In this document: piece by piece, positions 1-64,000 of the stretch
Numbering within the stretch: position 1 is the stretch's first letter
Layout of the letters: each line of letters begins with the position of its first letter
Virus record (IMG/VR): IMGVR_UViG_3300046777_002950
Source: an uncultured virus (IMG/VR IMGVR_UViG_3300046777_002950)
Lineage: Duplodnaviria > Heunggongvirae > Uroviricota > Caudoviricetes
Direction: 5' to 3' (one strand)
DNA: 64,000 bases
Made by a program: the position numbers and the translations under genes
The notes under the pieces: model-generated
What the model saw: only the letters and a program-made list of their open reading frames with translations
Databases searched by the model: none
What the model was told of the DNA's origin: nothing

Positions 1-799
1 CGAAAGTATTGATAAATCCGATCCGTTAGAAATAACGCAGGAGTCGTTAGAAATAACGCAGGAGTCGTTAGAAATAACGCAGGAGTCGTTAGAAATAACG
101 CAGGAGTCGTTAGAAATAACGCAGGAGTCAGTGAATTTAAAGGATGATCTATATTCTTTAAACATTCAAATTAAACAATCAGATTTAACAGTCACCAGCT
201 TAAACGGAAATAAGAATGCTTCTTCAAGAGAAGAATTAACACAACAGATATCTGCTAACTCTGATTTAAAGGAAGGAATTTCGGGTAAACAGATAAATCT
301 CTCATTGGACAAAGTTGCGCCTGCCGCCCCGGCGCGTCTTGACAAGGCAAATGCGGTTGAACCATTTGGAAGACCGCGTAAGACCGCAAAAGAGATAGCC
401 TGGGAATGGCTACCGGATGGTCCTTGGAAGAAAGATGGAAAGTTAGATGATGAATTCTGGCAATGGTTCGCTTTGGAGTGGGCGGGCAAGTTTGGAACTG
501 ACATTCATGAGTCACGGGCTAATGTCTATAGCCACCTCAAAAAAGACCACAACAACTTAGAAATTAGATGGAAGGAATATTCCATCAAAACCAAAAAAGA
601 AGTGGCTTTAGTCCCCCTTCCTGACGCTGTATTGATTTGGCAACCCATACAGCATCAAACTGTATGGGAGCAATACATTAATTGTAAAAGTTTAGAAGAC
701 TTTTACAGCAAGCGTAGTTGGAATCAAGCGTATTTGGAGTACGCATTGATTAATCAACCGCGTTTTGATTGGTCTAAGCATTTACCAGTATCCGCATAA
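1..799 (+). CDS. Phage replication initiator-like protein (5' end outside the window)
   Basis: The frame of ORF 131..799 is open back to position 2 (ESIDKSDP-LEITQES x5). It carries internal 21-bp tandem repeats and lies directly upstream of DnaB, the lambda-O-like layout. Confidence 0.6.
   Translation, partial: ESIDKSDPLEITQESLEITQESLEITQESLEITQESLEITQESVNLKDDLYSLNIQIKQSDLTVTSLNGNKNASSREELTQQISANSDLKEGISGKQINLSLDKVAPAAPARLDKANAVEPFGRPRKTAKEIAWEWLPDGPWKKDGKLDDEFWQWFALEWAGKFGTDIHESRANVYSHLKKDHNNLEIRWKEYSIKTKKEVALVPLPDAVLIWQPIQHQTVWEQYINCKSLEDFYSKRSWNQAYLEYALINQPRFDWSKHLPVSA
24..128 (+). repeat. 5 x 21-bp perfect tandem repeat (CGTTAGAAATAACGCAGGAGT), putative replication iterons
   Basis: Read directly: units start at 24, 45, 66, 87 and 108. 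Confidence 0.9.
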
Positions 800-818
800 C
801 AAATAAAGGTCAACTACC

Positions 819-2165
819 ATGTTTACTCAAGAAATTTTATTACCCCCTCAAAACGTTGAAGCCGAAGAAGTTATCTTAGGCGGCATTTTACTAGATCCAG
901 AGGCTATTGGACGAGTATGGGATTTTTTACCTCCTGAAGCATTTTATATAGATTCACACGCAATCATTTACAAAGCCGCTTTACAGCTTCATGCGCAACA
1001 CCAGCCCACTGATTTACTCTCTATGGCTAATTACTTAAGAGATAAGGATCAATTAGAAAGAATTGGTGGCAGAAATAAATTAGCCACCTTGGTAGACCAT
1101 ACTGTTTCAGCGATTAATGTTGATGCCATGGCGGCATTAGTTGTAGAAAAATATCAGCGCAGACAACTAATCAAGATTCTTAATGAATCGCTAAAAATAG
1201 CGTGGGATACTTGGGTGCCAACACATGAAGCTATTGAAGAGTGTCAAAAGAAGATACTTGACATAAGCACTAATCAAACTAATTCTGAATTAGTTCACAT
1301 TAGTGATGCTGTGACATCTTTATACACAGAGAAATATGAAATTCAAGCGGGAGAACGACCTGCCCCTGTCAAGATGGGGTTTTATGACTTAGACAACCGC
1401 TTAGGTGGGCTGCATAAAAAACTGCTGCATATCTTAGCAGGTAGGCCAAGTATGGGAAAAACTGCCTGTGGTATGGCGATCGCTTGGCACGTTGCCAGTG
1501 TACTGTTAAAGAATGTTTACGTATTTTCTCTAGAAACATCTAAAGAAGATTTGGCGGCTAGATTAGCAGCCAAACTAACTCGAACTTGCTTGAATCAATT
1601 TGTAAAAAATCAACTTTCTCAAAGTGAGTGGGACGAATTTTTCAATCTCACTCAATCACAAATATTACATGACTCAAGACTCTTTATATGTGATAATTTT
1701 AGTATTTCCCCAATGGAAATGCGGAACACGATTAGACAAAAGAAAGCTAGAACTGGCGATGTAGGCTTGATTGTGGTTGATCACATCACTCTGCTTGCTA
1801 GAAATGACAAGTCCAGTAGCAAGGATTTTCGGATCAAAGTTGGTGACACAAGCCGAATGCTTAAAGAATTAGCAGGAGAATTTAATTGTCCAATATTGGC
1901 TTTATCTCAGTTAAACAGAGCCACGGAAAGCCGAACAGACAAAAGACCTACCATGGGCGATCTGTCTGAAAGCGGGAATATTGAACAGGACGCAGATGTA
2001 ATCATGATGCTTTATCGTGATGAATATTACAACAAAGAAACTACAGATGTAGGTGTAGCTGAATTGATTACAACAAAAGCACGTAACGCTGAAACAGGAA
2101 CAGACAAGTTACTGTTTGATGGACAATATTCAGAGTTCAAAAACTTAGCTAAACAAAGTTATTGA
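819..2165 (+). CDS. dnaB: Replicative DNA helicase
   Basis: PPQNVEAEEVILGGIL N-terminus, Walker A AGRPSMGKT, FSLE, IVVDHI, LSQLNR, DLSESGNIEQDAD. Confidence 0.97.
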   Translation: MFTQEILLPPQNVEAEEVILGGILLDPEAIGRVWDFLPPEAFYIDSHAIIYKAALQLHAQHQPTDLLSMANYLRDKDQLERIGGRNKLATLVDHTVSAINVDAMAALVVEKYQRRQLIKILNESLKIAWDTWVPTHEAIEECQKKILDISTNQTNSELVHISDAVTSLYTEKYEIQAGERPAPVKMGFYDLDNRLGGLHKKLLHILAGRPSMGKTACGMAIAWHVASVLLKNVYVFSLETSKEDLAARLAAKLTRTCLNQFVKNQLSQSEWDEFFNLTQSQILHDSRLFICDNFSISPMEMRNTIRQKKARTGDVGLIVVDHITLLARNDKSSSKDFRIKVGDTSRMLKELAGEFNCPILALSQLNRATESRTDKRPTMGDLSESGNIEQDADVIMMLYRDEYYNKETTDVGVAELITTKARNAETGTDKLLFDGQYSEFKNLAKQSY

Positions 2166-2191
2166 TATATCAATAAATGCAAATAATTACT

Positions 2192-2224
2192 AATTACCCA
2201 CTTTGATACAAGTGGGTAATTTTA
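2192..2224. terminator. Intrinsic terminator-like hairpin after dnaB
   Basis: AATTACCCACTT-TGATAC-AAGTGGGTAATT followed by Ts. Confidence 0.7.
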
Positions 2225-2327
2225 TTTGTATATCTATAAACATATTTTTATTCCTATAGGCGTTTGATATTTGATTTTATCATGCTAGATTGATTTTATC
2301 AGCATACAATTACAAAGTGAGAATTTT

Positions 2328-2549
2328 ATGAGCGGAAAACCAAAATACGGTGAAGCTAAGACTCCTAAGCAAATCATGATTACCAACGACGCTAAACAAA
2401 TTTATAGTGCTTATGCACGTTATATAGGCACTAACAACAATGACTTGATTGAACAAATGGCACGAAACCCTGATGTATTAAGGGGTCTAGCTGATTTTGT
2501 GGAAAATGAAAAATATTTTCCAAAACCACTTGACAATCCTATTCTATAA
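2328..2549 (+). CDS. Small protein, possible ribbon-helix-helix regulator
   Basis: 73 aa; beta-helix-helix-like pattern KQIMITNDAKQIYSAYARYIGTNNNDLIEQMAR. Confidence 0.5.
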   Translation: MSGKPKYGEAKTPKQIMITNDAKQIYSAYARYIGTNNNDLIEQMARNPDVLRGLADFVENEKYFPKPLDNPIL

Positions 2550-2639
2550 TGATATATTGAATATATAAACAAAAACGACCGCCCCTCCGACCAAGAAGTA
2601 AGCAGTCGCTTTGTTAGTCCCATACAGGAATATTCAATC

Positions 2640-3455
2640 ATGACACATCCACTTTTCTCTGTCAAGTTTTTAATTAAGAAAGGCATTAGCTACTGCAAAA
2701 TGGTAGCTAAAGAGTTAGGTGTTACCCCAGTTGGTGACAAACGCCAGGTAATTACCTGGGCTGACGCTATCGTCAGTCACCAGGCTAATTTACAGCCTGT
2801 AGAAATTCAAAAACAGCAGGTTGTTATTGAGTATAATGATGGTTTGGCAGACTGTGACCTGGCAGGATACAATGTCGTTGATTTGGATGGAAACATCCTC
2901 CGCAACGGCTTCCGCACTTACGCAGCCGCAGAACGCTGGGCTGTTGACAGATTTGAACTTCTTGATCAACAATCAATTGCTCAACAATCTCTTGTTGATC
3001 TCTTGGAAAGTCAAATTCAAGAAGTCACAGAAAAACTTTCAATTGTTGAAATAGACTTTGGTTACGCCGAAGTCTGTCAAGGTAAAACTGTTGTAGCTAC
3101 CATTAGCCACAATTTTGACAACGGAAACTGGGAAGTCCAGTTCTCTGAAACATTTAAAAGCTTTTTGACTTATGCAGAGGCGGAAGCCTTTGCAATTAAT
3201 TACATAGATGAAAGGGGTAGTGGTAGGATTCTACCTATATCCCAGGATATCGAAGAGATATCTTATGGTATTGAAAACAATTGCATTACTGACCCACTAG
3301 GCGAACGGTATACTGTCCGATTTAAAGGACATCTGGCCGGGAATATCTGGCTAGATGTTGATAAAGGGTGGACATTGGGTAGTGACTATTATAACGATCC
3401 AATGCAAGCCGCCAAAGCACTAGTAAATTTAACCAAAAAGGAGTTGGTAGCATGA
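2640..3455 (+). CDS. Hypothetical phage protein
   Basis: 271-aa ORF downstream of TTGACA-N17-TATATT (~2530-2558); internal repeated F(R/L)TYA(A/E)AE motif. Confidence 0.7.
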   Translation: MTHPLFSVKFLIKKGISYCKMVAKELGVTPVGDKRQVITWADAIVSHQANLQPVEIQKQQVVIEYNDGLADCDLAGYNVVDLDGNILRNGFRTYAAAERWAVDRFELLDQQSIAQQSLVDLLESQIQEVTEKLSIVEIDFGYAEVCQGKTVVATISHNFDNGNWEVQFSETFKSFLTYAEAEAFAINYIDERGSGRILPISQDIEEISYGIENNCITDPLGERYTVRFKGHLAGNIWLDVDKGWTLGSDYYNDPMQAAKALVNLTKKELVA

Positions 3456-3619
3456 CAACAACTAAAACGAGGGCTTATCAAGAAGCCTTACAAAATGCAG
3501 GAGTAAATGAAAACTTAGCGCGTAATGCAGCCGTCGTGCTACGCGCTGATGAACTTGGAGAACCCCGTACAGAGCGGGGTCAGAGGGTTATAGACAAATT
3601 ACACAACAGTGCTGAATGA
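3452..3619 (+). CDS. Small hypothetical protein (55 aa, not in ORF track)
   Basis: ATGA overlap with the upstream stop and an AAGGAG RBS; MTTTKTRAYQEALQNAG... Confidence 0.6.
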   Translation: MTTTKTRAYQEALQNAGVNENLARNAAVVLRADELGEPRTERGQRVIDKLHNSAE

Positions 3620-3825
3620 GATTATTCAACTTATGTGAAGAAACTTTGTATATCCACTTTAAAACAGTGGATATATTGAGAATATCAGTAAGCTACCCAG
3701 TAGTAAAAACTTCTACATTGCCATTCTTATTTGAGCAATACAGAAGAACTGGGAACACTGATTATCTCCCTTTTTGAATCATTTAGGCTGGGTGCGATGC
3801 CTTTGTATCCGCACATTTGAAACAA

Positions 3826-4688
3826 TGAATAAAACAATGACTCAAACAATGAACACAGTAGATTTTGAATCGCAAGAATTTGCTCCCATATCTCCATCTG
3901 TGCAACCTTACGCACAGATCATAAACCCAAAGATCACAAAAAAAGGCATAATGCCTTACGGGTTTGCCATAGCAAAAGCTAACGCAGAGTTAGCAAGTTT
4001 TTCCCCCCCTGATGAGTGGGATTTAATAGAACACGAGTTCGCTTCTAAAGTAGTACAACAAATGTACATTACCCTTGCTCCTAAGTTGTTGATAATACAT
4101 AGACTTCCCCTCTATGTATTTTCCAAGAAAGAACTTAAAATAATTGGACAATTAAAAGATTGCCCACAGTTTTGGGACAATCGGGATGAATATAAAACCA
4201 AGAGTTACTTTTGGACAATCATACTTGACAAGGCAAATAAGCCTTGTCACACAACACCGCTGTTGATATCTGCAGGTGGTGCTAGTGGTGCCAGTTTTGG
4301 CCTAGGCTGGCTGCAAAATGCTAGTCCACAAAAGAAAACTTTGCGCGGAGGCTTTTGTTCTGACATGGAAAAAGCTTACGCAGATGCGCGTAAGCAACCC
4401 GTCAAGGTAATGGGAGACTTGTTTCATGCCCACTGCATATATCAGCCTATTTTTGAGGCTGATGAGAGAGGTACGCCACCTAATACTGCGCTGGTATCCG
4501 TAGTAAACCAGTACCTACCTGCAAGTATTGACAATTTAATACCCAATGGTAGTGAGTTGTCGGACTTCATCAAGATAAGCAAAGAATCAGTTAAAGACTG
4601 GGCTCCTCGGATAAAAGATGTACAACCAAAACCAGTTGAATCATCAATAAGTGATGATTACGGATTACCTGATGATTACGGATTTTAA
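3826..4688 (+). CDS. Cyanobacterial/phage protein with an SSB-like acidic-aromatic tail (possible ssDNA-binding or annealing protein)
   Basis: C-terminus SDDYGLPDDYGF; lies in the replication module. The start codon is uncertain. Confidence 0.55.
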
Positions 4689-4735
4689 TTTACCAATCAT
4701 GCGATCGCTCCCAATGCGATCGCATGATTGGTAAA
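4689..4735. repeat. Perfect 20-bp inverted repeat built on two HIP1 sites
   Basis: TTTACCAATCATGCGATCGC-TCCCAAT-GCGATCGCATGATTGGTAAA. Confidence 0.9.
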
Positions 4736-4777
4736 GAGGAAAGAAACAAACGCACTTGCACTACTAGGAGAAAGTAA

Positions 4778-5074
4778 ATGATTAAAATTGAAAGATATCT
4801 TTCGTCTGATTACGAAACAGTGGGATATTACACTAGATCTCATGTGGACAAAAACTTATTTTTGGACGCTGTATCAGTATCAAAAGAAGATGAGTTCATT
4901 AATGAACCACAAAATGTCAGACATGAATGCTGGAAAATCATGAATGACGAGGAAATGCAAGATGAAGGAGTAGACGGTGATGGTTTAGAATATTATTCTT
5001 TATCAGAGGAATCAGATCCTCGCTCATTCCCAGTCACTGTCTTTTACTTGGATGACAGCTATAAAGTTATATAG
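4778..5074 (+). CDS. Acidic hypothetical protein
   Basis: 98 aa with an AGGAG RBS. Confidence 0.7.
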   Translation: MIKIERYLSSDYETVGYYTRSHVDKNLFLDAVSVSKEDEFINEPQNVRHECWKIMNDEEMQDEGVDGDGLEYYSLSEESDPRSFPVTVFYLDDSYKVI

Positions 5075-5124
5075 AGATCATTAAGATTGATGTTAGTAAC
5101 TGGGAGTAAATTATTCAAATAGAC

Positions 5125-5150
5125 AAAACCCGCTCTGTAGCGGGTTTTTT
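5125..5150. terminator. Bidirectional intrinsic terminator
   Basis: AAAACCCGCT-CTGT-AGCGGGTTTTTT between convergent genes. Confidence 0.85.
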
Positions 5151-5182
5151 AATGACTTAATTAATTGCCGTCAAATTCAAAT

Positions 5183-5962
5183 TTAAAAGTATGTAATTTG
5201 GCAATTGGTCAAGGCTTGACCGTTAATGTGAGAATTAAAGTAAAGTCTCAATCCTGAGATATTCAAAGCAAGAACTGATGAAGTAAATGTTGTCAGATAC
5301 GAGTTGTCAGTTTGTCTGTTTTGTATATACACTTGCCGATTTTGGATTAAAATCCTCCAGGTATTGGTCCAAAAGGATTTAGAAGGTGTATTCACCCAGG
5401 TAACACCCGAGATGTTGTCGCCTCTCCAGTGAACTGAAATATCCATGACGTAGCATATATAGCCACCTACGTCTGAAATCAACCCAAAGCAATAATCTAC
5501 ATTCCAAGTTCCACTACTAGGCTGCATTGGGGTAAGCGATGGTGCAGAGAAGTCAATCTGCACATTGTCGTTTACAGCAAAAGCTTGTTGGGATTTGGAT
5601 GATGCTAAAAAATTAGCTAAATCAAGAGATGCAAAAGGGAAATTGGGAGATGCGCCTATGTTGGGATTGTAGTACACCAGAGTGTTACCTATTGCAGTGC
5701 TACTAGTAAGTGTGTCTTTAATTCCGTTACTTGCGTTTGCGGAGGTTGTGGCAACAGAAAGATTGTTAGCATCCACGCGGATTGCATATTTTAGAGTTCC
5801 CGCCTTAGCATTGCCGTCTTCTGAAACCGTAAAAAGTCTATCGCCCGTCTGAAACGGATGTCCTATGATGTTGGCGGTGTTTGAGACAACGGTAAGGGTT
5901 GGCCTAATAACATACTTCGACAAATAAGGCGCGCTTAAAATACTTGTAATAGAACTTGGCAT
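5183..5962 (-). CDS. Tail-associated or receptor-binding protein
   Basis: Last gene of the tail cluster; S/T-rich and beta-rich. ATG at 5962 overlaps the upstream stop (TAATG). Confidence 0.6.
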   Translation of the reverse strand: MPSSITSILSAPYLSKYVIRPTLTVVSNTANIIGHPFQTGDRLFTVSEDGNAKAGTLKYAIRVDANNLSVATTSANASNGIKDTLTSSTAIGNTLVYYNPNIGASPNFPFASLDLANFLASSKSQQAFAVNDNVQIDFSAPSLTPMQPSSGTWNVDYCFGLISDVGGYICYVMDISVHWRGDNISGVTWVNTPSKSFWTNTWRILIQNRQVYIQNRQTDNSYLTTFTSSVLALNISGLRLYFNSHINGQALTNCQITYF

Positions 5963-7557
5963 TATACTTCTTGAACTCCTAAAGATACGGATATGGTGGC
6001 GTTTATTGAAAGCCCAGATGACAGTGTATCTGTGTAAGTTGCTGTGGTGTTTACTGAACTGGAACTCCAAACAACTTCATTGGTGAAATTAGGACTAATT
6101 ACTCTTGAAATACAAATCCAAATTTCATCAGCATTTTTGACAAATTGCTGTCCATAGTCTCCAGAAGGTACAGGATCGTTTGTATATTGTGTAGTCAAAA
6201 AAGATTTATTTAAGGCAAATAAATCTTTTAAATCAATGTTTATGGCTTTATTTGCTGCTAATAAATAAGAGCCTAAAATTATTCCTGATTGAATAGAAAA
6301 ATTTTGGCTAGAGGACTCAATTACGGAACTTACAGAACTAAAAGACAAAACAGGGTTTGTGGGCTTTGTAGGATTTTTTATTAAAGTAATTCTCCATATT
6401 CCTGTTGACGCGATCGCACTCAAGGATACTGGCAATATAGTATTAGAGTTTTGTTTAGAATTAACAAATTCTTTGGCTTTAATACCTAATATTGGTAGTG
6501 GTGATTTAATCAAAGATACAGATTGGTTCGCTGAAATAAAGTTAATATCTGTCGTTCCAATTGGTGAGCCAATAGATGTCACGGAAACACCGTACTTAGC
6601 TAATGTTTGAGTAGTTGTAGAAATTCCGTAATTAATATTTTCAAAGCAAATAGGCCAAGCTTCTTCATCAGTAATTCTATTTTGAGATGAATCAGAATCG
6701 CTGTATAAACTGTGAACCAGTACCCAGCGAGCAGAATTACCGACATTAACATAAGCCCAAAACCTTGCGCCGATACCAGCAGTTCCTATCTCAATTCCAA
6801 ACATTGCCACATTTGTGAAAGTTTGAGTATGGACGCTATTGCTTATACTGTCTAACTTATCGCCATTAAAAGCACTACGTGGTATTTCTATGTCCGTGGT
6901 TGTACCCCCCAATGTTTGACGATATCCCACTAAAAAATTATCAACCAATCCACTACCTTTCATTCTGAAGAAATAACCACTACTTACAGAATAAAGACCC
7001 CAAGTTTTTACAGAAGTAATTGCATCTGACAAAGATAATTCTACCGCCATAGTAAGCACAATTGGGTTATTAGCGGCGGTAAAATACCTATTACTAAAAA
7101 GAATTGTTTGTTGGATGATTCCTGGGTCTGCGTTCGGGTAATTCCTTAATTCAATTGCGCTTTGCTCGGGAATAAAACTTACTTGAGTATTTGATGAATA
7201 ACTAGCACGAGTGTTTACCCGGTAAGACCAGGTGACACTCACAGAACCAACCGTTTGGGCTGCTATGTCGCCCGTTTGATAAGTCCATTGATTTGGTTCA
7301 AAATCATATCTACTTACATTTCTAAACAAAACATAAGATTTGATTTGCCTGGTTAACGAGAAAGTATCAGTGATGGTTTCCGATGTAGGTTTCAAGATTG
7401 GTGAAATTTGTTCCGCATCCGATTGAGGCGGAAATACACCAATGTAGCTAATGAGACTATCAGAAGCTAATACAAAAGGATAGGATTCTGAAATTGGTTT
7501 TTTTCCGGCTTTGGATTGGGTATCTGCAATGTCTTCAGGTAGATGTATTTGTGTCAT
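5962..7557 (-). CDS. Virion structural or tail protein, paralog of 7554..9119
   Basis: Shares LFxNVxRYD, FWAYV...RWV.HS, LIKNP and LxDxFAxNxxFL with its neighbour; ATGA coupling. Confidence 0.7.
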   Translation of the reverse strand: MTQIHLPEDIADTQSKAGKKPISESYPFVLASDSLISYIGVFPPQSDAEQISPILKPTSETITDTFSLTRQIKSYVLFRNVSRYDFEPNQWTYQTGDIAAQTVGSVSVTWSYRVNTRASYSSNTQVSFIPEQSAIELRNYPNADPGIIQQTILFSNRYFTAANNPIVLTMAVELSLSDAITSVKTWGLYSVSSGYFFRMKGSGLVDNFLVGYRQTLGGTTTDIEIPRSAFNGDKLDSISNSVHTQTFTNVAMFGIEIGTAGIGARFWAYVNVGNSARWVLVHSLYSDSDSSQNRITDEEAWPICFENINYGISTTTQTLAKYGVSVTSIGSPIGTTDINFISANQSVSLIKSPLPILGIKAKEFVNSKQNSNTILPVSLSAIASTGIWRITLIKNPTKPTNPVLSFSSVSSVIESSSQNFSIQSGIILGSYLLAANKAINIDLKDLFALNKSFLTTQYTNDPVPSGDYGQQFVKNADEIWICISRVISPNFTNEVVWSSSSVNTTATYTDTLSSGLSINATISVSLGVQEV

Positions 7558-9119
7558 TGTTGCCCCCACATCAAAGAAGCTGTCACACTCGCTGATGATC
7601 CTGATAGTAAAGTTGCTACTACATAAAGAGTATCCCCCGCTCCTGTGGCTTGAGCTTCCCTGGCTAAAAATTCCCGATTATAAGCAAAGATATCTGTGAG
7701 ATTGATTGTCTGTCCATCGCTTGTGCCACAGTAAAATGTTCCACACACCTTTCCGCCAGTGATTGTACCTAAACTTGTAGCCACAGAAATAGCACTCAAA
7801 TCACCAGCCACAGCGGACGGGAAAGTACCTGTAAAAGCAGGATTTTTGATTAAGCTAAATGCTACCTGCGCAGTAGAACTTATGCTTAATTGTAAAGGAT
7901 ATGCTCTTAATTGATTGGGTGTACTGACGGAGGTAGCGGTAATGGTATTTGTGGAAGAAAGAATAGATGCTTTGATTTGTATTGCTAAAACAGGTGTAGG
8001 TGTAGTAGTACTAGTTACAGCAATGACTGATGAAGACGCACTGTATATTTCCATTGGTGTAGGATCGCCAGCATCAATACTAAAGCTAGTACCAAACGTA
8101 CTTAAAAAAGCGCTTATATTTGGTAGTCCTGTTGCGTCAGCGCGCCGATATATCCTAAAAGTCAGTGGTTTATCAGGGTTTTTTAGTGATGGAAATTGCA
8201 AGGTATCCCCAATAGTAAAACTGTGCATCCTCACCCATCTTGGTTGTCCAGGTTTAGGAGTTTTATTCAAAGGCACATAAGCCCAAAAATCCGCTCCAGA
8301 CGCACCATACCAGCTATAGCGAATCCTAAACATTGTTAGGTTCATTGCTGATAAAGAACTATTGTGAAGACTTAATTTATACCCAGATGATGTAGTATTA
8401 CCGTTTACATCAATTGCACCCTCATTTGAACCATCTAATCTATTCCCATTGGTGGCATTAGCATATCCAGAAGCGGTTGAGTTACTAATCTCTACTATTT
8501 GCTCATAAGCGTTAGCATCCATTAAGTCACTATGTCCGTTTAAGTAAAGGATGTTATCTCTTTGTACAAGCCCTGATGTTTCCCCTGATGATGTCCGTCT
8601 GAAAGCTAATAATTTATCTTTTCCATTTTCATACAAAATTCTAAAACCATAACCATCAAAGTTGTCGAAAGCACCATATTCTATGACAACATTCTCATTA
8701 ATAGTACCCCGTGAACATTGCACACCATAGGAACAATCCATAGATCGCCCTGGTTGGTATGGGAAGTTTATCTTAGTTTGTAAGCTTGCGTAAGTCCGAG
8801 CAAAAGAGCCGTTGGTAATTGATAATTTAGCAGAACTCTTAGTACTATCAAATTGAACTTTTCCTTGAGAATTTGAATCTACCCGAGTTGCCCAAATCTT
8901 AGTATCAATATCATATCTGCGTACATTGGCAAATAATAATTGAGGTGTACCAAACCGGGGATTACCCAGTAAATCCTGCTTGATTTCACTAGCGCCTTCA
9001 TAAGCATCAAAAACCGCTATAGGTGGGTGGTCAGCGGCTTGAACCACAGAAATTGAACTACCTGAAGGTTGTCGTCCTGGTTGTAATGGTACGCTTCTTC
9101 CTACTGTCACATCTGCCAT
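7554..9119 (-). CDS. Virion structural or tail protein (lectin-like beta-rich)
   Basis: YQPGRS, GAFDNFDGYGF and YSWYGA motifs; tail-cluster context. Confidence 0.7.
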   Translation of the reverse strand: MADVTVGRSVPLQPGRQPSGSSISVVQAADHPPIAVFDAYEGASEIKQDLLGNPRFGTPQLLFANVRRYDIDTKIWATRVDSNSQGKVQFDSTKSSAKLSITNGSFARTYASLQTKINFPYQPGRSMDCSYGVQCSRGTINENVVIEYGAFDNFDGYGFRILYENGKDKLLAFRRTSSGETSGLVQRDNILYLNGHSDLMDANAYEQIVEISNSTASGYANATNGNRLDGSNEGAIDVNGNTTSSGYKLSLHNSSLSAMNLTMFRIRYSWYGASGADFWAYVPLNKTPKPGQPRWVRMHSFTIGDTLQFPSLKNPDKPLTFRIYRRADATGLPNISAFLSTFGTSFSIDAGDPTPMEIYSASSSVIAVTSTTTPTPVLAIQIKASILSSTNTITATSVSTPNQLRAYPLQLSISSTAQVAFSLIKNPAFTGTFPSAVAGDLSAISVATSLGTITGGKVCGTFYCGTSDGQTINLTDIFAYNREFLAREAQATGAGDTLYVVATLLSGSSASVTASLMWGQQ

Positions 9120-9121
9120 GA

Positions 9122-10189
9122 TTAAACTCCGTCGCTCCAATGATCTGTTAGTTTACAATTGCCTTGAATCAATCGAATTGTGTAGCCATTTGATTGTCTA
9201 CAAATTACATCATATCCGTAATCTCCTGATTCTAGAAATTGGGTATCAGTGGGATCTATCGCTAAATAGAAACTGTTGAAAGCATGAGTTCCAAACCATG
9301 CGATCGCACTTGCAGGAATAGCAGTAGTCAAAGGCTGAACCGCAATATTAGTTGCCCCTGCCAAGACCGCAGCCGTCAGTTTAGCGCTACCTACATATTG
9401 CCACCCGTCAGCAGTGCGAGTAGCAAAATTTAATACTGTACTTGAAGGCATAGGCACAGATAGCGTGCTTACAGTTATAGAGGTAGCATTGGAATTAATA
9501 TTAGCCGCGACAATTACTGTACTTGCGCCAACTATGGCAAATGCAGATCCACCAATACTAAAGTTTATAGGCGATATAGAGGCAACGATTGAACCTACTG
9601 CTAATTCTGCTGTCAAGGTAACTGGATCAGCCACGCCACCATCATTAAACACTAAAGTCGTATCGCTGGGGATATTCCGTGTTACGTTAGCTACTGTCAT
9701 AGAAGTTGATGTAGTAATAGTAGTCACAGAGCCACTAACAGTAATATTGGGTAAGTATGGAATAGCGGTGAAACTGGCACTAGAGAGCGATCGCACCAAC
9801 AACCGCCCCTCGCCTATAGCCCTAGTACTAGTACTTGTGACAACAATTTGAGAATCAGTGACAGCAATTACCTTGCTTCCGGTAATTCCTGAACCTTCTA
9901 AAGTGATTAAGTCCCCAGGTCGGACATTAAGAGAGTTAAGAAATTCAGCTTTGTTGTCCGTAGGTGGATATCTTTTAATTAAAATAGTGCTACTGTTACT
10001 AGCTACAGTTCCGGTAAAATTATTTAAAAGATTGTAGCCAGGTGATAATCTTCTAATTTCTGCAAATATTAAACAACCGCGTAAGTCTAAATCATAATCT
10101 GTGACTGTTACAGAAAACTGTGCTGACTCACCTTTTTTAATCTCTAAATCTAACGTAGAAGTGTCAAATTGTGGAGTTAATGTCGTCAC
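9122..10189 (-). CDS. Tail fibre anchor or BppU-like protein with an internal beta-rich insertion
   Basis: The N-terminus (LEIKKGES...DLRG..AEIRR) and C-terminus (GDYGYDV...RLIQG) look like two halves of one anchor domain. Confidence 0.55.
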   Translation of the reverse strand: MTTLTPQFDTSTLDLEIKKGESAQFSVTVTDYDLDLRGCLIFAEIRRLSPGYNLLNNFTGTVASNSSTILIKRYPPTDNKAEFLNSLNVRPGDLITLEGSGITGSKVIAVTDSQIVVTSTSTRAIGEGRLLVRSLSSASFTAIPYLPNITVSGSVTTITTSTSMTVANVTRNIPSDTTLVFNDGGVADPVTLTAELAVGSIVASISPINFSIGGSAFAIVGASTVIVAANINSNATSITVSTLSVPMPSSTVLNFATRTADGWQYVGSAKLTAAVLAGATNIAVQPLTTAIPASAIAWFGTHAFNSFYLAIDPTDTQFLESGDYGYDVICRQSNGYTIRLIQGNCKLTDHWSDGV

Positions 10190-10644
10190 AAAAACCTCTT
10201 TAAAATATTAATAGAAGATGAGTTTAAAGTGTTTTTTTCATTTGCATCAGGGTCAAGTCTCTCTATTTGTTGTTTTAAATCACTATTTTCCAATTTTAAG
10301 CTTTCTATCTTTAATTGTAATTGATTATTATCTAATTGTAATTGATTATTTTTTGACTGTAGTTGTAAATTTTGTTTGTAAGCAATCATGCCTCTTACTT
10401 CATCTAACTCACAATCATAATCAGGTACAATCCAGTTTTCTGTGGGCAAAAAAGCTGCATCAGGTGATAAAGCATAATCAACCAAATAAACTCTGTCATT
10501 GGGTGTAGGAGCTAACTGAATATCAATTAATCCATCATTGATTTCATAAACAGAAACTCCCGATAAACTACCAATGAAAGGTACATTGGGTTTAACCCTG
10601 ATGTACCCAATTTTAATTTCCAAAGTTCCTGTAACTCGTACCAT
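10186..10644 (-). CDS. Tail-cluster protein with a C-terminal coiled coil
   Basis: 152 aa; NNQLQL heptad repeats. Confidence 0.65.
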   Translation of the reverse strand: MVRVTGTLEIKIGYIRVKPNVPFIGSLSGVSVYEINDGLIDIQLAPTPNDRVYLVDYALSPDAAFLPTENWIVPDYDCELDEVRGMIAYKQNLQLQSKNNQLQLDNNQLQLKIESLKLENSDLKQQIERLDPDANEKNTLNSSSINILKRFL

Positions 10645-10647
10645 GTA

Positions 10648-11280
10648 TTAACCTCTAATTCTACTTACTGAAGGAAAACCACCAAACTTTAAAGTATTGT
10701 CGTGATACTGTCTACAAGCGTCTAAATCTTTGCGACAAGCCCGATTAGCAAAGGTTGTTATATTGCCAGAAATATCAAAACTTCTATTATTGGGTGCTTG
10801 ACAATCATCATCGCCAAGGATGTACTCACATCTTCTGGAATATGTCCTAGCAGGTAATTTTTTTCTCTCTAAAGAATAAGGAGAAAGGGTAAATACAAAT
10901 TGATTTTGATATTCACCCGTGTACTGACTGACCTCTAAATTCAACGGGAAAAACTGACTAGCATCTGCCGTGGGTTGACCATCCAAAAACATCGGCAATG
11001 TCTCTTTAACAAACACTTCTGCTTTGATGACTGAATAATTATCAATAATATTTCCTACCAGTCCAGAAATATCAGAAATGGTCAAAGAAGCCCGCGCTTC
11101 TACACTTTCACCTGAACGACTAAAGCTGCTTAACTGGCACGGAAAACCTTGGTAAGAAACACCACCAAAAGATACCGTCCCGTAATTGCAAATCTTAATA
11201 TCAAATTCTGAAGTTTTAACTTGAATTAAATCAATAAAAATCTCAGAATCTAATAATTGATTTTCTGAAATTAAGCTCAT
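10648..11280 (-). CDS. Minor tail protein L (lambda gpL-like)
   Basis: FGGVSYQGFP, LTISDISG, LPARTYSRRC and a four-Cys C-terminal cluster ending FGGFP. Confidence 0.9.
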   Translation of the reverse strand: MSLISENQLLDSEIFIDLIQVKTSEFDIKICNYGTVSFGGVSYQGFPCQLSSFSRSGESVEARASLTISDISGLVGNIIDNYSVIKAEVFVKETLPMFLDGQPTADASQFFPLNLEVSQYTGEYQNQFVFTLSPYSLERKKLPARTYSRRCEYILGDDDCQAPNNRSFDISGNITTFANRACRKDLDACRQYHDNTLKFGGFPSVSRIRG

Positions 11281-11456
11281 AATTCTTTATTAAAGTCAGA
11301 AGAAAGCCACTCATGCGGTAAAGGATCTCTCGTTTCATCCTCCGAAGAAGTAATTTTGATATGTGCTGTTTTCACTACTCCACCATCAAAAACAAAGCTT
11401 TTAGCAATGTACAGATCCTCATCTTTTAATAAATAAACACAACCAGTTAATTGCAT
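11277..11456 (-). CDS. Small hypothetical protein (59 aa, not in ORF track)
   Basis: MQLTGCVYLLKDED...; fills the gap exactly and has an ATGA overlap with gpL. Confidence 0.6.
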   Translation of the reverse strand: MQLTGCVYLLKDEDLYIAKSFVFDGGVVKTAHIKITSSEDETRDPLPHEWLSSDFNKEL

Positions 11457-11458
11457 GA

Positions 11459-13171
11459 TTAAAACCCTTTTAACAAGACATATCCCATAGCAACCCCACT
11501 ACCCGCGCTTGTGACAATAGCCCGTACTAATTGAGTATTAACGTTACTTACGGTACTTGTAACTGTTGAACTAGCTATTGCTGTTAATGTTGATCCAATA
11601 GCATACCAACTAGTGCCATTATCATCTGAACCCTGTAGTTGCAAACTAGGAACTGTAGTAGCTGCGCCTATATTAATATTTAATTGCAATCTATCGCAAT
11701 TCTGAACATTTAAACTAGACGTAGTACTATTTAGTGTAGTTAATACTACACTGCGATCAATTAATTGGCGAATGCTAGACACTGAATCTGAGCTTTGAAG
11801 TCTGTTGATTGAACGAGTAAAGGAAGGTGATGTACCACCAAGTGTTTGTACGTATCTAATTCGGTTTCCCAGTAATGCAAGTTTAGGGGATCTATACTGA
11901 CCAGTGGCAGTAATCCGTGGAAAAGAATACACAGTGAACCAATTAGTACCTGCATCATCCGATTCCTGAATATCAACATCAAAGGTTGGGTTTGTTCCAC
12001 TTACTGCTGATACACTAAAAAAAACAGAATAACTACATCCAGAAGCGGGTGTAATCGTAGAACTGTTTGCAGTGGTTGTTATAGCAGTAGATGTAACATC
12101 AGTAACCAATAAAGGTATTCCTAAGTTTGCTGATGTTATTGTTGTTATTGTTCCGCCGACAACATTAGCAGTTATGAAATTGGTGCTACCAAGAGACCTA
12201 AATCCTTGTATGTACACTGAAGTATTAGAAAAAGATTCAATGCTTAAATGCCCTAAAGTAAATGTTGTACTTGATGCTGGGCTGGTTGTACCATTAAAAT
12301 TCCAAAGAAATACATATAAACTAACACTTGTATCTGGGATATTTTCATAACGAGAAGCACGAGAACTGAAGAAAGGACCGGTTGCACTAGCTCTTACTTG
12401 ATCAAACCAAAATACCTCTCTTCCTGTGATTTCTGTTTGTAGTACAGTTCCGGGTGATAAAGTTGTGCTTATGTTAGCTACTGTATCACCAGGTGCCCAG
12501 CCGTTGCACTGTGCGTCAACGTTTATACTTGTAGCTGTTGTACCTGTCAGTAAATTTCGGACATAATTTCTACCAAATAGAGTACAAGTACCTGTTCCTG
12601 TGGCACTCCATCCAGATACAGTAAAATTCAAAGTATTTGTGTCTACAATGGCTGCTATGGCATACCTACCAGGTACTCCATTGCCTCCGCTAATTCCCCC
12701 AATATTTATAAATTGTCCAAGATTTAATGAAGTAAATCCGTGATTAGGCACGGTTATATTTACTGATGTAGCTGATTGAATATTGTAAGCAAGATTTTCA
12801 CCTATAAGGTCTGCCAATAATATGGCAAAGTTTGAGTTAGCAATGCGTTGAGAGGTAATAATACTCGTTCTCATTCGCATTGAGCCAGTATAAAAAGTTT
12901 TTGATCTAGCTAAAAACTCAGCATTAGCAGTTGTTCCACTAAGTATATTTAAAGTTCCATTAGCTTGGTTGTATGTTACGCCAGTTCCTACTACTGGAGT
13001 TTGTACAAAAAAAGGATCAATGACACTTGTTCCGCTGCCACTAAATACAGCAGTATCAATAATTTGGCTATCTTGACGTATAGCAGGAATATAAGGAGAG
13101 TCTGATGTTCCATCTCCTGTAGCTTTGATATATTCCGCTGTTCCTCTTACTCCTAAAACAGGTTGATTCAT
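11459..13171 (-). CDS. Putative receptor-binding or tail fibre protein
   Basis: 570 aa, T/S-rich; two C-terminal (Q.SDD.GT.W) beta modules. Confidence 0.7.
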   Translation of the reverse strand: MNQPVLGVRGTAEYIKATGDGTSDSPYIPAIRQDSQIIDTAVFSGSGTSVIDPFFVQTPVVGTGVTYNQANGTLNILSGTTANAEFLARSKTFYTGSMRMRTSIITSQRIANSNFAILLADLIGENLAYNIQSATSVNITVPNHGFTSLNLGQFINIGGISGGNGVPGRYAIAAIVDTNTLNFTVSGWSATGTGTCTLFGRNYVRNLLTGTTATSINVDAQCNGWAPGDTVANISTTLSPGTVLQTEITGREVFWFDQVRASATGPFFSSRASRYENIPDTSVSLYVFLWNFNGTTSPASSTTFTLGHLSIESFSNTSVYIQGFRSLGSTNFITANVVGGTITTITSANLGIPLLVTDVTSTAITTTANSSTITPASGCSYSVFFSVSAVSGTNPTFDVDIQESDDAGTNWFTVYSFPRITATGQYRSPKLALLGNRIRYVQTLGGTSPSFTRSINRLQSSDSVSSIRQLIDRSVVLTTLNSTTSSLNVQNCDRLQLNINIGAATTVPSLQLQGSDDNGTSWYAIGSTLTAIASSTVTSTVSNVNTQLVRAIVTSAGSGVAMGYVLLKGF

Positions 13172-13231
13172 GTTTTTAATTTATATTAATACTCAGAAAA
13201 TTTTAGCACAAAAACACCGTTTTGTGCAACT

Positions 13232-13978
13232 TTATTTAGCGTAAAAACGCATAGTGAAACTGCTGCTGCTGTTATCACTAAAAGAGTTTAAACTCACTAA
13301 ATATCCCCACAAAGAAGTGCTGTTATCCAATAATTTAAAAGTTGTATTTACCAAGATTGTTTCAGCTACAACTGTCCCCCCACCCCTGGCTAAGTTTGCA
13401 GTTAAATTGATTCCATTCAAGGTCAACATAGAAGTTCTATTTGCCGCAGGAAAACTGAAAGACTGATTATTTGCAAATGTTGTAGATGGACTTGCATTAA
13501 ATAAATACAATGCAAAATCACTCATGCCAGAAGGCATTGTACTTAAATTAAATATAATACTAATATTGGTTAAATTAACAAATCCTCCGCTAGTACCTAT
13601 GCCAGTAATCTCAAATAGATTGCCATAAACCCTATTAAGAGCGTAATTTGTTGTAGTAGATGGCTTTGTAACAACCACTTCCTTAAAGTAATTTGGTGTA
13701 CGAGATGTCACGCTACCAGAGATATCCAATGTAGCATCGCAACTCAATATATTTACATCTGGTACGTTTGTAAAAGGAGGTAGTGTACCACTAATATTAA
13801 AAGCTGTATTAGTGAAAGTCAAGCTTGGTGCAGTTCCTAAATTAAAAGTAGGAGTAGTTGCAAAAGCAGGTAAAGTGGCTAAATAAAATTGGGGAACATA
13901 AGGGGAAGCTGCTGTACCACCTCCTAATGCCTCTCTATATTCAGTAGTTCCTTGCGAGCCGATATAAGGTTGTGCCAT
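13232..13978 (-). CDS. Putative second receptor-binding or tail fibre protein
   Basis: The N-terminal ~29 aa are homologous to the N-terminus of 11459..13171. Confidence 0.65.
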   Translation of the reverse strand: MAQPYIGSQGTTEYREALGGGTAASPYVPQFYLATLPAFATTPTFNLGTAPSLTFTNTAFNISGTLPPFTNVPDVNILSCDATLDISGSVTSRTPNYFKEVVVTKPSTTTNYALNRVYGNLFEITGIGTSGGFVNLTNISIIFNLSTMPSGMSDFALYLFNASPSTTFANNQSFSFPAANRTSMLTLNGINLTANLARGGGTVVAETILVNTTFKLLDNSTSLWGYLVSLNSFSDNSSSSFTMRFYAK

Positions 13979-13994
13979 AGTTAATATCCTTGGA

Positions 13995-14333
13995 TTATAA
14001 TTGTTGGTTAAAAGTTGCTGTTATTTCCCATAAATAAGTACCCTGATTTGTGACGCTCCACTTATCACAAATAAATTCTTTATATTCATAGTATTCATTG
14101 GGTCGCCATCTAAATCTAGTAATACCTCCGTATTGCTTAAAAGTAGAAGTAATATCATTTTTGGATTGGGTATTTAAATTAGGGATAACTATATCATAAG
14201 CTATCCTAACTGAATTAGGCGCAGTTAAGATTTGGCTATAACCATCCCCTAACCTTGTAGTTTGTTGAAAGATAGTTTTATTAATAGAAAAATCCCATTT
14301 AATTGGTGGCAACATCAGGATTGGTACTGGCAT
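13995..14333 (-). CDS. Minor tail protein M (lambda gpM or distal-tail-like)
   Basis: LGDGYSQ, GITRFRWRP, FICDKW, ITATFNQ. Confidence 0.9.
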   Translation of the reverse strand: MPVPILMLPPIKWDFSINKTIFQQTTRLGDGYSQILTAPNSVRIAYDIVIPNLNTQSKNDITSTFKQYGGITRFRWRPNEYYEYKEFICDKWSVTNQGTYLWEITATFNQQL

Positions 14334-15001
14334 TAAAATTCTCCTGTAAAAATAGTATAGTTCTTACTACTAAAGTCAGCGATCGCCTGTTTGGTTAATA
14401 ATGATTGTACATAAGCACTAACTTTATTATTAATAGTAATAGCAGCTATTCTCACATAGTAATCCCCAAGACTAACATTATCCCATCTAGCTGATAATTC
14501 AAAAGTTTCAATGGGGCTACTCCATTCTGAATCTTGGGCTTTCTTGTATTGCAAACTATAGCGATCGGTGTAAGAATCGTTGACTATTTTTGTACAGGTA
14601 ATAATTCCCGTGGCTGGGGTGATAGTCCATCCAGAAAAAGGAAAACTGAACTGATTATTATTGATTTTAGTGATAGTATAATAATTATTATAAATTGATT
14701 GATTTGCTCCTTTAATTAATATTAAATCATTGGTATTATAGCCATGATTTTGTGATGTAGTCACTGTTGCTGTTGTTCCTAAAAAAGTCATGTTGGTAAC
14801 TGTAAAAGTACTATTATTGATTTCTTTTCGTGGTTGTTGCCAAGATGCTAATAAAGCGTAAATATCGGTGTTTCCATAATTAATTTTAATTAACTCTGAC
14901 TTTAAATTAATTGGTGGTGAAGCAACTACTGGTAAAGTCTCAACAACAATGTTATTAGGGATAACAATATTGGTTTCAACTAAAGTATAAAAATCAACCA
15001 T
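14333..15001 (-). CDS. FN3-like tail-tip protein (separate C-terminal part of gpJ)
   Basis: SPPINL..LASWQQP / YSLQYK..W / GDYYVRIAAI FN3 pattern with an inserted NHGY module; overlaps the J gene. Confidence 0.65.
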   Translation of the reverse strand: MVDFYTLVETNIVIPNNIVVETLPVVASPPINLKSELIKINYGNTDIYALLASWQQPRKEINNSTFTVTNMTFLGTTATVTTSQNHGYNTNDLILIKGANQSIYNNYYTITKINNNQFSFPFSGWTITPATGIITCTKIVNDSYTDRYSLQYKKAQDSEWSSPIETFELSARWDNVSLGDYYVRIAAITINNKVSAYVQSLLTKQAIADFSSKNYTIFTGEF

Positions 15002-16820
15002 AGGTTTTAGCAGTTATCTCAAATAAAGACTTATTTTCTGAGTCTGGGACTACATCAGTGACTCTGTACAATTGTACTTTATTGGTAGTATCAATGATCT
15101 GCCATGGTGATTGAATTTGTGGCAATGTAGTCAATGGTGTACTGAGATTAATCTCTGTAAAAGTTCCTGCGCCATTAGTAATAGTTCTTTCAATTACTGT
15201 CTCATCTGGAAGGGTTAAATATATTTTTTTATTAGTATTTGATGTTAATGTTACAGGCGCATCTAAAGTTACTTTAGTAGTAGTTACAGCAGAAACCAAG
15301 CCACCAATTCTTACTTTGTTCTTAGCACTATCAGAAACTTGAATTACATCACCGGGTTGGAAGAACATTGCTCGCGCCCGCACCTTACAAGTCAGAAATA
15401 TATTATTAGGTAAAGAACTAAAAATAGTCCTTCTCCCTGACCGAATAGCAGCCCCTCGTCGGGTTTCTCCTAATAAAGCGTATTCCTCAATTTGGACTCC
15501 ATATTTATCAATAGAAGCTGGGTCTTCTACAATTTCTGATATTTGTTCCCAGTCTTCAATGGTAGATTGATAAGATACTTTAGCCACAGTAGTTACAGTA
15601 TTTAACTCTTTAGTCTGGTAAGCAAATTTGCCGTCTTCCACATCTGCGTTAGTCAAGATCTTCGGTAATGCAGTCGTCGGTCTATCCTGCCAAAAACTTA
15701 ACTGTGTACCGTTCCAATAAGGTTTAGCATACATGGTAGAGCAAATAGCACGAATCATCTCTATAACTACTTCTTGTCCACCTGTACCTAAAACTGTATT
15801 AAATAAAAATCTTCTTTCTAATCCCCCGTAGCCATTATCTACATACCCATTGTTGTACACACTACATTGATATAAAGCAAACTTGTCAATATATTCCTCT
15901 GGGATACCCAGCTTAAATCTAGGTTCAGTTAATAGATAATAGACAATCCAGGCTGGATCAGCGGTTGCTTTAGTAGGTAAATAAAAATTACCATTCCAGC
16001 TACCACTAAAATCTGTCCCCCTGTCAGTGGCGTTGACTGTAGCATTGCTAGGTATCCGACATTTAATTCCGCCTAGCTTCATCCAGATTTCCGGTATTGA
16101 TTGGAAAGTTTTCGACGGGAATTGTAAGGCTAGTAATGCGGTATTAGTATATAAAATTCGGTCGTTATTAATCTCAAAGTAATCTAACCATTTTAAGCTG
16201 ACACTTTCCTTACTTTCTCTGTTGTCAGGGCTGGGCGGTTCATTGGGCACAGTTTTTTGTACCCGGACTTGAAAGCTGCTTTGAGTAGGATCAACAGGAA
16301 AATAATACTCAAAAGTCACTGGGTCAACGTACCTAGCGTTGATGCAAGTAGAATATCTTTCTACAAACGCACCATTTCCTTCTTTGATTAAAATCTTAAA
16401 ACAGCAATCAGTTCTTCTAACATCACCATTTTTATCATTATACTGCATTTGAAGGCTTAATCGAACTTTAATACCAGTAATATCAGCATTTGAGATTTGC
16501 CTTGTTGTGCCATTACCAATATTTTTGATTTCTACATTAACAGTATTGACATTACTGTTAGATATATTCAAGTTTGTCACAAAAGAGTTATTGGACTGAT
16601 TAGATCCACCAATACTATAATCAACAGACACATCAAGGAAATTAGCTGAACCATCACTATTAATTAAAGGTGTTTTATCAAAGTAAATATCAGACAAAGA
16701 AGTCATTCCTTCTAATTCGCCTTCACCAATAGCTAATAATAGCTTGACATAATCATTAGAAGTAGCTGTAATTGGGTCAGTAATTGGGTTTTTAGAAAGC
16801 GCTCTATTTGCAAATCCCAT
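14994..16820 (-). CDS. Tail tip or host-specificity protein J
   Basis: IGEGELEG, IYFDKTPL, TADPAWIVYYLLT.PRF.LG, ERRFLFN, FQPGDVIQVSD. Confidence 0.92.
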   Translation of the reverse strand: MGFANRALSKNPITDPITATSNDYVKLLLAIGEGELEGMTSLSDIYFDKTPLINSDGSANFLDVSVDYSIGGSNQSNNSFVTNLNISNSNVNTVNVEIKNIGNGTTRQISNADITGIKVRLSLQMQYNDKNGDVRRTDCCFKILIKEGNGAFVERYSTCINARYVDPVTFEYYFPVDPTQSSFQVRVQKTVPNEPPSPDNRESKESVSLKWLDYFEINNDRILYTNTALLALQFPSKTFQSIPEIWMKLGGIKCRIPSNATVNATDRGTDFSGSWNGNFYLPTKATADPAWIVYYLLTEPRFKLGIPEEYIDKFALYQCSVYNNGYVDNGYGGLERRFLFNTVLGTGGQEVVIEMIRAICSTMYAKPYWNGTQLSFWQDRPTTALPKILTNADVEDGKFAYQTKELNTVTTVAKVSYQSTIEDWEQISEIVEDPASIDKYGVQIEEYALLGETRRGAAIRSGRRTIFSSLPNNIFLTCKVRARAMFFQPGDVIQVSDSAKNKVRIGGLVSAVTTTKVTLDAPVTLTSNTNKKIYLTLPDETVIERTITNGAGTFTEINLSTPLTTLPQIQSPWQIIDTTNKVQLYRVTDVVPDSENKSLFEITAKTYG

Positions 16821-16845
16821 AACTCATTAATATTATTTAAAAATA

Positions 16846-17421
16846 TTATTTAGAACCAGTTTTATATTTCCAACCCGCTGCAAATTCTGAAGTGATTTCC
16901 AAAGAAATTACCTGAAAATTCTTGACTAATACTTCACCAAATACCAAAGGAATTGGCGTACCTTCTTTGGTAACAAGACTAGAAGATTGAAAAAAAGTAG
17001 ACTTAGCATCTTCTTTAGGATTGCCATTAATAATAGAATTAAGTAATCCAGTGGCACCACTATAAATTAATGACCACCCCAATGGTGCCGCTACCCCTGT
17101 AGCCACCAAAGCTATCCCAATGCCAATCATAGCAATATTAGTCAAAGTCTTTCCAGAACCTTCTATAATTGGGGTAATCTCAACCACACAGCCACTTACA
17201 GGCAATAAAATACTGGGTGAATCTTCCAATATATACCGTTCCCAATTGTTTCCTTTAACTACTACTGTATAATACCAATCTGAACCCAATACATAATGTT
17301 TAAAGTCAGAAAAATTGCAACATAAAAAATTAATTACTTCTCGTACTGTGTTTAAGTTGCCTTGGATTTCAGGTACAAACTTAGTCCCCAAAATACCATT
17401 TAATTTAATAGTTGTCAGCAT
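16846..17421 (-). CDS. Tail assembly protein I
   Basis: IKLNGILGTKF, ITPIIEGSG, hydrophobic Gly-rich middle, EGTPIPLVFGE. Confidence 0.9.
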   Translation of the reverse strand: MLTTIKLNGILGTKFVPEIQGNLNTVREVINFLCCNFSDFKHYVLGSDWYYTVVVKGNNWERYILEDSPSILLPVSGCVVEITPIIEGSGKTLTNIAMIGIGIALVATGVAAPLGWSLIYSGATGLLNSIINGNPKEDAKSTFFQSSSLVTKEGTPIPLVFGEVLVKNFQVISLEITSEFAAGWKYKTGSK

Positions 17422-18176
17422 AAGCACTTTAATCTGTAATGGCTAATGGTTCTTTCTCTTAAATACCTACCATAAGGTTCAATTTTACTAAGAGATTTTT
17501 GTGACATAGAGTGAAGAATCAAATTCTTTTCTGCATCCACTAAAATGGCAGCATGATTAACCTGTAACCCTCCCTTCAATGCGATCGCAAATACATCATG
17601 AATTTCTGCTTTAGTCCCTATAGGCATTAATTGTAGCTGGTGATCAAAGCTAAAAGGGCATTGATAATTGTCTGGCGGAAAATTATCAAGATGAGAGCGT
17701 TGAAATTCGCCTACATCTACACCCAGCATACCTAAAAAATAGCAGCGCCCAATTGAAAAGCAATCTGACCGTCCCCAGTGGAATGGGATGCCTTGGTAAA
17801 ATTCTACTTGTTTAGGCGTGTAATTGTTAAGATTGAGTGGAAACGGGTTGGGATTATTGGGTTCATAATAGTCCCAAACATCAAACACTGTGTGATAAAG
17901 AATGATTGGTTTTTGAGTCTGACGACTCATCTCAATATCTGTATAGGTAAAATACCCTGGTTGGCTGTCACAGCAGTGAGTATGCCAAATAGCCCTAATT
18001 TGTCCATAATTAAAATTAGCCATTTCCTGACTATTGATTTTAAAATTGTTGGCAGGTTCAGGATGACTATTGACTAATGACACTACTTGATTGCCAGCTA
18101 TTAGCCCGCATGACTCTTGTGAATCATGGACAATTAATGATTTAATTTGTTCTTTAATGACATCAGTAATTACCAT
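17415..18176 (-). CDS. Tail assembly protein K (JAB/MPN + NlpC/P60)
   Basis: ESCGLI, WHTH...D JAB motif, WGRSDCF, NHAAI, LHS. Confidence 0.92.
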   Translation of the reverse strand: MVITDVIKEQIKSLIVHDSQESCGLIAGNQVVSLVNSHPEPANNFKINSQEMANFNYGQIRAIWHTHCCDSQPGYFTYTDIEMSRQTQKPIILYHTVFDVWDYYEPNNPNPFPLNLNNYTPKQVEFYQGIPFHWGRSDCFSIGRCYFLGMLGVDVGEFQRSHLDNFPPDNYQCPFSFDHQLQLMPIGTKAEIHDVFAIALKGGLQVNHAAILVDAEKNLILHSMSQKSLSKIEPYGRYLRERTISHYRLKCLC

Positions 18177-18248
18177 AGACAATAAACAGAAACTTTGATT
18201 TTTCTCATAATAACTTATTATTAATAATAATAGCTGTAAATTATATTC

Positions 18249-20150
18249 ATGTTAAACACAAATTTATTATCCCCAAAAGTTCAAGCCTTGGTTTCCACTT
18301 GGATTGGGATGATTCAACAATCAGATAGAAACATTACAGACAAGTATGTGGAGATGCTCAAAGATTCCCCTGTAGCCTCCGCTGCTAATGATTTAAGAAC
18401 ATTATTAGGTGTATCCTTACTGGGCAAATATCAACATCCAGACGAAGATATTGAGTATTTTGTCCGGTCTGCTATTAACCAGATGGAAGGAAGTTGGTCC
18501 AATGTAATTGCCGAACTCTTGACATTCATTCCCTTTGGACGTTCATTTTCAGAAGTTAGTTACGTCATCAAGAAACGGGTAGCTTATTTAGACAAAATCC
18601 GTACCATAGACCCGCGTTACTATTGGTTTGAAGGATATTCCGGTAGTATCAAAAGAGTTCATTACATGAGAAATGCTGATATCTACATCCCCTATGAAAA
18701 TGGTATTCATTTAATCAATCAACCATACCTAGCATTGGGGGGCGACCCCTATGGCGTGGCAATATGCCGAAGGGCATACCCATACTGGGAACTAATGAAA
18801 GTTGTTAATGCTTGTATGGCGATCGCATCTGAAAGACAAGCCACTAAATTACTAGTAGCTAAAACTGATACAGCTAACAACTCTGTCACCATGATTAATC
18901 CTGAAACTGGCTATGCTTTTGCAGACCCTACCACAGGAGAACCCAGACTGTTTAACCAAGCTTACGTCATGTCTAAAAATTTAGATGACATGAAAAATAA
19001 CTCTTATGCAGTGATTGATATTGCTGATGATATATTTGCGATCGCCCACGAAACTGATGGTAGTTTCTTTATGAACATCTTAGGCTACTTAGAGTCCATG
19101 ATTATGTTGTCATGGCTAGTACCTAGAACCGTCACAGGTACAGGTGCAATTAGCAGCGGTGATAGCAACCTCAATGCTGGTCATAGGGGTATTCTTGAAT
19201 TAGTGATCAAGTCACAGATGGAACTAGTGGGGGATGTCTTGATTGAACAGGTAATCCGTCCCATGATTGAATTTAATCTTGGGGAACAAGAAAATTACGG
19301 GATTTTTCCCATTAATTCACAAGATAACGAAGATGTGATATCACTCTTAAATATTGTCAATAACTGTATAAGCACAGGCGCATTTAGTATTGACGACTTA
19401 GCTGTAATCAATAAAATGAGGGAACTAGCAGGAATAGCACCCTTGGAAGTCTTAAAAACCAAGGAGGTAATTACTGAAAAAAAGTACCATAATTGGGCAA
19501 CAAAAGCCGCCCAAGAATCAACTAGCTTTTATTGGAATCCATCTAGTCAGAGATATCAGTATGCTAATGGGAATAAAAAAGGTCAATTTGTCAGAGAAAA
19601 AGATGTAGCCAGAATTACAGAGAAAGCCATAGCAGACACGCTACAACTAGGCAACAAAGTGACTGACAACTTACTGTCAGGAAAAATTAATGTCAGCACA
19701 TGGGAACGACAAACAGCGGAACTAATCAGAAATGTTTCCTTGTACCAATACTCGCTTGGTATAGGCGGACTAAAACAGATGGACTGGCGAGATCATGCTG
19801 AACTGAGCGGTAAACTCAACTTGCAATATCAATATTTGCGAGGATTTTCCAATGAAATACTCAGAGGCGAGTTATCAGAAGCCCAGATAGCCGCTAGAGC
19901 GCAAATGTACTACAACAAAACTAGGCATTTTTATGAAGACGGTAAACTACAAGGACACACAAGAAACGGATTTTTGTGGGAACGTCGGGTAATAGCCGCC
20001 AGCCATAGTTGCAACGACTGCATCCGCTACAGTAGTATGGGATGGGCAAAAATTGGCACATTACCAAATCCTGGGGAAAACTGCAAATGTAGAGCCAACT
20101 GTAAATGTGTTAAATATTATTCAAACTCACCAATATTACCTAGCTTATGA
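18249..20150 (+). CDS. Portal protein (DUF935-like) fused to a head-morphogenesis (MuF/gp7-like) C-terminal domain
   Basis: FGRSFSEV, DPYGVAICRRAY, IRPMIEFN for the portal; the C-terminal ~215 aa have FYWN..QRY and HSCNDC...CKCRANCKC. Confidence 0.8.
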   Translation: MLNTNLLSPKVQALVSTWIGMIQQSDRNITDKYVEMLKDSPVASAANDLRTLLGVSLLGKYQHPDEDIEYFVRSAINQMEGSWSNVIAELLTFIPFGRSFSEVSYVIKKRVAYLDKIRTIDPRYYWFEGYSGSIKRVHYMRNADIYIPYENGIHLINQPYLALGGDPYGVAICRRAYPYWELMKVVNACMAIASERQATKLLVAKTDTANNSVTMINPETGYAFADPTTGEPRLFNQAYVMSKNLDDMKNNSYAVIDIADDIFAIAHETDGSFFMNILGYLESMIMLSWLVPRTVTGTGAISSGDSNLNAGHRGILELVIKSQMELVGDVLIEQVIRPMIEFNLGEQENYGIFPINSQDNEDVISLLNIVNNCISTGAFSIDDLAVINKMRELAGIAPLEVLKTKEVITEKKYHNWATKAAQESTSFYWNPSSQRYQYANGNKKGQFVREKDVARITEKAIADTLQLGNKVTDNLLSGKINVSTWERQTAELIRNVSLYQYSLGIGGLKQMDWRDHAELSGKLNLQYQYLRGFSNEILRGELSEAQIAARAQMYYNKTRHFYEDGKLQGHTRNGFLWERRVIAASHSCNDCIRYSSMGWAKIGTLPNPGENCKCRANCKCVKYYSNSPILPSL

Positions 20151-20335
20151 AAGATAAATTAAATGATTTTGTGCCTGTAGTATTTGCTTTGCTTAGTGCA
20201 ATTATCACCATAGTTACCATGATAGTTCCTGATCTATCAGACACAAAAGCCAATGGTGCATTTAATATTGCATTAGCATTAGCATCTGGTAGTGCTGGTT
20301 TAGCTGTATCCAAGGATCGGAAAAAAGATGAATGA
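20147..20335 (+). CDS. Small two-TM membrane protein (holin-like)
   Basis: Two hydrophobic segments and a charged C-tail KDRKKDE. Confidence 0.5.
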   Translation: MKDKLNDFVPVVFALLSAIITIVTMIVPDLSDTKANGAFNIALALASGSAGLAVSKDRKKDE

Positions 20336-20483
20336 ATTTACACCACCACCGGAAGAATTACCACCGTTAGAATCATTGATGAGTAGTTTAAGTATCAACC
20401 AAGAGACTGCTGAACAAGTGATTCAAGGATTTGTGGACAATCCCCCGATACCTGAATTAGCCAATCTACCATTAGCAGAATAA
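20328..20483 (+). CDS. Small acidic Pro-rich protein (51 aa, not in ORF track)
   Basis: MNEFTPPPEELPPLES...; overlaps the upstream stop. Confidence 0.5.
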   Translation: MNEFTPPPEELPPLESLMSSLSINQETAEQVIQGFVDNPPIPELANLPLAE

Positions 20484-20529
20484 TTTTGCAAGGGTTAACG
20501 GCTGTTAATCTCTCTACTTATCCATAACA

Positions 20530-20560
20530 CAACAAAACCGCTTAAATAGCGGTTTTGTTG
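20530..20560. terminator. Terminator-like hairpin between convergent units
   Basis: CAACAAAACCGCT-TAAAT-AGCGGTTTTGTTG. Confidence 0.75.
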
Positions 20561-20623
20561 CGGCAATCATACGACTACCCCTAGACTATGCCTACTTTTA
20601 TATTACCCAGCAATCAACTTACT

Positions 20624-20800
20624 TTGACATACTCACCGACCTGAAGGTGCGATGATTCTTGACACTTCACTGGAACACGCCACAAGTGGTCTTATCGTCC
20701 ATCCATGTCCGTTTAAAGTCTCCCAATGCCCTAGGCGACTATAGCCAAATTTTAACATAAAGCCGTCTTAAAAGGACGGGGCTTGTATCCCAGATTTTTG
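20624..20800 (-). mobile_element. Non-autonomous IS200/IS605-family element (177 bp; left end plus right end/omegaRNA, no tnpA or tnpB)
   Basis: Minus strand: TTGAC|CAAAAATCTGGGATACAAGCCCCGTCCTTTTAAGACGGCTTT (left-end hairpin) ... AAGAATCATCGCACCTTCAGGTCGGTGAGTATGTCAA (typical right end finishing in TCAA). Confidence 0.8.
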
Positions 20801-20812
20801 GTCAACTCATAT

Positions 20813-23800
20813 TTACCGACCGTAAGGATTGCCGCGCCGAATAGAGCCACCAGGACGCATCTCCCGTCTAATTCCATCACTGACAAGAGCCTGAACAGTC
20901 TGTGACAATCTAGCACCATCCACATCAGAACCTTCATTCACTGACACACTCACAGGCACATTTACTGTTGTAGTGCTACCACCAATCTTAGAAGCAATAT
21001 CCCCAGAGCCACCACCCACAACGCCACCATCAGCAAAACCAGAAATACCTGTTTGCAGTTTATTCCAAATTGCAGTCTCCTTGTGGTTAAGGATGCGTTC
21101 ACCTTCAGAGGCGACCACCAGGTGCGGTGTCCTTCCCGTCATAGCCCGTTCCTTATTCATTGTTCCCACAATCCCCCCATTGGCAAAATTCTGAATCTTC
21201 CCAAGAGTATCTTTATCAATCATCCCACCTTTAGCAAATCCAGAAAGTGAAGCCGAGCCAAAGTCAGCAGCCGTAAAAGCAGAAGGATCTAAGAACTCCA
21301 TACCCGTAGGACTAAAAGAAGCAATATCACCAAAACCAGCAAAACCACCAAGGCTGCCCACATCCAAGTCAGGAACATCTGCTATTGAACTACTTCTTCC
21401 TACGTTTTGCAGTGCATAAGCAGCTTGAGTAAGTTGTTGAGCGGCAAAAGATAATTCTGAGGCCGGGTTAAGTCCAGTGCCACCCATCCAGCCAAAAAGT
21501 AAGTCCGTTACACGCTTAGATGCCATTTCTGCCAAAGTATCCAGTACAGATTTACCAATACCTTTAGCTAAATTCAGTAGCGCTGTACCTGTATCTTCTG
21601 TGCTAAGTAAAAACTCTTTAAAAGAATTTTTAAACCCAGACACAAAAGATTTCATTATTTGTGCAAGTTCTGAAAATTGGGATTCAATAGCACGTATTTT
21701 TGAATCATTTTCTATTTGATTGTTTCTTCTTAATTCGTCTGCTTGTGGGTCAGTGAGTTTATTGTCCAGAATAAATTGATCCGTCTCATTCTGTTTGCGC
21801 TTATACTCATTCTCTTGAGCCGTAATTGCGTTCTGACGGTCTAATCTTTCCCCTGCCAACTCCAATCCTAAATTCTTCTTAATGGTACTCTTGCTTTCAA
21901 AAATAGCTTTAGCTGCGTCTGATAATTTAACTTGAACATCTACAGTCACCTGTCTATTTTTAATCTCGCCAGTTGCTTTTTGGTACTCAGTTTCTATTTT
22001 CAAAATTTCTAACTCTTTTTGGAGATTCATGGCATTTCTCAGGCGTTTTGTGATTTGCTCGTCCAAAGTTAATTTAGATTGCGGTAATTGAGCCTCTAAG
22101 CTATTTTTTCTGTAAGAGTCCATTAACTCTTTTTGTTTAATTAATGCTTCATTTTCAAAGTTGATAATATTAACTAAACCGTTCTTATTGCTAGCAGCAA
22201 ACAAACTATTATCAAGCTGTAAACCCTTGGTAATTGGTTCTCTTTCAGCAGCCCCTTTATCTATCAATCCAAGCTCACGATTAACATAAGCTGATATTTT
22301 GTCAGTCTGACGCTTTCTATCAATGATTCCTGTCTGTTTTGTGACAGTATTCATGATATCTTCTGCCCTTTTCTTGAAAACTTCCTGACTCATGTTTTTA
22401 CCACCTGATTGTTGCCACTCACGTCTCAGTGCAGCTATTTTTTGGAGGGTTGTTTGAGTTAATTCTAATTCAGCTATATTTGCCTCAAGATCAGGTATCT
22501 TGAGTAATCCAGGGTTTAAAGGATCAATTGCTTGGATTCCTTTAAGTTCTTCCAGTTGTAGCTTCAACTGGCTAATGTTAACCCCCAATAAATTAGCCCT
22601 TCTTTCAGCATCTTTATTTAGCTGCTCTTCCTTGAATCTGTCTACATACGTATCAAAAACTTTATTCTTATTATCAATGTACATTTTACGGAGTTTGATC
22701 GCTGTTTGCTCCCTTACCTTAACGACTCTATACACTTCGTCTCTTTTGGTTTTTAGTCCTGACGCATCTATACCTTCTCTCTGAGCAGCAGCAATTAGCT
22801 CATCAACCCTTGCTAATTCAGCAAGAGGCACTTTTGCAGACTCAATAATATTCTCTTGTTCATTAATCTTTGCTTGGTACTCAGTCTTTAATTTTTGGAA
22901 GTCAGTAGCAAATTTTTCCTTATCAGAAGCATTGGGATTTAACAACCCTTGAATATACTCAGAAGCATTATTAATATCTTGTGCAGCCTGTAGTGATTCG
23001 TCTCTGATACTTTTATTGGTATCTCTTAAGAGATTAGCTAAGGTTCTTTGGAACTCTATTAGCTTTGATTGTATTTCTGCCCTGTTCTTGGCTGCTTCTG
23101 CTGCTGCTTGTTTCTTCTTGGCTTCCAGACTGAGCTTACCAGAGCTTTCAACACCTGGTTGTAAATTACCAGGTTTTAATGGCTGATTCTCCAATTGTGA
23201 TCTAGTGTAAGGATCAGTGCCTGGTGGAATTACTACGGGTTGCTTTGTTTGTGGTATTTGAGGTAAGTTGCCAGTGTTCGGTGGTGTTGTTTTTGGTGTT
23301 GCTGTCAACCCTTGTGGGCTAAATCCGTAACTTTGAGAATTTTTGATAAAGTCCACTATAGTTAAGTCTTTACCTTGAACACTTGCAGTCATGTAAACAC
23401 TACGGTTTTCCTGTGGCGTACCAATTGGTTGTCCTGCTTTGAGACTAAAACTACTTTGATGCTTTAAATTACCTAAATTCTTTTTGATGCTATCAAGAGA
23501 AAGATCGGTAAGCCTTACTATAATTTGTTTGCCGTTAATATTTTTTGTAATGTCTACAAATGTAAGGTCTTCATTGCTTTTATCTTTGTAAATATACAAA
23601 GTAGCTTTACCGCTAATAGGTGCTTTAAGTTGAGTGTCTCTATTTACCCCACGCGCTGAACCATAATATGCTCCGTCTTTTTTCTCATTATCAGTGTACG
23701 GAAATTTAAGAATATCAGCAAGGGTTTTACCTGGAATAGGCGATACTAAAAGTTTATCTTGATTGTTGCCTTGATTGTTATTACCACTTGTACTTGCATT

Positions 23801-26800
23801 GGTTAATTTAATACCATTTGGCGTTGACGGAAACGCACTAGACAAATCTGGCGGTATTTGGTTTCTAGTGTTACTTACTAGAGTTAGCCCACCAGTGCTA
23901 GGCTGTGGAAACGCACTAGACAAATTTGGTACATTACCTTGGTTAGTTGGTGTCAGCTTTTTGTCAGTACCTTGGTTAGTTCCACTACCGCTTTTACTTT
24001 GGTTGGTTGTTGTCGGCTTGTTACCAGTGCTTTGGTTATTTCTACTACTACCAGTACTATTGTTTGGTTTTGGTTTTGGTTTTGAATTATTGCCTATTAA
24101 AATATCCAAAATACCAGGATTGTAGCTGTTAGTATTCTGATTATAAGTAGGGATTATTGGTGGAATATTATCAACAAAATTCTTTGTATTACGGATGACT
24201 CGCTTAACCGGTTCAGGAGCATTTTGTCTCACAAATCCTTTGACTTTTCCTTTAACCCAATCAATAGCCTGGTTAACAGGCGGTGTAGAAGTTGTTGTTA
24301 TAGGTTTATTAATAGATTGATTGGATGTTTTTATAACTCCAGTGTATTGAGTTAATCCCAAAGAATTAACTACAGGATCTGTGCGATTAATAAAAGTTCT
24401 GTTAAGCCACTGAAGAGGATTCATTGGCTGTTTTTGATTAGCTCGATAAATATCCCTAACAAATGTTAAAGGGTTTTTGTATGGATTTTGAGTAACTTTC
24501 CCAGGCTCGCCGACAGCAATGCCAAATTTAAATTTATCCCCACTGGGATTACCAATTAATTGCCCTGGACTTACTTCTATTTTTTCTTTACCTTTAATAC
24601 CTAAATTCTTGGTAATTGATTTAGGATTTAACCCTTGGTAAATTACATAAACAATCTTTCCATCAACAGCATTATGAGCTATTTTCAAGGTATTACCTTC
24701 CAAGAAAGCAGTGCCACCCAAGGATGCTACTACATCAGAACCACGACTAACCCCAGCATTTTTGCCAAGCGTCAATCCTTTGCTGTTTCTATAGCCAAAT
24801 AATTCTTGAACGCCATATCTAGTGTTCAACAGATCAGCAAGGCTTCTATTGGCAATGGGAGAAACAAAAGTATTTGGTGTTAAAAGTTGGTTGGCAATGG
24901 GACTAGTAAATGGGGTTAAGTTAAATGAATTATTTTTATCTTTTGGTTTATTTGCATACAACTGGACGGGTATGTCTGACATAAGCCCAGCCACTAACAC
25001 CTCTTTAAGTGCATTAGCTACTGGAGTGGATGTAGGCAGACTAGATGTACCGCGTTTAATACCAGATTGTGGTGCAACAAACTCACGCCAAATTTGCTCA
25101 TCTTCATGTGTTACTGGTATTTTTGTTCTCTGAGATACACCTACAGGTGTATTACTGCTTGATGAGTTATTAAATGGTTGTGCTGTAGGATTTAATGGAT
25201 TTTTATTTATATCCTGCAAAGTCTTGAGGAGATCCTGTAAAGCTTTATTGAGGTTAATTGTAGAATTAACTGCGCTTACACCTATACCATTTGCAACATT
25301 GTTGACTTCTTTGTTAATACTTGAAACACTCTTGTTAACAGTTCTTAGTTCCTTGTCAAAATCACGAATTTTACCAACATCAAAAGGTACAATTTTACCC
25401 GGCAAACTGCGCTGCATTTCCGTGACTTTAATCAGGATGTCCTGTATATTGTTCTCATAGTCTAACTTCTGTTTTTGCCTGTCTAAGCGTAAGTTCTCAA
25501 TTTCCGTTAATTGTTGGAACAACCCAATCACACTGTCAATAAAGTTAGTAAAGATATTATTACCAGCCCCAACCAAGGCCTGTTTTAGCTTGGTAGCAAA
25601 TTGTTGAGACTTAATGTTATTGGTAGCTTTATCAAACTCAATAGCAGCAGCTTTGGACTCCCTTAAAGATGTGCGGTAGTATTCTGCTACTTGCTTAGTC
25701 TGGTCAATCAACGCTTGTCTAGCTTCTCGTTGTGTTTTAACAATCTCAAGAGTATTTTGGCTTACCTGTTCCCTATCCTTCGCTATTTCCTGCTGAAGCT
25801 TGACAATTTCCTCTTGTATTTGAGATAAGTTGGTTGGAGATTGTGCTTCGGCTTGTTGAAGTTTGAATAAGTTATCTTCCTTGATTTTTAAAGAACGCTC
25901 CAATACTTTTTGTTGAAAGGTCAAATCTGCAATCTGTCTGTCAGATAAGCTTGGCGCAATTTGCTGAGATGTCAAGGTAGTGCTGTAAAGTTTAGCCTGT
26001 GCTTGGTTAGAGACAATCTTATTTTTACTGATGTCTATATTGGACTTAACTTCATTGTCTTTAAGTGCTGCGATCGCCTGAGTGTACATTGTGTCAGCTA
26101 TTGGTGCAACACTGAATTTTTGCGCTTCTGCTAGTGACTTTTGAAGTGTCTCCTGCCTTTCCTTCAATTGCTTTACCGTCACCTTCCTTTGCTGAGGAGT
26201 CAGATTTAAATCAGATAAAGTTTTCTCTATTTCTTTCTTGTTTACCTCCAGTGCTTGCTTAATTGATGGTGTAGGATCGCCAAACTCATCAACTAATTTC
26301 TGTCTTCGTTTTTGTAACTGCAAAATACGTTCTTTTGCTAACCCTGCTTTCTGACGTAGTTTGTCATTGGGGTTGACTGCTAATTGATTACTAGCTTCAA
26401 CAAATTCAGCAGAGGCTTTTTCAATGTCAACATCAATTTCCTTGATTGCATCATAGTTAACTCTGCGTTGCGCTGAAGCGTCAATATTTGCTTGTAAAGC
26501 GGCTTTTTCTTTCTTTAGTTTCTCTAATTTTTGAGATTCTTCTTTATAGGTTTGCCCATCCTTTGCGTATTTTAATTTCTGGCTTGTCCCAGAAAAGCTA
26601 GGACGACCAAAAAATGAATACTGCATTTCCTCTTTTTTTAGCTGCGCTTCACGCATCCTTAATTCATCAACTACAAGTTTTTGTTTAGCAATATCATTAT
26701 TGAGTGCATCCATTTTTGGCTTATTGTCAAGATTAGCCATAAAAGATAATTGCATCAACAGCTTATCTTTCTCCAATTGAGTAACCTCTTCTTGGACTTT

Positions 26801-29800
26801 TTTATACCCTTCTTTGGATCTTGCTTTTGACTTTTCTGTTTCTTTAGGTTCTAATTTTTCTAATTCCTGAAGTGACGCTCTTTTGTCTTCTATACGCTTA
26901 GTAATATTTTGTACAGGGGTCTCACTTTCAAATTTTTGCTTTTGTTCCTGTGTCATTTGTTCCTGTGTCATGGGTACAACTGGTCGGGCAACAAAGCTGT
27001 AAGGTCTTGTCCCGTCTAAACCAATTGAAGCCATAAACTCTTTTAATCTTTGGTTACTGAGTTCCTGATCTTTATAAAGCTTAATAACTTGCAAAGATGC
27101 AGAATCTAGCCTTTCACCAACTTTTTTAGCGTTAATAATCTGTTTAATTTCTTCTGGCAACTCTTCTAATTGCGCTTCAGTAATCTTAGGAGCAAACGCA
27201 TCTAATGCCACTGTAGCTAGTCCTATAGCGGCGATAAGACCTGCGATCGCTGCTATCCAAGGTGCAAGAGGTGAAGCAAGCATAGGAGCTAACATTGCAA
27301 GAATCCGGGATATAATTCCAACAGCAGCTGGTTGTACAACCGTCGTACCAAGGGTAAACGCTTTAGCAGCTACAGCAGCAGATGCAGCGTTAGCAGCAGA
27401 TGCAGCAGCAACTTTAGCTGCAATCCCTATCCCAGCACCTCCAAGCCCCAAAGCCACCGGACCAAGAAAATCCATTGCGCTTGCACCTGTACCACCTGGT
27501 CTGTATTTTGCGTTAGTATCTCGTACTGCGTCGTCCCATTTATAATCACCACCACCCCAAAGACTTCTAATATCCAGTTGCACACCTTTAGCTGGTAAAG
27601 CATTGGTGATAGTATTACCAAGTTTTTCTACAGATTTAGTGGCTTTATTAAACGCTTCGGTAGTTTGTCCAATATTTAATCTAACTTGATTTAAATGTTT
27701 GTTAATGTCTGCGGTGGACTTATTAATTGATTCTCGTAATGGGTCACTAAAGTCACCTTTAGAAAACATGAGAACAGCGTAAGCTAGTCCAAAATGTAAC
27801 AGTGCTTTACTCAAAAATCCTAATGCACCTTGAACTATTGCCATGCTTTTTACGCCACTTGCTGCAACATTATTAGTTGCGTTTGCAGCAACCGCTGAAG
27901 ATGTCATCATTAATTCAACAACGGCTTTAAGTGAACCCATTACCCCATAAAATGCTTTTGCTGTAGCACCAAATATTCCAGTAATGCCGCCCCACAGTTT
28001 TGTGATGGCAGGCCACAAAGCCATAACCATGAGACCTGTTCCTTGCTCTAGCATAAATACTATAGCTAGTATCTCTACAATCCCGGAGGGAAGAATTTTA
28101 AAGAAACCTGCAAACACCCCTTTAAGCCAGTCTATGATACTACCAGCTTGTTCTGCCCCTTGGATTAACCCACCAAAGAGAGAAGAAAAACTAACTTTGT
28201 TGTCACTCATGGAACGCATGGCAGTGTCTATAGCGCTAAACATGGTGACAAACATGTTAGCTATACCTTGAAACATATTTTCAATTAAGTTTTTTTCCGC
28301 ACCTAGCCAACCATCAGCAACGTCTGAGACAACACCAACAACCATTGGCATCATATTGGTAGTAATAGCGGAAAAAGTAGCCAATAAGAAGTTTTGTAAA
28401 CTACCTATGGCGACCCGTAAAGGACCAAATTTAGAAAGAATGATTGTTAGCCCAATGGAAATTGTGGCTGCAAAGCCAATCATAAATGACTGGGCTAGTG
28501 GTATTAATTCTTTTAATGCACCGCTAAGTACGCCTAAAATATTAGCAAAAGTGTTAACAAAAAATGCTAGTGTGCCACCAATCTTATCAGTAAATATCGT
28601 TGTAATCTCAAAGCCCACATTACCTAATCTGTTCAGCGCAACTACCAGCCCCCCAGCTTGATCGGCGGCAGCACTACCATAATCTTCTTTTAATACTTTA
28701 GCTACTTTAGGTAAAATATCTTGGGATAAAATGCCACCAGACGCTACCAGTTCATTCATTTCAGGAACAGTCACACCCATGGCTTTAGCAAACATAGCCA
28801 TAGCAGGTGGGAACTTTTCACCTAATTGTTGTCTAAGTTCTTCCATAGACAGCTTGCCTTTAGCTAATATTTGTGTATATGCCGTAAAGACTAAACTAGC
28901 GTCTTGTCCGTTAATACCTAACGCGCTCAAAGATGAAGTGATACCTTCAAACAGTTCTTTGACCCCTTGACCTTCCATCTTGCTGTCTTTAGCAGCGATC
29001 GCTAGTTGAGAATAGGAGTTAGCAGCTACTTCTGAAGGTACGTTTAATTTGGTGGCAATGTCTTTTGCGTAATTAAATTCCGCTTTTCCGCCTTCTTTTG
29101 ATCCGCCTAAAAACTTAAATCTTCTCTGTAGCACTTCTACCCTTTGAATGCCATCTATTAGTTTAGCCACATGAGGTGCAACCATATTTACAGCCATACC
29201 TATACCTGTGATAATTGGGGCTAAAGGTAATAGTAATGGTGTAATTGCACCTATCATAGTGGTAATTGGTGCTAAAGTGGTGGTTATTGAACCCACAAAC
29301 TGAAGGATATTGGGGAACATCTCGTCGCCTTCCTTAGGATTTTTGAACATCAATTTCTTGACCCCAGATCCCATCTGATTGTACATTTCCGCGAATTGAC
29401 CTTGAGTTGCTACTGTACCCCTGAACATACGACGGAATATTAAACCTACAGAATCACCAAAATTAGCTTGTCCTAATGCTTTTTTAGCGTTGTACTCCAA
29501 GTCATCTTTAGCGTTAGCTAGATTCACCATTGAGTCTTTCAAGCCTTTAGCCAAAGCTTTACCCATGTCAAAGCCTTTTTCCCTGAACTTGGCCTGTAGT
29601 CCACTCAATGTGGTCATTAATCCTGCAGTGGCTGTGTCTAAAAGCTTGGGGTCAATGTTGTTGATTTGCTTAGCAGACATCCCAGCCCTTTTTAGCCCCT
29701 GCTTAACCAGTTCTTTCATAGCATCCTGGTCGTTACTAGCATAAGCTTCTGTGAATCTACCCATAAATCCGCCTGTACGGGGATTGTCTCTCAAGTTGTC

Positions 29801-32800
29801 AGCAAAGCTACTTAATCCCTGTCCGCCCTGTGATTGTTGAATCTGTTTCCTTTGAGCGCGACTCATCCCACGTTCTTGCAAAACAGACATTGTCATAGCA
29901 TCCCGTTTTCTTGTAGCTACATCATTTCCCATCGTTGCTACATAAGATTCAAAATCACCCATAAACTTCAGAAGTTTACGCTCTCTAGCAGTTAAATCAA
30001 CTGGGGATTTGGTTATTTTTTCACGGGCTGCGGCTAGTTCTTCAGGTGTCATGGCGTTACGTACAGATTCAGTGACACCACGCTCTCTTAGCACTTGCTT
30101 GGTGAGTCCATCTAATCTTTTTGTGTTACCTGATTCAAGATTCCGTGTTAATAATTGCTCAACTTTACTTTTTTCAACTCCAAACGCATTAATAGCATCT
30201 GCTATTGTTGCCGATTTCTCTCCCATTTTCCTGCCAATCATTCCTTGAATTACAGACTTAGGAATTACAGGAACATCAAGGCTATTTAAAACACTGTTTA
30301 GTAAAGTATTTCCTAGGTTTTCTACTAGTTCTTTACTGGCAATACTGGCACTAGAAGTACGTGGTTGAACTGTTTGTATAGGAGTAGGTTGTTTCGTAAT
30401 TGTAGGCAGGTTCTTTATTAAATCATCACCAACATCAAATAATCCATCTGTACCTGATTTTCGTATATTTTCAATATCCTGATCGCTTTTCCCCCGTTCT
30501 TTAAGGATAGAGATAATCCTTTTCTCTTGTTTTTTTAGCGTAGCAGCATTGGAATTTTTCATGTCTGCTGTGTACAAGAGAAAGTCACGTTCTTTGCTAG
30601 TGGCGTTAAGAGGATTTTTAAGTATATTTTCCCGTTGAGTAAGCAACTGAGCAGAGTCCATTTGATTACGAGCAAAACGATTTACACCACGCTCTCTTAA
30701 TGCCTTCCTGGTAAGTTCATCTAATTTTGGTATTGCCTTACCAGATTCAACAGCCCGTTTTAATAATTCTTCTGTCTTGGTTCTTTGGATATCTGGATAA
30801 GCAGCGAGATTTTGTCCTACCCCTGCATTAGTATTAGTGCTAACACCAACTTCCTTGAAATCACGCAAAAGAGCTTTTTCTCTATTGATTTTAGTCTGGT
30901 CTTGTAATACTTTTTCAATAGTAGGAGCTTGTTTTTTGGGGTTGGGCTTCACTGATTTATCTAGTCCTAAAATACCACTAAAAGCGTCATAAAGCGGGCT
31001 TGCGCTTAATAGTCCTAGCGACAATGGACTAATTTGTGATCCAATCAGGAAAGGTAGTGGATTTATAATCTTTTCCAAAAACCCTGCAACACCAGCAGTT
31101 TTAGTTCCCGACAAAGCTGATAAATCTACCTTAGTAATAGAACTCAATAAGTTTGTTAAAAAACCACCTTTTTTCAAAATATTGTTTTCTAATAAATTCT
31201 TAACAATTGAATTACCCAACCTTAATACCATACCACCAACAAAAGGTATGGCAAAACTTAATTTAGGAAGTAGTTGAAAACTGCGAGGTATAAATTTTAA
31301 GAACCAAGGCAATATACTCCTGGTTTGAGACAATAAAGCTTGATGCAGTGGTTGTTTAAGCGTATCCGCTAAAGAAAACAAAGCTGCGTTAACGGCATTC
31401 CGCATGACTTGACCCAATGAAGCATAACCAGACAAAGTGCTTTGGCGGATACTTGTACTAACAGCATTAAAAATATTTGTCACCAAATCAGTACCTAAAC
31501 TTAAATACTGGTTTAATAACGTAGGTGGTATAGGTGGTGTGGGTGGTGTTGGTGGTGTTGGAGTTGGGTTAACAGGAAATGTGTGTGTTGGTACAGTAGT
31601 TCCAAGGGTTTGAGGCGGAAAAACATATTTTGGCGTAGCAGTACCAGTAGGCTGGGGAATAAAGGATGGTATAGTAGATGAAAGTGTAACAGGTATTTGT
31701 CCAATAAGTAATTTACCAACTTGCTTAAACGCTTGGGTAGAACGCGATGATGTTAACCAAGAGTCAGGTATTGGTCCATATTGCCCAGTCATTTGCTTGC
31801 TCAATTGCTTGACTGTTTGCGTAGGCAAAGGTGGTGTAGACAAAGGTGGTGTAGTCCAAGGATCTGGTATGGGTGCAAAGCGAGAAGAGACGGTTACTTT
31901 ATTCCCAGCAATAGTAGCTTGTATTTGCTTATTAGCAGCAATTAAAGCACTTATACTATTTTGTGCTAGTGAATGAGTTGATCTTATGGCTGGGGACAAC
32001 CCTTGGACAACTGGTAAAATCAACTGTGCATCAGGTTTAGGTGTAAACTTTTGAGATGAGACTATTTGTGCATTTGGGTTAAAGGCAAAGTTTTTACTGT
32101 AAAGTATCTGTGCATCAGGCTTAGGTGTAAACTTTTGAGATGAGATTATCTGTGCGTTGGGATTGGGTGCAAAGTTCCCTGGTAAAATTATTGGGCTAGT
32201 ACGCTGTATTGTTGGTGACTGGGGTTTTGATAGTTGCGTCATCGGTTGTTGAGCAACAATTTCTTTAGCTAATCTACTGAGATTAGATTGAGTTTGTACA
32301 AACGAGTTAATGTTTAAGTGTTCTTTAGCAGGTGGTAATAAAAACTGAGTTCTTGTTGCTTGTTTAACAGTGTTAACCAGTTGCTCTACCGAATCGTTCC
32401 AAGGATCTGGGATTGAGGGAATAGTAGCTTGTGTCCGCTGAACTGGTGGTACATTGGTTACGGGTTCAATAATCTCTCTTGCATAAACGGGAACAGGAGG
32501 AAGGGCTGGTAACTGGGTTATTTTTGGTGTTGGGGTATTGCTAACGCCTAGTATCATTCGGTTGTATGCGTTTCTAGCTTTGCGATAATTATTGTTATCT
32601 TCTGCTAAAGCGCGTTTTACAGCTTGACTATATTCTTGGTCTGTTTGCCCTGGCTGTCTTTCCGGTATTGGGGTTTTAGGTGCTACAAATCTAGGTGGTT
32701 GGTAAGCTGCTGTGTTTACAACTGACCGATTTGATGCTAACAATTTGTCAATTGACTGACCTTTTATCCCCAATCTTTTTGAAAATTCAACTATTCTTAA

Positions 32801-35800
32801 CAATATAGAATTAAAACCTGCGTCAAGACCTCTGAGAACAGCGGGATCTACTGGGTTTCCATCAGTACGAGCGATCGCAAAATGATGAGCAGCTAAAGTT
32901 TTTTGTTCCTGAAAATCGTCAACAAGTCTATTATAAGCAATGCTTTGAAGTGGGGTGAGATTTGCTGATTTGTTGTTTAAATAACCAAGTAAATCAGAGC
33001 TAGAAAGAACATTACTGGCAATACCTTCATGCTCAAAATCAGCGCCAAAGTTAACACCAATGTTAGATAATAAATCTTGAATCTTGAGTTTTTGGAAGTG
33101 TTCTTTGGTGGCTTTAATATGGGCTTGTGCCTGGTTTTCTAAATCTAAATCTTGCTGAAACACGGGGTTTGCTGGGAGAGGGGTATCCCAAGGATCAGCG
33201 ATCGCATTCCTAATATTTTCTGCCATGTTTCTAGCAGCATTAACAGCAGACTGGGATTGGTTGTCAATACCAGTTCCCATGCTACCAGCAATGTTTTCCC
33301 CAACATCAATGCCTTCACCTGATGGAGACGCTATTCTAAATACCTTTTTAATTGCACTGAGTATGCCTTTAGCAAACTTGGTGACTACTCCTAATACACC
33401 ACCATTTGCAGATATAAACCCTTGTGCAAAAGAAGAAATAAAGTTAATACTTATATCCTTTAGTCCACCACCTTTACTAAATGCAGATTTAGCGCTATTA
33501 AATACGTTACCCAAAATACTATCACCACTAAAATCTTTTTTTAGTGCTGACAACAGTTTAATTAATGAATGGGTAGGTTTATCAACTTCTTCTAAATATT
33601 TTTGAATTTCTGGCTGCTGGGCAAACTGCTTATAATCACCACTAGAATTATTGAAAGCACGAGCAGCTTTTGCTTGTAATTCTTTTAGTTTGTCTGGCGA
33701 AACTGTGTGAGATTGAATATACGGCTTCCCGCCTAACACAGAGTGAATATTGTCTCCCAGCGCAAGTTCCTTGGAGTCGGGATCGCTATTATTAAATGCA
33801 AATAAAATTTGATTTTTATCATTTAATTTACCATAACCTTGATAATCATTTAAATACGTTAACCCTAATGATTTAGCTATCTTAGGATTTTTTATTAACA
33901 TCTTATTAAATTTTGTAGCGAGTTTAAATGGTGTATTAAACTCTGTCATCAAGTTTGTGTCATGACTCCAGTCATAGACATCATTTATCTGTAGTCCCCC
34001 TTCTTTATTGCGGTTATAATTAAATCCCCCTAATGTATAGTGTAGATTTTTAAATCCTGGTATTTGACTAATATTATTCCCAACAGTGCCATCTCCTATC
34101 TCCCAATCATCAGGAATTGCTGTAATAGGCTTGTTTTCTTGTATAGACTTGTGCTTATAATTAAGTATTGACCTATACATCACAGCTATTTCCGCTTCTC
34201 TAGCTGTACGTCCTTGTATCTTATGTACATCAATATTACCTTGATAGTACGCGCCTAAATGTTTAACTGGTTCTGATATTTTCCCTAATATACCAGTATC
34301 ACCTAATGCAACTATAGCCGCGCCAATCATTGAGCCGAGTAAACTTCTTTTTTCTTTTTGCTTACTCTTGTCATAAACGTTCTTGGTAACATCTGCCATG
34401 TTACCAACTGAGTTTTTAATTACGTCATCATAATTGCTTATATGTTCAGAGTTAAACTGGTTTAATTCCTTAATACCAATGTCAACAGCCCCAGCTAACA
34501 TTGCACTAGCATCAGACACATCAATAACGCCTTTTTTAATGCCTACAGCCAACCCCGACGCTATCATTAAACCCAGTGCTATCATCACCTTCGATGGTGA
34601 ACTGATACCCATATTCTGCTTAATCCGGGATTGGATTGAATTACCAGCATTGTCCATAACTTTAGTAACACTTCCAATACTGTCCGCCATTCCTTTACCC
34701 AGTCCTTTCATAATATTTCCGCCTATGGACGTAAATGGCTTGGAAGAAGTATTATCAGAGGCTATAGCAGCACTACTAACATTTCTTGAGTCAGATTTAC
34801 TTATTGGTTGCTGACTAGGTAAATGACCCATATTCTTTTTAACTTGATTACTTACAGCATTAGTACTAGCACTCACGACTTTAGATGAAGCTGCAACGGT
34901 ATTAATAAGACTTCTATTAATGTTTTCAACTACGTTGCCACTCATGCGAGCAAAAGCATTTAAGGAAACGCTGTGTTTGTCCCCAAAGCTACCAATGGCA
35001 TCAGCTACTTGAGTGGGTGCGCCTAAATCAGTAATTGATTCCGCGATCGCCTGTTGATGAGTTGCACCTTTAGCAGCCTTTGTTACAATATTCCTATATA
35101 AATCTCTGGGAATAGTCAAAGCATCTATGCCATCAGCAAATACCGTCCCTGCGGTTTCAGTAACGGAATTAGCTGCTGTACCAAAACCAGTAGGAACTAC
35201 TTTTAATGCACTACCAATAGCTTTGATAATCTCAGGTTTAGTTAACTTTAAATCTTTTAATTTCTCCGTGAGAACCGCTTTATAAGCAGCCATGTAATCA
35301 AGAGACGGATCTTTTGCTAACCTGGTCTTAGTTTCCCCATGGGATTGGGCTACCGCTTTTCCTATTGCACCACTTCTTAAAAGTGCTGTCATACCAGACT
35401 GAGCCGCATCAAAAGCAGTAAATGAGCTTACACCGAAAGTAGCTGCACCTGCTTTACTTAAATTAATAAAATGATCAAATGCTTCTCTAGGCTTAGTAAG
35501 TGTCTTGTCAGCCCTTAGTTCAGCAACAAAATCTTTTCCAGACTCAAACGCAGACTGAAATAATGTTTGTTCTGGGTTAGCAGCGTGTCGTTCTCCTACT
35601 TTGTCAAGCATCTTTAGCCCAGAATCAGATGCAGCTAATCCTACACTCCCATAAGTGGCCGCAGTAGACATACCCGGTATAAGACCACCAACAGCCAATG
35701 CTGGCTCAAGAATTTCTTTAGCTGAACCCACAGCATCTTTAACGGTGCTTACAAGCTGTCTAGCCCCTACCGCAACTTTGCTGTTCCCTTTTTGCATCCC

Positions 35801-38344
35801 AAGAAACAGCCCAGAAGCTATCATCATCCCAATCTCAAACATCACCAAAGATGGAGACTGGATTTTCATCTTAGCTTCAACAGTTTCAATCAAGTCATCA
35901 AGCATCTGTCTAGCAGTATCAGACACGCCATCAGAGCCATGCTTAACACCTTTTGCTAATCCTGCGTCAATATCAATACCTAATTGTTGAGCCAAGGGTG
36001 CATAGTAAGCAAGCTGCTTATCAAAAATACTTTTTTCTTCTGTGTTTAGCTTACCTATTGCCTCATTAGCCCTTTTAGCATTAGCACTTACAGGAGATTT
36101 ACCTCCAGCATGAACTTTGCTAAGATCACTGTTAATTTTTTTATCAAAACCAGCATCTTCGGCTTGTTTAACAATATTATCTATATCTTTTATTGCAGAA
36201 TTACTAGTTAATATAAACTTTTTAAGTTTTTCTTTCGTGGCTTTAATTTCTGCTGGAGTTCCTGTTTTTTTAGTCTGGTCAACTTCAATTTTTAGCTTTT
36301 TATATTCTTCACTAAAATAATTGTTAATAGCTTTAAAAGAGGCTTTAACATTTTCTAAAGATATTTCTTTTTGTACTTTTATTTCGTCTGATTTTTTGGA
36401 CTTTCCTATTTCCAATGGCACTAATTCTTCACCATTCTCTCTAGCAGTTGCTTCAACATACTGCTTAGACAAATCAATATTTTTTAATGTATTAGTTTTT
36501 ATGGTTTCAAAGTGCTGTTTTAGTTGCTGTGGTACTTGACTAGCAGTAGTTTCAATAGGCACTAATTCAAGTTCTGGTTGTGGTTTTTTGGATTTTCTAG
36601 GAATATTTACAGGAATATTTAATGGCTGCTCTACAGGCGATTGTATTGCTTGTGTTACCACAGGAGCAGCTATTAAATTAATAGCAGATATAGAATTATT
36701 TAATGTATTGACTGCATTGTTCAATGACTGAGCGGCGTTTTCTAAACTAATTGCAGCCTGACTTAATCCTGAATCGGTAGAAACGGTACTTACATTGGCT
36801 ATGTACTCATTTAATCCTTTTGTGGCACTTTCTAAGTTGCTGGCAGCTTGTTTGAGTTCTGATTCAGGGGTGACAGGAATAGGCTTGGGTTTTGGAGTAT
36901 TTATAGTCCCAGTTTTCAAAAACTCACTAACAACACCATAAGTATTCGGTAGTATAGTTTTTGTTGTTGACTTTACAGATTGTTTTGCAAAACTAACTAT
37001 TTGAGAGCCAATTTTTCCGCCAAGAGACCCAGAGCCATCTCCCGTTCCCTCTAAAGAATTAAATACACCATTAACTGCATTTTGTATCTTTGCAGAGGAA
37101 TTAGCAAGAATATTCTGAGATCCTTTCCGCACTGCGCCGATAGTAGCACTTTTAACTCTTTGGGCTGTGTTTTCAAGTGATTGCTCAATTTCAGTCACAA
37201 ATTGATTGTTAATTTCAGTCAAGAACTGACTAGCAGCAGATGGTTTTACTGGTGTTTGTGTCTCTACATAATCATCAACCATCCCTCTTAAAATTGCCTC
37301 TACTCGCTTTTGTTCGTTTTTAGGATCTGATTGGGCTTTTTTACCTATACCAAAATAACGCAACAAGCCTTTGGCGGCAACCTGTCCAGTAGCTTCAAAA
37401 TCTACATCAACATCATTGGCGACTTTGGGTGGATTATATGCTTTTTTTCTACTTCTTTTGGTGCTACCAACAGCATTAGAATTGCTTGTACCTTGATACC
37501 ATGCAGCGCGGTGATCGTGCGCTACAACAAAAGCATCAATTCCATCTTTAAGAATAGCTTCTACTCGCTTCTGTTCATTTTTAGGATCTGATTGCGCTTT
37601 CTTACCTACACCAAAATAACGCAACATCATGTTACTAGTTATCCTAGTCATAGTTGGAATATCAACACCAACAGCATCCTCAATACCTCTATTAATCCCA
37701 TCAGTAAAACCTTTACCAAGTCCTCCAAATATCCCGTCCATAATAGCTCTACCTGGATTAACCACCATGTCTACTTTTTGGACTTTATTTGGCGATGAAG
37801 CTTCTTTAGCTGTTTGTTGTTGAGCCGTTACTGAAGCTTGTTCTGACATTTCTTCTTTAACAGCATTTTTAACAGCATCAGCTAAACTTTTTTCTAGTTG
37901 CTTACTTAAATCAGATTCAACAGTAATAGTAATAGTTCTACTAGAAAGCCCGCCTAATCTTTCTTCTAATTCATCAAGACTTTTGGTATCGGTATTAACT
38001 TTAATTGGATTGCTATCAAAATACTTATTAACTTGTTTAAGGTGCTGTACTTTTAAATTTAAGTGTTCATTCAAATCAGTCAAGCTACTATCATCAACAT
38101 TGACAACAATAGGATTATTATTAAAATACTTATTAACTTCTTTAAGATGTTGTACTTTTAAATTTAAGTGCTTATTTAAATTGACTAAGCTATCATCGTC
38201 CACTCCGACATTAAGATTAATATTTTCAAAGCTTTTTTCTACCGACACAGCCGCTTCATAAGCCTTCTTCTTAGCCCGTTCCAAAGTCTTTTCTAGCTCA
38301 GAAGAATCAGCAGATAACTCTACAATTAATTCGCCTAAATTCAT
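20813..38344 (-). CDS. Giant tape measure protein (5843 aa)
   Basis: N-terminal MNLGELIVELSAD, tape-measure core (QILAKGKLSMEELRQQLGE), SPS repeats and C-terminal FAxGG motifs; follows the tail chaperone genes; AGGAG RBS. Confidence 0.95.
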   Translation of the reverse strand: MNLGELIVELSADSSELEKTLERAKKKAYEAAVSVEKSFENINLNVGVDDDSLVNLNKHLNLKVQHLKEVNKYFNNNPIVVNVDDSSLTDLNEHLNLKVQHLKQVNKYFDSNPIKVNTDTKSLDELEERLGGLSSRTITITVESDLSKQLEKSLADAVKNAVKEEMSEQASVTAQQQTAKEASSPNKVQKVDMVVNPGRAIMDGIFGGLGKGFTDGINRGIEDAVGVDIPTMTRITSNMMLRYFGVGKKAQSDPKNEQKRVEAILKDGIDAFVVAHDHRAAWYQGTSNSNAVGSTKRSRKKAYNPPKVANDVDVDFEATGQVAAKGLLRYFGIGKKAQSDPKNEQKRVEAILRGMVDDYVETQTPVKPSAASQFLTEINNQFVTEIEQSLENTAQRVKSATIGAVRKGSQNILANSSAKIQNAVNGVFNSLEGTGDGSGSLGGKIGSQIVSFAKQSVKSTTKTILPNTYGVVSEFLKTGTINTPKPKPIPVTPESELKQAASNLESATKGLNEYIANVSTVSTDSGLSQAAISLENAAQSLNNAVNTLNNSISAINLIAAPVVTQAIQSPVEQPLNIPVNIPRKSKKPQPELELVPIETTASQVPQQLKQHFETIKTNTLKNIDLSKQYVEATARENGEELVPLEIGKSKKSDEIKVQKEISLENVKASFKAINNYFSEEYKKLKIEVDQTKKTGTPAEIKATKEKLKKFILTSNSAIKDIDNIVKQAEDAGFDKKINSDLSKVHAGGKSPVSANAKRANEAIGKLNTEEKSIFDKQLAYYAPLAQQLGIDIDAGLAKGVKHGSDGVSDTARQMLDDLIETVEAKMKIQSPSLVMFEIGMMIASGLFLGMQKGNSKVAVGARQLVSTVKDAVGSAKEILEPALAVGGLIPGMSTAATYGSVGLAASDSGLKMLDKVGERHAANPEQTLFQSAFESGKDFVAELRADKTLTKPREAFDHFINLSKAGAATFGVSSFTAFDAAQSGMTALLRSGAIGKAVAQSHGETKTRLAKDPSLDYMAAYKAVLTEKLKDLKLTKPEIIKAIGSALKVVPTGFGTAANSVTETAGTVFADGIDALTIPRDLYRNIVTKAAKGATHQQAIAESITDLGAPTQVADAIGSFGDKHSVSLNAFARMSGNVVENINRSLINTVAASSKVVSASTNAVSNQVKKNMGHLPSQQPISKSDSRNVSSAAIASDNTSSKPFTSIGGNIMKGLGKGMADSIGSVTKVMDNAGNSIQSRIKQNMGISSPSKVMIALGLMIASGLAVGIKKGVIDVSDASAMLAGAVDIGIKELNQFNSEHISNYDDVIKNSVGNMADVTKNVYDKSKQKEKRSLLGSMIGAAIVALGDTGILGKISEPVKHLGAYYQGNIDVHKIQGRTAREAEIAVMYRSILNYKHKSIQENKPITAIPDDWEIGDGTVGNNISQIPGFKNLHYTLGGFNYNRNKEGGLQINDVYDWSHDTNLMTEFNTPFKLATKFNKMLIKNPKIAKSLGLTYLNDYQGYGKLNDKNQILFAFNNSDPDSKELALGDNIHSVLGGKPYIQSHTVSPDKLKELQAKAARAFNNSSGDYKQFAQQPEIQKYLEEVDKPTHSLIKLLSALKKDFSGDSILGNVFNSAKSAFSKGGGLKDISINFISSFAQGFISANGGVLGVVTKFAKGILSAIKKVFRIASPSGEGIDVGENIAGSMGTGIDNQSQSAVNAARNMAENIRNAIADPWDTPLPANPVFQQDLDLENQAQAHIKATKEHFQKLKIQDLLSNIGVNFGADFEHEGIASNVLSSSDLLGYLNNKSANLTPLQSIAYNRLVDDFQEQKTLAAHHFAIARTDGNPVDPAVLRGLDAGFNSILLRIVEFSKRLGIKGQSIDKLLASNRSVVNTAAYQPPRFVAPKTPIPERQPGQTDQEYSQAVKRALAEDNNNYRKARNAYNRMILGVSNTPTPKITQLPALPPVPVYAREIIEPVTNVPPVQRTQATIPSIPDPWNDSVEQLVNTVKQATRTQFLLPPAKEHLNINSFVQTQSNLSRLAKEIVAQQPMTQLSKPQSPTIQRTSPIILPGNFAPNPNAQIISSQKFTPKPDAQILYSKNFAFNPNAQIVSSQKFTPKPDAQLILPVVQGLSPAIRSTHSLAQNSISALIAANKQIQATIAGNKVTVSSRFAPIPDPWTTPPLSTPPLPTQTVKQLSKQMTGQYGPIPDSWLTSSRSTQAFKQVGKLLIGQIPVTLSSTIPSFIPQPTGTATPKYVFPPQTLGTTVPTHTFPVNPTPTPPTPPTPPIPPTLLNQYLSLGTDLVTNIFNAVSTSIRQSTLSGYASLGQVMRNAVNAALFSLADTLKQPLHQALLSQTRSILPWFLKFIPRSFQLLPKLSFAIPFVGGMVLRLGNSIVKNLLENNILKKGGFLTNLLSSITKVDLSALSGTKTAGVAGFLEKIINPLPFLIGSQISPLSLGLLSASPLYDAFSGILGLDKSVKPNPKKQAPTIEKVLQDQTKINREKALLRDFKEVGVSTNTNAGVGQNLAAYPDIQRTKTEELLKRAVESGKAIPKLDELTRKALRERGVNRFARNQMDSAQLLTQRENILKNPLNATSKERDFLLYTADMKNSNAATLKKQEKRIISILKERGKSDQDIENIRKSGTDGLFDVGDDLIKNLPTITKQPTPIQTVQPRTSSASIASKELVENLGNTLLNSVLNSLDVPVIPKSVIQGMIGRKMGEKSATIADAINAFGVEKSKVEQLLTRNLESGNTKRLDGLTKQVLRERGVTESVRNAMTPEELAAAREKITKSPVDLTARERKLLKFMGDFESYVATMGNDVATRKRDAMTMSVLQERGMSRAQRKQIQQSQGGQGLSSFADNLRDNPRTGGFMGRFTEAYASNDQDAMKELVKQGLKRAGMSAKQINNIDPKLLDTATAGLMTTLSGLQAKFREKGFDMGKALAKGLKDSMVNLANAKDDLEYNAKKALGQANFGDSVGLIFRRMFRGTVATQGQFAEMYNQMGSGVKKLMFKNPKEGDEMFPNILQFVGSITTTLAPITTMIGAITPLLLPLAPIITGIGMAVNMVAPHVAKLIDGIQRVEVLQRRFKFLGGSKEGGKAEFNYAKDIATKLNVPSEVAANSYSQLAIAAKDSKMEGQGVKELFEGITSSLSALGINGQDASLVFTAYTQILAKGKLSMEELRQQLGEKFPPAMAMFAKAMGVTVPEMNELVASGGILSQDILPKVAKVLKEDYGSAAADQAGGLVVALNRLGNVGFEITTIFTDKIGGTLAFFVNTFANILGVLSGALKELIPLAQSFMIGFAATISIGLTIILSKFGPLRVAIGSLQNFLLATFSAITTNMMPMVVGVVSDVADGWLGAEKNLIENMFQGIANMFVTMFSAIDTAMRSMSDNKVSFSSLFGGLIQGAEQAGSIIDWLKGVFAGFFKILPSGIVEILAIVFMLEQGTGLMVMALWPAITKLWGGITGIFGATAKAFYGVMGSLKAVVELMMTSSAVAANATNNVAASGVKSMAIVQGALGFLSKALLHFGLAYAVLMFSKGDFSDPLRESINKSTADINKHLNQVRLNIGQTTEAFNKATKSVEKLGNTITNALPAKGVQLDIRSLWGGGDYKWDDAVRDTNAKYRPGGTGASAMDFLGPVALGLGGAGIGIAAKVAAASAANAASAAVAAKAFTLGTTVVQPAAVGIISRILAMLAPMLASPLAPWIAAIAGLIAAIGLATVALDAFAPKITEAQLEELPEEIKQIINAKKVGERLDSASLQVIKLYKDQELSNQRLKEFMASIGLDGTRPYSFVARPVVPMTQEQMTQEQKQKFESETPVQNITKRIEDKRASLQELEKLEPKETEKSKARSKEGYKKVQEEVTQLEKDKLLMQLSFMANLDNKPKMDALNNDIAKQKLVVDELRMREAQLKKEEMQYSFFGRPSFSGTSQKLKYAKDGQTYKEESQKLEKLKKEKAALQANIDASAQRRVNYDAIKEIDVDIEKASAEFVEASNQLAVNPNDKLRQKAGLAKERILQLQKRRQKLVDEFGDPTPSIKQALEVNKKEIEKTLSDLNLTPQQRKVTVKQLKERQETLQKSLAEAQKFSVAPIADTMYTQAIAALKDNEVKSNIDISKNKIVSNQAQAKLYSTTLTSQQIAPSLSDRQIADLTFQQKVLERSLKIKEDNLFKLQQAEAQSPTNLSQIQEEIVKLQQEIAKDREQVSQNTLEIVKTQREARQALIDQTKQVAEYYRTSLRESKAAAIEFDKATNNIKSQQFATKLKQALVGAGNNIFTNFIDSVIGLFQQLTEIENLRLDRQKQKLDYENNIQDILIKVTEMQRSLPGKIVPFDVGKIRDFDKELRTVNKSVSSINKEVNNVANGIGVSAVNSTINLNKALQDLLKTLQDINKNPLNPTAQPFNNSSSSNTPVGVSQRTKIPVTHEDEQIWREFVAPQSGIKRGTSSLPTSTPVANALKEVLVAGLMSDIPVQLYANKPKDKNNSFNLTPFTSPIANQLLTPNTFVSPIANRSLADLLNTRYGVQELFGYRNSKGLTLGKNAGVSRGSDVVASLGGTAFLEGNTLKIAHNAVDGKIVYVIYQGLNPKSITKNLGIKGKEKIEVSPGQLIGNPSGDKFKFGIAVGEPGKVTQNPYKNPLTFVRDIYRANQKQPMNPLQWLNRTFINRTDPVVNSLGLTQYTGVIKTSNQSINKPITTTSTPPVNQAIDWVKGKVKGFVRQNAPEPVKRVIRNTKNFVDNIPPIIPTYNQNTNSYNPGILDILIGNNSKPKPKPNNSTGSSRNNQSTGNKPTTTNQSKSGSGTNQGTDKKLTPTNQGNVPNLSSAFPQPSTGGLTLVSNTRNQIPPDLSSAFPSTPNGIKLTNASTSGNNNQGNNQDKLLVSPIPGKTLADILKFPYTDNEKKDGAYYGSARGVNRDTQLKAPISGKATLYIYKDKSNEDLTFVDITKNINGKQIIVRLTDLSLDSIKKNLGNLKHQSSFSLKAGQPIGTPQENRSVYMTASVQGKDLTIVDFIKNSQSYGFSPQGLTATPKTTPPNTGNLPQIPQTKQPVVIPPGTDPYTRSQLENQPLKPGNLQPGVESSGKLSLEAKKKQAAAEAAKNRAEIQSKLIEFQRTLANLLRDTNKSIRDESLQAAQDINNASEYIQGLLNPNASDKEKFATDFQKLKTEYQAKINEQENIIESAKVPLAELARVDELIAAAQREGIDASGLKTKRDEVYRVVKVREQTAIKLRKMYIDNKNKVFDTYVDRFKEEQLNKDAERRANLLGVNISQLKLQLEELKGIQAIDPLNPGLLKIPDLEANIAELELTQTTLQKIAALRREWQQSGGKNMSQEVFKKRAEDIMNTVTKQTGIIDRKRQTDKISAYVNRELGLIDKGAAEREPITKGLQLDNSLFAASNKNGLVNIINFENEALIKQKELMDSYRKNSLEAQLPQSKLTLDEQITKRLRNAMNLQKELEILKIETEYQKATGEIKNRQVTVDVQVKLSDAAKAIFESKSTIKKNLGLELAGERLDRQNAITAQENEYKRKQNETDQFILDNKLTDPQADELRRNNQIENDSKIRAIESQFSELAQIMKSFVSGFKNSFKEFLLSTEDTGTALLNLAKGIGKSVLDTLAEMASKRVTDLLFGWMGGTGLNPASELSFAAQQLTQAAYALQNVGRSSSIADVPDLDVGSLGGFAGFGDIASFSPTGMEFLDPSAFTAADFGSASLSGFAKGGMIDKDTLGKIQNFANGGIVGTMNKERAMTGRTPHLVVASEGERILNHKETAIWNKLQTGISGFADGGVVGGGSGDIASKIGGSTTTVNVPVSVSVNEGSDVDGARLSQTVQALVSDGIRREMRPGGSIRRGNPYGR

Positions 38345-38397
38345 AATATTAACTCCTATAAAGAAAAAGATTACAGATTAAGAATATTAATCTGTAA

Positions 38398-38796
38398 TCA
38401 AGAAAGTAGCAGATTCAAAGCTGATAAAACCGGAGGGGGCAACCGATTGTTCTTGATAATATCCTTAACAATGTTTTCCGTTGCCTGGCTAATCTTGCGG
38501 GTATCGCCTCTAATATCGTCAGGAAAGGGTAGCAAATCGATAAAGTCCATATTGGGGTCAGTGTCTTTTTTGAACCCGTTAAATAGTCCCGTCCAACCGA
38601 TCGCATGAACCCGTCCCTCAACATTAGCTTGTTCCCTCCGGTGTTGTTCAAGTGCCTCAATGCACTCAAATACTACGTGAATGGGTTGATCTAAGAAACT
38701 ATCCCAGTCTCTAAATCTGGGGTCGAAAACTCGGTAGGACTGGATTCGCCAGTAGATACTTCCCCAGTCAACTGAAGAACTGGTAGCTGCTCCCCC
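38398..38796 (-). CDS. Frameshift-accessed tail assembly chaperone extension (gpT-like), not in ORF track
   Basis: 133-codon ORF with no proper 5' start, in the -1 frame of 38691..39554, opening exactly at GGGGGAG (38790-38796): GGAATSSSVDWGSIYWRIQSYRVFDPRFRDW...LNLLLS*. Confidence 0.8.
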   Translation of the reverse strand, partial: GGAATSSSVDWGSIYWRIQSYRVFDPRFRDWDSFLDQPIHVVFECIEALEQHRREQANVEGRVHAIGWTGLFNGFKKDTDPNMDFIDLLPFPDDIRGDTRKISQATENIVKDIIKNNRLPPPVLSALNLLLS

Positions 38797-39554
38797 TCAG
38801 TCACAGGTGCAGGTGCTGATTCTGGTTCTACCTTCCAACGACTACGCTCGTTTTCATAGAACTTGTAGATAGCAGATACAAATTCATCGCTACAGTCTTT
38901 AGTGTCTTCTTCTGACCACTCATCCGTACCAACTACGTAAGACTTAGTTGAATTATTGTAAAGAAACCCTACGGTCATGGGTAGATTTTCAGATACAGGT
39001 TGAACCCTGATAATTGAATCTGTATCTGAGGGTTGATAGTTGCCTACTACTGTCACCAAGCAATCGCCAAAGCGAATTACTTGTCCGTCCATTAATGGAA
39101 AGTGGGTTGAAGCAACGGAAATACTTGTAGAGTTAAATGGCACAGACGCTGTTAATTCCACTGGGAAAGCTACCCGTTTTTTGATAAATAGAGTAGCGAC
39201 TGAGATGGACACAGAAGCGCTGTCAATAGAACTCAAAGCATTTAGTTCAGTAAAGTCTTCAATGTAGTCGTAAATAACGTCAGAATTATCAACTTCAGTT
39301 GCACCATCAGCAGACCGAGTAGGAGAAAGTAACTCTTGGGCTTCAGCAATTGTGACACCACGATCTACGGAAATTTTCTTAACCAGCTTAGACGCAATAA
39401 TGGCTGCTTTTTGACGTTTAGCATCAATACTATCAATGTCCCTGGCTTCACCGACACTCAAAGAACCGCGTTTCTCCAAATAGATAATCCCAGTGGACTC
39501 ATTACCCACGGGAATAACTTCATACTTGGCTTTTTTATTAATTATTGGGCGCAT
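38691..39554 (-). CDS. Tail assembly chaperone (gpG-like)
   Basis: Lies between the tail tube and tape measure genes, with an overlapping -1 ORF. Confidence 0.8.
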   Translation of the reverse strand: MRPIINKKAKYEVIPVGNESTGIIYLEKRGSLSVGEARDIDSIDAKRQKAAIIASKLVKKISVDRGVTIAEAQELLSPTRSADGATEVDNSDVIYDYIEDFTELNALSSIDSASVSISVATLFIKKRVAFPVELTASVPFNSTSISVASTHFPLMDGQVIRFGDCLVTVVGNYQPSDTDSIIRVQPVSENLPMTVGFLYNNSTKSYVVGTDEWSEEDTKDCSDEFVSAIYKFYENERSRWKVEPESAPAPVTEGEQLPVLQLTGEVSTGESSPTEFSTPDLETGIVS

Positions 39555-39781
39555 AATTCAATCTCTAAATTATCTTGGGAATCTGCCAAAAGTTGATAAG
39601 TTGCTACCTGTTTAACGGAATCAGGAATCTTGACTTGGTAAGAGGAGTAGCGATCGCTGACAGTAATTTGCCCTGATAACCCTCCTCTAAAAACTGCCGC
39701 ACCGCATAGCAACTTATCCTCATCAATGCGGCAGTTAATCAGGACAGCCAATAACCCAGTGCTATCCTTGAGAATTTTCAT
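39542..39781 (-). CDS. Small tail-cluster protein
   Basis: 79 aa, overlapping both neighbours. Confidence 0.65.
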   Translation of the reverse strand: MKILKDSTGLLAVLINCRIDEDKLLCGAAVFRGGLSGQITVSDRYSSYQVKIPDSVKQVATYQLLADSQDNLEIELCAQ

Positions 39782-40539
39782 TACAAGTTATAAACAGGGA
39801 ATCCACTAGCTAAACCACCAGAAGCATAATAAGCAGGAGTCCAAGAAACTTCATCTTGAAACTCTAGCGTACAAGTGTACTTCATTACTTCCATGGGAGT
39901 ACCTGTTAAATTAAGTGCCGTTACCTTGGATGCACCTTCAAATCTTGCCCCGTTAGGATAAGTAGCGATCGCGTACAATTCCCGGTTCATAAATACAGGG
40001 TCAAAAAAAGTACGTTTAATGAAATGCTCTAAAGCGATATCACCGATGTACTCAATGCCTTCTATAGATATTTCTCTCTTGCTGCGAACAATAGCGGAAC
40101 TAGTGCCGCTGCCAGATTGAGAGTGAGTAGTATCAACTACAGTAGGGCTAGGCTGCATCCCAAAACTGGTAATACCTAGTAATGGAAACATATCCTGAAC
40201 CAATCTAGCGGTAGAGTTAGCAGCAATAGCGTCTAACAAAGGCGCGATCGTCAATGACACCGCAGTAGTACCAGCCAAAGTGGCATTAGCTAATACTAGT
40301 ACTTGCTGACGAATTAAAGGATTAGTAGGTGCAACAAAAGACAAAGAAGTACCAGCGGCAATAGTATAAGTAACACCAGTGGTAGCAGTAACACTAATGC
40401 TAGTAGTACCCTCTAAAGCACCAGCAGCACAAGTTAAAGTAGTGGTAGTAACTGCACGGGTATTTTCTGGTAACAATTTAACATCAAGAGTGTAATTCTG
40501 TAAAATTACGGTTTGGACTGGACGATTAGCTAAAGCCAT
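39781..40539 (-). CDS. Major tail (tube) protein
   Basis: VVDTT, ISIEG, YPNGARFEG...YTCTLEFQ tube-like pattern; position; AGGAG RBS. Confidence 0.8.
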   Translation of the reverse strand: MALANRPVQTVILQNYTLDVKLLPENTRAVTTTTLTCAAGALEGTTSISVTATTGVTYTIAAGTSLSFVAPTNPLIRQQVLVLANATLAGTTAVSLTIAPLLDAIAANSTARLVQDMFPLLGITSFGMQPSPTVVDTTHSQSGSGTSSAIVRSKREISIEGIEYIGDIALEHFIKRTFFDPVFMNRELYAIATYPNGARFEGASKVTALNLTGTPMEVMKYTCTLEFQDEVSWTPAYYASGGLASGFPVYNL

Positions 40540-40583
40540 TTATAAACTCCTAAGCAATTACAAAATAAATGTAAACAAAACGA

Positions 40584-41195
40584 TTAAGCACTACGAGATA
40601 CACGAATAGCGTTATAGAAAGCATCAAGATCAATACTGGGTACGTTACCTGATGAATCGGTGAGGTTAATTGCCGTGGTAGCATTAGCCACAGTCCCAGC
40701 AGTGCCTCCAAGACTACCATCGTAAAAATAGATGGTAGGGCGAATGGTAATTACAGAACCGGATTTTTGGTAAAGTAATCTAATTCCCCATGTAGTAGGA
40801 GAAATTGCAGGTGGTGCAAATTGCAACACAGAGCTATTGGCAGTTGTACTAGCTGCGGTTGCATTTACACTGATAGTGATAGAAGTAGTGCTATTAATAG
40901 CAGTGACAGTGTTAGCAGCAATAGTACCACCACCAGATGATACTGTAACTACATCACCAACACGAACGTTAGAGAATCCGTTAGTAGTGGTAGTAGTAAT
41001 AATTGCGCTACCATTACTAATGTTGCAATTAGAAACAGTAAAAGTACCAGGAGTAATAGAAGCATGGGTAAAAGGAAAAAACTGAGATTCTTCAGATCCA
41101 GTGTCCACTTCAACTACAGAACCTGCGGTAATTGAAGCATTAGTAGCATTTGTGGGAACAGATTTTGGTCTAGCGAAATCTAAAACTACTGGCAT
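40584..41195 (-). CDS. Structural protein (T/S-rich, tail- or neck-associated)
   Basis: 203 aa, beta-rich; structural operon context. Confidence 0.6.
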   Translation of the reverse strand: MPVVLDFARPKSVPTNATNASITAGSVVEVDTGSEESQFFPFTHASITPGTFTVSNCNISNGSAIITTTTTNGFSNVRVGDVVTVSSGGGTIAANTVTAINSTTSITISVNATAASTTANSSVLQFAPPAISPTTWGIRLLYQKSGSVITIRPTIYFYDGSLGGTAGTVANATTAINLTDSSGNVPSIDLDAFYNAIRVSRSA

Positions 41196-41211
41196 AATTT
41201 TTAAGTGGTTG

Positions 41212-41580
41212 TTACATAACTATGGGATCAAAAATGACAATCCTGCTTTGTTCTAGTATATCAGAAGTAGCGGGAATGTGTGTATAACGCAAAACTGGAA
41301 ACCGTCTTTCTATCTTAATAATTGCTGTCGGTAAATTAGAATTTTTTACCCAATTACGCAGTAGAATTTCCCATTGTTGAGGCTTATATCTTGACCCAGC
41401 GCTGGTAGCTTTAGCCGCAACATCCGGGGTTTCCTTAATCAAGCATTCAAGCCCGTTACTTGCTGATGGCGGTTGAGAAGAACTACCATATACCCAAATT
41501 GACGGCAACCCATTAGTATAAGTACCCAACTCAGAAGCAAGTAACGTTGCCAGAATTTTTCTGAGGTCAATTGCCTTCAT
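41212..41580 (-). CDS. Probable tail terminator or completion protein
   Basis: Size and position upstream of the tail tube gene. Confidence 0.55.
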   Translation of the reverse strand: MKAIDLRKILATLLASELGTYTNGLPSIWVYGSSSQPPSASNGLECLIKETPDVAAKATSAGSRYKPQQWEILLRNWVKNSNLPTAIIKIERRFPVLRYTHIPATSDILEQSRIVIFDPIVM

Positions 41581-41962
41581 ATTGCACCTCGTAAGAGTTT
41601 TTCAGTTCCCCAGTGTCCACTATGTCACGGGGTGAACCAACTACATCCCCACTCTTACGGACGGTGGTGCGTGGCCATTGCCAACGGACATCCTCAAGAT
41701 TTGCTTGACAAGCTTCACCAAATCCTTCAGACATAGCCATAAAAGCCTGTTTGAAGTCCTCACTTTGGTTAAACCCGTCAGCATATTCACCCAAAAAATC
41801 ATACTCATTAATAGCAGCACCAACCCAGGGACGGGCTGGGTTTTCAGAGCCATTAGAGAAAGTTGCACCTTCATGGACAATTGCTGCATAGGGAGCAGTC
41901 CAAGAATGAGTAGCAGTGAGTGTTCGGGGAATTTTAATACTTTTCCAATTAGCTACAACCAT
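41567..41962 (-). CDS. Neck protein (HK97 gp10-like)
   Basis: APYAAIVHEG, PARPW and RDIVDTGELKNS motifs. Confidence 0.7.
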   Translation of the reverse strand: MVVANWKSIKIPRTLTATHSWTAPYAAIVHEGATFSNGSENPARPWVGAAINEYDFLGEYADGFNQSEDFKQAFMAMSEGFGEACQANLEDVRWQWPRTTVRKSGDVVGSPRDIVDTGELKNSYEVQYEGN

Positions 41963-41964
41963 AA

Positions 41965-42387
41965 TTATACCCTACTTGCTACAGTTAAACGACCCTCAAT
42001 GTACCTTTTTCTTACTTCTAAATAAGTTGCAATTCGGTTTTGAGGTACAGGAATAAATTGCCATTGTCCTGTTGTGACAGTACCACTTGAATCAGCAAGT
42101 ACAGCATCAGCAATTAATTGATAATTAAAAATTAAATTATTCCAATTACCAATCATTCTTCCTTTCAAATAGATAATATTTCTACCCATTTGAGCATCTT
42201 CAAACAAAGGCTTAAAATCTTTCTTGGCAGATACAGAAGCTTGAACAATCACAGTAGAAACTGTTTCAATCCTATTCCCCACAGCATCCTCAACAAAATG
42301 ACCATTACCCATTTGAAAGGTTAATGTTAAGTTAGAATTAAAGGGTTCTAAATATCCAATTGTTTGGTTTACATAGGAGGAAATCAT
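41965..42387 (-). CDS. Probable head-closure or head-tail joining protein
   Basis: EDAVGN motif; size and position; likely ATG at 42387. Confidence 0.55.
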   Translation of the reverse strand: MISSYVNQTIGYLEPFNSNLTLTFQMGNGHFVEDAVGNRIETVSTVIVQASVSAKKDFKPLFEDAQMGRNIIYLKGRMIGNWNNLIFNYQLIADAVLADSSGTVTTGQWQFIPVPQNRIATYLEVRKRYIEGRLTVASRV

Positions 42388-42799
42388 GATTTTATTCAGT
42401 AACTTTATTGTCAAGTATCCAGAATTTGCGGGTGAAGAAACCAAGTTTAATTTGTTCTTAACAGAAGCACTTTTAGAAGTTGAACTGTACCATTGGGGAA
42501 CTTTAAAAGACGTGGCAACTGAGTTATTGACCGCTCACAAAATTACCTTAACTAAACAAAGTACGGGTAGTGATTACAGTACGGGAGTCTTAAAACGCTT
42601 AGAAGTAGATGATGAGTCTTACAACATTGAATTACAAAGTGTTCCCGATAGCTACGGACAAAGTAAGTACGGACTTGAATACCAACGACTGTTAAAGATA
42701 GTCACAAATACCAGTCCGGAATCAGCATCACCAACCAAAGGGACATCTATGTTTGGGTTTAGAGGAAATAGCCCAATCAAGTGGTCACAATCTAAATAA
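42386..42799 (+). CDS. Head-tail adaptor (DUF4054-like)
   Basis: FIVKYPEF, LLTAHKI, YGQSKYGLEYQRL; AGGAGG RBS. Confidence 0.8.
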   Translation: MILFSNFIVKYPEFAGEETKFNLFLTEALLEVELYHWGTLKDVATELLTAHKITLTKQSTGSDYSTGVLKRLEVDDESYNIELQSVPDSYGQSKYGLEYQRLLKIVTNTSPESASPTKGTSMFGFRGNSPIKWSQSK

Positions 42800-43970
42800 C
42801 TGTCAACGCAGTGGCACTATTAGTACTTCTAGCCCCGATAAAACGAGGGTCCATCACAAGAGGAAAGCCACGTCCCGCTACAGTGATTTTTTCTTGAGGT
42901 GGTTCTTTGCTGACGACTTCAGTAGTAGTTACCAGTCCCCCAGCAAAGTTGTTAGAAGCCGTGGGAACAATCGCCCGTTCAATGTAGTTATCAAGAGCAA
43001 AGAAGTAATAATCAGCAGGGACATAGGTTTTCACTTCTGTACCTACACGACCTGAACCGCGCTGATAGTAAACTGCATCAGAAACAATAATCTCAATGTT
43101 GGGATTTTGACCACCACCTGCTAATAATCGTTGTCCAACCACACCACCAATCTCCTGTAAAGATGGAGGTGGCAAAGCAGCTACGGCACTGGCATTAGCT
43201 GCTTCTAAGCTTGTAATCATCCCTCTAGACCGTCCTACAATTTCTTTAGTGCTAGTTTGGTTTCTAAGGTTGTTAGCAGTTAGCCTAGACATAACAATAT
43301 AAGGAGGAAACCTTTTAACACTGTTGTAGTAACTAGACAAGTGGCTCACCAAATCATCAATACCTGTAGCGGTAGTTGAAGCGGACCACACAGCAGTACC
43401 CGTCAAAGCAGATGGTAAATTGTCCGAAGGGATTTGACTTCTGTAACTAAGAACTGCTGATGCTCCTGATGTAGGGTCAGGATAGTTGCATTGTCCAGTA
43501 CAAGCAATCAGCAAAGTTAACACAGTGTGTAAGTTAATAACAGACTGAGTAAGCAGTGCGGGTACGCCTAAAAAGATATTCCTGATAGCTTCAGACGCTT
43601 GGGCGTTACCGGACATAGCCAAGCGTTCCGCCTGTTGAGCAAGGTTAAAATCCTCTTCAGTAATCAATCTAGATTTAGCCAGTTTAAAATTACCAAAGGT
43701 TTCTTGAGTCACGCTAAGGCGTTCTACATCTTGGGGAATAGCACCATCAGTAGCTACCACATAAGCAAGAGTAGGAGTATAAGCCCGCATTTTGAGCAAT
43801 GCTAAAACCGGATCACTATACTGAACAAAAGGAAAAAAACGATTCAAAGCAGGATCGGGATAACCGTCAGCATAGACTTCGCCAGTGCTAGAGACAGTTG
43901 CCAGTTGCAAGTCAATAGCTCGCTGGACTACGCCCGGTTGTGAGTTAATTAATTCAATAATTGAGGGCAT
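42792..43970 (-). CDS. Major capsid protein
   Basis: 392 aa; follows the protease and decoration genes; lambda-E-like features (LNRFFP, W..S, C-terminal FP....P). Confidence 0.8.
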   Translation of the reverse strand: MPSIIELINSQPGVVQRAIDLQLATVSSTGEVYADGYPDPALNRFFPFVQYSDPVLALLKMRAYTPTLAYVVATDGAIPQDVERLSVTQETFGNFKLAKSRLITEEDFNLAQQAERLAMSGNAQASEAIRNIFLGVPALLTQSVINLHTVLTLLIACTGQCNYPDPTSGASAVLSYRSQIPSDNLPSALTGTAVWSASTTATGIDDLVSHLSSYYNSVKRFPPYIVMSRLTANNLRNQTSTKEIVGRSRGMITSLEAANASAVAALPPPSLQEIGGVVGQRLLAGGGQNPNIEIIVSDAVYYQRGSGRVGTEVKTYVPADYYFFALDNYIERAIVPTASNNFAGGLVTTTEVVSKEPPQEKITVAGRGFPLVMDPRFIGARSTNSATALTVI

Positions 43971-43973
43971 AAA

Positions 43974-44921
43974 TTACACCAAACGAATTTCAGGATACAA
44001 AGCGGCTAGTTGTCCATCCATATAAGGCAACCTAGACCCATAAACATCGCCTTCTAAGTAGAGAGCGTAATTCTGGCTTTCTCTGTACAGCAAATCTATG
44101 GGAAGTTCAGGAGACAACATTCCTAAGTTTTCCGGTGAACTAGCAGCCACACCTATAGGCATACCCAAAGGCACGGATACAGAAGCCGCACTAATGGTAA
44201 CAACATCTGTAACTGTGTTAACAGCGGAAATTGTACCTATAGTTGTATTAGGAGCAAATACAGCCGCAGAAGCGGTAGCTGCGCCATTAGCACCAGTGTC
44301 AGTAGCAGCAAAGCTGTAAGCACTAGTAAAATCTTTTGCCCAAAAAACAATTACAGTGTCAGTAGCACCACTGGCTATAGACAATCCAGAAACCAGTCTA
44401 GAAGTATAAGGATTAGTAGCGATCGCCGCAATAATTTTAGCAGCTACGTTAGTATTAGTTGCTGTCAATGAACCACCAATATCACCAGCCACCACAGTAT
44501 AAGTAACAGCAACGCCATTGACGGTTACAGTGATAGTATCATTAGCAGCCCATCCTGTACTTGAGGATGAGATTGTCAATCTTACTGAAGGTGCAATAAT
44601 AGAGAGAACATCAGTAGGTATGAAAATACCAGCAGTACCGACAGGGAAAGAAATACTAGTAGCACTAGCAGCAGTAGCGGTTCTGGTAGTCATACGGGGT
44701 AAAATCCGATTGCCCACCAACGAAGTTGAAGTACCACTACCAGCAAAGAAACCAGAAGCAAAAGTTTTAACCAGCTTACGGATAGCCCCAGTAGATCCCG
44801 TTGCATAGGCTTCATTTAAGCGGGTGTATCGGGTAGGTATTGTTTCTGTAGCCCGTGCTAATACAGGAAAAAACCCTGATAACTCATCGTCGTAAAGATA
44901 CGACTCATAACGCATAGTCAT
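43974..44921 (-). CDS. Head decoration protein
   Basis: Between protease and capsid; C-terminal EGDVYGSRLP; A/T-rich insert. Confidence 0.65.
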   Translation of the reverse strand: MTMRYESYLYDDELSGFFPVLARATETIPTRYTRLNEAYATGSTGAIRKLVKTFASGFFAGSGTSTSLVGNRILPRMTTRTATAASATSISFPVGTAGIFIPTDVLSIIAPSVRLTISSSSTGWAANDTITVTVNGVAVTYTVVAGDIGGSLTATNTNVAAKIIAAIATNPYTSRLVSGLSIASGATDTVIVFWAKDFTSAYSFAATDTGANGAATASAAVFAPNTTIGTISAVNTVTDVVTISAASVSVPLGMPIGVAASSPENLGMLSPELPIDLLYRESQNYALYLEGDVYGSRLPYMDGQLAALYPEIRLV

Positions 44922-44925
44922 AGTA

Positions 44926-46086
44926 TTAATCTATAATTGGTTTAGATTGACCTAAAGATTGAATAATCTGTAAAGCCCGTGTTTCTAAATCAGCAGGATT
45001 AGACTGACCAGCATTGACAATAGGCTCAGAAATTGACTGTTTCAGGTTAAGCAAAGGTGCAGTTCTCTTATTGATTAATTCAAGATGAAACTCAATATAA
45101 CCCAAGCGATCGCTCTTGGTATGGTGAGCAATATCATTACTGGGTTTTTCAGAAAATAAATCACCAAACTCAACAGCAGCTAACTTACCTTCAGATACCA
45201 AATCTTCAGCTTTTTGACGTAAATCATAATAGCGAGATACCACTGATTCACGCTTTTCAAAAGTAGAAATAGCAGTGTTTTTTTCCTCAATAGACTTGCT
45301 TAAAACTTTGATTTGTTCACTCAGTCTATTGTTTTCATTGGTTAACAAAACCTGCTTTTCAGACAATAAAACATTAGTATTATTAGCTTCTGCTAAAGCG
45401 GTTTTAATTGCAGTTAACTCCAATTTAGTTGTAGTTAACTCCAGTTCAGTTTTTTCATTCATTTTTCGATTGGGGTTGAAATTGGGATCTCCTTTAACTG
45501 AAATATCGTCAAAACATACAAAAGACTTTCCGTATCCAACTGTTGGGTCCGCTGGTATGTCTTCAGAAGATATTTCCAATAGAACTATCTTTGTCGCTTC
45601 TAAGAGGGCTTTCTTTGTCAGCATAACGCAACCATCCTTATCAGTAGCGTACTCTGCTGGGGTAATAACACGGTATTCCTCTACAGTATAGCCAAAGCTG
45701 ATACCTCCAGAAGTACCATCTTCTATATCGGACATGAATTGTTCTGCTAAACCGTTTCTAGACAGCTTCACAGTTGCCATGCCGCGATCGCCATCCAAAC
45801 CGACTTCAGTAACAATGCCAATTTTTTGACCACGTGCATGATTTTTGAGGAAAGGACAAGTTTTATTAGTAACCCTTGTCAAGTCCCAGCTACGAGCATC
45901 GTGGGATAATTGTTCATCAAAAACGACACTAGCACCTTCAGGTAAATCACCATAGAGAGAATATCTTTCACAGATATTACTCTTAGAAGAAAACGAGAAT
46001 CCTAAAGTTCTAGCGTCCCGATTTAATAGCAAATCAGAACTCAAAACCTTAGTTAAGATAGTTTTATTTTTAGTTGTATTTGGCAT
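44926..46086 (-). CDS. HK97-type prohead protease with a scaffold coiled coil
   Basis: PFLKNH, IGIV, GISFGY, LEISSEDIPADPTVG; coiled-coil C-terminus. Confidence 0.9.
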   Translation of the reverse strand: MPNTTKNKTILTKVLSSDLLLNRDARTLGFSFSSKSNICERYSLYGDLPEGASVVFDEQLSHDARSWDLTRVTNKTCPFLKNHARGQKIGIVTEVGLDGDRGMATVKLSRNGLAEQFMSDIEDGTSGGISFGYTVEEYRVITPAEYATDKDGCVMLTKKALLEATKIVLLEISSEDIPADPTVGYGKSFVCFDDISVKGDPNFNPNRKMNEKTELELTTTKLELTAIKTALAEANNTNVLLSEKQVLLTNENNRLSEQIKVLSKSIEEKNTAISTFEKRESVVSRYYDLRQKAEDLVSEGKLAAVEFGDLFSEKPSNDIAHHTKSDRLGYIEFHLELINKRTAPLLNLKQSISEPIVNAGQSNPADLETRALQIIQSLGQSKPIID

Positions 46087-46220
46087 AACTAAAACATTTA
46101 AAACTGCTTTTAGTTTAACCGTTAAACAATTATTTGACTTAATTAAATCTGCGAAAAAAGCGGGAATTAGCGGTTTTCTTTGATATATTATTAGTGGTGT
46201 AAATAATTAATATAACAGTC

Positions 46221-46487
46221 ATGATTGTAGAACCAAATAGCTTTGAAACTTTAACAACAGAAGGCAAAATAGGAATCTTGATTTATATTGCTCGTGAGAA
46301 AGCAGGAGTGTCTAGGAAACAACTAGCAACAAAGATTGATAAATCCGTCAACGTAATTATTGCCATAGAAGACCTATTTAAAGAAAAGGACGGTAGAAGA
46401 CAGACCATATCATTTAGTGAGATTGAATCAATTGCCAATGCCTTAAATCTCCCTATTCAATCCCTACTCCCAAAAAACGTATATTGA
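46221..46487 (+). CDS. XRE-family HTH regulator
   Basis: AREKAGVSRKQLATKI...IE...IANAL..I.SLL. Confidence 0.85.
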   Translation: MIVEPNSFETLTTEGKIGILIYIAREKAGVSRKQLATKIDKSVNVIIAIEDLFKEKDGRRQTISFSEIESIANALNLPIQSLLPKNVY

Positions 46488-46597
46488 CAAGAAAAAATCT
46501 AGCGACATTGAGGCGATCGCTAGATTTATGTAACCAGGTATGCTCATTTCCATTATAGCACAAATAAAAAATCAGTATTACAACCTAAAGAGAAATC

Positions 46598-46885
46598 GTG
46601 AACAAAAATAGCCAGATACCAGCAGAAAACCTCTTGAATACAGATGTAGTCCTTAAACGTACAGCAATGCTATATAAAATACTTAATAACAGCAAAGAAG
46701 CATCGGCAACAAGAAACATTGCTATTAACTCTGATTGCAACTATGGAGATCATAGCTTCAAAGAAAATCAGCACATTGCTAATGAAATCACAAGACGCTT
46801 AGATAAAATATTAGAAGGTTTTAAACAGCAAAAAAGAGTCCAGCGTTTTTATGAAGCGTCTAAGCTATTTGATAAACACAGCTAA
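46598..46885 (+). CDS. Hypothetical protein
   Basis: 95-aa ORF with a GTG start. Confidence 0.4.
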   Translation: MNKNSQIPAENLLNTDVVLKRTAMLYKILNNSKEASATRNIAINSDCNYGDHSFKENQHIANEITRRLDKILEGFKQQKRVQRFYEASKLFDKHS

Positions 46886-46959
46886 AAACTTAGGTAAATC
46901 CTATTAACTCACCTAGACACAATTAAAAATATTTTATTTTACTGAAAATAGCAAAAGTA

Positions 46960-47823
46960 TTAATAGGGTACTTCTGCCATGCTTCCCAAAGGTTTATCAA
47001 CCAGCTTAGACGTGAGTGATATAGCTTGTTGAGCAATTTGTCCTGCTTTGATGATCATACGCTCCCAAACCATCCTAAATAGGCCTTTACGTCTAGTCCA
47101 TTTCCAGATAATGACTTTAAAAACTGGAGTTGGTTCAACAACCTCACCGTCGTCATTCACCGTTTCAATAATCACATCACCATGTCCATGACAATTGCCA
47201 CGAAAGTCGCTGGTGACATGAAACAAGGCATTATAAAACTGAACCATCATCATGCCACCGTGTTCTGGCATACATTCAAAACTGGAAACATTCTCTGAAT
47301 GTCTCAACTTCCAATTAATTCTGTCCCTGCGGACTTGATCGAACACCTGATAGAAAATCAGGATTTTGGGAATATCAACCCGCTCCAAAACCGGGGGGGT
47401 AGCTGTACCTTGTCCTTTCACGCCATTAGCCGCACCCCAAGCCGCGCCCTTGGGACGGGAATCAATATCAAACCAGAATAAACCCCACTGGATATGGAGC
47501 TTCCGGTAAGTTCTTAAAGTGTTTTTGTTATAAAAAGCACCCTTCCAGTTGCTTGTCAAATAGTCTTCCAAGTACTTGTGAGCAACCATGATATTTACAT
47601 TCTGGTCTTTACTGCAAAGCAGTAAGTTCTTCCAGTTGTCTAAATCCATATTCTTGGCGTTGACTCCATAATCAACAGCAGCCCGCCACATTAGGGCATT
47701 GAGAATACCCATGTGAGTAAATAAAACCCGGTCAGTCAGGTCATTGGCGATCGCATAAGCCAATTCCCGAATTTCCGCTACTTCCTGTTCCGTTAAAATT
47801 GTTTCTACTACTTGATTTTTCAT
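46960..47823 (-). CDS. Hypothetical protein
   Basis: 287-aa ORF with an upstream minus-strand TTGACA-N17-TAAACT promoter (~47954-47982). Confidence 0.75.
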   Translation of the reverse strand: MKNQVVETILTEQEVAEIRELAYAIANDLTDRVLFTHMGILNALMWRAAVDYGVNAKNMDLDNWKNLLLCSKDQNVNIMVAHKYLEDYLTSNWKGAFYNKNTLRTYRKLHIQWGLFWFDIDSRPKGAAWGAANGVKGQGTATPPVLERVDIPKILIFYQVFDQVRRDRINWKLRHSENVSSFECMPEHGGMMMVQFYNALFHVTSDFRGNCHGHGDVIIETVNDDGEVVEPTPVFKVIIWKWTRRKGLFRMVWERMIIKAGQIAQQAISLTSKLVDKPLGSMAEVPY

Positions 47824-47885
47824 AAACCATGAGTTACCATTTAATTAAGTTGTAATTTGTAATGAAATTAGGTTTCTAATTTCCC

Positions 47886-47926
47886 AACGCTGTAGCGGTT
47901 AACAGACATCAAGCCGCTACAGCGTT
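47886..47926. promoter_or_regulatory. Strong hairpin in the leader of 46960..47823
   Basis: AACGCTGTAGCGG...CCGCTACAGCGTT perfect 13-bp arms. Confidence 0.6.
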
Positions 47927-48153
47927 TTTGTTTTTGTAACCATCTTACCTTTAGTTTAACACAGCTTTTTATCCCTGTCAAGCTAATTAGCTGGTTATTT
48001 GCTGTACTTTTAACAAATTCTCAACATTTGACTACAGTATCTTACTGGCAAACATCAATATCAAGAGAATTTAATTCCAAAAGTCAGTCATTATCCACTA
48101 ATAAGATAATGTAGCCAAATATTTAAACCCTTTATTTTTCAATGCTTTCAAGC

Positions 48154-48183
48154 TTGACAAGAATATTAATATCATGTTATAAT
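48154..48183 (+). promoter_or_regulatory. Sigma70-type promoter for the helicase
   Basis: TTGACA-N18-TATAAT with an extended -10 TG. Confidence 0.7.
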
Positions 48184-48256
48184 ATTTAAATAAATGTAGT
48201 GAGTAATTTATGTTTACCCACTACACTAATAATCTTGTTTAACCAATCTTACCATT

Positions 48257-49837
48257 ATGATAGCACAATTAGAACTGATTAAAAAAGAAATTCAGACACC
48301 TGTTCTTAGAGATTACCAGATTCAATTTATCACAGACGTTTACAATCAAATACGTGCTGGGTTTAAACGTATATTGGGAGTGTCCGGTACAGGTTCAGGT
48401 AAAACAGTAATAGCGTCTAAAATAGTCGCGGACGCTGTTAAGAGAGGACGTAAAGTATTGTTTATTGTCCATCTAGATGTATTGGTAGGACAAACCTACG
48501 AGAAATTTGCAGCATTTGGTATAGAGTGTGGATTTATTAAAGCTGGTTGGGCAGAAAATAAATCCGCCTTAGTGCAAATAGCATCAGCCCAAACATTACC
48601 CCGGCGGACATGGTGGAAACAAGAATTTATTCCCGACTTAATTATCTGTGACGAAGCCCACGAGACTACTTGGATGTCAGTGGTTAGTCAACTAATAGAA
48701 GAGAATGAGAAAGCCATAGTGATTGGTCTAACAGCCACTCCGTACAGACTATCCAAAAAGCAGGGAATGGCAGATAAATATGATGTACTGGTAGCTGCTC
48801 CTACCCCTGGTGAATTAATGCAACGAGGGTTCTTGTGTTCACCAATCTACTTTGGGATTAATCCTCCCGACTTGTCAAAAGTCAAGACCATGGCTGGGGA
48901 TTATTCAGATACCGGATTAAGTGAAGTTATGAATGACAACCAGGTACTTGACTCAATGTATAGCAACTGGAAACGATTAGCTAGTGACAGAAAAACCATA
49001 GCTTTTGCAGTTGATGTTGCTCACTCCAAAGCGATCGCCCAAAAGTTTAACGACAAAGGCATAAAAGCAGAGCATTTAGATGGAAGTACACCAATACCAG
49101 TTAGACAACAAATGTTTAGGCGTTTAGCAAATGGTGATACACAAGTATTGTCATCTTGTCAAGCATTGCAAATAGGATTTGATTGTCCACCTGCCGATTG
49201 TATATTAATGTGTCGTCCTACTAAATCCAAATCAATCTACTTTCAACAGTTAGGACGTGGTTTAAGACCATTTCCAGGTAAAGAGAACTGCATGGTATTG
49301 GATCAGACTGGGAACGTCAAAAGGTTTGGATTTGTAGAAGATATTGAGGTATTTGAATTAACTGAAGGGAAAGAATCACAACAAGAAGCGCCTATGAAGG
49401 ATTGCCCTGACTGTAACGCTATCCTGACTAATTTTACCATGAAATGTCCCCACTGTGGCTATTTGTTCCCCAGAGAAGAAGCGGAAAAACCATTAGGGGA
49501 GATGAAACAATTCCAAAAGAAAGCCAAAAAAGCAAAGCCAGAATTAACAGACGATCCATTATGGAACGAGAAAGTAGAATTTATCAGAAACTCACTGGCC
49601 ACTGTTTGGAGACATAAAATGAAACCAGGCTGGGTGTATTATAAATTTGCTGAAAGGTTCAGTGGTGAACAACCCAAAAAAGAGATGTTTCTTCATGGTA
49701 TTTTTGGTGACAACCCCACCCAAAAAGATAAAGATGACTACTGGAAATTTCTTGTACTCAAAAGTGACAACGACATAGTTTATGTCCGCAGATATTATTT
49801 ATGGGAATTTGGGGAAAATAGACATGGTATTACGTAA
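48257..49837 (+). CDS. SF2 DEAH helicase (ResIII/RadD-like) with a zinc finger
   Basis: LRDYQ, GTGSGKT, DEAH, TATP, QQLGRGLR, CPDC...CPHC. Confidence 0.95.
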   Translation: MIAQLELIKKEIQTPVLRDYQIQFITDVYNQIRAGFKRILGVSGTGSGKTVIASKIVADAVKRGRKVLFIVHLDVLVGQTYEKFAAFGIECGFIKAGWAENKSALVQIASAQTLPRRTWWKQEFIPDLIICDEAHETTWMSVVSQLIEENEKAIVIGLTATPYRLSKKQGMADKYDVLVAAPTPGELMQRGFLCSPIYFGINPPDLSKVKTMAGDYSDTGLSEVMNDNQVLDSMYSNWKRLASDRKTIAFAVDVAHSKAIAQKFNDKGIKAEHLDGSTPIPVRQQMFRRLANGDTQVLSSCQALQIGFDCPPADCILMCRPTKSKSIYFQQLGRGLRPFPGKENCMVLDQTGNVKRFGFVEDIEVFELTEGKESQQEAPMKDCPDCNAILTNFTMKCPHCGYLFPREEAEKPLGEMKQFQKKAKKAKPELTDDPLWNEKVEFIRNSLATVWRHKMKPGWVYYKFAERFSGEQPKKEMFLHGIFGDNPTQKDKDDYWKFLVLKSDNDIVYVRRYYLWEFGENRHGIT

Positions 49838-49960
49838 TAGTAATATTCTTGCTATATTATAATAAGATGCACCTTTACAAACTACTAAGTAGCACGGCAA
49901 TTACTTGGTAGTTTTTTATTATTTAAAAATTCAGTACTTATAAATAAAGAAGGAGACAAG

Positions 49961-50491
49961 ATGACTACTTTAACATTTGGAAAGCACAAAGGCACTGACA
50001 TCAAAAACGTTCCTTTGGAATATTTGGAGTGGGGTTCTAATAAGTTAGAATCGCCCAAGCTAAAGAAACAATTCAAAGACGAAATTAAACGTCGTCAAGA
50101 CGAAAATACCACCAAAGAAAAATACATTCTGGAGAACATTGATTCCCCAGAAGTATGGGAAATGCTTCTGCAAGAGACAGAAGCAGAATTATGGCAGCAA
50201 GAAATAAATGCAAATGCCATAAACTGTCAATATGACAGTCGGGCTATTACACAAAAAGAAGTCAATGATTTAGCTAATGAAAAATTAGCTAAGTATAAAA
50301 AGAAAATAGAACTAAATCAGCTAGATGCTGACTTTAAACATAAATGGAACTTGTCAGAAAAGCAAATGGACACTTTGCTGTCTGCAATTGAGATTAATCA
50401 AAGGATGTTTTCAACAGAAGAAAAATACTTCTCTGCTGTTGAATATATAGAAGCAAGAAATGAACTACTGTGGCAAATAATGATGCCATAA
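49961..50491 (+). CDS. Protein with an N-terminal FGKHKG motif (DUF3820-like)
   Basis: LTFGKHKGTDIKNVPLEYLEW. Confidence 0.7.
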   Translation: MTTLTFGKHKGTDIKNVPLEYLEWGSNKLESPKLKKQFKDEIKRRQDENTTKEKYILENIDSPEVWEMLLQETEAELWQQEINANAINCQYDSRAITQKEVNDLANEKLAKYKKKIELNQLDADFKHKWNLSEKQMDTLLSAIEINQRMFSTEEKYFSAVEYIEARNELLWQIMMP

Positions 50492-50555
50492 TGGATTTAG
50501 TTTCTCATCCTTTAACCCACTATTAATAGTGGGTTTTTTTGTAGATATAAAAATC

Positions 50556-52028
50556 ATGAATAAACTTAATCCTAAAAATATTATTAGAGTCAGAGAGGCC
50601 ACTAAAACCAGGTCATTTAGAAGCCAAATAGTCCACATTGACTTACCAGACCCCCAGCCCGGAGCGCAAGAACTATTTTATGATAACTACGCTGATGTCT
50701 GCATATATGGTGGCGCGGCCGGCAGTGGTAAGAGTTATGCTATGTTACTAAAAGCAGCTAAATATTTAAACGTACCTGGTTATGGTTCAGTAATCTTCAG
50801 AAGAACCCGACCGGAAATAACCAATGAAGGTGGTTTATGGGATGAGTCTAGGAGTTTATATAAACAAATAAAAAACTCAATAGCGCGGGAATACCAGCTT
50901 GACTGGACATTTCCCAATGGTAGCGCGATTAGTTTTGGTCATGCTCAGTACGAGAAAGATGTAGAAGATAAGTACCCTGGTTCGCAGATATGCCATATCG
51001 GTTTTGATGAACTGACTAAGTTTACCGAGCGTCAATTCTGGTTTCTTTTTTCCCGTAATCGTTCCGCCTGTGGGGTCAAGCCTCGCATAGATGCAACTTG
51101 TAACCCTGATGCCGATTCATGGGTAGCTAAGATGATTAGTTGGTACATTGATCAGAACACAGGATATCCCATAGAAGAACGGTCAGGAATTATCCGTTAT
51201 TTCTATCGGATTAATGGGGAATTGCACTGGGGTGATACTGAAGATGAACTCATGGACAAGTTTCCTGACTTAGCAGAAATAGCACCGCCTAAAAGCTTTA
51301 GTTTTATTAAAGGTACGGTTTATGACAACCCGGCACTAATAGAAACTAACCCTCAATACTTACAAAATCTATTATCGTTGCACCCCGTAGAAATGGAACG
51401 ACTACTTAAGGGCAACTGGAAAATTAAATATGAATCAGGGACTATCTTTAATCGTCAATGGTTTGAAATCGTTGGTAGCGTTCCCAGTGGTGGTACAACA
51501 GTAGCTTTTTGGGACTTTGCAGCCACCGCCGCTGATGTTGCCACCAAGTCTAGTTTTTATAGTGTACGTACCAAAATTAAATTACATCAAGGCACGTACT
51601 ACATCCTTGATTGTCACTGGGAACAGGTATCAGCAGAAGAAGGTGACTTATCAGTAGTTAAGATTGCTTACCAAGATGGCCACGATTGTAAAATCAGATG
51701 GGAACTAGAAGGTGGTAGTGCCGGTAAACGTTATGAAGTTTCGCTAAAGCGTCAATTAACAGAATTTGACGCTAAAGGAATTAAACCATTGGGGGATAAA
51801 GTTACCCGTGCCTTACCTATGGCGATCGCAGCCAAACAGGGAAAAGTCAAACTACTTAGGGGTGCTTGGAACGATCAGTTTCTCGCTGCAATACATGAAT
51901 TTGATGGAAGTAAGAAACCCCTCACCAATGACATTGTAGACAGTGCCGATGGTGCTTTTAGTGAATTGGGCAACTCGGCACCGCGTAGTACGTTCGTGGG
52001 CGGAAAAATCAACAATCCGTTTGCTTAG
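50556..52028 (+). CDS. terL: Terminase large subunit
   Basis: YGGAAGSGKS, IGFDELT, TCNP, LKGNW; nuclease WDFA...DIVDS. Confidence 0.95.
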   Translation: MNKLNPKNIIRVREATKTRSFRSQIVHIDLPDPQPGAQELFYDNYADVCIYGGAAGSGKSYAMLLKAAKYLNVPGYGSVIFRRTRPEITNEGGLWDESRSLYKQIKNSIAREYQLDWTFPNGSAISFGHAQYEKDVEDKYPGSQICHIGFDELTKFTERQFWFLFSRNRSACGVKPRIDATCNPDADSWVAKMISWYIDQNTGYPIEERSGIIRYFYRINGELHWGDTEDELMDKFPDLAEIAPPKSFSFIKGTVYDNPALIETNPQYLQNLLSLHPVEMERLLKGNWKIKYESGTIFNRQWFEIVGSVPSGGTTVAFWDFAATAADVATKSSFYSVRTKIKLHQGTYYILDCHWEQVSAEEGDLSVVKIAYQDGHDCKIRWELEGGSAGKRYEVSLKRQLTEFDAKGIKPLGDKVTRALPMAIAAKQGKVKLLRGAWNDQFLAAIHEFDGSKKPLTNDIVDSADGAFSELGNSAPRSTFVGGKINNPFA

Positions 52029-52374
52029 TATCTTCTTTGTTTTGTAGCTTTTGTAGCTGTCGTCTTTTTCTGCTGTACTCACGCATATATTCCCGATGTT
52101 TCTCACGCTGTTCTTCAGTCATATTGTTTAACCATCTTTGCCTAGCTTCACGCTGCTTTATTAATTGGTCTTCTGTTATGTTAGCAGCCCACTCACGATT
52201 AGCCTGACGCTGTTTCTCCCTTTGTTCCTCAGTCATGTTTTCTACCCACTCACGTTTAGCTTGACGCTGTTTCTCCCTTTGTTCCTCAGTCATGTTAGCA
52301 GCCCACTTGCGTTTACGCGCCTTACCTTTCTCAGTAGCGTTGTAACGGGCTTGGGTTTCTGGATGGTATGTCAT
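52009..52374 (-). CDS. Charged helical protein with four 19-aa repeats
   Basis: NMTEEQREKQRQAxREW repeats (57-bp DNA period); has its own promoter cassette and RBS. Confidence 0.7.
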   Translation of the reverse strand: MTYHPETQARYNATEKGKARKRKWAANMTEEQREKQRQAKREWVENMTEEQREKQRQANREWAANITEDQLIKQREARQRWLNNMTEEQREKHREYMREYSRKRRQLQKLQNKEDTKQTDC

Positions 52375-52474
52375 ATTGTCTTCCTTTCAATTTGTACCAC
52401 CAACATAGTCTATCTATTAAACCTTGTCAACGTGCCTAAGAATTATGTACTTTAAGTATAAATAATATTTAATA

Positions 52475-52555
52475 AAGTTCAGTACATAAACCTGTTGACA
52501 ATAAATAAATAGTAAGATAGTCTATATATATAAACAAAAAACAGGAGACAAGACA
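52475..52555 (+). promoter_or_regulatory. Repeated early-promoter cassette (copy)
   Basis: AAAGTTCAGTACA...TTGACA-N17-TAGTCT overlapping ATAGTCTAT, then a GGAGACA RBS. Confidence 0.75.
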
Positions 52556-52825
52556 ATGAAAGTAGACATAACTGAGTCGGGTAATTTCGTTCTAGTATCT
52601 GAAGGATACTATGCAACAGCAATAACTCGCCCTTACTTAAATCACTGCACTTTTGAACGGAGAGCAGAAATAAAGAAAGATTACTACAACTTAAATATTT
52701 CTGAGTATTATGAAGAAACATATGGCGAGGGGATGTTTGAAGGATACGACTATGGCCACGATTTGGGCATTAACGATCCTTATGCCCAAGAGTTTTTAAA
52801 CTCTAATATTTTATTACAGTGTTAG
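52556..52825 (+). CDS. Hypothetical early protein
   Basis: 89 aa with a GGAG RBS. Confidence 0.7.
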   Translation: MKVDITESGNFVLVSEGYYATAITRPYLNHCTFERRAEIKKDYYNLNISEYYEETYGEGMFEGYDYGHDLGINDPYAQEFLNSNILLQC

Positions 52826-53064
52826 TTAAAGTACAGCGGAATAAAGACAATTCCTTTTCTGCTGTATTGACAATAAATACTTATGTATTTATTGTTCCCA
52901 AAATCTCAATTAGTCCTTTGTCAGGACTTGAGATAATACATCTGTATGAAATGCTAAATGCTGCCACACCAACATTGATAGATTCAAATACTTTGAGTCT
53001 ATCACACAAAGATTTCTCATTAACTTTTAAAGTTAATGAGAAAACAAGGATTTTAGAAAATTAA
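52819..53064 (+). CDS. Hypothetical protein
   Basis: 81 aa, overlaps the upstream gene. Confidence 0.5.
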   Translation: MLVKVQRNKDNSFSAVLTINTYVFIVPKISISPLSGLEIIHLYEMLNAATPTLIDSNTLSLSHKDFSLTFKVNEKTRILEN

Positions 53065-53094
53065 ACCAATTAACATTAACAAGGAGACAAAGCG

Positions 53095-53370
53095 ATGACG
53101 GACTTATTTAACTTGTGCGAACTGAAATTCCAATTTCACTGGAAACGTTTGGGTACTATTAAGTTTATCAAGTTGCCTACATTTAAGATTGAAATTATTC
53201 AAGGGTCTACCTTTGAATATGGAAAATTAGAGTTTACATGGGATATTTCCCATGTAGACATCTCAGTCCCAGTTCTCTATTCTGAGTATATCAAAAACAC
53301 CCAAGAACTCCATGACTACTATTGGGCTGCTTACGAGAACTCAGGCGACCCTGACGATTTCCCATTTTAA
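53095..53370 (+). CDS. Hypothetical protein with an acidic DPDDFPF tail
   Basis: AAGGAG RBS; the C-terminus resembles the SSB tail DDDIPF. Confidence 0.7.
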   Translation: MTDLFNLCELKFQFHWKRLGTIKFIKLPTFKIEIIQGSTFEYGKLEFTWDISHVDISVPVLYSEYIKNTQELHDYYWAAYENSGDPDDFPF

Positions 53371-53648
53371 TTGTGCCAATTTATTGTCCCTGGCTAAAAC
53401 CTTTACAGGACAATAATTTCACTGAATACTGTTCAAAATTCTCAAAAACGGTTGGCACGATTGATTAACAAGATAATCAATATTTGGCATGATTGAGCCT
53501 GTTTAAATTTAATTTAAACAGGCAATTTTTATGGCTTTTTGTCATTTGGCACGATTGCTCAGGGACAAATTAAATAAGCTACACCTGCTTAAACTTTAAT
53601 CTAAGCGGGTTTTTTATTATCATTGGTAGTAGTTATCTATTTGTCACA

Positions 53649-54143
53649 ATGACTAACTACCAAGTCCGATATGGAAGTAATGTCAAAAAGCATAGAAAAA
53701 AGTGCCGCAACGCACATATAAGAACCCATGGGATTTGTTGTGTGTGCATGATCAATAAGTCTGAACAAGTCCATCACTCTAGCTACAGGAAGTCAGGAGA
53801 CAGATATGGGATTAATATTTTCCCAGTCTGTAAGCACTGCCATAAAACTGTCTGCCATAGCCCCAAAAATTGGATTATAGACCTTATAAATCCAGAATGG
53901 AAGAATCATAATACCGCCAAGTTTACAGCCCGCTTAAAGCGAAATTATCAACGGTTGCGGAAATTAAAAATTAATATTAAAAACCCTCTTAACTATCAAG
54001 AGGGTTTTGATTGCTTTATTGCTTTATGGTTTAATCTTCATCTGTGTCGTCATCTTCATCTGTGTCGTCATCTTCATCTGTGTCGTCATCTTCATCACCG
54101 TCTTCATCTTCATCACCGCCATATAAGTCATGAATGCTGCTAG
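53649..54143 (+). CDS. HNH-type endonuclease
   Basis: CCVC...QVHH..Y...NIFPVCKHCH. The extension beyond ~aa 110 is doubtful. Confidence 0.7.
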   Translation: MTNYQVRYGSNVKKHRKKCRNAHIRTHGICCVCMINKSEQVHHSSYRKSGDRYGINIFPVCKHCHKTVCHSPKNWIIDLINPEWKNHNTAKFTARLKRNYQRLRKLKINIKNPLNYQEGFDCFIALWFNLHLCRHLHLCRHLHLCRHLHHRLHLHHRHISHECC

Positions 54144-54225
54144 CCTCACGAACGACTGCGCATCTGCCTAACGCAGGAACGTAAGCGATCGCTTGTGCCT
54201 TCCCATCTTTCCATCTGTACTTCAT
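54031..54225 (-). CDS. Small protein with an extremely acidic C-terminal half
   Basis: ATG at 54225 behind a promoter-cassette copy; tail DEDEDGDEDDDTDEDDDTDEDDDTDED from 18-bp tandem repeats. Confidence 0.65.
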   Translation of the reverse strand: MKYRWKDGKAQAIAYVPALGRCAVVREASSIHDLYGGDEDEDGDEDDDTDEDDDTDEDDDTDED

Positions 54226-54435
54226 ACTTGTTTCCTGGTTTTGTTTATATATATAGTCTATCACGTTATATATTTATTGTCAACAGGTTTTAGAAAATAT
54301 TTTATAAATTCTTGAAACCATTATTTTATAAAGACTTGGGGAATTATCAGGGTAATCCTGTGGTTCTAGTTGTGCCTAAACAGAGCTAAGTTCCATTCTT
54401 TGCCGTAAACTTGACTACACAAGAAAATCTTTTAA

Positions 54436-54530
54436 AAGTTCAGTACAAATTATTTTAAAAATCTATTGACAACAAATAGTAGAATAGACTATAGTAACTA
54501 CATACACAGGAAACAAGGGAGACAAAACAA
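54436..54530 (+). promoter_or_regulatory. Repeated early-promoter cassette (copy)
   Basis: AAAGTTCAGTACA; TTGACA-N18-TATAGT with ATAGACTAT; GGGAGACA RBS. Confidence 0.75.
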
Positions 54531-54968
54531 ATGAACACTTACGCAATTACAAAAACCACCAAGAAATCAGTAACAGTAGTATTTACATTAGTAAATAGAA
54601 AAACCAAATCAACATCAGAACTAAAAAAAATTATTAAAACTTATAGCGATATCACAGATGGTCTAAGCTGGTTAGAAGAATCAGAGTTTGTAGCGTTCAT
54701 TGATGCTGTAAAATTCCTGCTAACACCGGAAGAGTTAGCTAAAATCACCAAAGTTTACACCCCTAACGCTATTCAAAAACTGGAAACAGCTAAACAAGTG
54801 AAAACTAGAAAAGATTGGTATAATAACCCTGCTAATATGGCTAAAATGAACCGCGAGATTAAAAAGATGCAGAATGATCCAGGGTTCATGACTGGTAACG
54901 ATATCACCAAAGAATTAATTGACTCCACAATTAATAAGGATGTTCAAAAATTATACGGACTTGCTTAA
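54531..54968 (+). CDS. Basic hypothetical early protein
   Basis: 145 aa with RBS, promoter and a downstream terminator (54981-55005). Confidence 0.75.
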   Translation: MNTYAITKTTKKSVTVVFTLVNRKTKSTSELKKIIKTYSDITDGLSWLEESEFVAFIDAVKFLLTPEELAKITKVYTPNAIQKLETAKQVKTRKDWYNNPANMAKMNREIKKMQNDPGFMTGNDITKELIDSTINKDVQKLYGLA

Positions 54969-55033
54969 ATTGAACCCTACAACCCTTGTTAATCAAGGGT
55001 TTTTTAATATCAAAAAATATTTACTAAAACCAC

Positions 55034-55096
55034 TTGACAATAAATAGTAGAATAGACTATAGTAGTTACATACACAGGAAACAAGGGAGACAGACA
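55034..55096 (+). promoter_or_regulatory. Repeated early-promoter cassette (copy)
   Basis: Near-identical to 54466-54530. Confidence 0.75.
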
Positions 55097-55555
55097 ATGA
55101 CTACAACATTAAACCAGTATACTCAACAAGATTACAGTGCAATTAACCGGGTTTTAAGATACGGGAAAAATCATGAGTCAGTAGAACAAATAATTGAAGA
55201 TTTACAAAATGTTAAATGCTTTAAAGGAACAGTCTACCGTGGCTTAACCCTTCGCAAGTCAGAAATACTGACGACTTTTAAAGTCGGCAAAGTTTATCGG
55301 GATATGGGATTTATGTCCACATCCAAAAGTCAAGTTATAGCCCAGAAATTCAACTGCTTGGGTGTACCCTTGTCCAGAACAGAAAATAGAGCAATCACCC
55401 TTGTGATTGAATCTAAAACCGGGAGAGATATTTCTAAGTTCTCTGAATACCCTGAAGAACGAGAGGTATTGTTTTTGCCTTTAACTGGGTTTGAAGTTCT
55501 TTCTATTGAGAAAGACGGCTGGGAAGAATATACAATAGTTTTGAAAGAAATTTAA
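55097..55555 (+). CDS. ADP-ribosyltransferase (R-S-E clade, VIP2/Alt-like)
   Basis: YT...Y..IN..LR, VYRG, GFMSTS, EEREVLF; true start is ATG 55097 after the GGGAGA RBS. Confidence 0.9.
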   Translation: MTTTLNQYTQQDYSAINRVLRYGKNHESVEQIIEDLQNVKCFKGTVYRGLTLRKSEILTTFKVGKVYRDMGFMSTSKSQVIAQKFNCLGVPLSRTENRAITLVIESKTGRDISKFSEYPEEREVLFLPLTGFEVLSIEKDGWEEYTIVLKEI

Positions 55556-55638
55556 TTAATATATCTCTTTAACTTGTAACCGCAGGTATTGCAGCGATCG
55601 CTTCCCCAGTCGTAAAATAGCTACACACAAATATTTTT

Positions 55639-55719
55639 AAAAGTTCAGTACATGAACTTGTTGACATTAAATAAATAGTAAGATAGTCTATATATAAACA
55701 GAAAACAAGGGAGACACAA
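55639..55719 (+). promoter_or_regulatory. Repeated early-promoter cassette (copy)
   Basis: Near-identical to 52475-52555. Confidence 0.75.
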
Positions 55720-55974
55720 ATGTTCATCGAATTTGAAACCGACAAATCTGAATTTATTGTTATTGACGTTACAGAAGTCAAATCCTGGGACAAAGACTCT
55801 TTGGTTAGATACGCATCTGACCAATTAGGAGTAGATTACGTTGACTGGAAGGTCATCAGGAAACTCAAAGATAGAAAGATTGCTAATATAGACTGGCGAC
55901 CCTTGAAAGTCGCTTATAGACAAGAATGGCTCACACTCAAACGACCACCCCGCAAGTTTTTTGTATCTATTTAA
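55720..55974 (+). CDS. Hypothetical early protein
   Basis: 84 aa with RBS. Confidence 0.7.
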   Translation: MFIEFETDKSEFIVIDVTEVKSWDKDSLVRYASDQLGVDYVDWKVIRKLKDRKIANIDWRPLKVAYRQEWLTLKRPPRKFFVSI

Positions 55975-55984
55975 AGGGTTTTTA

Positions 55985-56161
55985 ATGAAGTATAGTGAAG
56001 TGATGTTTGAGTCACAAACGCCTTGCGTTAGATGTAAGCACTTTAAAGTGCATGATGATGGTGGTACAGTTTGTTTGGCTAAATTTCCCCCTTTTTACCG
56101 TGGGGATTACCGAATCAGGAATCCTGACAAAGATTCCTGCAATAACTGGGAACAGATATAG
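55985..56161 (+). CDS. Small Cys-rich protein
   Basis: CVRCKHF...C...C..W pattern; likely ATG at 55985. Confidence 0.55.
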   Translation: MKYSEVMFESQTPCVRCKHFKVHDDGGTVCLAKFPPFYRGDYRIRNPDKDSCNNWEQI

Positions 56162-56170
56162 TGAATATTT

Positions 56171-56210
56171 AAAAACCCCTGGATTAGCAACAATCCAGGG
56201 GTTTTGTTTT
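56171..56210. terminator. Bidirectional terminator (duplicated at 57181-57220)
   Basis: AAAACCCCTGGATT-AGCAAC-AATCCAGGGGTTTT. Confidence 0.8.
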
Positions 56211-56217
56211 TGATTAA

Positions 56218-57039
56218 TTAAATCACTTCAACCACAGATGGATACCATTGCAACGACTGGACGGTTTTGTTGTGTCCTTTTGCAGTGTCTAAGATTATTT
56301 GAGAATATTGTTTTCCCTCCTCTGTGGGTAGCCATAAAGGGTTATTATTAGCAGTGTTTTTGACCTGTAAACCCTTTTCCGCTAGTAATGAGTTCATCTT
56401 CTGTGCTGACAACTTCACCCCGGTTCTAGCTTCATATAGTTCCGCTAGTTTGCCTGGTCTGATCAGCTTATCCTCAATGGGAATACTTAGCAGTGACTTT
56501 GATTCTTCCATCGCCGAAGCGAGCGCCGGGTAAATTTTGGCTATTTGGTTGGCCTTGACTGCGGCTTTTAAATTGGGGTGAACGTCAGTACCATCAAGTA
56601 TTAAATCTATAAGTATACTTGCATCTTGGCACAAGCCCACAAGCCCCCTATCTTTAAATTCTTGTTTTTCCCAGCCCACTTGTTTTTGCATCCATACCCG
56701 GACACCAATGGACGTGAAAACAGTATCCACAAGTTCAGCTTGTTTCTTACAATACCTACCAGCTTTATATGCGTAGTATTTGGCTATGACTGCGATTGCT
56801 ACATCTGGTATTCCTGCTTCTGACCATGAGATTTGTTCCGCACACTCAAACCCATATTCAGTAAGCATTTCGGCTAATTTGGAGGGGTTTTGTTCCGCAC
56901 TCTGAAAAGCCGCTCTCAAAGATTTTTCGTCAACATCCATCAGTCTAGCGACCGCACGAATAGAGGCTTTACCCTTACCTTCAGAGTCAACGGTAATTTC
57001 ATTCTTGATTTGTTCAACGATTAATGCTAAATTAGTCAT
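56218..57039 (-). CDS. Phage antirepressor-like DNA-binding protein
   Basis: N-terminal ASIRAVARL HTH-like segment; C-terminal SAQKMN.LL...GLQ...W.PTEEGKQY...LQW. Confidence 0.75.
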   Translation of the reverse strand: MTNLALIVEQIKNEITVDSEGKGKASIRAVARLMDVDEKSLRAAFQSAEQNPSKLAEMLTEYGFECAEQISWSEAGIPDVAIAVIAKYYAYKAGRYCKKQAELVDTVFTSIGVRVWMQKQVGWEKQEFKDRGLVGLCQDASILIDLILDGTDVHPNLKAAVKANQIAKIYPALASAMEESKSLLSIPIEDKLIRPGKLAELYEARTGVKLSAQKMNSLLAEKGLQVKNTANNNPLWLPTEEGKQYSQIILDTAKGHNKTVQSLQWYPSVVEVI

Positions 57040-57246
57040 GACAGATTAACCCGCCTTTATCGGGTAAAATGTTAACCAGTGATACAACCGTTCTGAGTGC
57101 GACTACACTCTTTACGGTGCTGGTTTTAATTATTATAGCACGTAATCGCAAATATAACAATCTTTATTGACGTATTGATTAAAAACCCTGGACTAGCGAC
57201 AATCCAGGGGTTTCGTTTTTGACTAATTAAATCAGTCCTTTACTGA

Positions 57247-57933
57247 CTAATTGACAAGCGTAGTTGTTTCGGGTAAACCAATACCAGGGTAAGCGACACG
57301 CCAAGCATCATGAGAGTATAAATTTTTCTCAACAAATCTTGGGCATGGCACTTTTTTAATTTCCAATCCCATTTTTACGGATACTGCTTTGAGTCTGTAC
57401 CACTTAAACCGAGTTTCTGAAATACCGTTAAATTTGGCTATGCGGACAATAGAGGAATAGTTGAACAATTCATCAACCGCTTCAGATAGGCACTCATTTT
57501 GTTGTTCTAAAAGGATGTTTTGTGCTTCTAGTCGTTCGTTCTCTTCTGCCAACTTTGCGGCTTCTAGCAACGCCTGAGAATAGGTTTTTGGTATTTGGGG
57601 TGCGATCGCTGTACTACCTGTTGACATCAGATTAAAAATATGTCCATCACACCACACAGCGAACTCTGGACTAATCCATCGAGCCAAGTTGATAGCTAAA
57701 CTAGGATGTCCCCAAGTTCCTTGCAAGCTATGATCTCCACCTTGCACTATTTCCGTTACCACCATTTGGTGTGAACGCTCCAAACAGTCAATATATTCTT
57801 TGGTTTTCTGCGCTTTCATGAAAACATCAAGTCGTTTCCCGTTGGCTTGACACATCTGGGTAAGGTTGATAAACCCGTTTTGACTGCGAGAAATTGTTTG
57901 TCCGTTATAATCAAAAACTGCTAGATTATTCAT
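57247..57933 (-). CDS. KilA-N domain antirepressor-like protein
   Basis: GFINLTQMCQANGK, QGTWGHPSLAINLARWISPEFAVW, PKTYSQAL. Confidence 0.92.
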   Translation of the reverse strand: MNNLAVFDYNGQTISRSQNGFINLTQMCQANGKRLDVFMKAQKTKEYIDCLERSHQMVVTEIVQGGDHSLQGTWGHPSLAINLARWISPEFAVWCDGHIFNLMSTGSTAIAPQIPKTYSQALLEAAKLAEENERLEAQNILLEQQNECLSEAVDELFNYSSIVRIAKFNGISETRFKWYRLKAVSVKMGLEIKKVPCPRFVEKNLYSHDAWRVAYPGIGLPETTTLVN

Positions 57934-58077
57934 GTGACCTCGGTATTAGGTTACTTCCCCTGCGGACTTGGTGTTATCAGCACCATCCGGCGAGGGGATT
58001 ACATAGTAATTATAACACATTTTATAGGCACTCAGGACACTTGCAGTTCTTTTGAGGCAGTTGTTTAAATCAATTTT

Positions 58078-58782
58078 TCATTTAACAGCGACTAATCCCA
58101 TAAAATTAAACCATCTCCAAAAACAATCAACAAACTTAAAACCACAATTACATAACAATTCTTCATTCCATTTAGCTGTTACAGGAACTAAAACTCCCTC
58201 TAGGCTTAATCTTTTTCTCTCTATCTCGTAAATAGAATAACCGTTTTTATGTTTTAGGTTATAGTAATTTTCTGTCATCAAACTATCAAGATTTGCGCTA
58301 TTGCCAATGACTTTTTCAACCAAAATAATTGCACCGCCTGGGGACAAGGAATCATAGCATCTTTGTAAAACTTGCAGCCGATATTCAATAGGAATAAACT
58401 GTAAGGTTAAGACGCTTAAAATCACGTTACAGTTTTGTATATCTACCCAATCTTTCCGCAAATCAATATTATATAATTCAATGTTTTTCTGATCTTTGAA
58501 CCTTTTCTGACTTGCTATTATCATAGGTTCGCTGCACTCAATTCCGTGATAATAACAATCCTTCCCACAAATAGCTGCAATTCTATCGATTTGATCACCA
58601 CGGCTACAACCTAAATCTAGTAGATGTCCTCCTGTTTTTAAGTAACTACAGGCAATATCAGTAACAGCTTTTCTCATTACTTCGTACTGCGGAATTGATC
58701 TAGCAAGCATATCATCAAAGATGTCTGTTACTGACTCATCAAATTCCCATTTATCTTTTGACGGTACATGGTAATTGTTCAT
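58078..58782 (-). CDS. cmoA: Carboxy-S-adenosylmethionine synthase (CmoA-like)
   Basis: WEFDESV..FDDMLARSIPQY, DLGCSRG, TLQF, PGGAIILVEK, K..NGYS..EI..KR.SLE and FNF all match the CmoA family pattern. Confidence 0.88.
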   Translation of the reverse strand: MNNYHVPSKDKWEFDESVTDIFDDMLARSIPQYEVMRKAVTDIACSYLKTGGHLLDLGCSRGDQIDRIAAICGKDCYYHGIECSEPMIIASQKRFKDQKNIELYNIDLRKDWVDIQNCNVILSVLTLQFIPIEYRLQVLQRCYDSLSPGGAIILVEKVIGNSANLDSLMTENYYNLKHKNGYSIYEIERKRLSLEGVLVPVTAKWNEELLCNCGFKFVDCFWRWFNFMGLVAVK

Positions 58783-59819
58783 AATTTCTCAAGTATTTCT
58801 AGCTGAATTGTTTTAGCAATATGCGACATCATAACAGGCGGTACAGCCCGTCCTAATCGTTCCCATTGTTGATCGTAACTACCAGATAAAATAAAATCAT
58901 CAGGAAATGCACAAAGTCTTTTAACTTCTACTATTGATAAAAGGCGACATTTTAATGGATGCATTACCTGACCGTTTGATCGGCATTGACTCTGACCAAT
59001 TGTATTTACAGGTTTGGATGGATTGGGACGTTTTAAAGAAAAACGTTCTGGATGCGCTCCTCCTAGTGGTGTTTCGTGCCATTGCTTTCCTATTTTATAT
59101 TTAGTAATGTCTGTTTCCGGTTCTAATACTATTTCTAAATTTTTGATCGCATCATTAAACGAGTATTGGTAACTTAGCGGTTTAGGATGTACAGGTTCTA
59201 ACTTTAAATCATTTCTCACACCCACAAAAATAGTCCGTTGTCTCATTTGTGGAACGCCCAACCATTGAGCATCTAAAACTTTACATTTGACATTATACCC
59301 ACAGCCTTTCAGTGCTTTTAATATTTCTAGAAAGTAACCTTTTGCAGTTCCTTTTATTAGTCCAGATACATTTTCCGCCACAAATACTTTGGGCTGAGTT
59401 CCTTTAATCAATCTTGCGTATTCAAAAAATAAGTCATCTACCCTTTGCTTTGTGTCTGAATACTTCTTAACTTTTGCCCACCCTGCTTCACGTTTACCAG
59501 CAGTCGAAAAAGCAGCGCATGGTGGCGAACCATCAAATATATCAATTTCACCAATTCTTAAACCAGTTGCTTTTAAAATATCTTCTGGTTGTACTAATCG
59601 AATATCTCTAGTATCCAGAATGGAATTAGTATGATTAGCTCTATAGCACTGTTGAGCAGCAGGTATAAACTCATTAGCCCATAAAACTCGATAACCTGCC
59701 ATGCGATAACCCAAGCAAGATCCTCCTGTTCCGCTAAAAGTAGAGACTACATTGAATCCGTTCCAAGGAATGTTTTTAATATCTTCCATAGAAGGGACTT
59801 TATACGCTGGTTTATTCAT
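58779..59819 (-). CDS. C5-cytosine DNA methyltransferase-fold enzyme, predicted carboxymethyltransferase
   Basis: FSGTGG, GSPPCAAFS, ENV, PQMRQR, RLCAFPDDF; motif X reads LGRAVPP instead of xGNAVPP. Confidence 0.9.
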   Translation of the reverse strand: MNKPAYKVPSMEDIKNIPWNGFNVVSTFSGTGGSCLGYRMAGYRVLWANEFIPAAQQCYRANHTNSILDTRDIRLVQPEDILKATGLRIGEIDIFDGSPPCAAFSTAGKREAGWAKVKKYSDTKQRVDDLFFEYARLIKGTQPKVFVAENVSGLIKGTAKGYFLEILKALKGCGYNVKCKVLDAQWLGVPQMRQRTIFVGVRNDLKLEPVHPKPLSYQYSFNDAIKNLEIVLEPETDITKYKIGKQWHETPLGGAHPERFSLKRPNPSKPVNTIGQSQCRSNGQVMHPLKCRLLSIVEVKRLCAFPDDFILSGSYDQQWERLGRAVPPVMMSHIAKTIQLEILEKL

Positions 59820-60352
59820 TTTCCACCGCTCCACTTATATCCACATTTAGGGCATTCGTGATCTGTTTCTATGCTTTCATCATATTCTTTAAAGTCACCC
59901 GATGTCCGCTTACTATCATCATTATTATTATCTTCCTGTTCATCATCCAAAAAACTTAATTCCAATTCCCCAAAGCCCGTTAAACCCAGATCAAAATCAC
60001 TATCCTGTAGAAACTCAAAATCCAGTTTCAACATATCAGGATCAAATCCAGTATTCATGGTCAGCTTGTTGTGTGCTAAACGATATGCCACTTTTTGAGC
60101 ATCTGACAGCCCGGTAACTTGAATTACGGGAATTACAGCATCACCCCGTTTCTTGGCTGCTAAAAGCCGACCGTGACCTTCTAATATTTCACCATTCTCA
60201 TCTACTGCCACCGGGTCAAGGAATGTAAATTCTTCTATGGAATTAGCTATCTGTTCAATGTGGGAATCAGGGTGCAACTTAGCATTGTTCTCATAAGGAC
60301 TTAGACGCTCAATGTCCCATTCTTCTATCTGACTACGCTTGATTTTGCTCAT
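59816..60352 (-). CDS. ParB/Srx N-terminal domain protein with a C-terminal zinc ribbon
   Basis: PYENNAKLH, SIEEF.F..P, GHGRL.AA, YRLAHNKL, CPKCG. Confidence 0.9.
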   Translation of the reverse strand: MSKIKRSQIEEWDIERLSPYENNAKLHPDSHIEQIANSIEEFTFLDPVAVDENGEILEGHGRLLAAKKRGDAVIPVIQVTGLSDAQKVAYRLAHNKLTMNTGFDPDMLKLDFEFLQDSDFDLGLTGFGELELSFLDDEQEDNNNDDSKRTSGDFKEYDESIETDHECPKCGYKWSGGK

Positions 60353-60644
60353 TAAAGTACCACTTATACGCTTTATTCATTACACGCTGTATCATATCAC
60401 GTTTATCGTCACTGAGTCCACTAAACTCAATTAATTCATCCACTGTTTGCTTGGGAATATCCTTCAGTAGTTGCCCCAAAGCAAAACCCACAAATGCAGT
60501 ACCTAAAATTTCAATTCCTGTAAAATCTAATTGCACCAACTCATTACGTAGTAAGTGGTAATGAATTACTCTGTACAAATTTTCTCCATGTTCAATAGCG
60601 ATCGCGCTATATCCAGTAAAATCAAAAATCTTAAATATCTTCAT
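60333..60644 (-). CDS. STAS-like (DUF4325-type) protein
   Basis: GENLY..I, VQLDFTGI....AFVG.ALGQL; likely ATG at 60644. Confidence 0.7.
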   Translation of the reverse strand: MKIFKIFDFTGYSAIAIEHGENLYRVIHYHLLRNELVQLDFTGIEILGTAFVGFALGQLLKDIPKQTVDELIEFSGLSDDKRDMIQRVMNKAYKWYFNEQNQA

Positions 60645-61188
60645 CTTCACCTCTGCTTGGATCAATAATTTGGTAGCCTTCTCTAGATAGCTTATCAGCA
60701 GCTGCGTTGACATCAACAAAGTATTTAATTCCTCTAGTTTCATTGATGGCACTTGTTGACCGCTGCAAGGCTTGCGACCATTGATTTGTTTCAGGTGCGC
60801 TATGCAGAGAAATTGCTTTCTTTCTTTCTTCTCCTGTTAGTTCTAAATCCTCTGCCAATTGCCTAGCTTTAACTTCAATTATTTTAGCTACATAATCCCT
60901 AGCGAGTTTGTGTACTTTGTAGTTTTCAATGACAATTTGAGAGAGTTCATCTGATATTTTCTCAGATGCTTTTTGTATAGTTTTAACTTGAATAGTTGTC
61001 TTGAGGGTGTCTTGGTACTGTCGCCTTTGGTCTACCCATAATTCTCGTCTTACCCATACCTCAACAGTTCCCTTACCTAAGCCAGCCTCGACAGCCAGTT
61101 TTCTAATACCTATATCCTCTTCACTTTCAACGTAGCGACGGCGACACTGTTCTTTAGTCCATGGTTTTGGTAGTTTTTCCCATTTCAT
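60631..61188 (-). CDS. Probable terminase small subunit
   Basis: N-terminal HTH (YV......IRKLA...G....V..W.RRE.W..QR) followed by coiled coil; next to ParB and a methylase. Confidence 0.65.
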   Translation of the reverse strand: MKWEKLPKPWTKEQCRRRYVESEEDIGIRKLAVEAGLGKGTVEVWVRRELWVDQRRQYQDTLKTTIQVKTIQKASEKISDELSQIVIENYKVHKLARDYVAKIIEVKARQLAEDLELTGEERKKAISLHSAPETNQWSQALQRSTSAINETRGIKYFVDVNAAADKLSREGYQIIDPSRGEDEDI

Positions 61189-61305
61189 AGCATTAAAAAC
61201 TCAATATTTTTATTTTTAATAGTTACATATAATTGATTGTTATGTACAATATCAGTAGAAATATTTTGATAAATTTTGTTGAATATATAGCCCGCTTAGA
61301 CGTGA

Positions 61306-61635
61306 TCAAGGTCTAAATATTTGAATCAAACTCAGTTCCAATTTAAACACTTTCTCACTTGATGGTGTCCACTTAAACGTCTCGCAACGGTACAAAGTGG
61401 AATTAAAGTAAAAAGGCTTACCTAAATTATTAGTTAAAAAAGTATCAATCTCTGAATAAGTAAATAAACTATCAATGGTCAGGGTTAAAGTCTGCGTACC
61501 AACTACTTGGTTAAGTTGGTTTCTATTCCCTTTCTCATTCACGCCACCCTGGTAGTTTTGAGACAAGAAAGTGGCCTCAAAACTTATGGCATTATCCCAA
61601 CTGATTTTGAGAGAACTAGGCGCGTTTGGGAACAT
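61306..61635 (-). CDS. Second gpM-like minor tail protein
   Basis: Similar to 13995..14333: IDTFL...GKPFYF, YRCETF.W, FKLELSLIQIF. Confidence 0.65.
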   Translation of the reverse strand: MFPNAPSSLKISWDNAISFEATFLSQNYQGGVNEKGNRNQLNQVVGTQTLTLTIDSLFTYSEIDTFLTNNLGKPFYFNSTLYRCETFKWTPSSEKVFKLELSLIQIFRP

Positions 61636-61749
61636 ATGATAAAGCTGTCAGTAATGCTGACAGCACCCTTAATATACCGAGCTTGACATTATTATTATAG
61701 CATAAAACCTTTGTTTTAATTGCTTTTAATGTCATATATTTGGTTTAAA

Positions 61750-61830
61750 TGCTATAATATTTGAACCTAGTCGCGCGGTGATGCTGGCAACATCAAGCCA
61801 CCACTAGGAGTAGGTCCAACATACCCACGT
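61750..61830 (+). promoter_or_regulatory. Extended -10 promoter plus a structured 5' leader of the Cas12 gene
   Basis: TGCTATAAT (61750-58), then a CCTAGT...TGATG-CTGGCAA-CATCA...ACTAGG stem-loop. Confidence 0.6.
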
Positions 61831-61842
61831 ATCTATTTTACC

Positions 61843-63606
61843 ATGAAAACTTTTGAATTTAAGCTTGACCTTACGGTTGCACAAGTACAAACGATTAATC
61901 AATGGCTAGACAAACTCAAGTGGGTTTGGAATACAGGGCTGTCGCTCAAACTAGCAGGAAGACAGAAATATTATAGAGAGAAAGAAATAGGCGATCGCGT
62001 CATTCCCAGTGGTGTGGTTTTGCAGTGGAAATGGCGAAAAGTTGTTACTGAAGATAAAAAAGGTAAGTCTACTGAGAAGTGGGAGAAAGTCCGCTTAGTC
62101 GGTACAGGTGTCATCAGACCTAAAAGCGGTCATCCTTACTGTGAAATTAGACAACACTTAAATATTGAAAACCCTGATAAATATGGACAATGTGAATTTT
62201 ATAGGAGTGACAATATTCCCGACTTTATGGCAGATGTTCCCACTAAATTTAAGGCAGGGGTAATTGATTCTTTAAAGAAATCATGGAAAGCTTACGTTAC
62301 TCCAAAACACCCCGGTAGAAAGCCAAAATTCAAAGGGAGAAACGATAAAATCAAGTCGCTTGTTAATCTCAATGCTGGGGGTTTATCCAAAGAACTAAAA
62401 CCGGAAAAAATACCCGGTTCAAATAATGGTTATGTCCAGTTCCCCAAGCTTGGTAAAATTAAAGTTAAAGGATTATTTGATAGATATGACTGGCAAGAAT
62501 GGGGTCCTGCCAGAATAGTTAAAGAACCATCAGGTTACTATCTTCATGTATGCGTTGATATCCCCAATGACCCATTACCAAAATCTGATAAAGCAGTAGG
62601 AATTGATCCGGGTTTACTATCAATTATTACCACAGATCAGGGTAAAGAAGTTGAGCCGCCTAAGCTATTTAGGAAACAACAAACTAAGCTAAGACGATTA
62701 CAGCGTAAAGCATCTAGGCAGAAGAAAGGAGGATGTAATCAGAAGAAAACTTATCAAAAAATAGCCCTACACCATGAGAAGATCCGCCGCAGCCGCAACG
62801 CATTTAACCATAAGTTATCTACTAAAGTTGTGCGTGAGTATTCTGGGATTGTGATGGAAGACTTAAAGATACAAAACCTGAACCGTAAGCCCAAAGCCAA
62901 GAAACGTGAGGACGGCAATGGCTATGAACAAAACGGTGCAAAACGTAAAGCCGGGTTAAACAAAAGTTTTGCCGATTCAGCACTGGGTGATTTAATCAGT
63001 AAGATTGAAACAAAGTGCAAAGATACTGATAGAGAGTTTGTAAAAGTTGCGGCACACTACACTACGGTTGACTGTTCAAAATGTGGTGCTAAAATAAAGA
63101 AAGCATTGAGCCAAAGAACTCACCGCTGTACAGAATGTGGTCACACTGAAGGACGTGATTCTAATGCAGCCAAGAATATTTTACTCAAAGGCAAAAAGCA
63201 ATTACAAACAGTGTACCGCGCTTGGGCGTGGGAACATGGGGAAACCCGAAAGCCTGGCTCTGATTCCAATACGGAATGTCACCAGGAAGGTGTGCAAACA
63301 CCACCGGAGGATGGATATTCCTCCCAATTAAACCCCGAAAGGGGAACTCAGCGCGGAAGGGGGGATATAAAAACCTCTAAAACCGTGAAAACAACCCCAA
63401 AGGTAGACACCGTAAGCAACCTGAACCTTGACAATTTACCAAACACCCGCGCACCTTACCCAGTAAGCATTTCAGCTAATTCAGCGAAAACTCAAAAGCC
63501 TGGAACAAAGAAAAATAAGAGATCCGCGCAATCAGGGGATGAAACTTTTACACAGCTTACGATCTGGGATACGGCTGGTGAAACCGACCTTGGGGAACTG
63601 GGTTAA
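61843..63606 (+). CDS. TnpB-like compact type V CRISPR effector (Cas12f / V-U-like)
   Basis: RuvC I VGIDPG, RuvC II VMEDL, zinc finger CSKC...CTEC, RuvC III RDSNAAKNI; directly abuts a CRISPR array; the stop codon lies in repeat 1. Confidence 0.9.
   Translation: MKTFEFKLDLTVAQVQTINQWLDKLKWVWNTGLSLKLAGRQKYYREKEIGDRVIPSGVVLQWKWRKVVTEDKKGKSTEKWEKVRLVGTGVIRPKSGHPYCEIRQHLNIENPDKYGQCEFYRSDNIPDFMADVPTKFKAGVIDSLKKSWKAYVTPKHPGRKPKFKGRNDKIKSLVNLNAGGLSKELKPEKIPGSNNGYVQFPKLGKIKVKGLFDRYDWQEWGPARIVKEPSGYYLHVCVDIPNDPLPKSDKAVGIDPGLLSIITTDQGKEVEPPKLFRKQQTKLRRLQRKASRQKKGGCNQKKTYQKIALHHEKIRRSRNAFNHKLSTKVVREYSGIVMEDLKIQNLNRKPKAKKREDGNGYEQNGAKRKAGLNKSFADSALGDLISKIETKCKDTDREFVKVAAHYTTVDCSKCGAKIKKALSQRTHRCTECGHTEGRDSNAAKNILLKGKKQLQTVYRAWAWEHGETRKPGSDSNTECHQEGVQTPPEDGYSSQLNPERGTQRGRGDIKTSKTVKTTPKVDTVSNLNLDNLPNTRAPYPVSISANSAKTQKPGTKKNKRSAQSGDETFTQLTIWDTAGETDLGELG
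63215..63350 (+). ncRNA. Putative tracrRNA/omegaRNA-like scaffold overlapping the effector 3' end
   Basis: Five consecutive hairpins, three with GNRA loops, plus CAATTAA(A)CCC complementary to the repeat's GGGTTAATTG. Confidence 0.6.
63351..63576 (+). promoter_or_regulatory. Putative CRISPR leader inside the effector ORF
   Basis: GCGCGG (63351) and CCGCGCA (63447, 63524) boxes directly before repeat 1; resembles Nostocales chromosomal leaders as I recall them. Confidence 0.55.
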
Positions 63607-64000
63607 TTGCAAGTTATCCCGATATTAACGCAAGTATGGTGAAACCGACGGTGAAACCGACCTTGGGGAACTGGGTTAATTGCAAGCAGAAATAAGATCA
63701 CCAACTTCATTCAGAAAATTGAGGTGAAACCGACCTTGGGGAACTGGGTTAATTGCAAGCGAGATACAGTTTATTTCTAAGATGAGAGGTATCTAGGTGA
63801 AACCGACCTTGGGGAACTGGGTTAATTGCAAGATTCAGATTGTCAAAACCAATATCGGCAACATTGGTGAAACCGACCTTGGGGAACTGGGTTAATTGCA
63901 AGACTTACTTTGATAAAAAAGGCACTGAAAAAAGAGGGTGAAACCGACCTTGGGGAACTGGGTTAATTGCAAGAGATTCATCAGGCTTCTTTGCAGCATT
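63577..64000 (+). CRISPR. CRISPR array, 37-bp repeat GGTGAAACCGACCTTGGGGAACTGGGTTAATTGCAAG, at least 6 repeats (truncated by the window end)
   Basis: Identical repeats at 63577, 63650, 63723, 63796, 63866 and 63937; spacers of 36, 36, 36, 33 and 34 nt plus a partial sixth. Confidence 0.98.

Follow-up and report, generated by a model that had tools for sequence, protein, structure and literature searches.

A predicted CmoA-CmoX cytosine carboxymethylation module without an amide ligase in an uncultured phage of a probable Nostocales host

What use might a phage have for a CmoA homologue when the adjoining gene encodes a DNA cytosine C5-methyltransferase homologue whose motif X has arginine instead of asparagine? 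The two genes lie on the minus strand of a 64,000-nucleotide stretch of DNA from an uncultured virus (IMG/VR record IMGVR_UViG_3300046777_002950), referred to below as the window. The original prediction was that the phage makes its own carboxy-SAM (Cx-SAM) and writes 5-carboxymethylcytosine (5cxmC) into DNA. Every step of that argument that can be checked in sequence held, and we consider a working CmoA-CmoX carboxymethylcytosine system, predicted from sequence, to be highly probable. The two genes belong to a module of three that are translationally coupled. The original prediction mentioned a comparable pair in a Synechococcus phage and suggested that the chemistry may not be wholly new. 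That pair can now be named as SpCmoA and SpCmoX of phage S-B43, and the chemistry is not new: the window holds a further example, here without a ligase, of a system shown experimentally in late 2025 (Yang et al., Nat Commun 2025, PMC12783734). In the experiments reported there, SpCmoA makes Cx-SAM and SpCmoX writes 5cxmC. What the window itself offers is homology, the conservation of key residues, and the coupling and context of the genes; the chemistry has been demonstrated for SpCmoA and SpCmoX only, and we infer the activity, target sequence and end product of the window's copy.

The module reads ParB-like, CmoX, CmoA in the direction of transcription. Its first gene encodes a 178-residue protein with a ParB-like N-terminal domain (59816..60352, minus strand), the second a 346-residue homologue of CmoX-type DNA cytosine C5-carboxymethyltransferases (58779..59819, minus strand; ATG at 59819, stop at 58779-58781), and the third a 234-residue CmoA homologue, the predicted carboxy-SAM synthase (58078..58782, minus strand). 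Both junctions are ATGA overlaps, as can be seen in the open reading frame list and in the raw sequence. The coupling of the CmoA gene to the methyltransferase homologue, part of the original prediction, is visible as TCAT on the plus strand at 58779-58782, where the upstream TGA stop overlaps the downstream ATG. At 59816-59819, a second ATGA lays the stop of the ParB-like gene over the start of CmoX; this coupling was not part of the original prediction. A terminator-like hairpin (10 pairs, then a T run; 57186..57209, minus strand), located 3' of a KilA-N gene, may mark where the minus-strand transcription unit ends. It is a candidate only, as the window contains 5 terminator-like sites against 4.4 expected from shuffles and the class is not enriched; in the combined promoter and terminator scan of the window, counts were likewise not above those of shuffles.

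Other nearby genes were considered as members of the module and rejected. Neither the DUF4325 gene (60333-60752) nor the ORF at 61306-61635 has relatives in 83 loci compared. A single relative was found for the ORF at 60631-61188, in Cr-LKS4 (L005), and a single one for the KilA-N gene, downstream of CmoA in a close contig. An Ant-like gene has seven relatives, all of them in the closest contigs and downstream of CmoA.

The middle gene encodes a full-length C5-methyltransferase domain. Residues 22-339 match positions 1-323 of the 324 in the Pfam profile PF00145 (E 1.8e-58), and the protein also matches TIGR00675 (E 4.2e-53). The top match among solved structures is 8yf3_A (E 2.3e-67), which is SpCmoX from Synechococcus phage S-B43, reported as a natural Cx-SAM-dependent DNA cytosine C5-carboxymethyltransferase (PMC12783734). 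Identity by tblastn is 40.3% with Synechococcus phage S-B43 and 53.1% with Streptomyces phage TurkishDelight, and it rises to as much as 75% with IMG/VR loci. Motif IV, S98-P99-P100-C101 (59517..59528, minus strand), corresponds to S95-C98 of SpCmoX, includes the catalytic cysteine, equivalent to SpCmoX C98, and is invariant in our alignments A1 and A3. The ENV and Q-x-R-x-R motifs are present as well.

The question then turns on motif X. It reads ERLGRAVPP, as originally described, and the arginine is residue 324, encoded by CGG at 58848..58850 on the minus strand (CCG on the plus strand). This arginine does occupy the position of the motif-X asparagine: it is aligned to the asparagine of HaeIII (IGNAVP) and DNMT1 (VGNAVPP) and to R350 of SpCmoX in 8YF3 (ERVGRMVPP), and it is invariant across the 22 sequences of alignment A3. 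In PMC12783734, R350 is the carboxylate-binding residue and is equated with the position of HhaI N304 and M.MpeI N374; we take both equivalences from that source. All six of the named SpCmoX residues are conserved, with F25, E47, F48, D69, C98 and R350 corresponding to F28, E50, F51, D72, C101 and R324 in the window. The equivalents of the cofactor contacts, F28, E50, F51 and D72, are invariant in both A1 and A3. SPPC plus R350 is the criterion for CmoX in PMC12783734, where 5,615 candidate CmoX sequences are listed. A basic residue at this position also lets the C5-methyltransferase M.MpeI, as the N374K mutant, make 5cxmC from Cx-SAM (described in PMC12783734, its reference 21). That is an engineered CpG enzyme with lysine, whereas the window's CmoX is natural, has arginine and is accompanied by its own Cx-SAM synthase homologue.

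A second feature travels with the arginine. Motif X can be read in 81 of 83 CmoX-like sequences, with arginine in 79 and asparagine in two; an insertion that follows motif IV and reads W-x3-K-x-Y-S-[DE] is found in all 79 Arg-type sequences, in neither Asn-type sequence, and in the window's CmoX. In a quick IQ-TREE tree (78 rows, midpoint root only, with the short rows L064, L066, L073, L074 and L079 left out), Arg-type CmoX sequences form one clade with SH-aLRT 99. The window's CmoX is inside this clade, and the Asn-type CL131 and L083 are outside.

The CmoA homologue has TIGR00740 as its best family (E 2.7e-48), a match that, like those of CmoX to PF00145 and TIGR00675, chance could not account for. 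Its score of 164.7 bits is below the NCBIfam equivalog cut-off of 193.3 bits, but the biochemically validated SpCmoA scores lower still, at 115.6 bits; thus, the cut-off shuts out known active phage enzymes. Other matches include phrog_4752 (E 4.3e-69) and, in the PDB, 1im8 (E 2e-31) and E. coli CmoA 4gek (E 2.8e-29). The retention of the arginine of the KRxxLE motif, another element of the original prediction, is confirmed by alignment to 4gek: Arg191 (codon AGA, 58210..58212, minus strand), in E-R-K-R-L-S-L-E, is aligned to the R of Q-K-R-S-M-L-E, which is Arg199 of the E. coli enzyme. A salt bridge links Arg199 with the carboxylate of Cx-SAM according to Byrne et al. 2013 (PMC3663124), who give Y39, D62, G64, S66, D89, N132 and F137 as SAM-contact residues. 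The homologue keeps the equivalents of Y39, D62, G64, S66, F137, K198 and R199, and resembles E. coli CmoA (4GEK, 4IWN; PMC3663124) in Cx-SAM synthase fold, salt-bridge residue and most of the SAM-contact residues. In hand-mapped numbering with a constant offset, the contact sites kept are Y33, D56, G58, S60 and F129, E82 is a conservative substitution at D89, and the departures are V124 at N132, C83 at N90 and Q64 at A70. Among 72 phage CmoA-like sequences, only 14 have arginine in the Arg199 column and only one has asparagine in the N132 column.

The phage is tailed, and its host is probably a filamentous cyanobacterium of the Nostocales. A neighbouring Cas12-like gene has an 88% identical copy in a Dolichospermum genome, and that genome served as a proxy for the host. 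Neither CmoA nor CmoB is present in the proxy, where the best matches reach 31 bits for CmoA (cut-off 193) and 34 bits for CmoB (cut-off 275). In such a host, Cx-SAM would have to come from a synthase supplied by the phage itself. Comparison with cultured phages gave no megablast match for 20 kb of the window, and blastn in 'distant' mode returned only short pieces in 5 records. With the window, the phages predicted to carry 5-carboxymethylcytosine come to include a siphovirus whose probable host is a bloom-forming member of the Nostocales.

In the mechanism that we propose, CmoA would convert SAM and host prephenate to carboxy-SAM. CmoX would bind the carboxylate of this cofactor through the arginine that replaces asparagine in motif X. 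By the standard cysteine-addition mechanism, it would then attach the carboxymethyl group at C5 of cytosines in phage DNA that has already been polymerised. The resulting 5-carboxymethylcytosine may shield the phage DNA from restriction enzymes. The CmoA-CmoX-CmoY system of S-B43 is alike in combining a CmoA homologue with a C5-methyltransferase homologue that has SPPC and the carboxylate-binding arginine, and in post-replicative cytosine carboxymethylation in a cyanophage, which for the window's copy is predicted. It differs in several respects. Identity between the two systems is approximately 40% for CmoX and 27% for CmoA, and the gene order is ParB-like, X, A in the window but A, Y, X in S-B43. 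At the Arg199 position, the window's CmoA keeps arginine while SpCmoA has an aligned glutamate. The window is from a siphovirus-type phage with a probable Nostocales host, whereas S-B43 is a T4-like Kyanoviridae phage. Finally, S-B43 has the CmoY ligase and the window has none.

The last difference bears on the end product. No amide ligase had been seen in the window at first reading, and the searches agree. BLASTP searches of every window frame of at least 60 residues, with SpCmoY and the TurkishDelight ligase as queries, returned no CmoY-type or AsnB-like ligase at E 1e-5, and Pfam scans of the 64-kb window (48 ORFs plus the giant ORF) contained no ligase, Asn-synthase, GATase or CmoB-like family. 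Given no amide ligase in 64 kb, we lean towards the free carboxylate as the end product. In this minimal, ligase-less form of the system, modification may stop at the free carboxylate, a state undetected in S-B43, the sole native phage genome analysed so far.

The best-surviving alternative begins in the same way, but the carboxylate is then capped as an amide, either with glycine as in S-B43 or as carbamoylmethyl through a glutamine-dependent ligase. The gene for this enzyme would lie beyond the 64-kb window, or the host would provide the enzyme, and virion DNA would be without free 5cxmC. Native S-B43 DNA contains the glycine amide only, with 5cxmdC absent, according to PMC12783734. The 77 related IMG/VR loci, where motif X has arginine in 74 and CmoA is present in 72, include 50 with a ligase, and an AsnB-like ligase sits between CmoX and CmoA in 10 of the 11 closest relatives (L007-L017, 68-75% identity). 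In addition, the window is only part of a genome (the relatives CL131 and Cr-LKS4 are 101-113 kb), and so a ligase could lie outside; an exact 40-base pattern from the window end had no matches in viral, metagenome or genome contigs. Set against this, the ligase shares a gene run with CmoX and CmoA in all 50 loci that have one, whereas in the window CmoX and CmoA overlap by 4 nt, with neither room for a ligase nor a remnant of one. The window is also not alone, since 27 of the 77 loci are without a ligase, several of them in spite of approximately 6 kb of flanking sequence in both directions (L055, L061, L065, L067, L068 and L075), and on the quick tree the ligase label switches 12 times or more. 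We therefore regard an amide cap as a serious alternative, though an unlikely one.

Two cultured phages, both ligase-less in the stretches examined around CmoX and CmoA, count against the amide cap as well. Moraxella phage Mcat8 has the same three-gene order as the window (ParB-like, X, A), an order shared by 14 of the 77 related loci, and Synechococcus phage S-CRM01 has the order A, X. In each, an Arg-type CmoX adjoins CmoA, with 47% (Mcat8) and 37.5% (S-CRM01) identity to the window's CmoX. Their CmoA proteins belong to a subtype without an Arg199 equivalent, unlike that of the window. The CmoA/CmoX pairs of Mcat8 and S-CRM01 are not annotated as such in their records. Annotation pipelines still label genes of this kind 'DNA methyltransferase' and 'tRNA methyltransferase'.

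In a second alternative, the transferase would be a conventional 5-methylcytosine methylase that uses SAM, and the CmoA homologue would serve tRNA cmo5U formation as in E. coli. Classical members of both families do exactly this, but for the window we find it very improbable. Wild-type SpCmoX accepts Cx-SAM as its sole cofactor and the R350N mutant accepts neither Cx-SAM nor SAM (PMC12783734), and the window's CmoX has both the arginine and the insertion linked to it. Its translational coupling to CmoA is a further argument. The tRNA branch of this reading also lacks its parts: consistent with the original prediction that neither a cmoB nor a tRNA gene is present in the window, CmoB is missing from the Pfam scans of the window as well as from the Dolichospermum proxy genome, and ARAGORN found 0 tRNA genes in the window. 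Rfam gave 0 matches there at gathering thresholds. Unlike the E. coli CmoA/CmoB pathway, then, the window has no CmoB or tRNA substrate gene, and the predicted acceptor is DNA cytosine, by way of the C5-methyltransferase homologue. A third reading, that CmoA is selected mainly to deplete host SAM against SAM-dependent defences, with DNA carboxymethylation secondary or absent, is raised as an open question in the Discussion of Yang et al. and would suit the tenfold higher turnover of SpCmoA relative to E. coli CmoA (PMC12783734), but it is scarcely credible here, as CmoA is nearly always beside an Arg-type CmoX (72 of 77 loci), is coupled to it in the window, and a pure sink would have no need of an intact CmoX with every catalytic motif.

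The target-recognition region of the window's CmoX differs in alignment from that of SpCmoX. With this difference and an overall identity of only approximately 40%, the GC specificity of SpCmoX cannot be assumed for the window's enzyme. Palindrome statistics for the window gave no signal of a target site. The window strongly avoids palindromes, and those containing GC are not spared: GGCC occurs 19 times against 78.7 expected (0.24), with values of 0.73 for GCGC, 0.78 for AGCT and 0.82 for TGCA, and GCTAGC, CAGCTG and CTGCAG are depleted. Other palindromes include TCGA (0.36), CCGG (0.68) and GATC (0.68). Depletion of GC-containing palindromes is not what blanket GC protection would predict. 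In practical terms, phage DNA modified in this way may withstand restriction digestion and may mislead bisulfite- or nanopore-based methylation calls.

There remains the first gene of the module. The ParB-like protein matches phrog_620, a ParB-like family (E 3e-51), and the N-terminus of phrog_498, a DNA methyltransferase family of 633 positions (E 3.7e-43), along with TIGR00180 (E 4.5e-6) and, weakly, PF02195 (E 0.0018). It has a G-x-x-R-x-x-A patch (G59-R62-A65) and a C-terminal tail conserved in alignments A4 and A5, DFKEYDE ... H-x-C-P-x-C-G-Y-x-W, in which the peptide D153-F154-K-E-Y-D-E directly precedes the H-x-C-P-x-C knuckle. Of the 77 related loci, 57 have a ParB-like gene, and a ParB-domain neighbour is noted for 1,660 contigs in PMC12783734.

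Complex prediction for the ParB-like protein with CmoX gave 0.61, compared with 0.00 for the best control, and placed the conserved C-terminal peptide on CmoX. In calibration, 116 of the 157 solved complexes attained this mark, compared with 2 of the 215 mismatched pairs; these counts apply only roughly, since our own alignments were used. Contact agreement between runs was at least 42%, with a partner pLDDT of at least 68. The model suggests, tentatively, that the ParB-like protein docks on CmoX through this peptide. The partnership would not be exclusive, given that the ParB-like protein is 27-37% identical to those adjoining the closest CmoX relatives but 44-52% identical to ParB-like proteins whose neighbour is an Asn-type methyltransferase (in L083) or a terminase (in Cr-LKS4). 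We can also imagine a fuller picture, which is doubtful as a whole: the ParB-like protein would be a physical subunit of the carboxymethylase, with D153-F154-K-E-Y-D-E lying along CmoX strand K178-D183 and a ParB/Srx-type N-terminal domain bringing CmoX to DNA, and the ligase-less phage would package free, negatively charged 5-carboxymethylcytosine. The role of the ParB-domain neighbour was left open by the 2025 paper, and two testable leads on it are now available, namely the predicted docking of the peptide on CmoX and the post-motif-IV insertion that tracks Arg-type enzymes.

The transferase and the CmoA homologue lie on the minus strand, and both the ORF list and the raw sequence agree with the original prediction that a CmoA-like gene is coupled to a cytosine C5-methyltransferase. 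The transferase (346 aa) runs from the ATG at 59819 to the TGA at 58781-58779, and the CmoA homologue (234 aa) starts at the ATG at 58782, so that stop and start share an ATGA (the plus strand reads TCAT at 58779-58782). A second ATGA, at 59816-59819, joins the start of the transferase to the 3' end of a ParB-like gene (178 aa, 60352-59816, minus strand) that was absent from the original prediction. With overlaps at both junctions, the three genes form one coupled unit. The transferase has a full-length C5-cytosine methylase domain (PF00145, E 1.8e-58; TIGR00675, E 4.2e-53), and the top family for the 234-aa protein is TIGR00740, CmoA (E 2.7e-48), at 164.7 bits against a higher curated cut-off of 193.3 bits. 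The 178-aa protein matches the ParB-like family phrog_620 (E 3e-51) and, weakly, PF02195 (E 0.0018). A DUF4325 (STAS-like) gene at 60333-60752 on the minus strand (PF14213, E 2.4e-10) lies immediately upstream of the ParB-like gene, with which it overlaps.

Among solved structures, the transferase is best matched by 8yf3_A (E 2.3e-67), the structure of SpCmoX from Synechococcus phage S-B43 (Yang et al., Nat Commun 2025, PMC12783734); the comparable Synechococcus phage pair mentioned in the original prediction is SpCmoA and SpCmoX. As that paper describes the system, SAM and prephenate are the substrates from which SpCmoA makes carboxy-SAM (Cx-SAM); SpCmoX uses it to carboxymethylate cytosines at C5 within GC motifs of double-stranded DNA, and the ligase SpCmoY then attaches glycine. 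Wild-type SpCmoX uses only Cx-SAM, and its R350N mutant uses neither SAM nor Cx-SAM; R350 touches the carboxymethyl group, replaces N304 of HhaI and mirrors the engineered N374K of M.MpeI. The modification blocks HhaI digestion, and native S-B43 DNA is reported to contain the glycine amide and no free 5-carboxymethyldeoxycytidine (PMC12783734). In the structure-match alignment, F28, E50, F51, D72, C101 and R324 of the window enzyme correspond to F25, E47, F48, D69, C98 and R350 of SpCmoX. The codon at 58848-58850 is CGG and encodes Arg324 within ERLGRAVPP, as predicted. When the C-terminal 80 residues are searched alone, Arg324 falls opposite the Asn of DNMT1 (VGNAVPP), and the structure-match alignment places the HaeIII Asn (IGNAVP) opposite it as well; thus the Arg occupies the motif-X Asn position, as had been proposed, with the equivalence to HhaI and M.MpeI taken from PMC12783734. 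The window CmoX shares only about 40% identity with SpCmoX, from which it differs in the stretch between motifs VIII and IX. The window pair is a further example of the published system, and the original interpretation was correct.

The CmoA homologue is closest among solved structures to H. influenzae YecO (1im8, E 2e-31) and E. coli CmoA (4gek, E 2.8e-29). In the E. coli enzyme, Arg199 makes a salt bridge with the carboxylate of the cofactor, and other contacts described include Tyr39, Asp62, Gly64, Ser66, Ala70, Asp89, Asn90, Asn132 and Phe137 (Byrne et al. 2013, PMC3663124). These residues were mapped by hand on the 4gek alignment, where, with one constant offset, all of them fall on the expected letters of the chain. 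The window protein keeps Y33, D56, G58, S60, E82 (for Asp89), F129 and R191, and has Q64 for Ala70, C83 for Asn90 and V124 for Asn132; R191, the Arg199 equivalent, is the K-R-x-x-L-E arginine that the original prediction correctly gave as retained. Against TIGR00740, the window protein reaches 164.7 bits and the biochemically validated SpCmoA only 115.6. In an alignment of 72 phage CmoA-like sequences, the Arg199 column holds Arg in 14 (including the window), Glu in 51 (including SpCmoA), Lys in 4, Ala in 2 and Ser in 1. At the level of sequence, the score comparison and this tally strengthen the CmoA assignment. Phage CmoA homologues thus fall into two subtypes at this column. With Arg in just 14 of 72, the window protein belongs to a minority subtype that looks closer to the bacterial enzyme; since the Glu-bearing majority includes a validated enzyme, its carboxylate-binding residue must lie elsewhere.

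By analogy with S-B43, where the chemistry has been demonstrated, the window CmoA would convert SAM and host prephenate to Cx-SAM. Cys101 of CmoX would attack C6 of cytosine, Arg324 would hold the carboxymethyl group, and CmoX would move this group to C5 and release DNA containing 5-carboxymethylcytosine (5cxmC). As originally noted, no amide ligase is visible in the window: BLASTP with SpCmoY and the ligase of Streptomyces phage TurkishDelight against all window frames of at least 60 aa gives no match at E 1e-5, and Pfam finds no Asn-synthase, GATase or CmoB family in 48 window ORFs and both halves of the giant ORF. About 20 mostly antisense ORFs of at least 90 aa lie outside the Pfam set, all of them within the BLASTP ligase search. 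ARAGORN finds no tRNA genes in the window, so the reported lack of cmoB and tRNA genes there also stands. Because the genome extends beyond the window, a distant ligase may lie outside it. With none in the window, the carboxylate probably stays free as 5cxmC. In the literature searched, PMC12783734 is the one description of the natural system, and its main sections do not discuss ligase-less phages with terminal 5cxmC.

Relatives can be found among both cultured and uncultured phages. By tblastn, CmoX is 53.1% identical to its counterpart in TurkishDelight, 47.2% in Moraxella phage Mcat8, 40.3% in S-B43, 38.5% in Aphanizomenon phage CL131 and 37.5% in Synechococcus phage S-CRM01. From the annotated regions and a CmoX alignment, the gene orders are CmoA, CmoY, CmoX in S-B43; two ParB-like genes, CmoX, an AsnB-like ligase and CmoA in TurkishDelight; ParB-like, CmoX, CmoA in Mcat8; and CmoA, CmoX in S-CRM01. 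CL131 lacks CmoA, and its ParB-like gene is followed by a transferase that carries Asn in motif X. The published survey counts 5,615 candidate CmoX proteins (SPPC plus R350), with CmoA as a neighbour in 4,257, a ligase in 2,251 and a ParB-domain protein in 1,660 (PMC12783734). Scanning IMG/VR, we obtained 77 related loci and tallied them by script. Motif X is readable in 75, with Arg in 74 and Asn in one (L083, which lacks CmoA). A CmoA homologue is present in 72 of the 77, a ParB-like gene in 57 and a ligase in 50 (34 SpCmoY-like, 16 AsnB-like); the exact ParB-like, CmoX, CmoA order of the window occurs in 14. An insertion after motif IV, W-x3-K-x-Y-S-[DE], is found in 79 of 79 Arg-type sequences and 0 of 2 Asn-type sequences.

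A quick maximum-likelihood tree of 78 rows (5 short rows left out, the careful search being unfinished) places the Arg-type enzymes in a single clade (SH-aLRT 99), with both Asn-type proteins outside. A 47-row clade (support 99) that includes the window contains both ligase types, and the ligase label requires at least 12 changes on this tree, which points to frequent ligase gain and loss. The closest relatives are loci L007-L017 (CmoX 68-75% and CmoA 64-70% identical), in which an AsnB-like ligase mostly sits between CmoX and CmoA; seven of them share with the window an Ant-like gene downstream of CmoA. Like the window, L012 and L018 have no ligase.

The main sections of PMC12783734 assign no role to the ParB-domain neighbour. 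The ParB-like family also occurs as the N-terminus of phrog_498, a 633-position phage DNA-methyltransferase family (E 3.7e-43). This match, the coupling to CmoX and the presence of a ParB-like gene in 57 of 77 loci made a complex prediction worthwhile. One such prediction, with our own 22-row alignments and three controls, gave a median score of 0.61 (runs 0.64, 0.58 and 0.61), and the best control scored 0.00. Among solved complexes, 116 of 157 attain this score mark, as do 2 of 215 mismatched pairs; these counts are only approximate here because our own alignments were used. The runs share at least 42% of contacts, with a partner pLDDT of at least 68. The model supports binding of the ParB-like protein to CmoX, with confident predicted contacts from ParB-like residues 150-163 (T-S-G-D-F-K-E-Y-D-E-S-I-E-T) to CmoX 155-167, 178-186, 196 and 211-214. 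Across 22 CmoX-linked ParB-like proteins, F154 never varies and D153 hardly does. In a separate alignment of nine ParB-like proteins, the D-F-K-E-x-D-E motif is conserved beside Arg-type enzymes and altered beside Asn-type methylases (CL131, L083) and a terminase (Cr-LKS4); C-P-x-C-G, further along, is kept in all nine. Identity of the window ParB-like protein is only 27-37% to those beside the closest CmoX relatives, against 44-52% to some whose neighbours are other genes; this counts against an exclusive partnership with CmoX. We know of no solved complex between a ParB-like protein and a C5-methyltransferase. In the 7-deazaguanine system, the DNA transglycosylase DpdA requires a ParB-like ATPase, DpdB, which would be a functional analogy.

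Over the whole window (38.4% G+C), GGCC occurs 19 times against 78.7 expected, TCGA 20 against 56, GGTACC 0 against 13.1 and GAATTC once against 18.4; GGATCC, CCCGGG, CCGCGG and GTGCAC have zero occurrences. Such a strong shortage of short palindromes typifies restriction-site avoidance and is seen although a DNA-modification module is present. GC-containing palindromes are avoided too, which blanket protection of GC would not predict.

The window belongs to a tailed phage: it encodes a Mu-type portal (18249-20150), a large terminase (50529-52028) and a DnaB helicase (819-2165), and its tail genes at 10648-16820 resemble L, M and J of lambda. No close DNA-level relative was found among cultured phages. 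The tape-measure protein is a single ORF of 5,843 aa (20813-38344, minus strand), whose sole Pfam match is PF20155 (E 9e-26) at residues 3,067-3,242 (145-320 of the C-terminal half). As tail length usually scales with tape-measure length, this implies an exceptionally long tail. A neighbouring Cas12/TnpB-like gene shares 88% identity with a Dolichospermum circinale gene and 76% with one of CL131, and the ParB-like gene resembles Cylindrospermopsis phage genes, from which we infer that the host is probably a member of the Nostocales. In that Dolichospermum genome, the best CmoA match is 31 bits against a cut-off of 193 and the best CmoB match 34 against 275, which fits a phage needing its own Cx-SAM synthesis.

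The Cas12/TnpB-like gene (61843-63606, plus strand, 587 aa) has OrfB_IS605, Cas12f1-like TNB and HTH domains. A CRISPR array (63577-64000) directly follows it and continues past the window end. The 37-nt repeat is present in at least 6 copies, spaced 70-73 nt apart, the first of which overlaps the 3' end of the gene. An array of 14 repeats follows the D. circinale homologue, and the repeat there matches that of the window at the ends only. A 173-aa ADP-ribosyltransferase-like protein (55034-55555, plus strand; PF01129 ART, E 5.8e-14; PF03496, E 2.9e-11) has no relative in the 83 compared loci, and a DUF5895 protein is encoded at 3774-4688 on the plus strand (E 1.1e-29). Finally, five perfect tandem 21-bp units at 24-129, within a 5'-open ORF, precede the DnaB helicase gene by about 700 bp; they are iteron-like and may mark a replication origin.

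Follow-up and report, generated by a model that had tools for sequence, protein, structure and literature searches.

The window analysed here (64,000 nt of DNA from an uncultured tailed virus) carries at its end a phage-borne type V-U2 (C2c8) CRISPR-Cas cassette, and its carrier is a tailed cyanophage which infects bloom-forming cyanobacteria. We consider it likely that the end of the effector ORF has a dual role, as protein tail and as tracrRNA- or omega-RNA-like scaffold, and that the system is probably thioredoxin-dependent. V-U2 is one of the original "uncharacterised" groups of type V, and our literature search found no experiment on any V-U2 effector. A phage V-U2 locus was already published, that of Aphanizomenon phage vB_AphaS-CL131 with gp061 and an array of 10 spacers (Sulcius et al. 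2018, PMC6293099), so the locus described here adds to a known type. New here are the scaffold RNA in the tail-coding DNA, the repeat-matched anti-repeats in relatives and the predicted thioredoxin link to Cas12p.

The effector ORF (61843..63606, + strand) encodes 587 aa. It matched the NCBIfam model NF038192 V_cas_c2c8 with 484.2 bits (cut-off 350) over model positions 1-456 of 457, and reached 165.6 bits with NF038281 IS200_TnpB, under the cut-off of 425; the profile comparison proposed in the initial annotation was thus passed for C2c8 and failed for IS200_TnpB. Pfam domains OrfB_IS605, Cas12f1-like TNB and HTH_OrfB_IS605 were identified, and 630 relatives were found at E <= 1e-20, many of them carrying the NCBI name C2c8. 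In the family alignment (n=48) the RuvC triad D255 (62605-62607), E339 (62857-62859) and D439 (63157-63159) was invariant, as were C411, C414 and C429 of the zinc finger (C411-C432, 63073-63138). The fourth Cys of this CxxC...CxxC (CCCC) finger, C432, was read from the translation of the window protein. The TnpB-like protein with intact D-E-D triad and zinc finger that had been noticed from the letters alone is therefore confirmed. The AlphaFold2 model (mean pLDDT 71.6) was confident over residues 1-462, which fits the earlier estimate of a core of about 460 aa, and residues 463-587 were below pLDDT 50.

The CRISPR array (63577..64000, +) contains one 37-nt repeat in six identical copies, which start at 63577, 63650, 63723, 63796, 63866 and 63937, with five complete spacers of 36, 36, 36, 33 and 34 nt and a sixth cut at the window end, beyond which the array extends. 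Identical 37-bp repeats with unique spacers had been reported before, correctly. The direct joining of gene and array had even been understated, since the effector ORF ends at 63606 with its stop codon inside repeat 1 (63577-63613). The array leader (63412..63576, +) also codes for the conserved C-terminal motif of the protein; it is deleted in a sister variant (L004/L011) which has a degenerate two-repeat array. Sister contigs carried 2 to 28 repeats, with spacers that differed wherever comparable, and none of the 72 same-type spacers compared was common to the window array. The arrays of L012 and L013 had only three spacers in common, all at the trailer end. The gene-proximal end of the arrays is the variable one, and new spacers enter there. 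The phage group has about 110 distinct spacers in all.

The initial annotation had seen no cas1, cas2, cas4 or tnpA gene. This was borne out: Cas1, Cas2, Cas4 and Y1 transposase (TnpA) gave no match among 42 window ORFs searched against PHROGs, among 23 searched against Pfam, or among 12 ORFs within 10 kb downstream of the array of a sister contig, the scans covering ORFs of at least 80-90 aa other than the giant ORF 20813-38344. Because the phage has no adaptation genes, the integrase which would insert new spacers at the gene-proximal end must come from elsewhere.

A transposon remnant, that is, an IS200/IS605-type TnpB with its omega-RNA and not a CRISPR system, has some features in common with this locus. 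The effector has TnpB-type domains and resembles IS200/IS605 TnpB (ISDra2, PDB 8h1j, E 7e-23) in its RuvC and zinc-finger core. The omega-RNA scaffold of TnpB overlaps the 3' end of the gene, as the scaffold described below does, and two chromosomal C2c8 loci (L024, L025) show one clear repeat-like unit and no array, which is a TnpB-like trait. Nevertheless this explanation is extremely unlikely, because the effector scores far under the IS200_TnpB cut-off, the ORFs scanned included no TnpA, and, unlike in IS200/IS605 elements, there is an array of six or more identical repeats whose unique spacers vary among sister phages.

Tailed-phage genes identified in the window with PHROGs included a DnaB-like helicase, tail proteins, a portal, a major head protein, a protease and a large terminase. 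The V-U2 locus in cyanophage CL131, which the initial annotation had mentioned, is indeed published (PMC6293099), and its gene is homologous to the window effector gene, with 77.8% DNA identity over 51% of a 3-kb query, comprising the gene and about 90 nt upstream. Both loci have the array directly downstream on the same strand, no adaptation genes, a cyanophage carrier and the same RNA scaffold (covariance model R1, 127.9 bits in CL131). They differ in the repeat, which is 37 nt in the window and 36 nt in CL131 with only the 3' end ..TTG(G/C)AAG in common, and in the end of the gene, since a TGA stop in CL131 takes the place of CGA in the window and the CL131 tail frame is interrupted. The anti-repeat is contiguous in CL131, whereas that proposed for the window is split by two hairpins. 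The carrier phages differ elsewhere as well: CL131 is absent from the eight listed best matches to the window terminase, the best of those listed being 45.5% identical. For cyanophage ecology, the window locus adds one further phage lineage with a V-U2 cassette.

The C-terminal tail (codons 463-587, 63229..63603, +) is predicted to be disordered (pLDDT <50) and ends in the conserved motif RSAQ...TQLTIWD. Of the tail residues, L572 and W575 show conservation of 90% or more (n=48). The frame is open past the stop site of CL131 in 13 of 14 phage relatives, and the seven listed chromosomal matches (562-612 aa) all have it open. Judged by this conservation, the tail is translated.

The same DNA also appears to encode, on the gene strand, an RNA of conserved structure, which had been missed in the initial annotation of the tail of about 125 aa. 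The scaffold (63207..63326, +; RNAalifold and covariance model R1) consists of five stems, S1 63211-63237, S2 63238-63247, S3 63253-63286, S4 63289-63302 and S5 63306-63324. Among phage relatives RNAalifold gave 34 pairs, of which 12 were compensatory, a count reached by none of 500 shuffles, and slid controls gave at most 4. Third-codon identity was 0.97 in the scaffold block against 0.58-0.64 in the core, so that synonymous sites are nearly frozen, and the fold energy of the stretch was -74 kcal/mol (z -3.75). Model R1, built from phage loci only, found the scaffold in the tail and on the gene strand in three of six chromosomal C2c8 loci (E 2e-7, 1e-5 and 7.5e-5) and gave no match in the other three (L026, L027, L028). 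With chromosomal loci added, 21 of 34 pairs were compensatory, in an alignment that was fitted to R1. A search of the scaffold in Rfam matched no family and returned one sub-threshold chance match.

Stems of this kind are possible on either strand and the 12 compensatory pairs hold on both, as they would if a tracrRNA were transcribed from the opposite strand. The paired cells fall from 98.7% on the plus strand to 91.4% on the minus strand, because S1 contains two invariant G:U pairs that turn into C-A there. In addition, the anti-repeats of relatives complement the gene-strand reading of the repeat, and transcription of a tracrRNA from the other strand is highly improbable.

The layout is similar to that of Cas12n (V-U4, C2c9), in which the DNA coding for an unstructured C-terminal tail contains the tracrRNA (bioRxiv 10.64898/2026.03.27.714800, PMC11641405). 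Like the window system, Cas12n has a TnpB-near miniature effector and an array without adaptation genes, and the window scaffold within tail-coding DNA agrees with Cas12n in layout only. Cas12n is more distant from the effector in sequence (9j09, E 3.6e-17), and its tail is reported to be dispensable, whereas a motif conserved in the family closes the window tail.

Immediately 3' of the scaffold, relatives carry anti-repeats matched to the repeat of their own lineage (dG -33 in L012, -27 in CL131 and -29 in L016). The cofold interaction energy was matched by 0 of 100 shuffled repeats in L012, 2 of 100 in CL131 and 1 of 100 in L020, and compensatory anti-repeat:repeat pairs were observed in L025 and L029. 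Going by homologous position to the anti-repeats of L012, CL131 and L016, which are contiguous, we propose a split anti-repeat in the window (63325..63411, +) made of pieces of 4-10 nt. Segment 1 (CAATTAA, 63325-63331) would pair with repeat positions 27-33, and three of its five pairs are compensatory. Segment 2 (63347-63351) would pair with positions 22-26, segment 3 (63395-63404) with 11-19 and segment 4 (63408-63411) with 1-4, hairpins lying at 63333-63344 and 63351-63387. Within the window-type group, a repeat change in L007 breaks a segment 3 pair and a change in L017 improves segment 2. The whole tracr:repeat model contains 4 compensatory pairs only, a number reached by 90 of 500 shuffles.

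It may be asked, then, if the system needs crRNA only, with the protein alone binding the repeat and the RNA of the tail acting in cis, in mRNA stability or translation control, in pre-crRNA processing or as leader signal. The complementarity between tail and repeat in the window is not above chance, which would suit such a system: the cofold interaction was -2.3 kcal/mol, a value that 67 of 100 shuffled repeats attained, and 132 of 300 shuffles reached the 9 nt of the best contiguous complement. Two other measures were not informative, since a matrix of duplex energies between tails and repeats had a background too high for discrimination in the window group, and a gapped complementarity score with free long gaps was so permissive that even the obvious duplex of L012 was not significant. 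Two publications also point this way: the CL131 authors found no tracrRNA (PMC6293099), and a review table lists V-U2 as tracrRNA-independent, without data (PMC11641405). But relatives have, at the homologous position, long anti-repeats that fit the differing repeats of their own loci, and the nearest characterised relatives, Cas12p and Cas12n, are both described as tracrRNA-dependent. A system with crRNA only is therefore unlikely, and the effector probably requires a tracrRNA.

A second site complementary to the repeat lies inside the gene. The stretch 62436..62454 (+, codons VQFPKLG) complements repeat positions 7-25 in 17 of 19 nt, whereas none of 300 shuffled repeats reached 17 (maximum 14), and it forms the strongest duplex in the locus (dG -34.3). 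If this is the functional partner of the repeat in the window lineage, pre-crRNA would pair with effector mRNA, either for autoregulation by duplex cleavage or as a relocated anti-repeat. One compensatory pair in L007 fits the idea (CCCC changed to CCCT in the gene, GGGG to AGGG in the repeat). Against it, L020 has the identical gene stretch with a non-matching repeat, the match is likewise absent in the CL131 group, no covariation was seen in either, repeat changes in L017 and L010 break pairs, and the site is about 770 nt away from the conserved scaffold. The sequence of the stretch is fixed by the protein, because it encodes the family-conserved FPKLG motif. We regard such a partner as quite unlikely.

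With a tracrRNA-like scaffold as the preferred reading, the last ~390 nt of the ORF would serve twice. Translated, they would give the disordered tail with its conserved C-terminal motif QLxLWD; as RNA, they would fold into the five-stem scaffold followed by the anti-repeat segments, a tracrRNA/omega-RNA-like moiety which would pair with the repeat part of each crRNA (the 3' part of the repeat plus spacer). The core of about 460 aa with its intact RuvC would then cut matching DNA, to judge from Cas12p and TnpB, and host thioredoxin is predicted to dock on the Cys100 loop, as for Cas12p.

Thioredoxin-dependent Cas12p ("Cas12 hacker", type V-P; Wang et al., bioRxiv 10.1101/2025.01.20.633832; PDB 9jfs, 9jg3; in Nat Microbiol 2026 per PMC13728456) is the best solved relative of the effector, in sequence (E 2.6e-30) and in fold (9jg3/9jfs, E 5e-22, TM 0.53-0.59), followed in fold by TnpB, LaTranC and Cas12f. 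According to the preprint, Cas12p is an active RNA-guided dsDNA nuclease with 5' GTN PAM, and has a thioredoxin-binding domain with a key cysteine, in which C127 and I129 contact the thioredoxin active site. Its tracrRNA forms a pseudoknot with the last 4 nt of the repeat (AAAC:UUUG). The window system matches Cas12p in being phage-borne, in protein size (500-700 aa), in the 37-nt repeat and in the disordered C-terminal domain. Cas12p needs a tracrRNA, and the window system probably does too. The repeat ends in CAAG in the window compared with AAAC in Cas12p, and the S1 loop has a CUUG (63221-63224) with which this CAAG could pair; these pairs carry no covariation signal because they are invariant. 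In the same preprint 11 of 12 described Cas12p members share >70% identity, whereas the fold alignment of the effector with Cas12p has only about 22%. From its sequence, the effector is thus a Cas12p homologue outside the tight >70%-identity group. A closer Cas12p relative, P0119 (E 2.7e-63 to 9jfs), fails the C2c8 model with 238 bits against 350, while the window effector passes it.

The effector carries a predicted Cas12p-type thioredoxin-binding loop, also missed in the initial annotation. The region (codons 55-108, 62005..62166, +) comprises a beta-hairpin and the loop G96-H-P-Y-C100-E-I102, and the predicted interface includes residues 34, 55-58, 90-91, 96-102 and 104-108. In the family C100 is conserved in 42 of 48 members and I102 in 32 of 48. 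Three prediction runs of the effector-thioredoxin complex gave ipSAE of 0.00, 0.79 and 0.79, with 0.00 for the best control; the ipSAE mark that we used is attained in 116 of 157 solved complexes and in 2 of 215 mismatched pairs. The runs agreed in at least 8% of contacts, with partner pLDDT of at least 83. The predicted complex places the conserved Cys100 at the active site of host thioredoxin, the Cys-x-Ile loop lying in parallel to C127/I129 known from the preprint. The pass may reflect memory of the model, since a similar Cas12p-TrxA complex is already solved. On these predictions, the effector probably needs host thioredoxin, docked on the Cys100 loop.

For the targets of the system, the window spacers gave no match in the window itself, searched again in agreement with the earlier statement of no full match there, or in any of the loci compared; automatic spacer cutting in the locus comparison was imprecise for some loci, and the matches listed there are repeat remnants. 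The window array had no match among GenBank phages at E <= 1, nor did the 28-repeat array of L017 at E <= 0.1. In the records of five related phages, among them CL131 and a complete relative of 100 kb, only array-to-array matches and short chance matches occurred. Nostocales genomes had been suggested as a source of protospacers and of a PAM. A search of 401 sampled genomes gave matches at chance level only (best E 0.002 per genome), and none of these genomes had a host array with similar repeat, from which an integrase might be borrowed, except for a phage-like scaffold of G001. Rival mobile elements are the default guess for the targets, and use against competing phages or the host, as assumed earlier, stays conjectural because no protospacer was found.

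This result would also be expected from a non-cleaving, regulatory or merely decaying locus, and the CL131 authors proposed from the small size of V-U effectors that they are regulatory and non-cleaving (PMC6293099). The degenerate array with deleted leader in L004/L011 and the lost tail frame of the CL131 gene are in line with decay. But the catalytic triad is intact and invariant in all 48 family members, the arrays of close relatives hold wholly different spacers with up to 28 repeats, which speaks for ongoing use, and Cas12p cleaves DNA according to the preprint. We consider a non-cleaving or decaying locus very unlikely. With intact catalytic residues, and with Cas12p, active per that preprint, as the nearest solved relative, an active compact nuclease is the best reading.

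The locus and its relatives suggest a testable guide-RNA design, with scaffold 63207-63326, then anti-repeat, then the 37-nt repeat, and name host thioredoxin as the likely missing cofactor (predicted). The need for a helper RNA or for thioredoxin could explain why small effectors seem inactive or "regulatory". That one gene 3' end may provide protein tail, helper RNA and array leader bears on how TnpB guide RNAs gave rise to CRISPR arrays.

Cyanobacterial thioredoxin is reduced by photosynthetic electron flow. A wider reading, which we find possible but rather doubtful, is that all V-U2 systems are thioredoxin-gated, combined with a triple role of the ~390 nt and repeat-mRNA feedback. In 42 of 48 sampled members the conserved Cys loop would dock on the thioredoxin active site, the ~390 nt would be translated tail with terminal motif, tracrRNA scaffold and array leader, and the repeat of the window lineage, complementary to the effector's own mRNA, would give built-in feedback on effector level. 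If it is true, thioredoxin gating of V-U2 would tie phage CRISPR interference to the light and redox state of the host.

Gene and array share the + strand and have no terminator-like site in between, which makes joint transcription probable. A promoter-like site 5' of the effector gene (ATGTCA-18-TATAAT with TG extension, 61729..61758, +; 10 of 12 matches in a consensus scan only) falls within the segment that is conserved between the window and CL131 (about 61756-63289 in the window). Assembled metatranscriptome contigs from the RNA libraries of four studies, in which DNA carry-over is possible, contain the gene's 3' half, the tail and repeat 1.

The effector ORF at 61843-63606 (+) encodes a protein of 587 aa. 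The initial annotation had described a TnpB-like protein with an intact D-E-D triad and zinc finger, and had called for profile searches against C2c8 and TnpB; the description is correct, and the searches assign the protein to C2c8, the type V-U2 effector. Pfam matches were OrfB_IS605, Cas12f1-like TNB and OrfB HTH, and the protein passed the NCBI curated C2c8 model (NF038192, 484.2 bits against a cut-off of 350) but failed the IS200 TnpB model (165.6 bits against 425). D255, E339, D439, C411, C414 and C429 were invariant across a family alignment of 48 members, in which identity extends down to 33%, and C432 completes the zinc finger in the window protein. AlphaFold2 was confident over residues 1-462, with pLDDT near 30 over residues 463-587 (the tail). 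The claimed direct junction of the gene with an array of identical 37-bp repeats was also confirmed, as the ORF stops inside repeat 1. The locus is a real V-U2 CRISPR-Cas cassette on a cyanophage, and it is probably active.

The window carries tailed-phage genes for a DnaB-like helicase, several tail proteins, portal, major head protein, protease and large terminase, and a PHROGs scan also found DNA methyltransferases and anti-repressors. Cas1, Cas2, Cas4 and TnpA families had no match in 42 window ORFs with PHROGs, in 23 window ORFs with Pfam, or in 12 ORFs downstream of a sister-contig array, so their reported absence holds within the ORFs scanned. A giant ORF at 20813-38344 (-) is a single frame of 5843 aa, flanked by tail genes on one side and head genes on the other. 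Directly upstream of the cassette, 57247-60352 (-) encodes a Bro/KilAC-type anti-repressor, a putative tRNA methyltransferase, a C5 DNA methyltransferase and a ParB-like nuclease-domain protein.

The sole GenBank phage match, at 77.8% identity across window about 61756-63289, was Aphanizomenon phage vB_AphaS-CL131, whose V-U2 locus, named in the initial annotation, is indeed published. This kind has been in print since 2018, and that paper gives 10 spacers, no tracrRNA found, an unresolved direction and a suggested regulatory role (PMC6293099). The V-U2 kind is already known and the window locus is a further member. Elsewhere in its genome the window phage shows no close kinship with CL131; among the matches listed for its terminase, the best was 45.5% identical, from unrelated viruses. 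This indicates that the cassette is common to different phage lineages. The CL131 cassette is likewise adjoined by an anti-repressor.

The tail-coding DNA contains a well supported scaffold RNA. The stretch 63205-63292 is nearly frozen among groups whose genes differ by about 30%, and third-codon-position identity is 0.97 there versus 0.58-0.64 in the core. RNAalifold on 12 loci gave five stems (S1-S5, 63207-63326, +) with 34 pairs, 12 of which keep pairing through two-sided changes; none of 500 column shuffles reached this number, and slid partners yielded at most 4. Paired cells made up 98.7% on the plus strand but 91.4% in the minus-strand mirror structure, because invariant G:U pairs turn into C-A; therefore the gene strand is the folding strand. 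Over 63205-63415 (211 nt) the folding energy is -74 kcal/mol (z -3.75), and an Rfam search gave no family match. When six chromosomal C2c8 loci were searched, a covariance model built from phage loci only (R1) found the scaffold in three, L025 (E 2e-7), L024 (1e-5) and L029 (7.5e-5), each time on the gene strand within the tail-coding DNA, and found nothing in L026, L027 and L028. When the three were added, 21 of 34 pairs were compensatory (0/500 shuffles reached this), in an alignment that was fitted to R1 and so favours structure. The predicted ORF-embedded scaffold RNA is common to phage and chromosomal V-U2 loci.

The same DNA also encodes protein. The annotated CL131 gene (gp061) stops at a TGA (7484-7486 of locus L001), where the window (63247) and all relatives have CGA; the TGA keeps stem S2 paired as G:U. 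The frame continues past this site towards the array in 13 of 14 phage relatives, one of these 13 ending at a contig edge and one being shortened by deletion, and in the seven listed chromosomal matches the frame stays open for 562-612 aa, where the model spans 457 positions. At its C-terminal end the tail carries the motif K/R-rich...RSAQ...QLxLWD, with L572 and W575 at least 90% conserved. Distant members vary at synonymous positions of this motif, so it is conserved as protein, and we conclude that the tail is translated. In CL131 the C-terminal motif sits in another frame (L001 7573-7745), so this phage has apparently lost the peptide, with the RNA elements and an array of 11 repeats retained.

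For members of the CL131-like group, each repeat finds its best partner directly 3' of S5 on the gene strand of its own locus. This anti-repeat covers repeat positions 1-33 in phage locus L012 (dG -33), and pairs at dG -27 in CL131 and -29 in L016; the three repeats differ from each other and the anti-repeats change to match. The observed interaction energy was reached by shuffled repeats in 0/100 cases for L012, 2/100 for CL131 and 1/100 for the Dolichospermum locus L020. In the chromosomal paralogues L025 and L029, CCCCTAAGCAA faces TTGCTTAGGG and TCTCTAAGCAAA faces TTTGCTTAGAG, and this pairing starts 21-29 nt past the scaffold. The homologous region of the window is broken by two hairpins. 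Its proposed pieces within 63325-63411 (+), seg1 (7 nt), seg2 (5 nt), seg3 (9/10 nt with a bulge) and seg4 (4 nt), would together pair repeat positions 1-4, 11-19 and 22-33, and seg1 has three compensatory pairs across repeat families. Taken alone, the tail:repeat pairing of the window was not above chance in shuffled-repeat tests, and small changes within the window-type group partly help and partly harm it. So the exact pairing is provisional, and a tracrRNA role of the scaffold is likely by homology. A Cas12p-like pseudoknot of CUUG (63221-63224) with the terminal CAAG of the repeat is possible; its pairs are invariant and so show no covariation. A sister phage variant (L004 9990-10130, L011 5560-5660) lacks 167 nt (window 63410-63576; joint 63409->63577), which brings seg3 almost directly onto the first repeat as an sgRNA-like hairpin. 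What remains is an ORF of 523 aa and two repeats separated by a 14-nt spacer, followed by a third, degenerate one. Contigs from the RNA libraries of two runs (X3, X4) show the same joined form.

The array starts at 63577 (+) and has six identical 37-nt repeats 70-73 nt apart, with five complete spacers of 36, 36, 36, 33 and 34 nt and a sixth interrupted by the window end. Sister contigs with effectors 94-98% identical have 2 to 28 repeats, and the five complete spacers share none with 72 spacers of A-type arrays (L007, L008, L009, L010, L017). L012 and L013 have three trailer-end spacers in common and differ at the gene-proximal ends, and in the L009 array four variant repeats precede a single repeat of older type, at the end away from the gene. 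These few comparisons would fit spacer acquisition adjoining the gene, with the tail-coding DNA as leader. No terminator-like site was found on the + strand between gene and array. About 110 nt before the scaffold, a promoter-like site TTGACT-16-TAAAAT (63068-63095, +; 10/12 consensus) could give tracr and array a transcript of their own, but it lies in the zinc finger, whose CxxC codons also constrain its sequence. The last 12 nt of spacer 1 (63614-63649) equal the first 12 nt of the repeat, leaving 24 unique nt; the partial repeat may be a product of aberrant integration or slippage.

In many C2c8 proteins, the 5' part of the first repeat codes for the residues past the conserved W (e.g. D-x-A-x-E-T/I...G), which is consistent with an origin of the repeat from the 3' end of its gene. 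Inside the gene, 62436-62454 (+; codons VQFPKLG) is complementary to 17 of the 19 nt at repeat positions 7-25, and none of 300 shuffled repeats exceeded 14. This sequence is fixed by a family-conserved protein motif. The L020 repeat fails to match although the gene stretch there is identical, and the CL131 group likewise lacks the complementarity, so this feature belongs to the window's repeat lineage. Possible readings are a relic of the origin of the repeat middle and a real repeat-mRNA pairing.

The closest characterised relative is Cas12p, 'Cas12 hacker' (sequence E 2.6e-30; fold E 5e-22, TM 0.53-0.59). Its preprint describes Cas12p as phage-borne, with 500-700 aa, a disordered C-terminal domain, a guide of 185-nt tracrRNA and 37-nt repeat, GTN PAM recognition and dsDNA cleavage, active only with host thioredoxin bound, by a domain that makes a transient C127 - TrxA C33 disulfide (bioRxiv 10.1101/2025.01.20.633832). 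The window system is likewise phage-borne, with a 37-nt repeat and a predicted-disordered C-terminus. We predicted a complex of window residues 1-462 (48-row alignment) with thioredoxin from the Dolichospermum genome bearing L020. The scores were 0.00, 0.79 and 0.79 (best control 0.00), with contact agreement of at least 8% and partner pLDDT of at least 83; the mark used is reached by 116/157 solved complexes and 2/215 mismatched pairs. In the predicted interface, C100 (loop GHPYCEI) faces the WCGPC site and cis-proline loop of thioredoxin, and the family conserves C100 in 42/48 and I102 in 32/48. Because a like complex is already solved, the pass is taken as likeness to Cas12p and no proof of binding; thioredoxin dependence of the V-U2 effector is a prediction of the model.

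A 691-aa relative in the protein collection (P0119) is much nearer to Cas12p (E 2.7e-63 to PDB 9jfs) and fails the C2c8 model (238 bits), yet it ends in a tail motif (..FTQLTIWDIGGEISFE) identical to that of the L020 V-U2 effector and as found in window-related phages. This makes Cas12p look like a REC-expanded sister of V-U2, and the shared motif suggests that Cas12p-type and C2c8-type effectors replace one another in front of a single kind of array. The closest parallel in layout is Cas12n (V-U4), for which a preprint reports a tracrRNA within an unstructured, dispensable tail (bioRxiv 10.64898/2026.03.27.714800).

The window locus adds the ORF-embedded scaffold RNA, the lineage-matched anti-repeats and the predicted thioredoxin dependence, none of which was found stated for V-U2 in the papers open to search. 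No spacer target was found in the window, as the initial annotation had said, nor in the fetched loci, GenBank phages, five related phage records or 401 genomes of Nostocales, a group that it had proposed for the search. Lake metatranscriptome assemblies from four studies contained the 3' half of the gene with the tail and first repeat; these contigs mean presence, not transcription.

IMG/VR has 14 effector-bearing loci, and one further locus is on an 84.6-kb scaffold of a Dolichospermum circinale assembly. At E <= 1e-20 the protein collection contains 630 relatives, and NCBI gives the name C2c8 to many of them, in Nostoc, Dolichospermum, Coleofasciculus, Chroococcus and others. The C2c8 model (E <= 1e-60) matched in 6 of 401 sampled cyanobacterial genomes. 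The chromosomal loci L024 (minus strand), L025 and L029, from two cyanobacterial genomes, have an apparent single repeat-like unit and one putative guide with no array, which resembles the layout of TnpB omega-RNA. L025 and L029 are two copies within one genome, about 6 kb apart.

Follow-up and report, generated by a model that had tools for sequence, protein, structure and literature searches.

In the stretch of DNA analysed here, the window of 64,000 nucleotides, the gene of a TnpB-like Cas12 effector of type V-U2 (C2c8) runs into a CRISPR array (Table 1). The curated C2c8 model NF038192 (NCBIfam) matches the effector with a score of 484.2 bits (cut-off 350, E 4.8e-145), the Pfam domains OrfB_IS605 and Cas12f1-like_TNB, the zinc-ribbon/TNB insert, are present, and the RuvC triad D255, E339 and D439 is invariant in the effector alignment (A2). 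The first-pass annotation of this DNA had described an ORF which runs on past RuvC-III and stops within the first repeat. This was borne out: 149 residues lie between the RuvC-III aspartate and the C-terminus, and the stop codon (TAA, 63604-06) falls within repeat 1 (63577-63613). The end of the window lies within the array and only the upstream side was visible for the search for cas genes, where none was found by Pfam among the eight ORFs upstream of the effector.

Among 50,697 phage records only that of vB_AphaS-CL131 (MG209611) was matched, by protein as well as by DNA, and the 2.4-kb DNA query, which includes the spacers, gave no spacer match in the same records. A scan of genome contigs with the single effector protein returned one locus only, L016, which is carried by Dolichospermum circinale AWQC310F. 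The effector of the window has 78% identity to its CL131 counterpart, and the CL131 locus also shares a homologous P1-P5 RNA (see below), the side on which the array lies and a similar phage neighbourhood. It differs in having another repeat (36 nt) with a long matching anti-repeat and a tail interrupted by a TGA and a frameshift. The carrier of the locus is a CL131-like cyanophage with a type V-U2 (C2c8) CRISPR-Cas system. In the available text of PMC6293099 the CL131 protein is assigned to V-U2, and it is reported that no tracrRNA was found.

Table 1. Features of the effector gene and array, in order of their position in the window
Feature	Position	Strand	Remarks
Promoter-like site before the effector gene, ATGTCA-18-TATAAT	61729..61758	+	10/12 matches; consensus match only
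Effector ORF, 587 aa, type V-U2 (C2c8) TnpB-like Cas12	61843..63606	+	RuvC D-E-D triad intact
ORF-internal stretch of 21 nt, complementary to repeat positions 7-27	62434..62454	+	unexplained side feature
ORF-internal sigma-70-like promoter (predicted), TTGACT-16-TAAAAT, TG before -10	63068..63095	+	10/12 matches; predicted start near 63102
RuvC-III motif DSNAAKNI	63157..63180	+	
P1 hairpin, CCGCGC, loop UUGG, GCGUGG	63216..63231 (63216-21 with 63226-31)	+	invariant in 12 close sequences
P2 hairpin, GGG-GAAA-CCC	63238..63247	+	in-frame deletion of P2 in L037
P3 two-part stem, outer CCUGG/CCAGG, inner AUUCC/GGAAU	63253..63286	+	
P4 hairpin, GGUGU-GCAA-ACACC, GNRA loop	63289..63302	+	3 pairs changed on both sides
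P5 hairpin, GGAGGA-UGGAUAU-UCCUCC	63306..63324	+	6/6 pairs changed on both sides; loop UGRAHAU kept
Short candidate anti-repeat CAAUUAA(A)CCC, pairs with GGGUUAAUUG of the repeat	63325..63335	+	10 bp (7+3) plus bulge
Hairpin CCCC-GAAA-GGGG	63333..63344	+	confined to the window clade, L016 and L035
Tail-coding middle, also array leader by position	63345..63576	+	nucleotide-level constraint, pS 0.051 vs 0.211 in core
Basic patch of the tail, KKNKR	63508..63522	+	
QLTIW codons, beta-clamp-binding-like motif	63553..63567	+	residues 571-575 of 587
CRISPR array; repeat of 37 nt, 6 copies within the window	63577..63973	+	ORF stop within repeat 1

A conserved five-stem RNA within the 3' end of the gene

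The 3' end of the effector gene encodes a conserved RNA of five stems, P1-P5 (63216-63324), on the plus strand. The first-pass annotation had named hairpins in this region and had suggested covariation across homologues as a check. Every one of the hairpins was found where it had been placed, and the covariation, computed on 12 homologues, strongly supports the five-stem RNA. The fold of 63200-63360 obtained with ViennaRNA has an energy of -62.1 kcal/mol (z -4.52), and none of 200 shuffled sequences folds as well. In the alignment of the 12 distinct homologous sequences (A3), 98.7% of 373 cells are paired, compared with 34-47% in slid controls, and 14 of the 34 pairs are changed on both sides, with 0/500 shuffles as high; in P3 the double changes comprise four of the five inner pairs and one outer pair. 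An alignment of 21 sequences, which was fitted to the RNA model R1, gives 97.6% paired cells and 21 double-changed pairs out of 30 (0/500 shuffles), including three of the six pairs of P1. The stem of P4 is longer in relatives. A long-range stem, CCGCGCU/AGCGCGG, which appeared in the first ViennaRNA fold and competes with P1, was dropped because its 3' strand is missing in L008, L012, L001 and L034; the local P1 covaries instead when more distant sequences are included.

Synonymous divergence is six-fold lower in P1-P5 (pS 0.035) than in the core of the gene (pS 0.211), and the substitutions are distributed evenly among the three codon positions in P1-P5 (28/18/20), versus 233/75/899 in the core. 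No relevant family was returned by Rfam for 60500-64000 at E up to 1.

Complementarity between CAATTAA(A)CCC (63325-35) and the 3' half of the repeat had also been claimed in the first-pass annotation. The pairing is present, with 7+3 bp and one bulge against GGGTTAATTG of the repeat; nevertheless, by itself the duplex is no better than chance, as 193 of 500 shuffles are as good, and only the homologous position in relatives gives it meaning. When the 40 nt past P5 were paired with the repeat of the same locus, L008 gave -33.2 kcal/mol with 0/500 shuffles as good, followed by L012 (1/500), L001 (3/500), L037 (3/500) and L034 (5/500), and L016 was not above chance (76/500). The homologous position is thus significant in five of the seven repeat types tested, the repeats themselves differing between loci. 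In the L060/L064 clade, which is only 30% identical, a 22-bp anti-repeat lies within the tail ORF, and the anti-repeats of L008, L012, L001 and L060 are long (about 22-30 bp). Duplexes between repeat and tail in L138, L123, L131, L040 and L023 were no better than those of shuffled regions. A second GCAATTA (63198-204), which lies 5' of P1 and is paired to the repeat in a 549-nt fold, was considered as an anti-repeat; it was rejected because it is unchanged in relatives although the repeat changes.

Both hexamers of the predicted ORF-internal promoter are unchanged in 9 of 11 aligned homologues; the exceptions are L012, where one reads TAGAAT, and L037, where both are altered. Metatranscriptome contigs from three runs (three studies) start at 63114-63116, about 20 nt past the promoter-like site, and extend to 63606 or, in X5, into the array. 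These contigs give neither strand nor transcript ends, and RNA libraries can contain DNA; contig depths (e.g., 182 vs 4.4 for X5) cannot rank the parts of the gene, and uncovered parts mean nothing. Where contigs stop at 63606, the most likely cause is a break of the assembly in the repeat. Taken together, the promoter-like site and the contigs give weak support for expression.

The same RNA in relatives

TnpB omegaRNAs lie on the strand of the nuclease ORF, with a scaffold that overlaps its 3' end and the guide at the 3' side of the scaffold. A comparable placement was found in relatives of the window locus. The RNA model R1 matched 13 further loci with E values of 5e-12 to 3e-7 and finds the scaffold in 21 loci at E < 1e-4, including loci that are only 30-39% identical; weak matches (the L123 group, L138/139, L129/130 and L024, E 0.03-0.5) were left out. 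In 20 of the 21 matches the RNA lies on the ORF strand, at or past RuvC-III. In L023 the RNA is intergenic, between the stop codon and the array.

Relative to RuvC-III, the position of the scaffold is the same across three kinds of relatives, which differ in the number of repeats. In L043 and L049 only one repeat-like unit follows the scaffold, at a distance of about 250 nt, an arrangement like that of an omegaRNA; L053 has two repeat units; and L051 and the window have full arrays, the window with about 250 nt from the scaffold to repeat 1 and at least six repeats. The pattern fits an omegaRNA scaffold reused in place as a tracrRNA, as the first-pass annotation had proposed. The part of that proposal which stands is a real, conserved plus-strand RNA at the same site in single-unit, two-unit and array loci, together with an anti-repeat to the own repeat in five relatives; the idea itself is not new. 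The general scenario is already in print (PMC10691335, in the text available), and the TranC transposon-CRISPR intermediates of Jin et al. (Cell, 2025), as they are cited in the available parts of PMC13565253 and 10.64898/2026.03.27.714800, embody the same evolutionary idea, with the omegaRNA functionally split into tracrRNA and crRNA. The graded series reported here, from one repeat to two to an array within one RNA family, documents, in natural loci, how an omegaRNA gives way to a tracrRNA and a crRNA.

The likeness to TnpB with its omegaRNA (IS200/IS605, e.g., ISDra2) consists in a scaffold that runs on the ORF strand and overlaps the 3' end of the nuclease gene, and in the TnpB domains common to both. 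The window differs in that an array takes the place of the transposon end and the single guide, in the distance between scaffold and first repeat given above, and in that no tnpA-like ORF was found by Pfam in the 5 kb upstream of the effector.

The protein tail and its clamp-binding-like end

The reading frame across the RNA gene is open in every lineage examined. Frame 1 has no stop in 14 of 14 distinct tails, while the other two frames have 2-14 stops, and indels between clades preserve the frame, the terminal motif being reached by every one of the tails between 97 and 150 aa. The ending QLx[ILFVM][WF] was found in 29 of the 31 distinct tails of at least 80 aa versus 3 of the 68 shorter ones; its Q and L are invariant in 19/19 aligned tails, which were chosen after the motif had been seen. 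The motif codons vary synonymously, with two codons for Gln (CAG/CAA) and four for Leu (CTT/CTG/TTA/TTG), and the remaining positions show conservative I/L/F and W/F swaps. In a sister clade of nine loci, a long open tail is found without the QL motif, frame 1 being stop-free in 9/9 and the basic patch present in 8/9; therefore, the motif is not the sole reason for the upkeep of the frame.

The first-pass annotation had considered the tail probably dispensable, a view not supported in that form: the results point both ways. In CL131, a phage that has been isolated and is viable, a TGA occurs 30 codons past the RuvC-III aspartate, followed later by a frameshift, and the L007/L115 variant has lost the tail through a deletion of 167 nt (63410-63576 missing), so that tail and motif can evidently be lost. 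Within the window clade the pN/pS of the tail is 0.6-1.0, a value that indicates no purifying selection at the protein level, with pS itself depressed there. On the other side stand the frame, open in every lineage checked, and the ending shared by nearly all long tails. A whole-protein AF2 model built from a seven-row alignment has a mean pLDDT of 44.9; as the whole model is poor, the low confidence in the tail says little on disorder specific to the tail.

Beta-clamp-binding motifs follow a consensus of the QL[SD]LF type, a pentapeptide carried on a flexible terminus, and the end of the tail resembles such a motif. In a complex prediction, the DnaN of genome G001 and a 45-aa V-U2 tail from the same genome scored 0.66, a mark that was attained in 116 of 157 solved complexes and in 2 of 215 mismatched pairs, and the best of three controls scored 0.00. 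The predicted interface joins tail residues 29-39 (SFTQLTIWDTA) with residues 179-184 and 377-382 of DnaN, in runs with custom alignments, at least 60% contact agreement and a partner pLDDT of at least 44 but under 50. This pass may stem from the memory of solved clamp-peptide structures in the predictor. Gomez et al. (2014; PMC3971601) described, for the OrfB of cyanobacterial IS200/IS605 elements, a putative C-terminal beta-binding motif and, in the text available, named QLSLF as a clamp-binding motif; apart from this paper, none that connects TnpB or Cas12 with a clamp-binding motif was found among the literature matches listed. The OrfB proteins agree with the effector in the kind of protein, the phylum, and the place and form of the motif (QLSLFD.., QLNLFD.. 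and QLSIFDLLK* in OrfB versus QLTIWD.. and QLTIWDLLA* here). They differ in that the OrfB motif, as far as the available text goes, was found by pattern search only and was linked neither to CRISPR arrays and phages nor to an overlapping guide RNA gene.

Three probable roles for one stretch of DNA

We consider it probable that the last ~400 nt of V-U2 cas12 do three jobs, as tracrRNA scaffold, clamp-tethering tail and array leader. The P1-P5 RNA would be the tracrRNA scaffold of the effector, derived from a TnpB omegaRNA and transcribed from the ORF-internal promoter, and the bases directly past P5 would pair with the repeat in its 3' part, so that CAAG and the spacer remain as the guide. The tail may serve as a flexible linker with a basic patch, weakly constrained in sequence, and its terminal QLTIW could anchor the nuclease to DnaN where DNA is being replicated. 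By its position the same stretch would be the leader of the array, with the ORF ending in repeat 1.

Other readings of the RNA have to be weighed. The scaffold might act in cis, as the omegaRNA-like 5' part of one long transcript of scaffold, leader and array with no separate tracrRNA, the repeats being recognised by fold-back or by processing of the precursor. This agrees with the failure to find a plus-strand terminator-like site in 63100-64000, with the unbroken RNA-library contigs, and with the single unit past the scaffold in L043 and L049, which is placed as the guide of an omegaRNA would be. However, one scaffold would be unable to serve six or more repeats in cis, the long anti-repeats of L008, L012, L001 and L060 resemble those of trans-acting tracrRNAs, and transcript ends are invisible in the contigs; we regard a scaffold acting in cis as unlikely. 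A helper RNA transcribed from the minus strand is far less probable again. The complementarity of repeat and anti-repeat is strand-neutral if both are transcribed the same way, and the contigs are strandless; the stems of the 12-sequence alignment nevertheless hold 24 G-U cells, which would turn into A-C mismatches on the minus strand, versus a single A-C cell the other way, and this favours the plus strand. The minus-strand fold of the same region is also weaker (z -1.99, 7/200 shuffles as good), the four GNRA-type loops occur on the plus strand only, and the promoter-like site also lies on that strand.

For the tail, the competing account is that it is a functionless translated by-product of the RNA gene and that its QLxxW ending reflects a signal of the leader at the nucleotide level. 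The pN/pS of the tail and its natural truncations in CL131 and L007/L115 are in line with this, as are the Cas12n tails, reported as dispensable in heterologous assays in the available text of 10.64898/2026.03.27.714800 and PMC12721324, and the identity of CAGCTTACGATCTGGGAT at 18/18 nt between the window and L024, whose protein is only 37% identical. The absence of stops in frame 1 from both the 14 tails and the nine sister-clade tails, set against the stops in the other frames of the 14-tail set, the frame-preserving indels, and the upkeep of the motif through synonymous and conservative changes speak against it, and we hold the by-product account to be doubtful.

Preferring the reading with three roles, we put forward with some reserve, and at somewhat less than even credence, a wider proposal: V-U2 Cas12 and the related TnpB-like nucleases of cyanobacteria and cyanophages may be tethered to the clamp by a C-terminal peptide whose frame threads their own guide-RNA gene, and their cutting may thereby be aimed at replicating DNA. 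One stretch of DNA would then be subject to constraints from RNA structure, protein frame and array leader together. If clamp tethering is true, it would mean homing to the sister copy in the transposon ancestor and the targeting of competing or host replicons in the phage. A real link to the clamp would also tie RNA-guided nucleases to the replication fork, which matters for their behaviour in native hosts and for truncations made for genome editing. The usual view of such tails as junk is revised, as the frame and the clamp-binding-type end are conserved.

To our knowledge, few catalogued type V subtypes are left with neither guide RNA nor activity known, V-U2 being among them, and no description of a V-U2 tracrRNA was found among the literature matches listed for V-U2/C2c8. 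The subtype now has a covariation-backed candidate scaffold, its strand, a likely promoter and an anti-repeat position, which together are enough for the design of a single-guide RNA and a test of the enzyme.

The layout of an overlapping tracrRNA is already known for Cas12n, just as the clamp motif of cyanobacterial OrfB has been on record since 2014. According to the available text of PMC12216341, Cas12n (type V-N, formerly V-U4) is likewise a small TnpB-like Cas12 in which the tracrRNA region and the 3' end of the ORF, encoding a disordered C-terminal stretch, overlap, and its guide scaffold has about five stems plus a repeat:anti-repeat stem (PMC12216341, 10.64898/2026.03.27.714800, in the parts available). 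The window protein differs in being C2c8/V-U2 by its NCBIfam match, in an ORF that continues through the leader into repeat 1, and in a tail that ends in the conserved QLx[ILF][WF], a motif not found described for Cas12n in the same available texts.

A side feature of the effector gene is the 21-nt stretch within the ORF that is complementary to the repeat (Table 1). It is absent in L016, L008, L012 and L001 and confined to the window clade, and its complementarity score was reached by 1 of 300 dinucleotide shuffles.

A probable RNA scaffold in the V-U2 effector gene

The multiply coded 3' end of the Cas12 gene, the overall observation of the first-pass annotation, has been confirmed. What is new is a V-U2 scaffold with support, its plus strand, a likely promoter and the position of the anti-repeat, together with a graded set of natural loci, from those with a single repeat to those with a complete array, and the conservation of the tail frame and its clamp-type ending. 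The 587-aa ORF scores 484 bits against NCBIfam NF038192 ('type V CRISPR-associated protein C2c8', cut-off 350) and is also matched by Pfam OrfB_IS605 and Cas12f1-like_TNB. The RuvC residues D255, E339 and D439 are invariant across the effector alignment, whose most distant members are 32% identical, and the TAA of the ORF (63604-06) falls within repeat 1. The identity to gp061 ('transposase') of Aphanizomenon phage vB_AphaS-CL131 is 78% for DNA and protein alike; in the accessible text of its report, the CL131 locus was classed as type V-U2 and no tracrRNA was found there (PMC6293099). The minus-strand genes upstream, among which weak Pfam matches to ANT/antirepressor-like and ParB-N were also obtained, fit a CL131-like cyanophage genome.

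Features of the effector locus and its surroundings
Feature	Coordinates	Strand	Details
Phage-like genes upstream of effector	56218-61635	-	KilA-N, C-5 cytosine methylase, SAM methyltransferase, DUF4325
V-U2 effector, 587 aa	61843-63606	+	ORF call
Sigma-70-like promoter site	63068-63095	+	TTGACT-16-TAAAAT, TG before -10; inside ORF
Predicted scaffold stems P1-P5	63216-63324	+	P1 63216-31, P2 63238-47, P3 63253-86, P4 63289-302, P5 63306-24
QLTIW codons	63553-63567	+	
CRISPR array	starts 63577	+	37-nt repeats, 6 copies before window ends; from sequence

Each hairpin of the first-pass annotation was found where it had been placed, and the fold of 63200-63360 amounts to -62.1 kcal/mol (z -4.52, equalled by 0 of 200 shuffles). 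Homologous loci were drawn from viral contigs, one Dolichospermum genome and metagenomes, and a six-helix structure was written down by hand for alignment A3, which holds 12 distinct sequences of the scaffold stretch. Covariation across homologs, proposed earlier as a check, was borne out: 98.7% of 373 cells are standard pairs, both sides have changed in 14 of 34 pairs, and none of 500 column shuffles reaches any of four measures, while sliding the partners by 1-3 columns brings pairing down to 34-47%. All six pairs of P5 show both-side changes, giving three stem sequences round one conserved loop, as do four of the five pairs in the inner part of P3; P1 and P2 are without variation within these 12 sequences.

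The reverse strand of the same region gave a fold z of only -1.99. The stems contain 24 G-U cells against one A-C cell, and the loops GGAA, GAAA, GCAA and GAAA are GNRA on the plus strand only; the scaffold RNA is therefore placed on the ORF strand. Substitution patterns were compared in six window-clade sequences (15 pairs). In the gene core pS is 0.211 and pN 0.018, with third codon positions taking 899 of 1207 substitutions; in the P1-P5 segment the values are 0.035 and 0.034, with 28/18/20 substitutions per codon position, and in the remaining tail pS is 0.05-0.09. The segment 63209-63256 is identical in all nine sequences of the locus alignment A1 bar one C/T difference, in CL131, and the RuvC-III codons immediately upstream vary at wobble positions. 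In these sequences, constraint in the scaffold segment acts on nucleotides rather than protein.

Within 61600-64000 the promoter site ranks among the top two matches, and both its hexamers are kept in 9 of 11 homologs; no terminator-like site was found downstream of it on the plus strand. The stretch is partly present in 20 runs, 16 of them recorded as RNA, and contigs were placed from four metatranscriptome runs, each belonging to a different study. Two contigs cover 63114-63606 (X20) and 63116-63606 (X18), a third (X5) covers 63114-63409 and is then joined straight to 63577 and the array, as in a 167-nt deletion variant of the L007 type, and the fourth (X13) starts at 62744. These contigs, which carry neither strand nor true ends and come from RNA libraries where DNA is possible, hint weakly at an RNA that would start near 63102-63114.

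Anti-repeat complementarity

Repeats among relatives are of at least seven kinds, ending ..TTG(G)CAAG or a near variant (..CTGGTAAG in L012). The 40 nt directly 3' of P5 were paired with the repeat of the same locus and compared with 500 shuffles.

Duplexes between the 40 nt 3' of P5 and the repeat of the same locus
Locus	Energy (kcal/mol)	Shuffles as good
L008	-33.2	0/500
L012	-28.4	1/500
CL131 (L001)	-26.8	3/500
L037	-22.6	3/500
L034	-19.0	5/500
Window	-17.2	193/500
L016	-14.2	76/500

The anti-repeat of the first-pass annotation is thus right in position by homology but weak in itself, because the window clade retains only CAAUUAA(A)CCC against GGGUUAAUUG. A 22-bp anti-repeat, likewise within the tail ORF, is present in the L060/L064 clade (~30% identical). 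A second GCAATTA at 63198-63204, upstream of P1, is complementary to TAATTGC of the repeat and pairs with repeat 1 in a 549-nt fold; it was rejected, as it shows no change in step with the repeat in relatives. Elsewhere inside the cas12 ORF, 21 nt at 62434-62454 (VQFPKLG codons) are complementary to repeat positions 7-27, with a score reached by 1 of 300 dinucleotide shuffles. All 5 loci of the window clade have this stretch, though L003 differs by one change that may be compensating, and it is absent from L016, L008, L012 and CL131.

Protein tail and QL motif

The tail, the protein stretch after the RuvC-III Asp (149 aa in the window), had been proposed to be dispensable, a claim that holds only in part. 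Natural losses speak for this: CL131 has TGA in place of the window's CGA 30 codons past the Asp and a frameshift later, and in L007/L115 the deletion of 63410-63576 (167 nt, between scaffold and repeat 1) has removed the tail end and most of the leader. The pN/pS of the tail, 0.6-1.0 in the window clade, points the same way, and Cas12n tails were dispensable in heterologous assays, according to the accessible portions of two reports (10.64898/2026.03.27.714800; PMC12721324). Against dispensability stands the conservation of the frame and of its clamp-type ending. Each of the 14 distinct tails (51-150 codons) is stop-free in frame 1 and has 2-14 stops in each of frames 2 and 3, a pattern shared by 9 of 9 distant-clade tails. 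Among 99 distinct tails recovered by a C-terminal query, QLx[ILFVM][WF] occurs within the last 22 residues in 29 of the 31 of at least 80 aa, both exceptions being truncated variants, and in only 3 of the 68 shorter ones. The motif persists through synonymous codons (Gln CAG/CAA; Leu CTT/CTG/TTA/TTG), which suggests that selection acts at the peptide level. The distant clade is open-framed without a QL motif, so that the motif is not the sole reason for the open frame; its ORF ends within repeat 1, and 8 of its 9 tails carry a basic patch.

In sequence, the QL motif resembles the bacterial beta-clamp-binding pentapeptide. For genome G001, a complex was predicted between DnaN and the 45-residue tail of the V-U2 protein encoded in that genome, with alignments supplied for both partners (A4, A5). 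The score was 0.66, against 0.00 for the best of three controls, with contact agreement between runs of at least 60% and partner pLDDT of at least 44; in the reference sets, 116 of 157 solved complexes attain the score mark, as do 2 of 215 mismatched pairs. The predicted interface joins SFTQLTIWDTA of the tail to DnaN residues 179-184, 255-260, 333-335, 359-361 and 375-382, which we take to be the canonical peptide cleft. The prediction supports binding of the tail peptide to DnaN, though its score may owe to clamp-peptide structures already solved and memorised by the predictor. For OrfB of cyanobacterial IS200/IS605 elements, Gomez et al. 2014 (PMC3971601) had described a putative C-terminal beta-binding motif, identified there by pattern search, the examples in supplement file 2 including QLSLFDPTLFGG and QLSIFDLLK, both at the very end, and QLNLFD... 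Tethering of the V-U2 nuclease to the clamp would be a testable hypothesis.

From omegaRNA-like layouts to arrays

A search with R1, the covariance model of P1-P5, recovered all close loci and 13 more distant ones as full-length matches (E 5e-12 to 3e-7). In 12 of these 13 the RNA lies at the 3' end of a TnpB-like ORF, eleven times within the open frame and, for L059, 333 nt past the callable ORF. The V-U2 protein of L023 stops 18 residues past RuvC-III, and at this locus the RNA sits between stop codon and array; the RNA is therefore what stays constant, and its overlap with the ORF is what varies. In an alignment of 21 sequences, fitted to the model and biased towards the structure, 97.6% of cells are paired, with both-side changes in 21 of 30 pairs, three of them in P1 (0 of 500 shuffles as high).

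Repeat-like units follow the scaffold in the distant clade, one each in L043 and L049, two in L053 and at least seven in L051; these natural loci form a series that runs from an omegaRNA-like arrangement to a tracrRNA with an array. The earlier reading that an omegaRNA had turned into a tracrRNA is supported in its RNA part, though it is not novel in kind: it agrees with the published scenario, as far as the accessible text goes, in which omegaRNA segments give rise to arrays (PMC10691335) and with the functional splitting of omegaRNA of Jin et al. 2025 (as cited in PMC13565253, 10.64898/2026.03.27.714800).

The units lie at approximately 3632-3700 in L043, 3648-3790 in L053 and 1170-1210 in L049. 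Past the unit, L043 and L053 have similar sequence, both starting TTAC..TTA.TTGA, as if a guide or insertion site were conserved. The L024 relative (37% identical), whose full tail ends QLTIWDLLD, is without an array of its own; next to it, at 3340-3390 and 3560-3840 of the oriented locus, are one isolated degenerate repeat, an ORF resembling cas2 and an array with repeat end ..GGGATTGAAAC.
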